This document shows, one piece after another, positions 1-38,907 of a stretch of 38,907 nt of DNA; position 1 is the first letter of the stretch; every line of letters starts with the position of its first letter. Source of the DNA: an uncultured virus (IMG/VR IMGVR_UViG_3300028920_000031). Its lineage: Duplodnaviria; Heunggongvirae; Uroviricota; Caudoviricetes. Both the position numbers and the translations under genes were made by a program. Under the pieces are notes generated by a model. It ran no database searches. It was not told where the DNA came from and worked only from the letters and a program-made list of their open reading frames with translations. Where the stretch lies: IMG/VR virus record IMGVR_UViG_3300028920_000031. The stretch is one strand, 5' to 3'.

Positions 1-36
1 AATTTCGTCGGGCATGTCGTTCTCCTTGTATGCCCT

Positions 37-65
37 ACGATAGCATGTCATTCATGAATGTCAAG
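37..65 (-). promoter_or_regulatory. sigma70-like promoter (recurring motif, copy 1)
   Basis: Minus strand CTTGACA-N16-TATCGT, followed by RBS AAGGAGA and an ATG at 15-13 of a gene running off the left edge. Confidence 0.7.
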
Positions 66-123
66 CCCTTTTCGCCGTTTTTCGGATGAACGCGGTTGTT
101 GAGCCGCGTTGTGCGTTCGCCGT

Positions 124-708
124 TCAATCTTTCGGTCCCGCCGCCCTGAACGAGACGTAGAGCGTGGCCTTCTTGGTTTTCGTGAACGCTCCGTCGAATT
201 CTTCTCGGGAGACGTTTCCCAGCTCGGCCTGCTTCTTGATGGTTTCCAGGTCTGGCGACCCGACGCTCGCGATATGCGGCTCGAGCGCCTTTTCAAGGCC
301 GTCCCACTTCGCCGCCTTCTTCTTGTCGAACTTCAGGATGCTTGCATACCGGTTTCCGAGCCTGGATCTCAGCTTTTCTTCGTCGTATTCGATGATTTCG
401 GAGAGCCTCAGCCTGAGGACCGCCTTTTCTCCTCCGATCCTGACGGTTGCGGTTTTTCCTCCGGCTTCGAGCACGGCGACCCTGATTTCTTCCCTGAGCT
501 GTTTTCTTTCCGCCTCGAGCTTCTTTTTCTCCTCGCTGACGGCATTGAGTTCGAACTCGGTTTTTCTGAGTTCCATGCACCGTTCTCGGAGGCTTTCGTC
601 TTTGTCGAGCATTTCCGGCGCGTCAGACGACATCGTCCGGGATGCTTCGTTGTCGAGTTCGTCCGCGATCATCTTCGTCTCTTGCGTCGAATGTGGTTCG
701 TCAGTCAT
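124..708 (-). CDS. hypothetical protein with N-terminal coiled coil (194 aa)
   Basis: Protein-like charged composition; start overlaps the stop of the upstream gene. Confidence 0.75.
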   Translation of the reverse strand: MTDEPHSTQETKMIADELDNEASRTMSSDAPEMLDKDESLRERCMELRKTEFELNAVSEEKKKLEAERKQLREEIRVAVLEAGGKTATVRIGGEKAVLRLRLSEIIEYDEEKLRSRLGNRYASILKFDKKKAAKWDGLEKALEPHIASVGSPDLETIKKQAELGNVSREEFDGAFTKTKKATLYVSFRAAGPKD

Positions 709-985
709 GTTGAGCCTCGGTTTTCGTTGGACGGATTATGCCAAGCTGTTTACAAACCTGCGCGGCCATGTCTCTCGCCCCTTTTTCGTCAATTTGCTCA
801 AAGGCTGCCTCGGCTTTGTCCCAGCTTGCGTCCGTGTCGTCCTCCCATTGCAGGGCGCAGGAGCATACTCCCAGCTCTTCCGGGGAGAAAAACACCCGTA
901 TTTCCGGGTTGCCGTCTTCGCCGGCGTCGATCTTCACCAGCACCTGATCTTTGTCCGTTCCGTACAATTTTGCAAACATCGTCAT
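701..985 (-). CDS. hypothetical phage-type protein (94 aa, MTMFAKLY...)
   Basis: RBS AAGGGAGA before ATG 985; ORF track start trimmed. Confidence 0.7.
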   Translation of the reverse strand: MTMFAKLYGTDKDQVLVKIDAGEDGNPEIRVFFSPEELGVCSCALQWEDDTDASWDKAEAAFEQIDEKGARDMAAQVCKQLGIIRPTKTEAQHD

Positions 986-1068
986 TCTCCCTTTTGCTTT
1001 TCGTTTTTCAATCGGAACAAGGCACTTTGCACTATTGTCGTTCCGCCGAAACATCAGTTTCGGCATTG

Positions 1069-1260
1069 TCACAAAGAATTTTCGTCAATCTTCTTGGCCT
1101 GTCTAATTAGCGAAATCATTGTTCTCCGCTGATTGGGCGGCAAGCGATCATTGCGCCAAGAAACCCCATCTTTGTCTCGCTTCTCGAAAAAGCCTCTCAT
1201 GGTCTTTGTGAGCCTTTCAATTTTTGCGTATTCGTGTTTCAATTCGTATTTCCTTTTCAT
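1069..1260 (-). CDS. hypothetical protein (63 aa)
   Basis: ATG overlaps the stop of the upstream gene. Confidence 0.55.
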   Translation of the reverse strand: MKRKYELKHEYAKIERLTKTMRGFFEKRDKDGVSWRNDRLPPNQRRTMISLIRQAKKIDENSL

Positions 1261-1742
1261 TGCGGTTGTTCTGCGACGCTTTCCGCATTGCGGTCGAGGA
1301 CCTTCTGCAGGTAGAGGTCGAGGCCTTCGCGCACAGCCCATTTGGATGTTGCAAGTTCGGGGCACTTCCTGAGGTTGGCGAGCCAGTCGCCGAAGAATTT
1401 CCTGGTGAGTTTCGATTCCTTCTCGCAGGTGCCGTCCGGAAACAGCGCCTGTGCGACGACAGCGCTGCCGACCGCCTTTTGCCGAGGCGTTCGCTCCTTT
1501 GGGGCGTAGAGTTCGTGTACGGCGCGCTCAGCGGCGAGCCAGTTCTGTTTCGCTGTTTTCTTTTCGTCCTTCAGCCTTGTTGCGGCGATTCTGACGATTT
1601 CGGCCATGAGGTCGACGGCCATGTCGGGGTTCGCCTCGACGGCCTTGGCGCACAGGGTGAACAGGTCCTCCCGAAGTTCCCGTTCATTGTCCCGGTTCAG
1701 GAATTCGCGGATTCTCTTCTGTCTTTCAATGTATTTTTCCAT
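1257..1742 (-). CDS. hypothetical protein (161 aa)
   Basis: Helical charged protein; start trimmed to MEKYIERQ. Confidence 0.65.
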   Translation of the reverse strand: MEKYIERQKRIREFLNRDNERELREDLFTLCAKAVEANPDMAVDLMAEIVRIAATRLKDEKKTAKQNWLAAERAVHELYAPKERTPRQKAVGSAVVAQALFPDGTCEKESKLTRKFFGDWLANLRKCPELATSKWAVREGLDLYLQKVLDRNAESVAEQPQ

Positions 1743-1783
1743 GTCTTGTCCGGCTCCATTTTCGGACACGGGACGAATCTGAT

Positions 1784-2107
1784 TCATTCCGGGGACGGCC
1801 GGAATTTTGCAGGTTCCTTGTAGCATGTGTCGGCATTGCGTTTCGGCCTTCCTTTGGCATCCAGGATTTCGAATTTGCGGGGTTGCAGAGAGACGCGCTT
1901 GCCCAGCAACATGCTGGCGATTTTTTCCGCCTCTCTCGAGGCTTCTTCGCGATCGTCCCTGCTGGCGAGGATGCATTCTTGCCCTCCCGAGGTGACCGCT
2001 CTCACGTACCAGCCGTATTTTTCCCGGCTTGGCTTCTCGACGATATCTATGATCTCGATGTTTCGGGCGTGCACCGCTCGTCCGTGGAGGTCAACTGTCC
2101 ATGCCAT
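1784..2107 (-). CDS. hypothetical protein (107 aa)
   Basis: RBS GGAG upstream; operonic packing. Confidence 0.6.
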   Translation of the reverse strand: MAWTVDLHGRAVHARNIEIIDIVEKPSREKYGWYVRAVTSGGQECILASRDDREEASREAEKIASMLLGKRVSLQPRKFEILDAKGRPKRNADTCYKEPAKFRPSPE

Positions 2108-2525
2108 GTTTGTTCTCCAATATCCTGAATTCGTTTTCTTCGTCGGGCACCTGCCTGACGAGTTTGACCTGTCTGCACATTCTCGTCCCGGCTATTGTCG
2201 CGCATGCGCTTCTTTTGAGGGAATCCGACGCCTTGTGAGGGTCGATTGCCTGTCTGACGGTCAGGGAGGCGAGCTCGCAGAGGGGGATGATCTTCACGCC
2301 TTCGAATTCGCCTCTGATCTCGCATTCAAATATTCCGTGCTCGGGTTTCGCCAGACATGTCGCCCTTCCGAGACCTGAGTACACGTAGAGCCCATATCCG
2401 GCGGCTTCCATGACGCCGTCGCCCGAGACCCATTCTCCGATTTTGTACTGGACGACCAGGTTTTCGTTGAATGCGGCGACTCTGGGGGACCTGAGGCGGC
2501 CGTCGAGAACCTTGTAGTACTTCAC
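2091..2525 (-). CDS. hypothetical phage-type protein (144 aa)
   Basis: MKYYKV...QYKIGEWV...GLYVY pattern; operonic packing. Confidence 0.65.
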   Translation of the reverse strand: MKYYKVLDGRLRSPRVAAFNENLVVQYKIGEWVSGDGVMEAAGYGLYVYSGLGRATCLAKPEHGIFECEIRGEFEGVKIIPLCELASLTVRQAIDPHKASDSLKRSACATIAGTRMCRQVKLVRQVPDEENEFRILENKHGMDS

Positions 2526-2559
2526 GAGTCTCTTGTCCTTTTGTGGCAGTGCCGGGGGC

Positions 2560-3120
2560 TCATTTTCGCCCCTGTGTCTCGGGGCAGAGCGTCTTGCGGT
2601 ATGCTTGCCTCAGTTTTTCGGCGTATCCGGGAGCCAGCTCGATCACGTTCTCCTGCAGAAGCAGCGGATGGTGCGAGGCGACGACCACTTGGCCTCCGGC
2701 CCTGCAGATTGCCTCGAAGCCCGAGAGGAGTTCTTCGATGCCGGCGATATCCTGTCCGCTTTCCGGCTCGTCGATCAGGACGGTGTCGCCCTTTTTGAGC
2801 GGCATGCTGAACAGGGCGGCCTTCAGGATCTCTCCGTGCGACGAGAAGCGGGCTCGGATGCGCAGCGTCATGTTCAACATGCTTCCCGGGGGGTCTGCAG
2901 AGGAGCGGGGATTCATCGTTTCGGTGTCGAAGAAACGCGTCTCTCCGCTGTCTGACCGGTTTTTCGCGCAGCGGTCGCACGAATGGATGGCCTTCAGCAT
3001 CATGCTTTTCCCCGAGCCGTTAGGCCCGCACAGCGCGGTAATGCCTTCGGGGATGGAGAAGACGGGTCCTCCCCTGACTTTGCCGGCATGGTAGGGACAG
3101 AGTTGCAGTTTTGCGATCAC
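2560..3120 (-). CDS. stand-alone ABC-type ATPase
   Basis: Walker A GPNGSGKS, signature-like SSHGE, Walker B VLIDEPE, H-switch ASHH. Confidence 0.85.
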   Translation of the reverse strand: MIAKLQLCPYHAGKVRGGPVFSIPEGITALCGPNGSGKSMMLKAIHSCDRCAKNRSDSGETRFFDTETMNPRSSADPPGSMLNMTLRIRARFSSHGEILKAALFSMPLKKGDTVLIDEPESGQDIAGIEELLSGFEAICRAGGQVVVASHHPLLLQENVIELAPGYAEKLRQAYRKTLCPETQGRK

Positions 3121-3179
3121 GTTGTCGTTTCTTCTTCACGAAAACTGCAGGGAAGCCCGTGACGACGGCCGCGGAGGCG

Positions 3180-3581
3180 TCAATGCGGCTGTTCTCCCGT
3201 TTCGGATTCGTCGGGTTCGCCTTCGACGGCTTCTTCCTTGGCTTTTTCGGCTTCTTCGGCGGCTTTCATTACGGCTTCGGGGTTTCCGAGCCTTGTGCGG
3301 TGGTAGCAGCGGTAGGGGTCGAGGATATTGGCTTCCGCAAAACATTCCCTGGTCATGTAGAGTCCGTTTCCGTCTTCGCAGACGACGACGTCGCTGAAGG
3401 TTTCGCGGGTGGTCATGTCGTGCTTGGCCCGGCGGCCGTTGGGCTTTCTCATGCCGGGCGCGAGGGCTTTGGTGACGGTCACGGGTTCTTCGACGCGATG
3501 CCTGATCCAGCTTTTGTCCGAGCTGTAGCGTTGAGCGTCGACGGTGCTTTCTTCTTTTTTCTTCTGTGCTGTCTTTGCCAT
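3180..3581 (-). CDS. hypothetical protein (133 aa)
   Basis: Lies downstream of promoter copy 2; start uncertain (3581 or 3665). Confidence 0.6.
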   Translation of the reverse strand: MAKTAQKKKEESTVDAQRYSSDKSWIRHRVEEPVTVTKALAPGMRKPNGRRAKHDMTTRETFSDVVVCEDGNGLYMTRECFAEANILDPYRCYHRTRLGNPEAVMKAAEEAEKAKEEAVEGEPDESETGEQPH

Positions 3582-3669
3582 GGCTGTGTTTCCTGTCCGG
3601 GGGTCTGTTTTTTCTTTCTTGCCTTTTCGGACAACTACCATTGTTGCCGCAAAGGCGCCGAACATGGGG

Positions 3670-3698
3670 AATTTAGCGCGCGTTTGACGGTTGTCAAG
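3670..3698 (-). promoter_or_regulatory. sigma70-like promoter (copy 2)
   Basis: CTTGACA-N16-TAAATT in an intergenic gap. Confidence 0.7.
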
Positions 3699-3708
3699 CC
3701 TGTTTTCG

Positions 3709-4071
3709 TCAGATTCCCGGCTTTTCGCCGATCTCGTCTTCGGGTTCGAGGAGGTGCAGGATGGTGAATACGAGGACGTGTACGGCGTTCGAGCCGACGG
3801 GGACGACCTTGACCACGTCTGCGAGGGCGTCGCGCGTCTGCGGGGCGTCCATGCCCTTCTCGCGGGCGGTTTCGACGTAGCGCTCGATGACGCGGTTCGA
3901 AGGGTCTTTGAAGTCGGTGGCGAGCCCGGCTTCCAAGAGGTAGCCGTAGATGAGGTAGGCGATTATTTCCTTGTCGTGCCTTTCCGCCTTCCTGGCGTCC
4001 CTGATCGTCCTGACGAGGTCCTTGACGCGGTTGTCCAAGGCGCGGGCTCTTGCTGTCTGGTCTCTATCCAT
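3709..4071 (-). CDS. hypothetical protein (120 aa)
   Basis: RBS-like AGGA upstream; protein-like composition. Confidence 0.65.
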   Translation of the reverse strand: MDRDQTARARALDNRVKDLVRTIRDARKAERHDKEIIAYLIYGYLLEAGLATDFKDPSNRVIERYVETAREKGMDAPQTRDALADVVKVVPVGSNAVHVLVFTILHLLEPEDEIGEKPGI

Positions 4072-4093
4072 TGTTCCTGTCCTGTTCGGCTGA

Positions 4094-4387
4094 TCAATAG
4101 CAGTCGTCGCCGATCCAGATGTTGGGGTAGTCGGTGTGCAACGTCCTCGGAGTCCGCTCCTCTGCCGCCGTTGTGCTCCGCACGCCTTCGGATGATCCTC
4201 CTGTGGGAGCCTGCGGGTAGAGGATTTTCCTCAGTCGCTCCTCGTACCATCCTCCTCGGCGCGCCGGGACTGTTGCTTCGGCTTCCTCGGGCGCACGGGG
4301 TCCTGGAGCGTCGGGCTTCTCGGCGAGCTCACTGGCCAGCATTGCCGAGGTTGCGACGATCACGACGATGAGCAGTACGACTGTCAT
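4094..4387 (-). CDS. hypothetical protein with N-terminal hydrophobic anchor or signal (97 aa)
   Basis: MTVVLLIVVIVATSAML hydrophobic N-terminus. Confidence 0.6.
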   Translation of the reverse strand: MTVVLLIVVIVATSAMLASELAEKPDAPGPRAPEEAEATVPARRGGWYEERLRKILYPQAPTGGSSEGVRSTTAAEERTPRTLHTDYPNIWIGDDCY

Positions 4388-4501
4388 GTTTTTCTTGCTC
4401 CCATGTCAGGTAAAAAGGTCGAGATCGATGTTGTCTTCCCTCCACAGGCCCGGGACGTATCCTTGGGTCTGTTGAGGACGCCATGCTCCCTCATTCTCGC
4501 G

Positions 4502-4746
4502 TCATTGCCCGGGCTCATCCTGCTTTCCCTTGTTCGTTTCGTGTCTGAGTCTGCATGCGAGGATTCCTATGGTCAACGTGAGGACATGCAGGGTGGAGTT
4601 GTTGTCGGATACCATGTGGCCGAGTTTTCCGAGGGCCTGTGATTCCTCTTCGGAGGCCGGGCCGTGCTCCTCTTCTGCCTGGCCTGTGCTACGGTGGTCT
4701 TGATTTCAAGGAGTGCCTCGAGCTCTTTTTTCTTCAGCGCGGTCAT
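4502..4746 (-). pseudogene. probable frameshifted small gene
   Basis: Strong RBS AAAGGAGA and MTALKKKELEALLEIK start; a more protein-like continuation (AEEEHGPASEEESQALGKLG...) lies in another frame from ~4678. Confidence 0.35.
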
Positions 4747-4787
4747 GGTTCGGTTCTCCTTTCTGGCGTCGGCGGGGCCCGTACATC

Positions 4788-5792
4788 TTACAGCAGCACT
4801 CCCTGTATTCTCCGGCGGGTGACGTTGCCGATCCACTCCTGGTTCTGCGAGTACCAGTCGAGCGTGAGCCTGAGCCCCTCTTCGAACGTCACTTCGGGCT
4901 TCCAGCCGAGCTCGCCCATGATCTTGCGGGCGTCCATGGCGTAGCGGCGGTCGTGTCCGGGGCGGTCCTTGACATGCTCGATGAGGCTTTCGGGCTTGCC
5001 GAGCCAGTCGAGGATGGCCCGGATGACCTCGAGGTTGGTCTTCTCGTTGCATCCTCCGACGTTGTAGACCTCGTCGGTCCCGCCCCTGGTGAAGGCTGCC
5101 CAGATCGCCGAGCAGTGGTCGGCAACGTAGAGCCAGTCGCGGACCTGCATCCCGTCGCCGTAGACCGGCAGCGGCTTGTCGTGCCGGGCGCTACTGAACA
5201 TCAGGGGGAGCATTTTTTCGGGGAACTGGTATGGCCCGTAGTTGTTGGAGCATCTGGTGATGACGGTGTCGAGTCCGTAGGTGTGGTGGAATGCGTGGAC
5301 GAGATGGTCCGCGGCGGTCTTGCTTGCGGCGTACGGGGAGTTCGGGCAGAGCGGGGTGGTTTCTGAGAATGGCGCGTCTTCGGGTTCCAGCGAGCCGTAG
5401 ACCTCGTCGGTGGAGACCTGCAGGAACCGCTTGACTCCGGCGTCAATGGAGGCGAGGAGCAGGTTGAGGGTGCCGCCGACGTTGGTCTCGACGAAGATGT
5501 TCGGCTCCTCGATGGACCGGTCGACGTGGCTTTCGGCGGCGAAGTTGATGATGCCGCCGATGTTGTGCTTCTCGAGCAGGTCGGGAACGAGTTCGCCGTC
5601 GCGGATGTCGCCGCGGACGAATGTGTAGTTTTCGTCGTCCTCGCATCCGGCGAGGTTCATGGGGTGTCCGGCGTAAGTCAGGGCGTCGAGGTTGACGACC
5701 TTGACGTCCCTGTGTTCGGCCAGGATCATCCGGATGAAGTTGCATCCGATGAATCCGCAGCCTCCGGTTACGAGGATCGTTTCTTGGATCAT
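4788..5792 (-). CDS. rfbB: dTDP-glucose 4,6-dehydratase
   Basis: GGCGFIG Rossmann motif, DALTYAG, FAAESHVDRSI, STDEVYG, YAASK, RCSNNYGPYQFPEK, DRPGHDRRYA. Confidence 0.97.
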   Translation of the reverse strand: MIQETILVTGGCGFIGCNFIRMILAEHRDVKVVNLDALTYAGHPMNLAGCEDDENYTFVRGDIRDGELVPDLLEKHNIGGIINFAAESHVDRSIEEPNIFVETNVGGTLNLLLASIDAGVKRFLQVSTDEVYGSLEPEDAPFSETTPLCPNSPYAASKTAADHLVHAFHHTYGLDTVITRCSNNYGPYQFPEKMLPLMFSSARHDKPLPVYGDGMQVRDWLYVADHCSAIWAAFTRGGTDEVYNVGGCNEKTNLEVIRAILDWLGKPESLIEHVKDRPGHDRRYAMDARKIMGELGWKPEVTFEEGLRLTLDWYSQNQEWIGNVTRRRIQGVLL

Positions 5793-5892
5793 GATTCTCT
5801 CCTTTGTCGCGTCAGCAGTCGAACGGCGTCTTTCTGTACCTTATGGTCAGGTCGGCGCTCATTTTGTCGGCCACCATTCTGGCCATGGGCCT

Positions 5893-6078
5893 CGGCCGGC
5901 GTACACGTCGCGCGCCTGTCCGCAATGTGGATGCTGCGACACCGGGAACCGGAATGGAGAATCGTTCAAGTGTATCGGCTGTGGCCACGCAGCCGATGCC
6001 GACTTCGTCGGAGCGCTGAACGTGAAACGACTCGGTTCAGGCGGGAGCCTAGAGTCCCCGCAGATCAAAAAGGACTGA
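5893..6078 (+). pseudogene. tnpB: C-terminal fragment of TnpB (IS200/IS605/IS607 family)
   Basis: PAYTSRACPQCG...FKCIGCGHAADADFVGALNV is the TnpB zinc ribbon plus RuvC-III; the N-terminal part is absent. Confidence 0.85.
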
Positions 6079-6101
6079 ATAGAGATTCTTTTATTCAAAG
6101 T

Positions 6102-6359
6102 TCAACTCTTTTCCACTATGCAGAAGCAGTTGTGCGGTTCGTAGAAGTATCTGGTATGCGGCGTGATCGCCCAGCCGTCGTCGAGGAGCTGCTCGATCTT
6201 TTCATGGAAGGATCGGAGATCGCGTGTTTTGACGACTTTCTGTATCGGACTTTCGAGGTCGCCGAGGTTTCCGAGAGCGACGCCTTGCTTCTCGACGTCG
6301 CCATTGCCGTAGACGGTGTAGGCGCCTATCGCGTGCGGTTTCGTGGGGTTATCCATCAT
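6102..6359 (-). CDS. hypothetical protein (85 aa)
   Basis: Downstream of promoter copy 3; RBS AGGA. Confidence 0.6.
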   Translation of the reverse strand: MMDNPTKPHAIGAYTVYGNGDVEKQGVALGNLGDLESPIQKVVKTRDLRSFHEKIEQLLDDGWAITPHTRYFYEPHNCFCIVEKS

Positions 6360-6442
6360 GTTGTTCCTGTTTGCCGCGTTTTTCAGCAATCAGTGCCGTG
6401 GGCGAATCTGACCGGACGTTGCGTTTCTCTTTTGTCTTCTGC

Positions 6443-6471
6443 AATCTATCGCTTGACAGGTCGGTGTCAAG
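6443..6471 (-). promoter_or_regulatory. sigma70-like promoter (copy 3) overlapping the palindrome CTTGACA-N6-TGTCAAG
   Basis: CTTGACA-N16-TAGATT; inverted repeat at 6452-6471. Confidence 0.7.
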
Positions 6472-6566
6472 TCGATTGTGACATAATCAAGGCAGGATGC
6501 TGTTCTTCGAAGCGGAAAATTTCCTCGTCGGGCGAGAAGTCCGTTCTTCGTCCGGAGCGGGGCAGT

Positions 6567-6809
6567 TCACTTGATTCCTATCAGATATGGTCCCGAGTCT
6601 GCGAAGTCGTCCACCATCCTGACCTGCGGGTTGACGAATTCGATGATTCCTATTCGGAAGATCGTTTCGCGTCCGTCGGGATGGAGCTTCGAGCTGTGTT
6701 CGCGGACATAGTCGCACATCTCTGCATAGTTCAGGTCGGAATGAACGGGCACGGCCTTGCAGCCGTTGCCTGTGAGAACGTACCGGAATTTTGTGCTGCA
6801 GTTCTTCAT
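6567..6809 (-). CDS. hypothetical protein (80 aa)
   Basis: ATGA overlap with the upstream stop. Confidence 0.55.
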   Translation of the reverse strand: MKNCSTKFRYVLTGNGCKAVPVHSDLNYAEMCDYVREHSSKLHPDGRETIFRIGIIEFVNPQVRMVDDFADSGPYLIGIK

Positions 6810-7264
6810 GGCAACTCTGCATTGTCGGCGATCACGTGGATTTCGAAGAGGGGCTCGACGTTGACGACGGGGCCGCAATTCCTGACGTGGAGCGGAAGCA
6901 GGGCCCTGATGGCTTCGCGGGATTTGGGCGCCATGGGGTAGTCGACGCATTCCTGGGACAGGATGCCGTCGGGGACTTGCAGGGCGCATTTCAGCAGCCT
7001 GTCGCCGTAGAGTACGGTGACGAGCCGGTTCACGTGATTATCCATTTGGTTCTCCTCGGGATTGGGCCTGCGGTTCCACCGCTTGACGTCGCCGACGTCG
7101 TAGAGCTGGGCCGCGGACTCGTAGCAGTCGTTGCCGGGATGCTCGTAGAAGGCGCCGTGGTGGTCGTCGGTGAAGATCATCTCCTTGCCGCAGAACGGGC
7201 ACGGCTTGGGCTTGGCGGCCTTCAGCGCTTCGTATTCCTCGTCGGTCATGTCGTCGTAGGCCAT
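6806..7264 (-). CDS. Lar-like zinc-finger domain protein with C-terminal extension
   Basis: KPCPFCG...HP..C...WNRR pattern typical of the Lar restriction-alleviation family. Confidence 0.7.
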   Translation of the reverse strand: MAYDDMTDEEYEALKAAKPKPCPFCGKEMIFTDDHHGAFYEHPGNDCYESAAQLYDVGDVKRWNRRPNPEENQMDNHVNRLVTVLYGDRLLKCALQVPDGILSQECVDYPMAPKSREAIRALLPLHVRNCGPVVNVEPLFEIHVIADNAELP

Positions 7265-7291
7265 CTCTATTTCTCCAGTTCAAGATATAGC

Positions 7292-7546
7292 TCATTTCTC
7301 GTCTTTCCACGGTACGTACACAACGTGTAGCTGCCTGATCTCGCATTCGGGATACAGTTTCCTGTTGATGCGTTCAGCGACTTCCCTGTTCTGGTTGCAC
7401 TGGGCGGCATGTCCGCGGTAGAACATAATCTGTTCGTCGATAACCGCCCACCACGCATCGACGACGACCCGGAAGATGCCGTTGCGGGGCGTCGTGGCGG
7501 TCTCGATGTCGACGAACTCGATGTGTTCTTTGAAGCTCGGCTTCAT
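7292..7546 (-). CDS. hypothetical protein (84 aa)
   Basis: RBS GGAGG; start trimmed to MKPSFKEH. Confidence 0.65.
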   Translation of the reverse strand: MKPSFKEHIEFVDIETATTPRNGIFRVVVDAWWAVIDEQIMFYRGHAAQCNQNREVAERINRKLYPECEIRQLHVVYVPWKDEK

Positions 7547-7547
7547 C

Positions 7548-7958
7548 CTACAGCCTCCCGACTTCTGGATGGGGCTCGCCCGTCCATTCGGTTTTTTCAG
7601 CTTGACTGGATCCATATTTTTTCTGCAGCCGGATCAGTTCCGCGCGTTCGGCCGCTTCGGTTTCGGCCTTTTTCCGGTCCTCTTCATGGCCGCAGTGGAT
7701 GGCCTGTAGCCGGGCGATGTCGATTTTTTGGACGTGCTGGGCGGGAATGGCCCAGGCTTTGGCCAGGTGGAGATGCCTGCTCGGGTCGACGGCGGACCAC
7801 TCGTTCTCCCCGTCGGGATAAGCGACGTGGTCTTCGATTTGCTTTTGTTCGCTTCTGGGGTCTTGCGGATCGGTCTCGAACCATTCGATCGCGATTCCGC
7901 AGTCGATGGAGTTCTTGCAGCCTTCGGCCTTTTGCTGCTTGACGATGAAGTACTTCAT
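7548..7958 (-). CDS. hypothetical phage-type protein (136 aa)
   Basis: RBS AAGGA; operonic packing. Confidence 0.7.
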   Translation of the reverse strand: MKYFIVKQQKAEGCKNSIDCGIAIEWFETDPQDPRSEQKQIEDHVAYPDGENEWSAVDPSRHLHLAKAWAIPAQHVQKIDIARLQAIHCGHEEDRKKAETEAAERAELIRLQKKYGSSQAEKTEWTGEPHPEVGRL

Positions 7959-7976
7959 TTTGTTCCTTTTCGGTTT

Positions 7977-8171
7977 CTATTTCAGGTCTTCGACGTCGCC
8001 CCATGTCGCGACTTCCCAGAAATAGACGTAGAACGCGCCGTTGCCGGCTTTGGGATGGGCGATGGTGAAACGCTGCCGCGACACCGTGACATACACTATC
8101 AGAACGAGGAGGGCATACATTGCTGTCAATGCGATCTTCTGTTTCGGCGACTTGGCTTTCTTCTTCATCAT
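7977..8171 (-). CDS. small membrane protein (64 aa)
   Basis: Basic N-terminus followed by a hydrophobic helix IALTAMYALLVLIVYVTV. Confidence 0.6.
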   Translation of the reverse strand: MMKKKAKSPKQKIALTAMYALLVLIVYVTVSRQRFTIAHPKAGNGAFYVYFWEVATWGDVEDLK

Positions 8172-8193
8172 TGGTTTTCCTGGTTCGCTGGAA

Positions 8194-8739
8194 TTATGCA
8201 ATGTTGTCTCGGAACCAGCGCCAATGTGCAGCCTTCCACAGCTCGGGTTCTCGAGCGTCTTCCCGCGACGGGGGGAAGACAGTATCCTCCCCGTCCATTT
8301 CAAGTTGTCGCACGTGTTTCTCGTGCTTTTCGCGCCAGTCAAGTGCCGCCGCGATTTGGCTGCTCGTAATAATCTCTGCAAGAAGTTGCATCGGTCGTCC
8401 TCCCTGTTCAAATTCAAGGCGTAAGTTGTCGGCGACGAGCCAACGGCGTTGAAACTCATCGTCAGGATATTTGCACCAGTTCGCTGGACCTAGATGCTCT
8501 TCGAGCCACGCCGTCCTAAAAGCGCCAGTCGAGTACATGCATCCCTTCGGCATCGTTTTCGGCTTGGGATCTACGGGACGCCAGATCCAGATCGGATTGA
8601 GGGGCTTGCCGCAAAGCGGGCAGGGCTTCCCCGTAGACACAAACTCGCAGGCTTGCCGATACTGCTCGGGTCTTTCATCGCGATAGGGGTCGAGTATCCA
8701 ACCGCCGCACTCGCAGCACTCGGATTCGTCCTCTTTCAT
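8194..8739 (-). CDS. Cys-rich zinc-finger hypothetical protein (181 aa)
   Basis: CCECGG and CPLCG motifs; TGATG overlap with the upstream gene. Confidence 0.7.
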   Translation of the reverse strand: MKEDESECCECGGWILDPYRDERPEQYRQACEFVSTGKPCPLCGKPLNPIWIWRPVDPKPKTMPKGCMYSTGAFRTAWLEEHLGPANWCKYPDDEFQRRWLVADNLRLEFEQGGRPMQLLAEIITSSQIAAALDWREKHEKHVRQLEMDGEDTVFPPSREDAREPELWKAAHWRWFRDNIA

Positions 8740-9059
8740 CAGTCGTCCTGCTGCTTGTTTTCGTCGGGTTCGATCCACTGAAATTCAGAGTCACCCGTAG
8801 CGGGGTTCGTTGTTATCCACTCGGCGTAGCCGCGCTCGCAGGCTTCCTTGCGGAGCCTGCGATGCGGGCCGAAAAAATTCTCGAACAGAGTTGACCCGAC
8901 GACCCCGATACAAAAACCGACAAGAAGCGCGGCCACGATCAATCCCAATGGAGAAGGCTCGGCAGGAATCCTGACCATCTCCACCTGTTCTTTCTGTGCC
9001 TCTTCAATCAGTTCCGACATACTCTTCTCTTTCGGGAAACGGCCTATTTTCTCTTCCAT
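8739..9059 (-). CDS. membrane protein (106 aa)
   Basis: Transmembrane helix LGLIVAALLVGFCIGVVG; RBS AAGGAG. Confidence 0.65.
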   Translation of the reverse strand: MEEKIGRFPKEKSMSELIEEAQKEQVEMVRIPAEPSPLGLIVAALLVGFCIGVVGSTLFENFFGPHRRLRKEACERGYAEWITTNPATGDSEFQWIEPDENKQQDD

Positions 9060-9187
9060 TAGAAATCTCCTTCAAGTCCTGTCTTGTCCCTGTGTTTACA
9101 CGTACAACAGGGGAAAGACAAGCAGTCCAGCTCCTCGTCGGCTAGCTCAAACTTGTCGTCTGAACACGTCCGTTCTTGCAATGCCAT
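9059..9187 (-). CDS. small Cys-rich protein (42 aa, not in ORF track)
   Basis: MALQERTCSDD...PCCTCKH; TAATG coupling to the next gene. Confidence 0.45.
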   Translation of the reverse strand: MALQERTCSDDKFELADEELDCLSFPCCTCKHRDKTGLEGDF

Positions 9188-9219
9188 TGCCTTGCCTTTC
9201 TGTCTTGGCCGACGAAAAT

Positions 9220-9279
9220 CGCCAACCAAGATATTCACGGTACGCGGACAAGCCGCGCCCGTGATGTCAGTCGTGGGGT
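9220..9279 (+). repeat. attC-like site (R' degenerate)
   Basis: CGCCAAC-N5-TATTCACG...CGTGATG-N6-GTGGGGT; internal stem; 60 bp. Confidence 0.65.
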
Positions 9280-9404
9280 TTGCGGAAGCGTCCGCGCAAC
9301 CACGGCACGATCAGCTTCCAAAACATCGTCGCCAACACTACCCCGTAGATCACTCCACGGACGTAGAAATAGCGAGGATCTTCCATTGTCCAATCTGTAA
9401 ACAT
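9267..9404 (-). CDS. small membrane protein (45 aa, not in ORF track)
   Basis: RBS GGAAGGA; MFTDWTMEDPRYFYVRGVIYGVVLATMFWKLIVPW...; stop lies inside the attC-like site. Confidence 0.55.
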   Translation of the reverse strand: MFTDWTMEDPRYFYVRGVIYGVVLATMFWKLIVPWLRGRFRKPHD

Positions 9405-9433
9405 GTTTTCCTTCCCGTCTTGGCAGGGCCGAA

Positions 9434-9491
9434 ACCTAACCAAGATATTGAGCGGACGTGATATGCGCGCCGCTCATGTTATTCGTTGGAT
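9434..9491 (+). repeat. attC-like site (59-base element)
   Basis: ACCTAAC-N5-TATTGAGC...GCTCATG-N6-GTTGGAT; RYYYAAC and GTTRRRY cores; extra bases in the left arm; 58 bp. Confidence 0.8.
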
Positions 9492-9712
9492 GCTCGCACA
9501 TCGTTGGATGTCAGCGATTGCAGCGTATCTACAATCACGTCGATTATCGCGTCAAACGTTTCGGCGTCCTGCTTGCAGCGAAAGTATGCGAGCGGCTCAA
9601 GCGTCGTGCCATGCATGCGGTAGAGGCACGGCGTCTTGCGATTCGGGAGTCGCGTCACGCCAAACTCAATTTTTCCGTGCGGGCCTTCGATTCTGCAGCT
9701 TTGATGTGCCAT
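9479..9712 (-). CDS. cassette-like hypothetical protein (77 aa)
   Basis: RBS AGGAGG; stop lies inside attC 9434-9491. Confidence 0.65.
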   Translation of the reverse strand: MAHQSCRIEGPHGKIEFGVTRLPNRKTPCLYRMHGTTLEPLAYFRCKQDAETFDAIIDVIVDTLQSLTSNDVRASNE

Positions 9713-9957
9713 CAGTGGTCCTCCTGCCGTAGGCGGCCGCGTGCCTCACGCAACTCTGCGTTATGAATACGATTACTGCGTTTTGCGTGTGCTCTACGCA
9801 TGTCGTCAAGGATCTCCATTGCAGCCGTGAAGCCGCCCTGAAACGTTTCAATTTCTTCCTCGTTTCTAGGTTCGTCCTCCATCAGCAATTGTATCGCCTT
9901 CTTTAGCTGTGTGTATTCGTGCTTAGTCATAACAAATTGCTCCACTCTGACGCTCAA
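9712..9957 (-). CDS. cassette-like hypothetical protein (~81 aa)
   Basis: Core bounded by GTTATGA (9760) and TCATAAC (9927); start may be the internal ATG near 9930. Confidence 0.6.
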   Translation of the reverse strand: MSVRVEQFVMTKHEYTQLKKAIQLLMEDEPRNEEEIETFQGGFTAAMEILDDMRRAHAKRSNRIHNAELREARGRLRQEDH

Positions 9958-9996
9958 TCGCTGTGCTCTTTCGCGCAGGTGGGCATGATGTTCAGC
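9927..9996 (+). repeat. attC-like site
   Basis: TCATAAC-N5-GCTCCACT...GGTGGGC-N5-GTTCAGC; 70 bp. Confidence 0.7.
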
Positions 9997-10307
9997 CTAT
10001 CCCACGCATCCAGTTCGCAGAGCATGTCCTCGCTGACAACGCGCATACCGGGGTCTTCGCAGCCCTCCACCCAATATCCGCCGTCGTGGTCGTACCGCTC
10101 GCACGAGTATTCGATGTCCAGTCGGTGAACCTTGCATTCATCCGGCAAATTGTCCGGTTCGGCCAACGTGTAGGAGTCGAACGGACCGCCGTATGTCGGG
10201 ACCATGCCGCGCTCGGGGTGTTCGATCCACATGAAGAACGGTCTCAGCGTAATGGGGTCTCTGTCGGGACACCAAGGCTGAACAACCGAATCGACGTTAT
10301 CATTCAT
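9954..10307 (-). CDS. cassette-like hypothetical protein (117 aa)
   Basis: DPITLRPFFMWIEHPERGMVPTYGGPFDSYT; start and stop both lie inside flanking attC-like sites. Confidence 0.7.
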   Translation of the reverse strand: MNDNVDSVVQPWCPDRDPITLRPFFMWIEHPERGMVPTYGGPFDSYTLAEPDNLPDECKVHRLDIEYSCERYDHDGGYWVEGCEDPGMRVVSEDMLCELDAWDRLNIMPTCAKEHSD

Positions 10308-10349
10308 TCCGCTTCGCTCCCTTCTTGAAATTCAACTTGATCGTTGGCG
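10277..10349 (+). repeat. attC-like site (L boxes degenerate)
   Basis: GCTGAAC...GTTGGCG cores; GCTTCGCT loop; R'' exactly complements the previous R' GTTCAGC. Confidence 0.5.
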
Positions 10350-10600
10350 CGACGATTCCAAAGTGCAACTGCTTCTTCGTCGGTTCGTACATCGCAGTTT
10401 GTGCCTCCCCGCTCGTCTTGCTCCATCACGAAACCGGGACAGTTTGCATCCTTGCAGGAAGGATGTCGCCATGGGTTGCGAGAGGGGAAGTCGTTCTTGA
10501 CGATCTCGGCATCTCCGCCACAGAAAGGGCACGGCAACAAATCAGTGGGGGTTGTCCCCATTCCGCCGCTTGTTTCTCGCTCTGCCATTTCAAACCTCAC
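10304..10600 (-). CDS. Lar-like zinc-finger protein in a cassette
   Basis: LLPCPFCGG...C...C...EEAVALWNRRA. Confidence 0.75.
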   Translation of the reverse strand: MRFEMAERETSGGMGTTPTDLLPCPFCGGDAEIVKNDFPSRNPWRHPSCKDANCPGFVMEQDERGGTNCDVRTDEEAVALWNRRANDQVEFQEGSEAE

Positions 10601-10614
10601 TTTTAGCGTTCGAC
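10532..10614 (+). repeat. attC-like site
   Basis: CGGCAAC-N5-AGTGGGGG...CCTCACT-N6-GTTCGAC; 83 bp. Confidence 0.6.
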
Positions 10615-10889
10615 TGTTTGATGTGGTCTTTCATTTTTCGCCTCCAGAGTCGCCGACAATCTCATCGGACGCGACGTCGTTATCGCGTCGCGGCCCATGG
10701 AGGACGGACTGACTGCACTTCTGACACGCACCGGCCAAATGGTTTGTCATCTGAAGGCACTCGTCACAAAAAAGCAACTCGTAGCGGTCGGCAATCGAGC
10801 TGCCGGCTTCAAGCGACGACTGAGGCCGTGCCGCTGCCAACTTGGATGCTGGGGCGACAGGGTGATTAGCCCTGCCGCCCGTGGTTGTG

Positions 10890-11033
10890 CTACCTGACAA
10901 TGCCAGCAGCCCGCATCGCATTGGCCGCGTTCACGGCTGCCTGCGTGAATTTCAACGCATCGTCAGCCTTGCAGTCCTTGCTGGCCGCTTTCTCCGCGTT
11001 GACCTGCACCGCTTTCTTCAGTGCGTCTTTCAT
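10890..11033 (-). CDS. small helical protein (47 aa, not in ORF track)
   Basis: RBS GGGAGGT; MKDALKKAVQVNAEKAASKDCKADDALKFTQAAVNAANAMRAAGIVR. Confidence 0.6.
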   Translation of the reverse strand: MKDALKKAVQVNAEKAASKDCKADDALKFTQAAVNAANAMRAAGIVR

Positions 11034-11091
11034 GGGGTTCTACCTCCCATTACTGCCCCGTATTGTTGCTGCGCCTGTCGGGTGGGGCATG

Positions 11092-11148
11092 CCCCAACAA
11101 GGCGCTTCAAGTGACGCCTAAAGGTGTGTTTGAGCTTGATCGTTAGCC
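11092..11148 (+). repeat. attC-like site
   Basis: CCCCAAC-N5-GCTTCAAG...TTTGAGC-N6-GTTAGCC; 57 bp. Confidence 0.75.
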
Positions 11149-11351
11149 TTCTCATTCCGGCGCATCCTCGCATTCCAGGCATCGCGCCAACCGAACGTGA
11201 TTGCGCCAACATCAATCAGCCATAGTTTGCCGATGCCGTCAACGCCAGAAATGCCCCAGCGCACTGCGTACCAGTTGCTCCGGAAAAAGCAAGGAAAGGG
11301 CCGAAAACACAACACGCAGTGGCTAACCAGCCGATTCGCTATCGCTCGCAT
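11118..11351 (-). CDS. cassette-like hypothetical protein (77 aa)
   Basis: RBS AAGGGAGA; core bounded by GTTAGCC (11142) and GGCTAAC (11321). Confidence 0.55.
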   Translation of the reverse strand: MRAIANRLVSHCVLCFRPFPCFFRSNWYAVRWGISGVDGIGKLWLIDVGAITFGWRDAWNARMRRNEKANDQAQTHL

Positions 11352-11363
11352 ATGATCTCTCCC

Positions 11364-11552
11364 TTACCATGTTCGATCGCGCAACGGCACTCGTTTCAGC
11401 CTGTTCTTTGCCTTGCGAAACTCGCGCTGCACACGGTCAAATGCCGCCTTTCCGCCTGTCGTCATGGCCTCTGCCGTTTCTGTTCGCAGGGCGTCAAGTT
11501 CTGGCATGGTTTTAGTGTTTCGGATCTTCGTTGTCATCGTCTCAATATTCAT
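11364..11552 (-). CDS. hypothetical protein (62 aa)
   Basis: Helical basic protein; operonic packing. Confidence 0.6.
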   Translation of the reverse strand: MNIETMTTKIRNTKTMPELDALRTETAEAMTTGGKAAFDRVQREFRKAKNRLKRVPLRDRTW

Positions 11553-11561
11553 GGTTGTTTC

Positions 11562-12032
11562 TCAGTTTCGCTCTTGACAGGTCGAATTGCAACCGTGCCA
11601 GTCGAGCACGCGCTTGATGCCCGGTTCTATTGCTTCGATCGTGCGACAGAGCATTTCGGCATAGATCTCGTTGTTTGTTGTCTCTATCGCATCGGCGGCC
11701 TCGAAGATTTCCTTGCGCGTCCTTCTTCTCCTGTATTCGAATTGGCGATTCATCGGGCATCTTTCGGGGACGCCCCATTTCCACGGCTCCCACGGACATG
11801 CGAGTCCGACCGAGCCGGTGAGCACTCGGGAACGGTGCTGTTCGGCCTCGCCGCGAGGGCATCGGATCCAGCCGCGGTTCTCGGCGTCCTCCTCGATCAT
11901 CCGTTTGACCGACATGAGGTTTTTGAGGGACGCCTCCGTCTCCTCGATCCGCTTCTGAAGCTTTTCGGCTAGCACGGCCAGTTCCCGGCTTTCTCGGGGT
12001 CCGGAAATATTGTCGAGGTCGGGCCGCGTCAT
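11562..12032 (-). CDS. hypothetical protein (156 aa)
   Basis: ATGA overlap; RBS AAGGA. Confidence 0.6.
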   Translation of the reverse strand: MTRPDLDNISGPRESRELAVLAEKLQKRIEETEASLKNLMSVKRMIEEDAENRGWIRCPRGEAEQHRSRVLTGSVGLACPWEPWKWGVPERCPMNRQFEYRRRRTRKEIFEAADAIETTNNEIYAEMLCRTIEAIEPGIKRVLDWHGCNSTCQERN

Positions 12033-12313
12033 TTCTGTTCCTTGAGGTACACGTATGTTTCGTCGCCGCCAACAACGACGAACCTCTTGCCGCCGTGCAT
12101 CAGGGTGTCGCCTTCGACGAGCTCGATTTCTTCGAAGTCGCCGTTCGGAGCGATGCTTTCGCATTTCGAACATGTCTTTTTCGTGGCAGGCTTGTCCCTC
12201 AGCTTTGTTCTTTTGAGCCTTACGGCTCCGCAGAGGGCGGTGAGGCCCTTGTTTTCGAACAGGTGGGAAACGCCCTTGACCGTCGCCCATTTCATGCCAT
12301 TTTTTCCGCTCAT
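12029..12313 (-). CDS. zinc-binding hypothetical protein (94 aa)
   Basis: H...ALCG...CSKC pattern. Confidence 0.65.
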   Translation of the reverse strand: MSGKNGMKWATVKGVSHLFENKGLTALCGAVRLKRTKLRDKPATKKTCSKCESIAPNGDFEEIELVEGDTLMHGGKRFVVVGGDETYVYLKEQK

Positions 12314-12355
12314 TTTTGTTTTCCTCGGGAATTTCGCGCTTTTAAGCTTCAGTTG

Positions 12356-12766
12356 TCAGCGAGAGTCGCCATTGGCATTGTTCCGCCTTGAAGTTTTCTT
12401 GTCGAACCACTTTCTGAAATCTCTTGCCGCCCGCGACATCTCTTCCGTACACCAGTCGTCGTCGAGCATCTTGAGAAATGCCGCGCTGGCCTTCTGATTC
12501 AGTCGCAGCGTATGCCCCGGGATCAGGCCGTCTTCCGGATCCCAGTTGTCCATGATCGTCCTTGCCGCCTCGAGCAGATGGCCCAGGGCTCTCGGCCCCT
12601 TGACGTCGAGGATCCATTGTGCGATTCTTGTCGAGGCCTCGGCGGCGGCCTCCTCGTCGGAGCCGCTTCCTCGCTTGAGCTCGGCGTATTTGGTATTGCC
12701 GAGGATGTGCCGGAGTTCGCGCCTGTAGTATAGTGCGGCTTCGGAAAAGCCGGGTTCCCTGTTCAT
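12356..12766 (-). CDS. hypothetical protein (136 aa)
   Basis: RBS GGAGG; ATGA overlap. Confidence 0.7.
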   Translation of the reverse strand: MNREPGFSEAALYYRRELRHILGNTKYAELKRGSGSDEEAAAEASTRIAQWILDVKGPRALGHLLEAARTIMDNWDPEDGLIPGHTLRLNQKASAAFLKMLDDDWCTEEMSRAARDFRKWFDKKTSRRNNANGDSR

Positions 12767-13149
12767 TGTTCTTCCTCCAAGCCCAGCTTGGCGGCCACTC
12801 GAGCGAGACTGTTCACAGTCTTGCGGTTCGTTTCGCCCAGGGGTCTGTCGGTCATCGAGGGGACGAAGATCTGGTCGCCTTCCGAGGGCAAATTGTCTAG
12901 GTAGTCGCCGTAGGCATAGACTTCCGCCATTTTGGCCAGCGCCTCGAAAAGCACGGCAAATATTGTTTCTTTGTCGAAGAGTTTGGCCTTGTCGAAATAG
13001 TCGGCCACGAGCTGCCTTATCTCGTCCGGCTCTCTGGTTTCGGCCAGCAGCATTTCCACGAGGTCGCGCGAGCGCCGGTCGCAGGCGTTCGCCCTGGGAT
13101 CGCCAGATGTCTTTTCGAAGCGGTAGCGGCTTTCGTCGTCTTCAGGCAT
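12763..13149 (-). CDS. hypothetical protein (128 aa)
   Basis: RBS AAGGA; operonic packing. Confidence 0.7.
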   Translation of the reverse strand: MPEDDESRYRFEKTSGDPRANACDRRSRDLVEMLLAETREPDEIRQLVADYFDKAKLFDKETIFAVLFEALAKMAEVYAYGDYLDNLPSEGDQIFVPSMTDRPLGETNRKTVNSLARVAAKLGLEEEQ

Positions 13150-13369
13150 GTCGTTTTTCCTTGTTCCATTTGAGCGGCGTCCATCTCGCGACGAACCTGT
13201 CGGCTTCCCAGGGCGACTCTAGAATGAACGCCTCGTCAACGACGACTTCGAGCCGTTCGGTCCATGTGGCGGTTTCGAGCCAGCGGACCTCGTCGCCGAT
13301 GGTCAGGGGGAGCCAGAGAAACGCAGTTCTCCGGCGGACGTCGCCCTCTTGCGGAATCTTCCGTCTCAC
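13142..13369 (-). CDS. hypothetical protein (75 aa)
   Basis: GTGA overlap; AFLWLPLTIGDEVRWLE segment. Confidence 0.6.
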   Translation of the reverse strand: MRRKIPQEGDVRRRTAFLWLPLTIGDEVRWLETATWTERLEVVVDEAFILESPWEADRFVARWTPLKWNKEKRHA

Positions 13370-13953
13370 GTGTTCGGCTCCTCTATTTCTGGCCACGCGG
13401 CTCCTCTCATGTTCTGAAGAGCCTTGAGGCAGTTGTCGGCATGTCCGTTGTCGTCCGCGGAGCCGGTGTTGGCGAGGCGCCGCTTCATCCTGTCGAAAAA
13501 CGGCTTGACGGCGTTTTCGAAGGCTTCGGCGACGTCCTTCTGCTCCAGCAGGGGCTCGCCGTGGCGGTCGCGCCTGAGCTTCCCGCTCTTTTTTAGTTGC
13601 CGCATCTGCTCGACCACGCAGTTGCGGGCCTTGCAAACGTTCGTCTGGCGGAAGCCTATGAAGTCCGGATCGTTCGTCCGCATCCTTTCCGCTTCGTCGG
13701 AAACCCGCTGAAGGAGCCTGCAGTAGCCGATCGTCGGCGGCGGGGGCTGAGGCTGTTTCGGAGGGGCCTGGGCTGCCCGCCTCCAGGCTTTGACGGCGAG
13801 CTTCTTCGAGCTTCTCTTGGGTCCGCGGGCGTCACAACTCTTGTTGACGCATACCACCCTGTACCCGTCCTTGACACGCCGTCCCGAACGGATCGACGTG
13901 AAGTCCATGTGCACGGCTTCGGCCGTATTTTTTCCGCAAAACGGGCAAATCAT
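13366..13953 (-). CDS. protein with N-terminal Lar-like zinc finger (195 aa)
   Basis: ICPFCG...VVCVNKSCDARGP...AVKAW. Confidence 0.75.
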   Translation of the reverse strand: MICPFCGKNTAEAVHMDFTSIRSGRRVKDGYRVVCVNKSCDARGPKRSSKKLAVKAWRRAAQAPPKQPQPPPPTIGYCRLLQRVSDEAERMRTNDPDFIGFRQTNVCKARNCVVEQMRQLKKSGKLRRDRHGEPLLEQKDVAEAFENAVKPFFDRMKRRLANTGSADDNGHADNCLKALQNMRGAAWPEIEEPNT

Positions 13954-13981
13954 GAAAGCAGCCCTTCTGTTTAACTATCGT

Positions 13982-14010
13982 AGTGTAGCGCATGTCATGC
14001 AGATGTCAAG
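13982..14010 (-). promoter_or_regulatory. sigma70-like promoter (copy 4)
   Basis: CTTGACA-N16-TACACT. Confidence 0.7.
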
Positions 14011-14230
14011 TCAGTCGGCGGGAATTTTAGGCGTTTGCCCTGGCTATCGACTCCATGTATTCCCGGAGGCAATCGGCGCAGACGTTCTTCGGGCCGTCGA
14101 TATCGCCGCTCCACCTGATGTCGATCGCGGCATAGGAGGCACGGTCGTCGTCCATTGTTAGGTTTGTGCCTTCTGTTGTGCGTATCAGCGGCACGTCCTT
14201 GCGGCGGCAGGCGTCGCAGCGGCCTCATAG

Positions 14231-15370
14231 CTAGTTTTCACATCTGGCTTTCATGGCGGAAGCCATCGTCTTTGCGATTGCGGTCACCAGCGGCACGACT
14301 ACCGAATTGCCGAACTGTCTGTAGGCTTGGGTGTCTGAAACCACGATCTTAAAGTCCTTAGGGAATCCCATAAGGCCGGCACATTCTCGGGGAGTCAGTC
14401 GGCGCGGATTGGATCCATTGGGCATTTCGACGAGAATCTCGGAACCGTCCTTATGATAGCGGGCGCTCAGGGTCCGTGCGACGGAGTCGCCGTCCACCAG
14501 GCCGAATCCAAATCCATTGCCCTTCTTGCGGTGCTTTTCGGCATAGTCCTGAAGATACTGCCACATGTGGTCGCTGAGCACGTACTTGTCGTTCGCCTTC
14601 GGGTCAAGAATCTCCCCGAGGGTTGGCTTGGTCCCGGGCGGTTTCGGGAATTCGAACTTCGGCTTGCTGCCGAAGGTCTTTTTCAGCAAACCGACAAGGA
14701 AGATTCTCTCGCGGTGCTGCGGGACGTAGGGCTTCGCGTCCAGGACTTCATGAAAAACCTCGTAGCCCAGCTCCTTCAACGTGCCTTCGATGGTCCTGAA
14801 CGTGTCGCCTTTGTTGTGGCTTTTCAGGTTCTTGACGTTCTCAAGCAGGAACATCTTGGGCTGCTTCTTTTCAAGGATCTCGGCGACGTGGAAGAAAAGA
14901 GTGCCCTGGGTTTTGTCCTTGAAGCCGTGCTCCCTGCCAAGGGAGTTCTTTTTCGATACGCCCGCGAGCGAGAACGGCTGGCAAGGGAAACCGCCGACAA
15001 GAATGTCGTGGTCCGGTATCTGAGCCTTGATCTCAGGCTGAGTGATGTCCCCCTTCGGGAAGTCTCGGAAGTTGGCGGAGTAGGTCAGCCGCGCGAACTT
15101 GTCCCATTCAGACGAGAAAACGCATCCGCCCCCGGCGGCCTCGAAAGCGAGACGGGTGCCGCCGATCCCCGCGAACAGATCTATGAATGTGAAATCGGCC
15201 GCCTCGAGACGATCTTGCCTGCCTGCGTCAAAGAGCCTTTCCAAGCCGATCTCGGCCACTTCTGAAAGCGCGGTTTCCGTGAATTCGCGCAGGCTCAGGT
15301 TGTGCTGTTTGGCCACATGTTTTAGTTGCTTGTGGAGTTTGTCGCCGATTTCGAAATTGAGTTGTGTCAT
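14231..15370 (-). CDS. dcm: DNA (cytosine-5) methyltransferase, Dcm/EcoRII-like, with a putative N-terminal ribbon-helix-helix domain
   Basis: [59 protein letters not shown]. Confidence 0.93.
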
Positions 15371-15465
15371 CGTTGATCGTCTGTTTTCGCGGGCGGCGAC
15401 ATGTGTCGTAGCGATCCCGCAGTGATTTGCGGCCTCCTCTCCAGCTGGTCCTCGCCTTGCCTTTC

Positions 15466-16032
15466 CTACGTATTGTACCAGAGGACGTGCGTCGCCCAGT
15501 CTGGAAATTCGCGGTCTTCGGCCTGCGACGGCGAGACCGTGTCGTCGCTCATCTGGTCTTCAGTGGCGAGGCACCCCCAGCCGTCCTCGTCCGTGAATGA
15601 GCCGTTTGAGCCGTTTTTGACGCATTCCTTCTATTCCTCGATCGTGAACAGGGTGCCGGTACCGTCGAGAGGCCTCAGTTTCGGCTCCTCGTCGAACTCG
15701 ATCCTGAATTCCAAGTCGAGTTTCTCCAGTTCCTCGAGGACACGCTTCTTCATCTTGTCCCGGCCGTCGGTGCCAAACGTGTTTTCAAGCATCCAGCGGG
15801 ACGAGCAATTTTCTTGGTCCTTGGCGCGGATCTTTCCGTCCACCTGCCAGCCGCCGGGGAAGTCCATGCAGACTTCGAGGACGCTCTGCATGAAGTCGTC
15901 CAGGCGCCTGTAGACCAGGACTGCCTTGACATGTTTTTCGGTGATCCACGGCTTGTCGTGCAAGCGTTCGTCGGAAATGGTGCTGACGAGCCTGTACAGC
16001 CCCTTTTCGTTGGTTGTTATCTTCAGTCCCAT
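15466..16032 (-). pseudogene. hypothetical gene with an internal TAG at 15631-15633
   Basis: 133-aa ORF continues in frame after the TAG for 54 more protein-like codons (KECVKNG...THVLWYNT). Confidence 0.55.
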
Positions 16033-16059
16033 TCCTGCTCTCCCATTACTAGCACTTTA

Positions 16060-16114
16060 TGTTTACGATCTTCGCGCCAGAAAGCCCACGGCTTCAGTCG
16101 TGGGAGGATGTCAA
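16060..16114 (+). mobile_element. solo IS200/IS605-type end (hairpin plus GATGTCAA)
   Basis: AAAGCCCACGGCTTCAGTCGTGGGAGGATGTCAA resembles an IS605 subterminal hairpin and right end; left limit approximate. Confidence 0.6.
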
Positions 16115-16500
16115 CAGCCATCTGGTGTCGATCGCCTTTCCTTTTCCGCTTTTTCAAGCGTCTCTTCCATGTCCTCGGGCGGGGCAATCTGCTCGACATT
16201 GCGCTTCTCCTGCATGAGAAGCTCCCAAATGATTGAACCGGACTTGAACGTCGCAATCAGTTTGTCGAGCTTTTCGAGATAGGCTTTTCGCCTTCGGATT
16301 TCATCGAGGCTCCATACGGCATCGGCATCGATCCAGCGATTTTCCCCGGATCCGTTGAGCAGTTCGATTCTGTACATGCCGTTCGGATATAGAGAGCTGT
16401 CGCGATCGAATTCGCATATCGTACCGAACACGGTCGACTCGATGAGCGTCGTGGCGATCAGGCCGCCGACATGATATGCGCCCTTTTTGAATCTTTTCAT
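16111..16500 (-). CDS. hypothetical protein (129 aa)
   Basis: ATGA overlap; RBS AAGGA. Confidence 0.65.
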   Translation of the reverse strand: MKRFKKGAYHVGGLIATTLIESTVFGTICEFDRDSSLYPNGMYRIELLNGSGENRWIDADAVWSLDEIRRRKAYLEKLDKLIATFKSGSIIWELLMQEKRNVEQIAPPEDMEETLEKAEKERRSTPDGC

Positions 16501-16910
16501 TTTTTCCTTTTTTCCTTTTTGCGGTTCTGTAGAGTGCGGTTGTCCTGATCTTTAAAGGGTCTGCTGTCGTATTCGCACGTCGACCATTCTCCCTCGGACT
16601 CGCGGCAGAACTGATTCTTGCAGGGTCCGAATTTGTCGCCTCGGACGATACACCATTCGGGCTGGGCGGCTGCCTGCGCATGGCGCTCGGCATGCGGGCA
16701 ATGGTTTGGGACCTTGTCGATGGGATAGTGTCCGTCTCCTTCGCCGTCGACGCCGACGGAATGATCGCCCGGACACTCGACTCTTCCTTCCGACCAGCTG
16801 ACGTCGTCGCATGCATTCCAGGCGAAACATCCGCCATAGCGCCGCTCCGCTATGTCGTTGATGCAATCTTGGCATACTTTTTTGCAGAGCGGGGCGTCAT
16901 TCCTGTCCAT
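16497..16910 (-). CDS. Cys-rich hypothetical protein (137 aa)
   Basis: RBS AAGGAGA; many Cys residues. Confidence 0.65.
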   Translation of the reverse strand: MDRNDAPLCKKVCQDCINDIAERRYGGCFAWNACDDVSWSEGRVECPGDHSVGVDGEGDGHYPIDKVPNHCPHAERHAQAAAQPEWCIVRGDKFGPCKNQFCRESEGEWSTCEYDSRPFKDQDNRTLQNRKKEKRKK

Positions 16911-17076
16911 CTGTTCTCTCCTTCAGTAGCAGGGGGATCTCTGCTGAGGGAGCGCATCCCTCCAGCACGAGAGCGACTCTTTGTAGGATGCGAGCAGTCT
17001 CCGAGAGGCATTCCTCGACGCTGTAGCTGTCGACCAGTTGCCGCTGAATTTCCTGGATGTAGCACATCATTTCCAT
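16897..17076 (-). CDS. hypothetical protein (59 aa)
   Basis: RBS GGAG; fills the gap between neighbouring genes. Confidence 0.5.
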   Translation of the reverse strand: MEMMCYIQEIQRQLVDSYSVEECLSETARILQRVALVLEGCAPSAEIPLLLKERTDGQE

Positions 17077-17078
17077 TG

Positions 17079-17843
17079 TTATCTCTCCGTTGTTCTGGTG
17101 TTCCAGAGGTCGACGGCCTCCTTCATGCAGTAATTCTGGCCGCCGAGAAAGCATCCGTTGTCCGGGTGGTGAAGCCCCGGAATTCCGTATTGCATCCTGA
17201 ATATCAGTCTCGTCCTGCAAAAGGGGCAGGGTTTGGTATCCGCCAGCACATTGATGAAGAAGGCGGCCTCTTCGGCATTTTCCTTCTCCGCTTCGCCATA
17301 GTCCCGTCCGTCGTCGGGAAAGCGCGGATCTGGCGCGGGCCTTGCGAGCTGGACCAGCTTTTCTCTGCAGTTCCACTTGTCCAGCATCTCTTTCTCGATT
17401 CGTGCCGCAGCAAGCATGCACTCGGATTGATAAGGGTGCTGGAGCCATGCCCCGGCATGGTTTTCCTTAAAATCCAGGGATGCCCCGCACATCGGGCAGG
17501 GCAGGGCCGTCTTGGCTGCGGACTGCATCTCCTCCTTTCGTTTTTCGATCTTGGCCGACTCTTCCGATGACGGGATGTCTATCTCGATCCGTATTGGCGC
17601 ATCTACGATTTGTGAGAGCCTTTTTCCGACGAGCTCGGCCTCGCTCTCGAGGATGATGTGCGGCGTTTTGAGCCTATAGAGCTGCCTGAACCGCAGGATG
17701 GACTGGAGCAGGCGGAGCTCCACGGCACACACGACGGCACCGTCGGGCTGCTTGACGGTTCTCTGCGGAATGCTGAGAAGCCTTCTTGTCGCCTCTATCC
17801 AGACCTCCAGATCCTCGTCTGTTGGCGCCGCGCGCGGTTCCAT
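17079..17843 (-). CDS. protein with two Lar-like zinc-finger repeats (254 aa)
   Basis: LPCPMCG..HP..C..KWN and KPCPFCR..HPDNGC..LWNTR. Confidence 0.7.
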   Translation of the reverse strand: MEPRAAPTDEDLEVWIEATRRLLSIPQRTVKQPDGAVVCAVELRLLQSILRFRQLYRLKTPHIILESEAELVGKRLSQIVDAPIRIEIDIPSSEESAKIEKRKEEMQSAAKTALPCPMCGASLDFKENHAGAWLQHPYQSECMLAAARIEKEMLDKWNCREKLVQLARPAPDPRFPDDGRDYGEAEKENAEEAAFFINVLADTKPCPFCRTRLIFRMQYGIPGLHHPDNGCFLGGQNYCMKEAVDLWNTRTTER

Positions 17844-17845
17844 GG

Positions 17846-18790
17846 CTATTCGATCTCCCCTCTCGATTGCATGAAAGCTCCGCCGTCGGGGCTCCAAAAG
17901 CCGACCAGCCGCCAGCTCCAGCCCTCCATCTCGTTCATCGACATGAACCCGCAGCCGAAAGGGACTACATGTGCCTGATCTATTGAAACAGTTTTCTGCA
18001 CGAAGCCGTCCCGCATTTGGATGACGAACCCTCTCGACGGATGGGCCTCGCAAAATTCAGTCCAGTCCCCGTGCTCACATGGCTGAAAGCCAAGAGGCAG
18101 CTCCGAGATCTCCATTCCGAACCTGCTGATGCACCGCTCTTCGAGATAGTTGAGCATGTCCCTGGCGTTGGCAAGATAGAGTGCGAGCGGGGACAGGAAG
18201 TCGGACATGGACCTGAACTGGTCGGCGGGCACGGCGCTCTCGTTGCAGAGGAAGAGGTTGAATTCGCTGTTAAACATCCGGCATTCTTCCGCAGGAAGAT
18301 GTATTGTGTTGTTGCAGTACGTGTGCAGTGCGGCGGCGTGATTCGTCAGTGTTTCTCGCAGGCGGACCTCGTCGGAGGACGTTTCGTCACTGGAATGTTC
18401 GTTTGATGCGAATTGAGAGGGGACGTTCATGGCGGCGGCGATGCGTCTTCTGGTTTGCAACATGAAAGCCGTAAGGTCCTCTTCCGGCGTGGAGTCGCGT
18501 GCGACAATGGGGCGCTCTTCCGTCATTGCGGCATGTATGACGTCGTTGTCCGCTTTGCATCTTTCTTCTTCATAAGTGTGCAGGATTTCCGGGACGAGAG
18601 TGACGAGAGTCTCAATTAGCACTTCTCCGGCTTCGGTTAGCTCCCAGCGGAGCGTCCCGTCGTTTCCGGGACCTGTCGTCAGCAATCCGTAGCGTTTCAG
18701 ATCAAAGGATCCGACGAAAGTGTCCGGCATTTCGGCATTCTGGGAGAGCTGGAACAGGGCTTCGATATGTTTCTTGCTCAGTTTCGGCAT
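17846..18790 (-). CDS. multi-domain hypothetical protein (314 aa)
   Basis: N-terminal wHTH-like segment (WELTEAGE); start trimmed to MPKLSKK. Confidence 0.65.
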   Translation of the reverse strand: MPKLSKKHIEALFQLSQNAEMPDTFVGSFDLKRYGLLTTGPGNDGTLRWELTEAGEVLIETLVTLVPEILHTYEEERCKADNDVIHAAMTEERPIVARDSTPEEDLTAFMLQTRRRIAAAMNVPSQFASNEHSSDETSSDEVRLRETLTNHAAALHTYCNNTIHLPAEECRMFNSEFNLFLCNESAVPADQFRSMSDFLSPLALYLANARDMLNYLEERCISRFGMEISELPLGFQPCEHGDWTEFCEAHPSRGFVIQMRDGFVQKTVSIDQAHVVPFGCGFMSMNEMEGWSWRLVGFWSPDGGAFMQSRGEIE

Positions 18791-18884
18791 CGGTCTCTCT
18801 TTTTTGCTGCGAATACCGCCATTGTCCGTTGTGTCCGTTACTGCCGCCGCAGTGCCGCGGCTCGGGATCGATGTATCTCGACTT

Positions 18885-19127
18885 TCAGGACTGGCAGTCG
18901 GGCTTGGCGTCGACTTCCGCCCTGGTGTTCCAGGACTCGAGTGTCTCGGGCCCGTAGCCCTCGACATGCGGCCGCACGCCGCACTTCTGATTGCGGCAGG
19001 CGATGTGGATGTGGTGCCTGACGCCGTTGACGTTCCATACCTCTGGCTCCTTGCCGCAGAAGGGGCATGCCTTGGCCTTCAGGGACTTCCTGAATTTCTC
19101 GTAGGCCTTGTCGGTCATTCTTCCCAT
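18885..19127 (-). CDS. Lar-like zinc-finger protein (80 aa)
   Basis: ACPFCGK...IACRNQKCG...ESWNTRA; directly behind promoter copy 5. Confidence 0.75.
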   Translation of the reverse strand: MGRMTDKAYEKFRKSLKAKACPFCGKEPEVWNVNGVRHHIHIACRNQKCGVRPHVEGYGPETLESWNTRAEVDAKPDCQS

Positions 19128-19153
19128 GATGCGTTCCCTTTGCTGAATAGGAC

Positions 19154-19182
19154 AACTTAGCATCAAGACGATAAAAGTCAAG
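19154..19182 (-). promoter_or_regulatory. sigma70-like promoter (copy 5)
   Basis: CTTGACT-N16-TAAGTT with extended -10 TG. Confidence 0.7.
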
Positions 19183-19194
19183 TTTTTCGCTTGA

Positions 19195-20597
19195 GTATTA
19201 TTAGCCATCCCGTTCAGCGGAGGCTTACACTGAGATGCCTGTCTTGCCGATTTCTCGGTACGTTGCGTGTCATTAGCCACCCCATTCAGGGGAGGCTTAC
19301 ACGCGCTGGGCGATGCGATCTACGTCGCAGAAGTACTGTGTCATTAGCCACCCCATTCAGGGGAGGCTTACACGCATCATCCAGGAGTGCGGAGACTCCC
19401 ACAATCCCGTGTCATTAGCCACCCCATTCAGGGGAGGCTTACACGGCGCTACTGGGATCAGGATACTGCTCCCTGCCTGCGTGTCATTAGCCACCCCATT
19501 CAGGGGAGGCTTACACCTCCAGACCCTTGGCCCGTGCCCTGTATACCGTGTGTCATTAGCCACCCCATTCAGAGGAGGCCTACACTTTGCTTTCTTGTCT
19601 TCGTCTTCTTCGACGAACTGGCTGTGTCATTAGTCACCCCATTCAGAGGAGGCCTACACCGCCGCAGTCGGATTCCAGATGGGGCGATGGAACGAGGTGT
19701 CATTAGCCACCCCATTCAGAGGAGGCCTACACTCAGCGGGAGCTCGTTTCGAGATTCGTCGAAAGCGTGTGTCATTAGCCACCCCATTCAGAGGAGGCCT
19801 ACACGTGGCACCCGCATTGATGATGAAGGCGGGCATAGTGTGTCATCGGCCACCCCATTCAGAGGAGGCCTACACCTGCATCTGTCTGTCTGTTTCCCGT
19901 CTCCCCTATAGGTGTCATTAGCCACCCCATTCAGAGGAGGCCTACACGAGGGGCGAGCGAAGCGAAACCTCTCGTCTTTTCTTGTGTCATTAGCCACCCC
20001 ATTCAGAGGAGGCCTACACGTAGTGAGTACATTACATGTATCGTTGGGCCTGGATGTGTCATTAGCCACCCCATTCAGAGGAGGCCTACACGAACAACGA
20101 GCTCTCTGCGCGGCAGCACGAGAGTCTGGTGTTATTAGCCACCCCATTCAGAGGAGGCCTACACTCCTTCTCTCGTAGATTGAAAGGTAAGTTACACCAA
20201 GTGTCATTAGCCACCCCATTCAGAGGAGGCCTACACGGTCTCCCCGCCCCCAAGTTTTGCCCTTTCGAATGGGTGTCATTAGCCACCCCATTCAGAGGAG
20301 GCCTACACGCCGTGCTAGATCTGGCTACCGCCCTATTATCTATAGTGTCATTAGCCACCCCATTCAGAGGAGGCCTACACCGCGCCAGATCGCGGCGGAC
20401 CGCATGGACGTCGAAACGTGTCATTAGCCACCCCATTCAGAGGAGGCCTACACGGCGAGAGCCGCGGGGGGCAGGTGGGACGACGTCCTGTGTCATTAGC
20501 CACCCCATTCAGAGGAGGCCTACACCGGCAGGTCGGGAAAGGCGATACGGCATGCTGTCGGGTGTCATTAGCCACCCCATTCAGAGGAGGCCTACAC
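19195..20597 (-). CRISPR. CRISPR array 1: 20 repeats (36 nt, GTGTAGGCCTCCTCTGAATGGGGTGGCTAATGACAC) and 19 spacers of 33-38 nt
   Basis: Repeats read directly; degenerate trailer repeat at 19195-19230; leader side abuts the cas12 gene. Confidence 0.99.
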
Positions 20598-20796
20598 CGT
20601 CTGCGTTGTATCTATCTTGTATCTGATGCGTTGTGAGCCAGATTCCGAGCGGTTCCTGAAGTCATGTCTCAGAAACGTGCGTATTTGGTGGTCTCAAGGG
20701 GCATAAGGCGTTCAATATCCGCACCTTCGAGCGGCCATGGCTCGCCGCACTCCCATTCAGCCGCTCGATATTCAGTTGTCAAAGATCGCATCGGCA
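20598..20796 (-). promoter_or_regulatory. CRISPR leader with a boxA-like motif
   Basis: Non-coding gap between the cas12 stop and the first repeat; GATCTTTGACAACTGAATA at 20787-20769. Confidence 0.6.
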
Positions 20797-23262
20797 TCAT
20801 CGCGAATTGCGAGCGGATGCCTTTTGCTCACTGTTTTCACTGCCACAAAGACCTTTGAACGGCTTGTTCAAGACAAGCCCGTCGCGATGGCGGAAGAGCC
20901 TCTTCGACTTGCCTTCGGGGATTCTGTCGGCGAAGGCGTCCCACGGGCGCCGGTCGCCAAACAGTCTCCGGACAATTGCCCGCATGCGGTCGGACTTCGC
21001 CTGCAACCTCTCAATCAGTTTGTCGCGCTCCTCGAGGCGCTTTTTGAAATCCTGGTTGCTTTCGTCCTGCTCGCGCGTCGGCTCTTCGGGAATGTCGAAC
21101 CTGAACCCCTTGGGCTCGACGACGCCATTCCGCTTTTCGAAAGCCATGCAGAAGGGTTCGGCTTCGCGCGTGAGGGCCAGCCAAGCGATGTTCTTTGCGG
21201 CGTTCTCGTCTGCGTCGTAGTCGCGGCGGACGCCTTCGGCATCCAGGCAGCTGACGATCCTGCCCTCCCGGTCTCCGATGACGCGTTGTTCGAAGACCCA
21301 CTGGGACGTGAACTCCGGATCTACCTGGACGAAGCCTATTCCTTCGACTTTCGCCATGAGGCACACGGTGGTTGCGAGCGTGTTCGGAGCCATCAGGTCC
21401 CATATTCTGTTGTCGTCCCTGGACTGCTTGCCTCCGGACGAAGGAAGTTTCTCCATTGCTATGACGCTGGCTCCCGCATCGACTGCGGCGTCAACGACGA
21501 ACCTGGCCAGCTTCTTGCGGACGTCGTTGCGCGCGTTGTGGCGGAGGCGGTAGAGGGATTTGCAGAAGCCCTTGCGGTGCTTGGACTCGTATCCTCCGAA
21601 GTGAAGGCACTTCTTGAGAGAGAGGATGCGGTCTATCAGCCTGCACCAGACGAGTCGGTCGGACAGCGAAAGGCTGACCGTGCAGCAGGCGTGTTCGTGT
21701 TTGTAGTGATTGAACCTGGCGAATATCTCTTTCGCCCATTCTCCATATCCCGTGATTCTGGCCGCCTCCCATACCTGCAGCGGATCGGAGGGCATCTCGG
21801 CTATGGCGTCCATGTAGCGCCGGTAGGCTCCGTCGGCAGAGTCGAAACGCTCCACATCCTTTTCTTTGATCTGGTTGTGCTTGTTGCCGGGATCGGCCTT
21901 GAAGCGCCGAGTGGTCCTGATCAGCCACGCGAGGCAGGTCGCGTCCTTTCGCAATTGTCTGTACTCCTGCCCCTTTTCGGTGAGGGCGTCGCATGTCGTG
22001 TCCATGACCTGGACGTCGGCGGGAAGTCCGTTCTCAAACCGTGACGTCTTGAGTGCGGCACAGAAGGCCGCCCTGTTGATTCCGATATCTACGCCGAGCA
22101 CTACGGCGTCCCGCAGCTCGTCGAGTCCCTCGACCTCTTTCGGCCATTGGCGGGTGAAGGCAGAGTGCTTCCCCGACTTTTGCTTGCCGACGAAAATGTT
22201 CCGCATCGAGTTTTCGATGTTTATCGGCATTGCGAGGTAGAGCTCGACGGAGTTCCCTTTCCGCCGCCAGCAAAATCTCGGCTCTTTGACGACTCCCGCA
22301 CGCGGCCGCTTGCCATTTTCGTCGTAGCGGAAGAGATAGTTGTCGCCGCACTTCTCGACGGCGAAGTCGAAAAGGATATTTCTGCGCCGCCCTTTTTCGG
22401 GGCTTCCGCCCGCTGGAGTGCCGGGGTTTTTCATGCCTGCGTGCTGTCCGTCGCCGACGGAGACGTAGTAGCTTCCGGCCATTGTCGAATTTTTCAAGGT
22501 CAGCCGCAACCCTCGGCCTTCCTTTTCTAGGCAGTAGTCCTTGAGGTAGTTGGCGCCCATGCAGAGAGAATATCCGGTGCAGTCCATTTCGTCGAGGGAA
22601 AATTGGGCGTGGGATCTCATCCTTTCGAGGCGACGTTCCTGTTTCCTGAGCTTGGTCAGAGCTCTTTCATGCCTCTCGAGGCTTTTCGCATCTTCGGGCT
22701 TCACTTCGTTGACCGCCTTCTTGGCCGCCTCTTCCGCCTGAGACGTCTTTTCCTGCTGTTCGGCATATGCCTCTCGCGTCCTGTGGTCGCAGGCCACCCA
22801 GGAGCGCAGTTGCTGAACCGCCTGCTGGAGCACGTTGTAGTCCTCGCCAGAAGTCAGGCCGGTCTTGAAGGGCAGGATGCCTGCATCGCGGAGAGCCTGA
22901 ATGTGCTTGGCCGCCTTGCCGACTGCTGCGGAAGGCGGACATTTGCCGAGCATCGAGCTTTTCAGCGCTCTCGACGATCCGGATTGCCGCAACAGAGCGT
23001 CGCGAAGCCCGGCTGTTACCTCGAAGAATTTCTCTTTGTCCAAATTCGTGTTTCCGAGCTCTTCGTAAAACCCGTCGTCACGACCTTCATATCCCGACAG
23101 GAACAGGCGCAAGAGCCATTTGTATGGCTCCAGATGGAGCTCGTACCGCTTAATGAGCTCCCGTTTTTCCTGGTCCGTCAGAATGACCTTGCCGTCGACA
23201 GCCTTGAGGCACTGTTCCTTGACGAGGTTGCCGACGATCCTTCTTTTCGACTGAAATGCCAT
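20797..23262 (-). CDS. cas12: compact type V CRISPR effector (Cas12-like, 821 aa)
   Basis: RuvC-I VLGVDIG (D392), RuvC-II VIAMEKL (E604), VDPEFTSQ, RuvC-III DADENAAKNIA (D685); adjacent to a CRISPR array; RBS AAAGGAG. Confidence 0.93.
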   Translation of the reverse strand: MAFQSKRRIVGNLVKEQCLKAVDGKVILTDQEKRELIKRYELHLEPYKWLLRLFLSGYEGRDDGFYEELGNTNLDKEKFFEVTAGLRDALLRQSGSSRALKSSMLGKCPPSAAVGKAAKHIQALRDAGILPFKTGLTSGEDYNVLQQAVQQLRSWVACDHRTREAYAEQQEKTSQAEEAAKKAVNEVKPEDAKSLERHERALTKLRKQERRLERMRSHAQFSLDEMDCTGYSLCMGANYLKDYCLEKEGRGLRLTLKNSTMAGSYYVSVGDGQHAGMKNPGTPAGGSPEKGRRRNILFDFAVEKCGDNYLFRYDENGKRPRAGVVKEPRFCWRRKGNSVELYLAMPINIENSMRNIFVGKQKSGKHSAFTRQWPKEVEGLDELRDAVVLGVDIGINRAAFCAALKTSRFENGLPADVQVMDTTCDALTEKGQEYRQLRKDATCLAWLIRTTRRFKADPGNKHNQIKEKDVERFDSADGAYRRYMDAIAEMPSDPLQVWEAARITGYGEWAKEIFARFNHYKHEHACCTVSLSLSDRLVWCRLIDRILSLKKCLHFGGYESKHRKGFCKSLYRLRHNARNDVRKKLARFVVDAAVDAGASVIAMEKLPSSGGKQSRDDNRIWDLMAPNTLATTVCLMAKVEGIGFVQVDPEFTSQWVFEQRVIGDREGRIVSCLDAEGVRRDYDADENAAKNIAWLALTREAEPFCMAFEKRNGVVEPKGFRFDIPEEPTREQDESNQDFKKRLEERDKLIERLQAKSDRMRAIVRRLFGDRRPWDAFADRIPEGKSKRLFRHRDGLVLNKPFKGLCGSENSEQKASARNSR

Positions 23263-23288
23263 ATGAGCTCCTTTGTTGTGGTTGCGGC

Positions 23289-23317
23289 ACTATGGCGCGC
23301 GTATATTGGAAGTCAAG
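23289..23317 (-). promoter_or_regulatory. sigma70-like promoter for cas12 (copy 6)
   Basis: CTTGACT-N16-CATAGT, 26 nt upstream of the ATG. Confidence 0.7.
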
Positions 23318-23593
23318 TCAAAGGGCGTTTTTTTCTTTCGAATCGCCCGTCTTTGTCAGGCCCCCGTGAGCCTGGGGCACGGCTTGCCCCGGAATGATCT
23401 CGTGTCCGCAGTTGACGCACTTCCAAGTCATTTCGGGCCTGTGGCTGAATTCTGCGGGGCTGCAGTTCTCTTCGTAGTGTGCATTCAAGGCGCTTTTTGA
23501 CTTGTAGATCTCCGATGTTAGGCAGGGCACCATTTTGCCGCCCTGGCATTTCGGGCAGTCGATTGGCTCGCAGTGAATGTGGATCTCGTCCAT
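23318..23593 (-). CDS. zinc-ribbon hypothetical protein (91 aa)
   Basis: CPKCQG and WKCVNCGH motifs; RBS GAGG. Confidence 0.65.
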   Translation of the reverse strand: MDEIHIHCEPIDCPKCQGGKMVPCLTSEIYKSKSALNAHYEENCSPAEFSHRPEMTWKCVNCGHEIIPGQAVPQAHGGLTKTGDSKEKNAL

Positions 23594-23633
23594 GATCGCC
23601 TCTTCTTTCGCGCTTGATGTTTGGCGCGCGTCA

Positions 23634-24329
23634 TTATTTTTCAGATTCCTTTTCCAAGTCGTCGTCGAGGCTCTCGTCGTGAAGCACGATGATCGGCTCC
23701 AGCCGCCGGGCGCATTCGCGGAGGCGTCCCGTAAGCTTTTGCATCTCGATGCGGCGTGGAGCTCCAAGCTCATAAGCCTCCTCGATACCGGCCATGGCGC
23801 AGTTGAGCAGCCACTTGAAGTCGTTGTAGTTGACCTGATTGTCATTGGCGGAGGCGATCAGCTCGACGTCTTCGACATTGACGATGGGCATTGTGCTGGA
23901 CCAGTCAACTCGGACGGCTATTTGCGCGGTCGGCTTCATCACTTGGTCCACCTTGCCGATTCGCGTCTCGCCATGCCGCTCGAATTTTACGGTGTCTCCT
24001 CGGGCGAACGGCGTTTCTATTCCGTTCTCGGAAACCCATTTCCTGACAAGTTGCTTGTGGGCGTCGATCAGCTGCGATTCGACGTCCTCGAGTTGTACGA
24101 CGTCTCCGCTCGAGATTGGCCAGCCGCATTCGTGGTCGAGACGTTTCGCGATTTCAAAGGCTTCGGTGTCCTTGAAGTTCGCCATGACTTCGAAGGCGTC
24201 CTTAATCGCTTCATAGTTTCCGTCGGACAGGCCTTTGACGGCAGGACATCCGGACAACACGACCTTGATGTCTAAAGCCGCCCTTTTCCACACTTCGCAG
24301 TTGTTGATGTTTGTCGGTCTTGGTTTCAC
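23634..24329 (-). CDS. hypothetical phage-type protein (231 aa)
   Basis: RBS AAGGA; GTGA overlap; SH3-like C-terminal segment. Confidence 0.7.
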   Translation of the reverse strand: MKPRPTNINNCEVWKRAALDIKVVLSGCPAVKGLSDGNYEAIKDAFEVMANFKDTEAFEIAKRLDHECGWPISSGDVVQLEDVESQLIDAHKQLVRKWVSENGIETPFARGDTVKFERHGETRIGKVDQVMKPTAQIAVRVDWSSTMPIVNVEDVELIASANDNQVNYNDFKWLLNCAMAGIEEAYELGAPRRIEMQKLTGRLRECARRLEPIIVLHDESLDDDLEKESEK

Positions 24330-24661
24330 GATTGGCTTCCTTTTGCTTCATATTGTTCGGCAAGTCGGTATTCGCATTTTTCGTCGCATTCTGCGGCTCC
24401 GGGTCCTCCCGGATCTCCGTAATCTATGGCTCCGCACCTTTGGCAGGTAAATACGGTTTGGAAACACATGGGGTCGAGATTCTTCGGACATGGCCGCCCG
24501 CCGCAGGAAATCCAGTCGTGTCCGAGATGCTTGCAGGTCTGACGGAACTGAATGACGATTCCGACAGTCGGCAGTGGAAGAATATAAAGCCGCCTGTATC
24601 GGCGGTCCCAGTATGCACCGACCCACAGGTCGTACCATGCGAACAGGAATTTTATTCTCAT
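24326..24661 (-). CDS. hypothetical phage-type protein (111 aa)
   Basis: FAWYDLWVGAYWD segment and Cys-rich C-terminus. Confidence 0.65.
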   Translation of the reverse strand: MRIKFLFAWYDLWVGAYWDRRYRRLYILPLPTVGIVIQFRQTCKHLGHDWISCGGRPCPKNLDPMCFQTVFTCQRCGAIDYGDPGGPGAAECDEKCEYRLAEQYEAKGSQS

Positions 24662-24808
24662 TGCGTCGACAATGCGTGTGATCTGTTGTCCAGTTGTAAT
24701 CGCATTCAGAAACTTAGCTCCTGTCCTATGAAATTCAAGCCGATTTCCCGAAAAAAGGGGATTTTGGCGAATACATGGAAAAAATGGAGAGACAAGGAGA
24801 TCGTCCCC

Positions 24809-25738
24809 ATGAACATCACCGAAAGAATTGACGCGCATACGCATGTCCCGGCGGAGAAGCTGGTCGTAAAGCCGCCGTTTCCCGACACCATCAAGATCGA
24901 AGTAACTTCGCGATGCAATTACCGATGCTCGTTTTGTGCCGCTGGAACTGGCTTGCGGGACGTCGGAGACATGGATCCCGAATTCCTGTTCAGAATTCTG
25001 AAAGAAGCCAAGACCGAGGGAGTAAGGGAAATCGGACTGTTTCTCCTAGGTGAATCATTTTTGCTGAAAAGGCTTCCGGAGTACATCAGGTACGCCAAGG
25101 AAGAGGCGGGCATCGAATACGTCTTTATCACCACCAACGGCTCGCTCTGCAGCCCCGAACGGCTGGAGGCCGTCATCGACGCCGGATTAGACAGCCTGAA
25201 ATTTTCGATAAACGCCGGCACCAGGGAAAAATATGCCGAAATGCACGGCGTAGATCGTTTCGAAGAGGTGCTGAAAAACCTTGCATGGCTCGGCGAGCGA
25301 AGCCGGGAGCCCGGCTTTGGCATGAGAACGGCGGTCAGCTCGATTTACATCGAGGAAGACGCCGAGGATCTTGAACGGCTGCGGCAGGAAGTTCTGAAAC
25401 ATGTGGACGACTTCTACTACCTGCCGTTCTACAATCAGGCGGGCCACGTCTGCAGCAAGACCGGTGTTGTGGGCAATCCGGGCAGGCTGGGCAACATGGT
25501 GCCGACAGTCCCCTGCTGGGGCATATTCAACTCCGCGAAAATTTCCTGGAACGGCTGGCTGACCGCGTGCTATTTCGATCACGACCGCCGCTTCGAAATT
25601 GCGGACCTCAACGAGGTTTCGCTTATCGAGGCGTGGCATCATCCCAAGTTTGTCGAACTGAGGCGCAAGCATCTTTCGGGAGACGTATGCGACTCGGTTT
25701 GCGCGGAATGCCTCGGATGCGCCAAAACGACGCCATAG
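24809..25738 (+). CDS. radical SAM protein with SPASM/twitch-like C-terminus (309 aa)
   Basis: CNYRCSFC motif, TTNG, PCWG...NGWLTACYFD...CAEC; RBS AAGGAG. Confidence 0.9.
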   Translation: MNITERIDAHTHVPAEKLVVKPPFPDTIKIEVTSRCNYRCSFCAAGTGLRDVGDMDPEFLFRILKEAKTEGVREIGLFLLGESFLLKRLPEYIRYAKEEAGIEYVFITTNGSLCSPERLEAVIDAGLDSLKFSINAGTREKYAEMHGVDRFEEVLKNLAWLGERSREPGFGMRTAVSSIYIEEDAEDLERLRQEVLKHVDDFYYLPFYNQAGHVCSKTGVVGNPGRLGNMVPTVPCWGIFNSAKISWNGWLTACYFDHDRRFEIADLNEVSLIEAWHHPKFVELRRKHLSGDVCDSVCAECLGCAKTTP

Positions 25739-26391
25739 TGATAATGGGCAACGGCCCGTCGATGACGGGCGTGGACCCGCGAAATTTCGGGCCCGCAGTC
25801 GACACTTTCGGCATGAAGAACGCCTACAGGTTTTTCCGCCGCATCTCCTGGTGGCCGACCTATTTTGCCTGCTTCGACTATACTGCGGCCGGCGAACGAA
25901 TCGACGAATTCAGGGCGCTGATTCTCGACCCCGAGGTGACGGTGGAGCAATTTTTCTTCCTCAAGAAGATATGTGAATCAGACAGGATCAGGGCCGTCCA
26001 GCTTCAGCCGGGCAAGCCGTTTGAGGGCACCTTCAACACGTTCGGGGACGGAGGCAACACTGCCACGAACTGCGCCCATGTTGCGGCGTGCTTGGGGTAT
26101 CGGAAGATCCTGCTCATCGGCGTCGACTGCAATTGGAAGCACGTGCCGCAGACTCCGGGAGCGTACGAAGTCGCCGATGTCAGGGCGAGTTGCGATTATT
26201 TCATTTCCGACTACAAGAAGGTCGGAGAGAAATACAACGCGCCAATGCCCGACACCTACCATTTTCCAGGATGGAGGAATTTCGCCGAGTACGCCGAGGG
26301 AGCGGGACTCGAAGTCGTGAACTGCAGTCCCGAATCGGCTCTGGAATGCTTCAGGAAGTCAACGCTGTCCCAAGAGCTTGCCAGCATCTAG
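25717..26391 (+). CDS. glycosyltransferase-like protein (GNGPS; sialyltransferase/Maf-like fold, 224 aa)
   Basis: IVIMGNGPS, LGYRKILLIGVD, VVNCSPESALECF motifs. Confidence 0.75.
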   Translation: MRQNDAIVIMGNGPSMTGVDPRNFGPAVDTFGMKNAYRFFRRISWWPTYFACFDYTAAGERIDEFRALILDPEVTVEQFFFLKKICESDRIRAVQLQPGKPFEGTFNTFGDGGNTATNCAHVAACLGYRKILLIGVDCNWKHVPQTPGAYEVADVRASCDYFISDYKKVGEKYNAPMPDTYHFPGWRNFAEYAEGAGLEVVNCSPESALECFRKSTLSQELASI

Positions 26392-26392
26392 C

Positions 26393-27207
26393 CTATTTTC
26401 CCGTTTCCCGATTCCTGTGCTCGAGGGCGGTGGCCAGCTGGTAATTCGAGGCGACTTCGACGTCCTGGACGGCCGCGGCCATGTCCTTGAGTGCCTTGTT
26501 AAGTTGGCGCCATGCCTCGCGCTGGTCCTCGTGTCCGTCCTCTATGCAAACCACCTAGTTGGCGGCGATGCTTCGTTCCGCCGCGCGGGTCAATTCCCGC
26601 GCGGCTTCGGTGATCCATCGCTGGTAGGATATCGCCAGACATTCTAGGAGTTTCTCGGGATCGCCTTCGTTCCTCGAAGTTTTCATCCTATTGCGGCAGG
26701 GAGACCCCGTCCTCTACAGGGAGCGGATCCAAAGGATCCGCGACCGATAGGGCGGGGAGGAACTGCCGCCTCCTGTGTTGTATAATGTTGTCAGCCAGTT
26801 TTTCCCTAGTAGGAATATGATATTGTCTGGTTAAGTCTCATATCGGAGTTTCGAAGGCACTCCCCGGGTTCAAACCGGGAGCCGCCCGGTTTGAACCCGG
26901 GCAACTGTTTGCAGGAACGCTGATGATATTTGACTGCTCGCCTTTTGGCGAGGGCTGCCGTCAGCCAGCCGAACGTGACGTCGGACGACCGCTCATGCGG
27001 TCGCCGCGGACAGTCACAAGCCCCGTCCTCTAAAGGCGGCGAAGCCGCCGGTAGGGCGGGGTAGTTGACTAGTATCTGGCTGACGGCGAAGATGTTGTTC
27101 TGCTCCTTACGGGAGCAGGCTCTGAAAGCTTCGGCGAACGGCCGCAGTTCGGGCGGGACTTCGTCGCCGCCCCCGTTGGCTACGATGAACTGGACGAACG
27201 TTCGCAT
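26393..27207 (-). pseudogene. gene split by an IS605-derived insertion, also with an internal TAG
   Basis: Removing 26693-27069 joins ...AVSQIL to NRMKTSRNEG... in frame; TAG at 26555-26557, then 53 more open codons. Confidence 0.65.
26693..27069 (+). mobile_element. 377-bp non-autonomous IS200/IS605 derivative retaining both ends and a tnpB 3' tail/omegaRNA-like region
   Basis: Matching CCCCGTCCT...AGGGCGGGG hairpins at both ends; right end GTAGTTGAC; TnpB-tail-like RAAVSQPNV; no target-site duplication. Confidence 0.8.
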
Positions 27208-27264
27208 GGTGCACTTCCTTGAAATCGATACAGGTTGATGACTGCGACTTCAGTCGTGAGCAGT

Positions 27265-29703
27265 CTACTTTTCGCTTTGCTTCTGCGATTTGGTGAATTC
27301 GGCGGCTTTTTGCTTCCTGAATTTCTCTTCCTCGAGACAGTCGTCGACGAGGGCCTGCAGGTCCTCTTCTTCCCAATCCTTGCCATGATTGTGCCGCCAA
27401 AAATGATCGTAGTAATCGGTGGACGCCCAAGACGGCTTGTCCGGTCTCTTGATCTTCCAGCGGTTGATGACCTTCTTTACGTGAGAAAGCTTGTCATCTT
27501 TCCAGCCGAGCTTTTCAAGAGCGGCCAAGGCGAACTTCAGTTCGGCCATTTTGCATTCCAGAGTCTGACTTTCCGACTTCATGAATCCCGCTTGGGGCTT
27601 GCCTTCGGGGGTGAGGTTTCCGGCATAATACTCTTCGGCAGCCAGCAGAAGCGGAGCCCACCGCAAGTATTCGGCTCGCGTTCTCGGATCATTGAAAAAT
27701 TGCTTGTAGTCGCCAGGCTCATAGCCGTCGACACAAAGGAGATCGCCGTCTTCCGCGGTGAAGGTCGTGCGGATTGGATCGCCTTCGCGAAGCTGTTCGC
27801 CCTGGCTGTTGTAGCCGTCTCTTTGACGCTCGCGGTTCCACTCGTAGGTGCATTTCTTTGCCCGGGGCATTCGCTTGTGCACAATCGCAAGATAGCCCGG
27901 TCCAGGATTCCCGTACGGACAGAAGCGCGTAGGACGCGAAGATCTGTCGTGACGCCAGTCCCTGTCGCGTTTTTCGCATTCCTTTTCAGCCTCTCGGCGT
28001 TCCCATGCGACCTGTTGTCCGACAGTGACGGCGCCCTTTTTCAGAAATCGGTTGCATTTTTTGCGGAATGCCTCGAAGTCCGGCTTTTCTCCGGCGGTCA
28101 GGGCCCGGTCGTCGTCGAGAATGACTTCGACAGCCTGCTGAAACCCTTTGTTTTCCCACAACCGCACTGGAGGGTGCGGATGCAGGACGGGAGAACGATC
28201 ATAGAGACCCTGGAGGATCAGGGCGATGCGGTTGTACTGCTTGATTTCGTCCTGAATCTTGGCTTGCATGTCGTCGTAGAACACCGAGCTCGGGTCGAAG
28301 GGCGCATAATTGTGGCCGTTGTCAAGTCTGTCTTTTCGGTGGTAGGGACTGTGCAAGCCGCATTTGTCCGGATGTTCCTCGATCCATTTCTGGTGAAGCT
28401 GCGTGTGTTTTTCGCGCTCCAGATACTCGCCCTCCGTGATGAATCCGTTAACCTTGTTGAAGCTGGTCAGGTCTGCGTAGAGCTTCTGCGTCCCGAACTG
28501 TCTGGGATCAGGTACGATCTTTGGTCCGAAATCCAGTGTCGTGGACATGCGGAACACCTGTTCTCCGTTGCGGATGTAGAGATAGGTCATGACTTCCTTT
28601 GACTCATACCACAACTTGACAAAGGCGTTTTCATCGGGATCCTGCTCCCTCTTGTGCCGTCTGACCCTGAATGCCACAATGCATCTTGGAAAGGGGAGCA
28701 GCCGCTTCAGATTTTCGGAACGGCAAATCCACTTGTCGAATTTCTCGAGGTCGTCGAATTTCATGCCGCCCGTCTGATAGTTGGCGAGACATTCCTCGTC
28801 CATATAGTGCCGTCTTTGCATGACGCGGAGCTTCTCGCCGATTTCTGCGGGCGATCCGTCTGCGACCCGCACAACCTGCTCAGTCAAGCCGGCGTACAGC
28901 TCGACGTGGAAAATCCTGTCTTCCACGTGCTTGACCAGTCCCTGCATTTGCGAAAGTTCGGCCGTCATGGGCATCAGTTCCGCGGACATCCAGCGGGCCA
29001 TGTTCGCGTTTTCCTCCTTGATCTGCTTGAAAAGCTCGGGAAGCTCCTCTTCCTTGGCCTTGATCAGGGCGGACTTGTATTCGTCGACGTCGGGAGCCTC
29101 GCTCATGGTCATCAGCGCTGTTCCGGGCTCTTGGCCGCCCTGCTCGATGCCCGCGCGGGGAGCTACGCCGATTCGTGCCGTAACCTCCTTGACTTCCAGC
29201 ATTAGAACCTTGGCAGCTTCGCGGTGCCTCTCGATGTTTTCGGAGATGACTCGCTCGGGATCGAACTCCCTGCGGCAGCGGTCGTGGAATTCGTCGAAAT
29301 GGATCCTGGTGCAGGAGCTGCCTTCGCGCGGACCGCGAACCTCGTGGATCTCGGCGAAGTTGGTGCCGACCTTGAGCACGCATCCGAGCCACTTCGTCGT
29401 CCACGCCGTCTTGTCGCATTCGCAGTTCGTATAGGGGCAGTTGCAATCGCTGACCCAGTACCACTGGCCCAGCCGTATCTCTTCTTCTTCGCGAATTTCG
29501 CGTTCGCCTTCTACGGGACTGCCGACGACGGACAGTGAGCCGGCCCTCCGCTCTTCGATACATTCGTCGCAGGGATATTTCTGCGGTATCTTTCCGCTGA
29601 CGACGGGGCAATCGGGATCGCCATACTTGCAGCCGTGTCTGGTACAGCAGTGGCCGGCATGGACGTCGTCGGACAACTTGGCGCAATTTTCCTGTCCGCT
29701 CAT
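27265..29703 (-). CDS. large hypothetical phage/MGE protein (812 aa)
   Basis: Long ORF behind promoter copy 7; Cys-rich N-terminal module and coiled coil; no recognisable catalytic motif. Confidence 0.85.
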   Translation of the reverse strand: MSGQENCAKLSDDVHAGHCCTRHGCKYGDPDCPVVSGKIPQKYPCDECIEERRAGSLSVVGSPVEGEREIREEEEIRLGQWYWVSDCNCPYTNCECDKTAWTTKWLGCVLKVGTNFAEIHEVRGPREGSSCTRIHFDEFHDRCRREFDPERVISENIERHREAAKVLMLEVKEVTARIGVAPRAGIEQGGQEPGTALMTMSEAPDVDEYKSALIKAKEEELPELFKQIKEENANMARWMSAELMPMTAELSQMQGLVKHVEDRIFHVELYAGLTEQVVRVADGSPAEIGEKLRVMQRRHYMDEECLANYQTGGMKFDDLEKFDKWICRSENLKRLLPFPRCIVAFRVRRHKREQDPDENAFVKLWYESKEVMTYLYIRNGEQVFRMSTTLDFGPKIVPDPRQFGTQKLYADLTSFNKVNGFITEGEYLEREKHTQLHQKWIEEHPDKCGLHSPYHRKDRLDNGHNYAPFDPSSVFYDDMQAKIQDEIKQYNRIALILQGLYDRSPVLHPHPPVRLWENKGFQQAVEVILDDDRALTAGEKPDFEAFRKKCNRFLKKGAVTVGQQVAWERREAEKECEKRDRDWRHDRSSRPTRFCPYGNPGPGYLAIVHKRMPRAKKCTYEWNRERQRDGYNSQGEQLREGDPIRTTFTAEDGDLLCVDGYEPGDYKQFFNDPRTRAEYLRWAPLLLAAEEYYAGNLTPEGKPQAGFMKSESQTLECKMAELKFALAALEKLGWKDDKLSHVKKVINRWKIKRPDKPSWASTDYYDHFWRHNHGKDWEEEDLQALVDDCLEEEKFRKQKAAEFTKSQKQSEK

Positions 29704-29767
29704 TTTCGCGCACCCCTTGGATAGCAGTATCGGCTGTGTTGCTTATCCGGTTTTCGGTTCATGCGCC

Positions 29768-29796
29768 AATATAGCATCTACCGAGTGTATGTCAAG
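29768..29796 (-). promoter_or_regulatory. sigma70-like promoter (copy 7)
   Basis: CTTGACA-N16-TATATT with extended -10 TG. Confidence 0.75.
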
Positions 29797-29808
29797 CCCG
29801 AAAGGACA

Positions 29809-30027
29809 TTATTTTTCGTCTAGTCGCGCAAGGGTCCAGCGTCCGTTTCTGGTGATGTCCACGGTGGAGATCCAATCTGTTCCGGTGGCGTCTGCCAAAT
29901 TGTTTTTCACCAGGAATCCGACATGGCGGGGATGCGGCAGCCGGCTCTTGATTACGCCAGTCGGCGACCGGGAAAGAGCCCGAAGGTTTTCGACGTGCTT
30001 TTCGGTTAGTTCCGCGGGCGTTTTCAT
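29809..30027 (-). CDS. small wHTH-like protein (72 aa)
   Basis: ATGA overlap; ...LVKNNLA...ITRNGR pattern. Confidence 0.55.
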   Translation of the reverse strand: MKTPAELTEKHVENLRALSRSPTGVIKSRLPHPRHVGFLVKNNLADATGTDWISTVDITRNGRWTLARLDEK

Positions 30028-30533
30028 GGATTCGTCCTGCCGTGTTTTTCGGGATCTTGCGGCCATCCAGTCACGCGGTAGCATTCGGGGCATCTTTCCA
30101 TGTCGCGGGGAATTAGGGCGCCGCACTTCATGCAGGGGACAAAATATTCCCCTCTTTCGAGTCTCTGCTTTGGCTTGTCGTTCCGCGTCACCCGGACGTG
30201 CGCCCTGTGACCAAGGACGAAATCGGAATTCCTGAAGTCGTCGAGGCTCATGCCCTCGATTTCGAGCCGGCATTTTCTAATGTCCCTGAAAATGCAGCAT
30301 ATCATGAAGAGATTCATCTTGGCCGATTCTGTCGCAATGTCGAATTCGTCACGGAGTACGCCTGCCTCCGGCAAATCTTGTCGCATCTGCAATGCATAGA
30401 AGGACGGGGGCCTGTCGGACAGTGTGTGGCCGTAGATTTCCGCAGTGTGGCCGCCGTAAGAATTTTGTCCGCGCAGGGCGTCTTCAAGTTCCGTCCAGAC
30501 GCGGAGCAGCCTTTCGGTCGATATCGTGATCAC
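30024..30533 (-). CDS. hypothetical protein with C-terminal zinc ribbon (169 aa)
   Basis: CMKCG...CPEC; GTGA overlap. Confidence 0.65.
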   Translation of the reverse strand: MITISTERLLRVWTELEDALRGQNSYGGHTAEIYGHTLSDRPPSFYALQMRQDLPEAGVLRDEFDIATESAKMNLFMICCIFRDIRKCRLEIEGMSLDDFRNSDFVLGHRAHVRVTRNDKPKQRLERGEYFVPCMKCGALIPRDMERCPECYRVTGWPQDPEKHGRTNP

Positions 30534-30898
30534 GGCATTTCGTCCTCATAGAGCACATATTCTTCGCTGCAAAGTTCACAGAGTCGACTCCAGCCCGGTA
30601 CGCTGTAGGCATAGGCGTCGGAGGCCATGCACCAAGCTGCCGAGAAATATCGGGCGAGCTTGGAGTCTCGGACTTCCTTGAGGTGCAGGATCTCTTCGCT
30701 GATCGTCCTGCCCGTGGGGGCGCTCTTGCTGTCTCCCGGCGTTTCGTAGGCGGGGTGGTTCAGCTGTATGTGGTGGGCAATGATGTCGACAAGCTCGTCC
30801 CACCAGGCATCGACGGTCTTCCACCAGTTTTTTGGACTGTCGACCCGCAGAAAGTATTTCCGGTCTTCTTCGGGCACGGGCTTGAACAGGTCGCTCAT
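30530..30898 (-). CDS. hypothetical protein (122 aa)
   Basis: RBS GGAGA; start trimmed to MSDLFKPV. Confidence 0.7.
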   Translation of the reverse strand: MSDLFKPVPEEDRKYFLRVDSPKNWWKTVDAWWDELVDIIAHHIQLNHPAYETPGDSKSAPTGRTISEEILHLKEVRDSKLARYFSAAWCMASDAYAYSVPGWSRLCELCSEEYVLYEDEMP

Positions 30899-31123
30899 GT
30901 TGTCTCTCCATTTCTTCTTTGGCCGTTCGGGCCGGGCTCGATCTTCGCGCTCATTTTTTCGAATTCCTTTTACGATCTTCGACGGCGAATGCAATCGCAG
31001 CTAGCGCAATCATCCCGGAAAGAAACGCCCACGCATACCATTCCTGCCTTAGCTGTTCGAAGCAGGCAAATCCGTTGATTGCGGCTATGAACAGCTAGAG
31101 ATATGGCGTCAACCTGTGTTGTT

Positions 31124-31918
31124 TCATTCGCACATTTTTTTCCATGCCTTGTGATCTATCTGCGCCTGCCGCGCCATCATCTTGTTGACGCGCTTCCAGA
31201 ACTTGTAGTTGCTTTCCTGGCTGCCGCGGCCCATCTGCACGCAGTCGATGTCCTTGCGCAAGTAGGAGAAGAACGTCACTAGGAGCTGCAGCGAGCAGAT
31301 TCTTTCGAGGTAGTCGTCAAATTCGCTACGATAGAAATAGCCGAAGTCGCGGTGGTAGATGTAGCATTGCCTGATCTCTGTCTTTTCGCGGATCAGAGAC
31401 CGGCCGAGCGCCTGCATTTCGCCGCTGGCAATCTTGTCCGCGATTTCCCTGGCTTCCTGCTGTGCCCGCTTGATGCCGTCTCCGACAGTTCCTTTCTTCC
31501 AAGGGTGCCTCTTCTTTGCTGCAAGTTCGAGAGCCGCTTCGTAGACCGGCTTCCTGAAGAGAATCAGCCTTGCCGGCGCTGATGCTTGGTCTTCGAGCGC
31601 TGCGGTTCGTCTCAGCACGAGACCGCGCACGACCGCCTTGACCAGTCCCTCGAAACTCTTGCGGCCTTCTTCTATTTCCTTTTCGTAGTGATCTTGGCTT
31701 GTATCGAACTTGAATTTCTTGTCGCCCGTCATCACCTTGAAGATGTAGTCCGTGTTCGAAGTTTCGACGATGTTTTCGAGAGCCCCGTAATCGTTGTAGG
31801 TCCCCTCGAACGGATAGAAGAGGAGTTCGTTCTTTTCGAGAATGAACAGCCCGACGGTTTCTTGGCCGTCTACGATCGGCAGGTGGCTGATAGCGCATGT
31901 TTCGTTCCAGCAACCCAT
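31124..31918 (-). CDS. hypothetical phage-type protein (264 aa)
   Basis: MGCWNETCAISHLPI...GTYNDYG N-terminus; RBS AAAGGA. Confidence 0.8.
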   Translation of the reverse strand: MGCWNETCAISHLPIVDGQETVGLFILEKNELLFYPFEGTYNDYGALENIVETSNTDYIFKVMTGDKKFKFDTSQDHYEKEIEEGRKSFEGLVKAVVRGLVLRRTAALEDQASAPARLILFRKPVYEAALELAAKKRHPWKKGTVGDGIKRAQQEAREIADKIASGEMQALGRSLIREKTEIRQCYIYHRDFGYFYRSEFDDYLERICSLQLLVTFFSYLRKDIDCVQMGRGSQESNYKFWKRVNKMMARQAQIDHKAWKKMCE

Positions 31919-32005
31919 AATGCTTCCTTTCTATTTTACTGTCAGCGCTCTATTAAAAGATAGACGACTTGGAAAACAAGATCGGGATTGGCCACGGGAT
32001 TCGAA

Positions 32006-32311
32006 TTAAGAGGCTGAAATTCCGCCAGTGCCGGTTTCGGCGGAACGTCCGAGGATTTTCCGCTTCCATTCGGGCCACGATTTCACAGTTTCGGAGGCTT
32101 CCCGGAGGTGTTCCAGAAACTTGTCGGCGCTCCAGAGTTCGCCGTATTGGTCGAGGAACTTTCGTACGCTGCCGTCCCTGTAGCAGTCTAGGCAAGCGGG
32201 CAGTCCGATGTAGCGTCCGCTCGTGGGTTTTTGACAGCAGACGCAGGGAGCCGGGTCTCTGTGTTCCTCCACCAGGCTCTGCAGATCGGGCAATTGCTTT
32301 GCATCGCTCAT
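32006..32311 (-). CDS. zinc-finger hypothetical protein (101 aa)
   Basis: CVCC...CLDC; ATGA overlap. Confidence 0.65.
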   Translation of the reverse strand: MSDAKQLPDLQSLVEEHRDPAPCVCCQKPTSGRYIGLPACLDCYRDGSVRKFLDQYGELWSADKFLEHLREASETVKSWPEWKRKILGRSAETGTGGISAS

Positions 32312-32586
32312 GATTCGTGTCCCAGCACCCTGTTTACCTCTTCCCAGGTCGGAACCCTGATCGGGCTCTTCTTCTCCGACTCCAGCGCGTCTATCCGCCT
32401 TTTGAGCTCCTCGATTTCCTTGGCGGAATCCGCCTGCTTCCGGGTCTTGACCTGCTCGATTTCTTCGGCGTTGCCGACGTGGAGGGCTTTGGCTGTGCCG
32501 TCCTCCAGGGCGTCGCCGAATTCCTTGAGGGCGTCCTTCAACGGCTTTGTCTCGCCGAAACTTCCGTCTCTGTACTCGGTCGCCAT
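32308..32586 (-). CDS. hypothetical protein (92 aa)
   Basis: RBS GAGGAGG. Confidence 0.7.
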   Translation of the reverse strand: MATEYRDGSFGETKPLKDALKEFGDALEDGTAKALHVGNAEEIEQVKTRKQADSAKEIEELKRRIDALESEKKSPIRVPTWEEVNRVLGHES

Positions 32587-32596
32587 GTCGTCCTCC

Positions 32597-32881
32597 TCAG
32601 TTGAGTTCGTGCTGGGGCTCGGGGAGCACCCTGGTCTCCATGTCGTCGGCAGGATCGCTGAGCTTGATTCCCATCTTGTCCAAACGGCCGTAGCCCTCAA
32701 CGAAGGAGTCGATCCAGCCGATGGCGCCTCGCGCCTGGAGTTGGGCGAGATGCTCGATGTGGTCCTCGAGCGTGTGAAAGGGGAAGAAGCTTGCGCGGAA
32801 AGCCTCCATGAACTCGGGGGTGAACTGCGACTCGTCGATTTCGACCTCGACAAAGGTCGTCACTTCAACTGTCCTCTTCAT
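32597..32881 (-). CDS. hypothetical phage-type protein (94 aa)
   Basis: RBS AGGAG; acidic protein, FVEGYG segment. Confidence 0.7.
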   Translation of the reverse strand: MKRTVEVTTFVEVEIDESQFTPEFMEAFRASFFPFHTLEDHIEHLAQLQARGAIGWIDSFVEGYGRLDKMGIKLSDPADDMETRVLPEPQHELN

Positions 32882-33431
32882 CGGGTTCTCCTATGACTTT
32901 GCGCCTCCTGAGGGGGGCAATCATTTTGTCCGCCAACTTTGCAAGGACGGCGCGTTTCTCGTCTTCCAGAATTTCCGCTACTATAAGCTCTGGCGAGTCT
33001 ATGGCAATTGCCTCGATCGCCGCCTTGAGTTGCCAGAGGGCAAACCTGCCGCGTTCGGCGTCGCCTCTCGACGTCACCGCCCACTTCGAGGGGTAGGAAT
33101 GCCCGTTCTCACAGGTGTCGTTGCCGTTCGGCCGCTTTTCCCTGCTCTCTCCCGGCGCGAAGCATCGCGGGCACCAGCCCAGCGGCGGGTCGGGCTCCTC
33201 TTTCGGGCGCTGGCAGGTCGGGCAGGGGATCTTCTCCTTGCCGCTGTCCACCTTCCCGCGCGTCGAGTTTTCGACTTCGCCGCTGCCGCCGCAGTTCGCG
33301 CAGGTGCCGACGGGGTCGCACATGTAGAAGCCCACGTCGCCGGTGCAGGGAGGGGCGTAGTGGCTAGCTTCCTTCGGCCCGAGTTCCTTCTGGCAGTTCG
33401 GGCAGGTTCTCTTCTTCGGTGTTCGTTTCAT
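32865..33431 (-). CDS. multi-zinc-finger protein (188 aa)
   Basis: CPNC, CANCGGSG (DnaJ-like), CPTC, CPRC...CENGH; RBS AGGAG. Confidence 0.7.
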   Translation of the reverse strand: MKRTPKKRTCPNCQKELGPKEASHYAPPCTGDVGFYMCDPVGTCANCGGSGEVENSTRGKVDSGKEKIPCPTCQRPKEEPDPPLGWCPRCFAPGESREKRPNGNDTCENGHSYPSKWAVTSRGDAERGRFALWQLKAAIEAIAIDSPELIVAEILEDEKRAVLAKLADKMIAPLRRRKVIGEPDEEDS

Positions 33432-33438
33432 CTGTCTC

Positions 33439-33612
33439 CTAGCCTCGTTCGCATTGTTTGCAGATTGATACGCGATACCCTTCAGCCGGCACGATTTCGT
33501 CTTCGATCCACTTGCCGCAGAGTCCGCAGTGGGCTCCGACAGCCAGATCCTCGATCCGCCACCAGCCGAACCGGTGCAGCAGTTTGACAATTAGTTCCGC
33601 ATGTTTTTTCAT
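33439..33612 (-). CDS. small zinc-finger protein (57 aa, not in ORF track)
   Basis: MKKHAELIVK...HCGLCGKW...ICKQC. Confidence 0.6.
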   Translation of the reverse strand: MKKHAELIVKLLHRFGWWRIEDLAVGAHCGLCGKWIEDEIVPAEGYRVSICKQCERG

Positions 33613-33637
33613 GATGTATCGGGCAATTCGATTTCCG

Positions 33638-34885
33638 TCAGGTTGCCTTGTCTATCTTGAGCTCGTGCAGTGCCTCGAATGCCTTGCGGTTCTCGGACGA
33701 CTCGAACTTGAGAATCAGCTGCTCGTGCTCGAAATCGTGCTCGATCTCCTGCAGGTCCGACGTTCCGGGGATTGATTTGCGGCAGTCCATGATCTCGCAG
33801 GCGCTGAAATACGGAATCTTGACGGTCAGGCGGCAGGACCCGGGCTGCTGGGAATCGTACGTCAGCCCCCGCAACAGCTCCAGCAGCTTCTGCCAGTCCC
33901 TGAGGGCTATCGCCGGCTTGGTGGCTCCGTGCTCCCTGCAGATCTCGGAAACTTTCTCGAGCCCCTTCTCGAGCTCTTCCTGTCTCGTGAGCGTCAGCTG
34001 GGTTGGCGGCTTGAGGTGGTGGCGGGCGGTGCAGTAGATCTCGATTATGACGTTCTGGTGCTTTCCGATGATTTTCTTTGCGCGTTCGAGCTCGCCGACG
34101 AGGGCGTTGAACCTTGCCTGTCTCACGACGTTGCCGTCAAAGCTGTCGACGACGGTGCAGAGCCTTTTTTCCTTGACGATGTCGCGAACGGCGTCGGCAA
34201 GCTTCTTCAGCCCGTCGTCCTGATCCCAGCCGAGCTCCCCGCCCCATACGGCGTCGGAAACGGCGCATGCGAAGTCCTGAAAAACGGCGTTGCCACGCTC
34301 TAGCACCTCGACATATTCATAGAGAATGCTCTCGGGATTCTTGGCCTCGACGTCTTGGCAGTCGCAGTGGTCGCGGACGAACTGCTCGATGCCGAGAAGC
34401 CGCCCCTCCAAGGTGCCGGCCATATCCCACGTTCCCTCGAGCGCCTTGGCGGCCGCCTCGAAGTCGCGGGAGCATATGTGGGTAGCCTCATGCCCGGTTC
34501 CGCGGATGCAGGCAATTTCCATGGGATTGCCGCCTTTGCGGTGCATCTTGGCGAAGGGTTCCAGGGCCTTCTTGAGCTGGCTCATCGGATGTTTCGGGCA
34601 GTTGGCGACATGCTCTTTGAGGATGTCCGCCATGGATGCCGGAACCTCGTCGTCCGGGCCGTAACGGTGTCCGCAATAGACACAGTTGATGTACATGCCG
34701 CTCTGGAGGTCGTCGATCCAGCCCTTCTGCCGCTTGATTTCCTCGCGGCTATCCAGAAGCTCCTGCAGCCATGCGGCGGTCCGCCGGTGTCTTTTGGCGC
34801 CGATTTTGTCGCCGCTCTTTTCGTCGAGGTCGGCGGCGATCATCTCGTGACTGGCGGCGTCCCTGATGTCTTCGTTTTCTTCCAT
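33638..34885 (-). CDS. multi-domain hypothetical protein (415 aa)
   Basis: Contains a CVYCGH...HVANCPKHP zinc-binding module; start trimmed to MEENEDIR. Confidence 0.75.
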   Translation of the reverse strand: MEENEDIRDAASHEMIAADLDEKSGDKIGAKRHRRTAAWLQELLDSREEIKRQKGWIDDLQSGMYINCVYCGHRYGPDDEVPASMADILKEHVANCPKHPMSQLKKALEPFAKMHRKGGNPMEIACIRGTGHEATHICSRDFEAAAKALEGTWDMAGTLEGRLLGIEQFVRDHCDCQDVEAKNPESILYEYVEVLERGNAVFQDFACAVSDAVWGGELGWDQDDGLKKLADAVRDIVKEKRLCTVVDSFDGNVVRQARFNALVGELERAKKIIGKHQNVIIEIYCTARHHLKPPTQLTLTRQEELEKGLEKVSEICREHGATKPAIALRDWQKLLELLRGLTYDSQQPGSCRLTVKIPYFSACEIMDCRKSIPGTSDLQEIEHDFEHEQLILKFESSENRKAFEALHELKIDKAT

Positions 34886-34889
34886 TTCT

Positions 34890-35711
34890 TCAGTCCCTCT
34901 TGCCGAGTTTCGAAAGGCATTCCGCGCAGATTGTCGAGTTGCCGGCGTCCGGCAATGCACGTCTATATCCCGCTGCCTCAAGATAGCCCTGCACCTCGCA
35001 CGGACGTCCGCACCTGTGACAGATCACTTCGTAGTCGCGGAGTTTTCGGCCTCGTTCCAGGCGGTCGATCTCTTCCTGCAACTGTCGTTTTGCTCTTGCA
35101 CTGTCGGGCTTGACCATGACGTGTCGCGCCCAGAACATGGATGCTGCAGCTCCGGAACGGATGAACTCGATTAACTCCTCTCGGGTCTTCTCTTCCAGTC
35201 TCGGATCGGTTCCGCCAGCTTCGACCAGAATGTTTCTGGCCCTGGCAGTGGCGCCCATGGGAACTTCCTCGCTGGTCGGACTTGCATTGACGCTGATGAT
35301 TTCCCATTCGGAATCCTGGCTGTGCTCGTCGTTTTCGGCCAGTACGTCCCAGCGGTAGAGCACGGCAAAGACGCTGACGGCCCGCTGCTTCTTGCCGTAG
35401 GCCACGACCTGGATGACGGGATCCTCGCCTTCTTGGCGGGGCTCGTAGACGGTTTCGAGCCTGCTGATCGCGCCGGCGGCAAATCCCTCGCTGAGGGAGA
35501 CGACGGAGCTCTTGAACTTGGCAGGAGGTAAATCGACGAGAACGACGCCGTCTCGGTAGCCCGGGCGTTTCCCTTTCTCGAAGAACAGTTCGACAAGCTC
35601 TTCAAGTTCCTCCCAAGAGCCATCGAAGTGGCTGTATTTGCTGTCGGGCGTCTGCCGCTTCACGAAGCGGGAGGCCTTGATGAAATGCTTCGGCTTGTAT
35701 TCAGGCGTCAT
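34890..35711 (-). CDS. hypothetical protein, possibly DUF3228-like (273 aa)
   Basis: PGYRDGVVLV...VLY...WEIISVNA...EVPM...RN...GG pattern (family recalled, not searched). Confidence 0.7.
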   Translation of the reverse strand: MTPEYKPKHFIKASRFVKRQTPDSKYSHFDGSWEELEELVELFFEKGKRPGYRDGVVLVDLPPAKFKSSVVSLSEGFAAGAISRLETVYEPRQEGEDPVIQVVAYGKKQRAVSVFAVLYRWDVLAENDEHSQDSEWEIISVNASPTSEEVPMGATARARNILVEAGGTDPRLEEKTREELIEFIRSGAAASMFWARHVMVKPDSARAKRQLQEEIDRLERGRKLRDYEVICHRCGRPCEVQGYLEAAGYRRALPDAGNSTICAECLSKLGKRD

Positions 35712-36340
35712 TCTTCTTCCTCCGGCAACGGATTCGGCCTTTCCACGCTCGAGGCGGTCGCATAATATTCGAGGTCTTCGGCTTCGTACTCGTCGCCCTC
35801 CGTCATCCGCATGTAGCGGTCGACGTTGGCAAGCCAGACGATGCGGCTGACGTCAAAGATGCCGAAGCCGTCGAAAGTCCACCTCTGCATGCTCTCATCC
35901 ACCGCCATGCTTATGGCGTGGTTTTTGTCGGCACTGCCGAGAAAAAGCTCGTTGAGCAAATCGGAGGCTTTGCGTCCTCCTCCTCCGCCGCGGCCGCAGC
36001 ATTGGCACGGCGCTTCGGGCTCCCATGTCAGCTTATGTTCGGACAAGGCCCTTGAGAAATCCTCGCAGAATTCCTTCAACAGCTTCTCGGGGTCGGGCTC
36101 CGCCTCGCGATCTTCGGAGATGTAGTAGATCGGCACGCAGGCCGTGCTCTCGTTCTCGTAGGCTCCGCAACGAAGCATGACGAGCCATACTCCCGGGAGG
36201 CCGCGCTCGCCACCGGTCAGCTTGGCGGCGCACGCATGAAGCAGATCGACCGCTTGCTGGACGCATTCGAGACACCAGCCTTCCTGTCCTTCGGGCATAT
36301 GCGAGCAACTTGTTGCCTTCTTAATCTCTTCCTGCGGCAT
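35708..36340 (-). CDS. hypothetical protein (210 aa)
   Basis: RBS AAGGGG; operonic packing. Confidence 0.7.
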   Translation of the reverse strand: MPQEEIKKATSCSHMPEGQEGWCLECVQQAVDLLHACAAKLTGGERGLPGVWLVMLRCGAYENESTACVPIYYISEDREAEPDPEKLLKEFCEDFSRALSEHKLTWEPEAPCQCCGRGGGGGRKASDLLNELFLGSADKNHAISMAVDESMQRWTFDGFGIFDVSRIVWLANVDRYMRMTEGDEYEAEDLEYYATASSVERPNPLPEEEE

Positions 36341-36578
36341 TTGTTTCCCCTTTCAAGTCGTATTCCGCTTCTTTCGCGCGAAGCCAATTCATGGTTTTCC
36401 TGCAGTCGGTTTGGATCTCGATCTTTTTCTGCCTGAGTCTGGCAGCCAAAAATGTCTCGGCCTCTTTCTTTTCAAGAAAGACATGTCAGTCGTTCCTTGT
36501 GGGTTTGGACGGCAGCTCGACCGTGAACCAGTGGTCCACGAATATCATTGCGCCCTGTTTCACCATGACCTTTTTCAT
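36321..36578 (-). pseudogene. small gene with an internal TGA at 36486-36488
   Basis: MKKVMVKQG...PTRND*HVFLEKKEAETFL... stays open in frame to 36321; strong RBS and ATGA overlap at the start. Confidence 0.5.
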
Positions 36579-36772
36579 TCCTCTTCCTCGACCACCTCGA
36601 TTCCGAAGTGGTCCAAGGCTTCGAGCAGGTCGTGCCTGATCATTTCGTAGCTTTCGCTGCGTTCTCCCTCTTCGGCAATTTCAGCCTCAAGTTGCTTGCC
36701 GATGTCGCAGTCGATTGCGGATGCCGCCGCCACCACGAAATCCGTCATCTTGCCTATGGCAATTGTCTGCAT
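36575..36772 (-). CDS. hypothetical protein (65 aa)
   Basis: RBS GAGGAG. Confidence 0.6.
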   Translation of the reverse strand: MQTIAIGKMTDFVVAAASAIDCDIGKQLEAEIAEEGERSESYEMIRHDLLEALDHFGIEVVEEEE

Positions 36773-37860
36773 GGCTCCTCTTCCGTTTTTTGCTTGAGGG
36801 GATTGGCATCCCAAGGTACGTCCTTGAGCTCCTCGGGGAAGTTCAGGGGTTCATAGCCGTGTCTGAGCGTCAAGTGCTCGAAAAAGCTTTCCGCATCGGC
36901 AAAGACATGGGATTCCTCGATGTAGGAATTTGTCGTGAACGGACTGCGTCCGCCGGGAAAGATCATATACCGCTCCTTGAAGTAGTCGCGGGCGTGTCCG
37001 AGCTCGTCCATCATGCCGGTGGACAGCGGCGGCCTGTCATCGTACGGGTGGATGGCGACGACGGCGTCGACCTTGCCCACGAACATGTGCAAGTCGCGGT
37101 GGACGGTGAAGGCCCTGGTGATGCGGCGATCCCTGTCGCTGAGCGGCGCCTTCGGGATCTCGATCGCCTGCGGGTCGATGACCAGGCCGAAACCGCACAG
37201 TCGCTTGACGGTGCTGTTGATGACTGAACGAATCGATTCGTCGGCGTGAGTCATGGAATAGGAGACGTAGAACGACGGGACGCTGGCATGACGTACGAGT
37301 TTGTACAGGCTTAGCGGATGCTGATTCACCGGTATGACGTAGTGCCTGATTCCCATGGCCTTCGCCCAGTCTTCGGAGAGACTGACTTCTTCCCCCGTCC
37401 AAGTCAAGACCGCAGTGTGGTCGCAGCCTGCTTTCTTGATATTGTCGCAGATCGGATTGTTCTCCGTCGCCATGATCCTGCTGACAATGTCCCATTCGGA
37501 GTCTATCAGGGTGACGACAACATCGGGCCTGACGTATTCGGCGATCTCCTTCAGGTCCTTGAGCTTCACGTTGATGCCGTCCCACTGGATCGTGGCGGGC
37601 ACCCTGATGACCGCGTTCTTCGTGTGTCTCTGCTCCATGCGGAAGCCGATCTTCCTGTATTCGCGCTCGCGGAGCACCTCGAAAAGGTAGTTGGTCGCTC
37701 CCAGCAGCCGATAGAGCTTTTTGCCTCCTGTGGCTTCAAGGGCCTCGACGAGATCGTAGTATTCGAAGGGGATGCCCTCGAAACCGGCCATGCCGATAAG
37801 GGCGTGGAAGTATTCAACTTCCGGCAGTCCCGCAATGGTTCCGGTTACTAGCACTCTCAT
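36754..37860 (-). CDS. NMP-kinase-like domain fused to a nucleoside deoxyribosyltransferase-like domain (368 aa)
   Basis: VLVTG degenerate P-loop and PDVVVTLID; C-terminal YVSYSMT...RDL...DAVVA...STGMMDELGHA; RBS GGAGGAGG. Confidence 0.65.
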   Translation of the reverse strand: MRVLVTGTIAGLPEVEYFHALIGMAGFEGIPFEYYDLVEALEATGGKKLYRLLGATNYLFEVLREREYRKIGFRMEQRHTKNAVIRVPATIQWDGINVKLKDLKEIAEYVRPDVVVTLIDSEWDIVSRIMATENNPICDNIKKAGCDHTAVLTWTGEEVSLSEDWAKAMGIRHYVIPVNQHPLSLYKLVRHASVPSFYVSYSMTHADESIRSVINSTVKRLCGFGLVIDPQAIEIPKAPLSDRDRRITRAFTVHRDLHMFVGKVDAVVAIHPYDDRPPLSTGMMDELGHARDYFKERYMIFPGGRSPFTTNSYIEESHVFADAESFFEHLTLRHGYEPLNFPEELKDVPWDANPLKQKTEEEPCRQLP

Positions 37861-38078
37861 GGTCTTTCCTCCTCCATCCATTCGATGAAAGCATCCAAAT
37901 TGCTTTCGTGCCAGAGACACTCGCTACAGTCGATGTCGTAGCAGGGCAAGTCTTCGAAATGGCCGAGGCCGTGGCTGAACTGGACCATGTCGCAGGTCGT
38001 CTTCTGGAGACACTTGGCCTTCAGCCGCGGATCGGAATTTTTCGGCTCGGGCATCTTGAGGCCTTTGAATTCTTTCAT
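37857..38078 (-). CDS. Cys-rich hypothetical protein (73 aa)
   Basis: ATGA overlap; CYDIDCSECLW. Confidence 0.6.
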   Translation of the reverse strand: MKEFKGLKMPEPKNSDPRLKAKCLQKTTCDMVQFSHGLGHFEDLPCYDIDCSECLWHESNLDAFIEWMEEERP

Positions 38079-38359
38079 GCCGTCGCCCGTGTTTTGAGTT
38101 TTTCCGCCGTCAAGAAGTTCGGGACGCCCACTTTGAACTTGGTCTGGCGCAGCGGAATCTCCCTGCCTTTCATTCCCTTGGCATAGAGGTGCTTGGTCAG
38201 GATGCACTTCGACGTCTGAATGTCGAGCAGGTTGAAGCCCTTTCGCGTCACCTTGACGAAGCGGCAGAGCTTCGGCAGTTGGGCCCTGTGGTTGTTGAAA
38301 TAGACCAGATATTCGGCGCCCAGCTCCATGTTTTTCCAATAGTTGAATTTCCACTTCAT
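38075..38359 (-). CDS. hypothetical protein (94 aa), possibly leaderless
   Basis: ATG 5 nt after the -10 box of promoter copy 8; no RBS. Confidence 0.65.
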   Translation of the reverse strand: MKWKFNYWKNMELGAEYLVYFNNHRAQLPKLCRFVKVTRKGFNLLDIQTSKCILTKHLYAKGMKGREIPLRQTKFKVGVPNFLTAEKLKTRATA

Positions 38360-38364
38360 GTCTG

Positions 38365-38393
38365 AATCTAGCATGCGACGAGGAAAAGTCAAG
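38365..38393 (-). promoter_or_regulatory. sigma70-like promoter (copy 8)
   Basis: CTTGACT-N16-TAGATT with extended -10 TG. Confidence 0.7.
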
Positions 38394-38450
38394 CACAATG
38401 CCAAAATGTTTTATTTTTTCCTGCTAGGTCTCAATTTGCATATCTAGCAT

Positions 38451-38907
38451 GTTTCAATCCATGCAGCCCGCGAAAGGCTACGATGCGAGCATTGTCGGCT
38501 GTACCACGCATCTTTCAATCCACGCAGCCCGCGAGAGGCTGCGACCCTCAGGGGGCTGTTCGACGATCTCGACCTCAAGCCGTTTCAATCCACGCAGCCC
38601 GCGAGAGGCTGCGACCTGATAGCCGACATGTCTACTGCGGAGATCCTCGAGACGGTTTCAATCCACGCAGCCCGCGAGAGGCTGCGACGAGCGCACTCGC
38701 CAACGGCGTCTATCTGCTGACGGACGTTTCAATCCACGCAGCCCGCGAGAGGCTGCGACAACATGCTCCGGGACGCGGTTTTCGGGATGTCGGCGTTTCA
38801 ATCCACGCAGCCCGCGAGAGGCTGCGACATGCCACGCCGTCCATCTGCAGTTCGAGGACGACTGGTTTCAATCCACGCAGCCCGCGAGAGGCTGCGACAT
38901 GCCACGC
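38451..38907 (-). CRISPR. CRISPR array 2 (truncated by the window): 7 repeats of 34 nt, GTCGCAGCCTCTCGCGGGCTGCGTGGATTGAAAC, type I-C-like
   Basis: Repeats at 38451 (degenerate), 38512, 38582, 38655, 38726, 38795 and 38865; spacers of 27-39 nt. Confidence 0.97.

Follow-up and report, generated by a model that had tools for sequence, protein, structure and literature searches.

A cluster of attC-like sites without an integrase gene among small genes of an uncultured phage-like element

Positions 9219-11148 of the window (the whole stretch of DNA analysed here, 38.9 kb from an uncultured virus) hold six attC-like sites, five of them recognisable and the sixth degenerate; both strands were scanned, and every one of these sites is on plus. 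IntegronFinder speaks of a CALIN (an attC cluster that lacks the integrase) where two or more attC sites of one orientation lie near each other and the integron integrase is absent nearby. With five plus-strand sites within 1.93 kb and no tyrosine recombinase in 38.9 kb, the array is a CALIN, of a kind already reported in a few phages. We consider it probable that it lies among the accessory genes of a phage-like element and that its cassettes were assembled by an integron integrase supplied by the host. The cassettes would have been put together by exchange at G|TT in the R' box, with circles as intermediates; the chemistry would be that of an integron integrase provided in trans, so that IntI would be the enzyme acting on the array sites, some of which may still be active.

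The sites and their match to attC models

The sites were scored with three home-made covariance models. R2 was built from 113 sites of 21 genuine integron arrays and was run against both strands of the window with filters off and E<=10, its E-values being rough. R3 was built from 14 sites of related contigs only. R1 is an attC model with a structure supplied by hand, because RNAalifold alone recovered just the central stem of real attC sites. The sites are:

9219 to 9279, plus strand: attC-like site 1; R'' CGCCAAC, R' degenerate with GTG replacing GTT; R3 32.6 bits, R2 11.6 bits; bottom-strand fold z -2.27
9433 to 9491, plus strand: attC-like site 2; R'' ACCTAAC, R' GTTGGAT (G = 9485); R2 31.1 bits, R3 32.0 bits, R1 8.7 bits; fold z -2.2
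9926 to 9996, plus strand: attC-like site 3; R'' TCATAAC, R' GTTCAGC (G = 9990); R2 18.1 bits, R3 21.7 bits; fold z -1.66
10276 to 10349, plus strand: degenerate attC-like site 4; R'' GCTGAAC, R' GTTGGCG (G = 10343); R3 just 6.8 bits
10531 to 10614, plus strand: attC-like site 5; R'' CGGCAAC, R' GTTCGAC (G = 10608); R3 25.0 bits, R2 10.1 bits; fold not better than shuffles
11091 to 11148, plus strand: attC-like site 6; R'' CCCCAAC, R' GTTAGCC (G = 11142); central stem decayed; R2 33.3 bits, R1 24.6 bits, R3 27.0 bits; fold z -0.85

R2 gave six matches in the whole window, and only one of them lies elsewhere than sites 1, 2, 3, 5 and 6; at sites 1, 3 and 5 the matched stretches are 9219-9278, 9926-9997 and 10532-10614. 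R3 recovered the same five sites (21.7-32.6 bits; next best match 13.3 bits), and both R1 and R3 agreed with R2 on the window sites. The background of R2 was nearly empty: two matches, the best at 15.1 bits, in 627,567 bases and none in 972,370 bases (about 1.6 Mb in total). Sites 6, 2 and 3 exceed this background maximum, whereas sites 1 and 5 do not. A first-pass annotation of this DNA had described six attC-like sites and proposed a covariance-model check; the check bore out five of them, and the one that it placed at 10277, our site 4, is degenerate. The counterpart of site 4 in the related contig L036 (5039-5093) reaches 17.1 bits with R2. Both ends of site 6 match an L036 site (1688-1738) that keeps an intact stem. 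Several sites of the array look decayed.

The six stretches described as AAC/GTT palindromes are all present, with the quoted 7-mers in place; outer AAC (R'') and GTT (R') triplets occur in five of the six, the exception being site 1. Beyond these triplets the fit to RYYYAAC/GTTRRRY is only loose. R2 and R3 alignments of sites 1, 2, 3 and 6 display spacers of 5 and 6 nt and left-arm extra bases, features also noted at first pass. As palindromes the sites are weaker: a bottom-strand fold with z<-2 was obtained for 2/6 window sites and 6/19 related sites versus 11/12 real attC sites (median z -1.25, -1.24 and -3.79, respectively), and the folding of sites 4, 5 and 6 does not surpass that of shuffles. 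Among 14 related sites, 82.3% of cells were paired (62.6% in shuffles, 34-36% in slid controls) and 54 cells had changed on both sides versus 24.6 in shuffles (0/500 shuffles reach 54), figures that lean towards the model structure because the alignment was fitted to the model.

At its gathering thresholds, Rfam matched nothing in the window (Rfam may hold no attC family), and no counterpart of 8000-13000 was found in the phage collection by blastn. A scan with the pattern CCAACAAATCACTKCA yielded 14 loci with L127 as the sole real array; with the pattern CNAACCAAGATATTSA there were more than 117 single matches, and R2 matched in none of the 80 loci searched.

Cassette signature, relatives and the absence of a recombinase gene

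In integron arrays, the R'' of a site can complement the R' of the preceding one, a mark of cassettes that were once circular, and the first-pass annotation had pointed to this signature here. Site 4 R'' exactly complements site 3 R' (9990/10277), and the pair 10343/10532 has one mismatch. Two further exact pairs involve 7-mers where the models find no site: GTTATGA at 9760 complements site 3 R'', and GGCTAAC at 11321 complements site 6 R' (11142/11321). The half or degenerate sites proposed at 9760, about 10651 and 11321 were not sustained, as no model match fell on the outer two and the 3.7 bits at about 10651 are noise. The three exact pairs in the window are real, but at least three such pairs were reached by 14% of 1000 dinucleotide shuffles (mean 1.31); the count of GTTNNNN/NNNNAAC pairs alone, being not significant, was dropped as a proof of cassettes. 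The signature is also carried by the relatives, where R'' and the previous R' are complementary at all four distal bases in 6/14 neighbouring model-defined pairs (chance 1/256 each).

These relatives are four related metagenome contigs (L035, L036/L037 and L039) with 14 R2 matches at E<=1, all antisense to genes, and the viral genome behind L127, complete at 46,063 bp, with five R2 matches. The L127 array adjoins genes for an ERF annealing protein and a PD-(D/E)XK nuclease. No R2 match was found in MT188704 and OL955261, isolated phages in which the 812-aa protein also occurs. Where viral contigs carry a relative of the 117-aa protein or of the methylase, they share no further gene with the window, and the protein atlas was uninformative on the 447-aa protein.

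Between successive R' G positions (9485, 9990, 10343, 10608 and 11142), cassettes measure 265-534 bp. One of them, that of a 117-aa gene, was found in at least four contexts with different neighbours and with breakpoints at the R' GTT. The gene also occurs in L035, L036/L037 and L039, each time with other neighbours, and the stretch shared with the window comprises only 9990-10330 (L035), 9990-10283 (L036/L037) and 10159-10330 (L039). Homology to L035 and L036/L037 begins at exactly 9990, the R' G of site 3. Contigs of runs X1, X3 and X4 part from the window just after 10345 with two different continuations, and contigs of the source run break at sites 1, 4 and 6. Further breakpoints lie away from G|TT, at 10159, 10275-10280, 10302 and 10325-10330; therefore, other recombination also acts at the array.

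An IntI-derived profile that finds Xer-type recombinases in control loci matched none of the 797 six-frame fragments of the window, in agreement with the initial reading that intI is absent. No tyrosine recombinase or integrase was found in the window, in its relatives or in the complete related viral genome. The central proposal of the first-pass annotation, that attC-like sites organise small genes as cassettes, is upheld by the model scores, the signature in the relatives, the cassette contexts and the absence of an integrase.

Genes antisense to the sites

The array contains these genes and open reading frames (ORFs):

9267 to 9407, minus strand: small ORF, 46 aa from ATG, flanked by sites 1 and 2 (in the ORF list and chosen by the six-frame codon model)
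9479 to 9957, minus strand: a pair of small ORFs that overlap, 9479-9712 and 9712-9957, flanked by sites 2 and 3 (in the ORF list and chosen by the six-frame codon model)
9954 to 10307, minus strand: 117-aa gene, function unassigned, cargo of cassette 9991-10343 (strand from substitutions relative to L036)
10304 to 10600, minus strand: predicted Lar-like restriction-alleviation gene, cargo of cassette 10344-10608 (profile matches)
10631 to 11033, minus strand: a pair of small ORFs, 10631-10921 and 10890-11033, flanked by sites 5 and 6 (ORF list; the codon model chose only 10890-11033)
11118 to 11351, minus strand: 77-aa ORF right of site 6, with its last codons and stop inside the site (ORF list and six-frame codon model)

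Compared with L036, the 117-aa gene carries 16, 7 and 45 substitutions at the three codon positions, and 38 changed codons are synonymous versus 15 non-synonymous; at the level of sequence, this pattern proves minus as its coding strand. The Lar-like gene matches PF14354 (32.2 bits, cut-off 28.6), phrog_599 (E 3.2e-10) and, under the cut-off of 39.6, TIGR03655 (30.5 bits). The other cargo matched no family in NCBIfam, Pfam or PHROGs.

Of 36 genes predicted by the six-frame codon model, 35 are antisense to the sites, versus 5/84 in control integron cassettes (79/84 sense). The array thus departs from the canonical cassette layout, a promoterless ORF sense to attC with the attC at its 3' end. 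Array genes share their direction with the other genes of the element and oppose the attC top strand, which places each site at a gene junction. ORF 9059-9238 starts and ORF 9267-9407 ends within site 1, ORF 9479-9712 ends within site 2, and in site 4 the Lar-like gene has its tail and stop and the 117-aa gene its ribosome-binding site and start. Overall, 5/6 sites enclose the stop codon of the upstream gene, and 4/6 enclose the ribosome-binding site and start of the gene that follows. Open reading frames cross cassette borders, where genes overlap and are translationally coupled. In 18/25 sites the AAC of R' is in frame (baseline 0.53, P 0.045), a weak and marginal phase preference.

Alternative explanations and known systems

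An alternative that we regard as unlikely sees the sites as conserved hairpins at gene junctions (terminators, promoters or elements of translational coupling), with genes swapped by homologous or microhomology recombination of the phage and a convergent likeness to attC. The stop and start codons spanned by the sites would suit it, as would their weak folding, the breakpoints off G|TT and the annealing protein and nuclease genes beside the L127 array. Against this stands that a model made from bacterial integron attC alone finds the sites and almost nothing else, with spacers and extra left-arm bases reproduced. Moreover, R'' pairs with the R' of the previous site and not with its own; this pairing requires exchange at G|TT via a circle and would not result from recombination at other points of the repeat. 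It is also hard to credit the coincidence that AAC/GTT palindromes arose by chance in GC-rich coding DNA, a reading that we give almost no weight. The three exact 7-mer pairs are indeed not significant alone and the folding of four sites out of six is like that of shuffles, but five of the six model matches crowd into 2 kb on one strand, the background in 1.6 Mb is near zero, and five independent contigs carry this site type again and show covariation.

Use of the sites by a recombinase other than that of integrons, either a host Xer-type enzyme or a phage enzyme acting on similarly shaped folded sites, appears quite improbable. It would fit the lack of IntI in the window and in the complete related viral genome, the loose fit past the AAC/GTT triplets and a cargo orientation that is the reverse of canonical cassettes. 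However, the sites match classical attC in their AAC...GTT triplets, spacers and stem motif, and phage PH101 is equally antisense, with recombination of PH101 sites by IntI1 reported (PMC9892861, section 3.4).

Assembly by a host integron integrase is the reading that we prefer. Points that count against it are the weak folding, the missing R' GTT of site 1, the scarcely recognisable site 4, the antisense cargo, the breakpoints off G|TT and the lack of such sites in MT188704 and OL955261. The array has precedents in phages. CALINs were counted 17 times among 10,705 phage genomes (Qi et al. 2023, Front Microbiol, PMC9892861), and, according to section 3.4 of that paper, IntI1 recombined five of six phage attC sites tested, two each from TJE1 and PH101 among them; the failure was in P12002L. 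R2 matched three attC sites of TJE1 and two of PH101 at 33.6-36.3 bits, a range comparable to the best window sites (31.1-33.3 bits), and gave no match in P12002L. As that paper describes them, phage CALINs resemble the window array in having at least two co-oriented attC sites between small accessory genes and no intI, and cargo of anti-restriction type occurs in both (methyltransferases there, the Lar-like protein here). In PH101, as in the window, the annotated genes are antisense to the sites; TJE1, in contrast, has sense genes with the attC at the 3' end. The window sites differ from these CALINs in folding less well, two being degenerate, in reading frames that cross cassette borders, and in an attC function that is predicted. 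The array adds to the few phage CALINs reported.

The antisense orientation (in five contigs and in PH101), the stops and starts inside sites and the weak phase preference suggest that the cassettes are inverted. Since the gene is antisense to attC, the site would stand at its 5' end, where it would give its own gene a ribosome-binding site and start, and provide a stop for a gene landing upstream. Tentatively, phages may keep their own pool of such 'inverted' integron cassettes, from which host integrases would shuffle counter-defence genes (Lar-like genes, methyltransferases) from phage to phage with operon translation preserved. Antisense cassettes are predicted to be silent in a bacterial integron platform yet expressed in a phage, and the layout therefore bears on gene exchange between phages and integrons; if true, inverted cassettes would be the phage mirror image of defence cassettes in bacterial integrons. 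The consistent antisense layout has so far gone unremarked, although the supplementary tables of PMC9892861 may describe orientation.

Canonical integrons, mobile and sedentary chromosomal (for example the array beside intI in genome G002, L069), share with phage-type arrays the R''-spacer-L''...L'-spacer-R' anatomy, cassettes of a few hundred bases and the R''/previous R' signature, found in 59/84 pairs of the real integron controls versus the 6/14 given above. The window differs from them by the lack of intI and attI, antisense cargo, weaker hairpins, and coupled genes that overlap across cassette borders.

T4-type phages carry mobile promoter-stem-loop cassettes as part of the modular mosaicism of phage early regions. 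Such cassettes would suit the junction-hairpin alternative. There, as in the window, conserved elements at gene junctions mark where the small accessory genes of hyperplastic regions are swapped as units, but the window junctions match integron attC and carry the G|TT signature of circular cassettes. Here, integron recombination sites organise accessory and likely anti-restriction genes of an uncultured phage-like element, and metagenome contigs capture one cassette beside different neighbours in nature.

attC-like sites of the window

A relative of the 117-aa protein of the array led us to a genome, G002, in which 12 attC sites form a textbook array next to an integron integrase (TIGR02249 484.7 bits, cut-off 265). 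Covariance model R1 was built from these 12 sites and matched 113 sites in 21 integron arrays beside integrases of other genomes, all sites within each array lying on a single strand; R2 was built from those 113. R3 derives from 14 sites of related contigs only, window sites being excluded. Among 401 sampled genomes of G002's class, a tally that includes four unpublished ones, 148 carry an integron integrase that exceeds the TIGR02249 cut-off.

An R2 search of the full window (both strands, no filters, E<=10) gave six matches, of which five, all on the plus strand, are sites named by the first-pass annotation.

attC-like sites matched in the window
9219-9278, plus: site 1; R2 11.6 bits, R3 32.6 bits
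9433-9491, plus: site 2; R2 31.1 bits, R3 32.0 bits
9926-9997, plus: site 3; R2 18.1 bits, R3 21.7 bits
10532-10614, plus: site 5; R2 10.1 bits, R3 25.0 bits
11091-11148, plus: site 6; R2 33.3 bits (E 7e-6), R3 27.0 bits, R1 24.6 bits

R3 recovered the same five, its next match falling to 13.3 bits. As background, 627,567 bases of other loci gave R2 two matches, 15.1 bits at best, and viral contigs totalling 972,370 bases gave none; an unfiltered search of about 58 kb of distant relatives gave a single match above 10 bits (13.3). All six stretches proposed initially are in place, as are the quoted 7-mers, but site 4 (10277) reached only 6.8 bits, and the additional half or degenerate sites found no support: 9760 and 11321 matched no model, and the one near 10651 scored 3.7 bits, at noise level.

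The window was said to lack intI, and this was borne out. Pfam and PHROGs scans of 52 ORFs contained no integrase, and a profile of 30 integron integrase frames (one from unpublished genome G041) matched none of 797 six-frame fragments of the window, the related contigs L035, L036, L037 and L039, and the viral locus L127. The same profile detected Xer-type recombinases in control loci (E 1e-8 to 1e-12). The complete 46,063-bp genome behind L127 likewise encodes no tyrosine recombinase.

Cassettes and their borders in relatives

The array lies among close-packed small minus-strand genes (9059-11351), only one of which received a family name.

Genes of the array region
9059-9238, minus: small gene
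9267-9407, minus: small gene
9479-9712, minus: small gene
9712-9957, minus: small gene
9954-10307, minus: 117-aa gene
10304-10600, minus: Lar-like restriction alleviation gene (PF14354 32.2 bits, cut-off 28.6; phrog_599 E 3.2e-10)
10631-10921, minus: small gene
10890-11033, minus: small gene
11118-11351, minus: small gene (77 aa)

Close copies of the 117-aa gene occur in L035 (91% nucleotide identity), in the mutually overlapping L036 and L037 (77%) and in L039 (95% over half of the gene), contigs that have no other gene in common with the window. They hold 14 R2 matches at E<=1, all antisense to genes. The same cassette does stand amid other neighbours, as the idea of cassette shuffling had led one to look for. 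The stretch that the window has in common with L035 and L036/L037 starts at 9990, the G of the site 3 R' box, and across that border each contig has its own, different sequence; L035 and L039 are similar as far as the site 4 AAC/GTT and unrelated past it.

We also aligned contigs of four public sequencing runs to window positions 7500-13000; at the level of contigs, not reads, no joints were reported. Contigs of runs X1, X3 and X4 match the window as far as the end of the site 4 GTT at 10345 and then follow two different continuations. Breaks in the contigs of X1, which may be the source run, fall at 9240-9262, 10216-10245, 10302-10309 and 11019-11078, and three of the four coincide with or adjoin sites 1, 4 and 6; summed contig depth is highest in the bins holding these sites. 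Other breakpoints (10159, 10275-10280, 10302, 10325-10330) lie away from the proposed exchange point G|TT, and therefore other recombination acts in the region too. Cassette insertion outside att sites is the subject of a preprint (10.1101/2022.09.11.507474).

Complementarity between the R' of one site and the R'' of the next had been taken as the mark of once-circular cassettes. Three exact 7-mer pairs are indeed present; by window position, 9990/10277 and 11142/11321 pair exactly, and 10343/10532 pairs with a single mismatch. Their count is unremarkable alone, however, since 14% of 1000 dinucleotide shuffles held at least three (mean 1.31); GTT frequency is ordinary among trinucleotides. Defined as complementarity of the four distal R'' bases to the preceding R', the signature occurred in 59/84 neighbouring sites of the control arrays and, exactly, in 6/14 neighbouring pairs here (L035 2/2, L036 3/5, L039 1/4, window 0/3, the last since site 10277 does not count as a model match).

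Locus L127, found by a motif scan, belongs to a viral genome with terminal repeats that is rated complete. It contains five R3 matches (17.5-37.3 bits); an ERF protein and a PD-(D/E)XK nuclease are encoded close to this array.

Orientation and folding of the sites

The 117-aa gene is, judged by its substitutions, beyond doubt a minus-strand gene: against L036 these number 16/7/45 by codon position, and the changed codons, read in the minus frame, comprise 38 synonymous and 15 non-synonymous ones (6 and 47 in the plus frame). By a six-frame codon model, 35 of 36 predicted genes in five arrays are antisense to the sites, and therefore the attC bottom strand is the genes' sense strand; every site is placed on its gene's 5' side. 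The canonical sense orientation, seen for the longest ORF in 79/84 control cassettes, is not the layout of these arrays. Of the window's six sites, five contain the stop of the upstream gene, so C-terminal tails vary with the neighbour, as in the 117-aa protein of the window, L035 and L036; four contain the next start.

The 10-mer CTTGATCGTT ends sites 4 and 6 (10336-10345 and 11135-11144), where on the gene strand it gives ...A-N-D-Q... at the upstream protein's C-terminus, and is common also to the L036 site 1688-1738; the 77-aa protein has a tail similar to the Lar-like C-terminus. TCGTTGGATG, a direct repeat at 9483-9492 and 9501-9510, 18 nt apart, copies the site 2 R' box. For the arriving ORF, the R' AAC is in frame on the gene strand (Asn) in 18/25 sites of the window, L035, L036, L039 and L127, a preference with P only 0.045 because the baseline in window genes is already 0.53; a TAA stop overlaps the AAC at two sites of L127.

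The palindromes held up in part. Folded as ssDNA, sites 9220 and 9434 clearly exceeded shuffles (z about -2.1 to -2.7) and 9927 was borderline (z -1.5), but 10277, 10532 and 11092 were no different from shuffles. Median bottom-strand z was -1.25 for the window sites and -1.24 for those of relatives, versus -3.79 for 12 real sites. Site 6 has both ends in common with the L036 1688-1738 site, its own central stem being lost. The array looks partly decayed. The L''/L' stem covaries across 14 non-window sites: in an alignment fitted to the model, 82.3% of cells were paired (62.6% in shuffles, 34-36% in slid controls), and 54 cells had changed on both sides versus 24.6 in shuffles, a value reached by 0/500.

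In long sites of 78-125 nt (L127 4440-4564, 4717-4838 and 4995-5104; L035 682-784; L036 2282-2359), the variable loop of the attC-like hairpin holds the next gene's ribosome-binding site, start codon and first codons; folding could there be coupled to translation.

Phage CALINs and the carrier element

On sequence grounds, the array is a CALIN, a cluster of attC sites lacking an integron integrase, in a phage-like element. It has the site features, model score, clustering and cassette signature of this already described kind, reported from 17 of 10,705 phage genomes (Qi et al. 2023, PMC9892861). R2 matched CALINs of that study in Tetrasphaera phage TJE1 (three sites) and Pseudoalteromonas phage PH101 (two sites), all at 33.6-36.3 bits, and nothing in phage P12002L; IntI1 is reported to recombine 5/6 tested phage sites (section 3.4 there). 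Genes are antisense to the sites in PH101, as in the window, whereas in TJE1 they are sense. The words 'antisense' and 'opposite' do not occur in the wording of PMC9892861, supplements aside. In PH101 (NC_029094 76228-78355) both sites are on the plus strand and all surrounding annotated genes on the minus strand.

The window probably belongs to a large phage. Homologues of its 812-aa protein, 41-43% identical, occur in two isolated Caudoviricetes (131 and 150 kb), which have no attC-like sites, and two large proteins have viral nearest atlas clusters. No structural gene was recognised in the window, and 'phage' is for that reason likely yet unproven. The Pfam and PHROGs scans also found a C5 methylase and Lar-like domains (PF14354 and/or phrog_599) in five ORFs (6806-7264, 10304-10600, 13366-13953, 17079-18053, 18885-19280), one of them inside the array. 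Defence genes in cassettes are the subject of two preprints (10.1101/2024.07.02.601686, 10.1101/2024.07.02.601719).

Other loci of the window
2560-3120, minus: AAA_21/ABC-type ATPase fragment, accessory
4788-5792, minus: GDP-mannose-dehydratase-like epimerase, accessory
19196-20601: CRISPR array, a ~36-nt repeat in about 20 copies, ~72-nt period
20797-23262, minus: 821-aa ORF, Cas12f1-like TNB domain (E 2.1e-5)
24311-25738, plus: radical SAM/SPASM protein, accessory

Together with the 821-aa ORF directly beside it, whose closest clusters in the atlas are viral, TnpB or C2c1-RuvC-like, the CRISPR array looks to be a compact CRISPR-Cas locus of type V, with a single effector, carried by the same element. 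The first repeats of the array differ from later ones at two positions.
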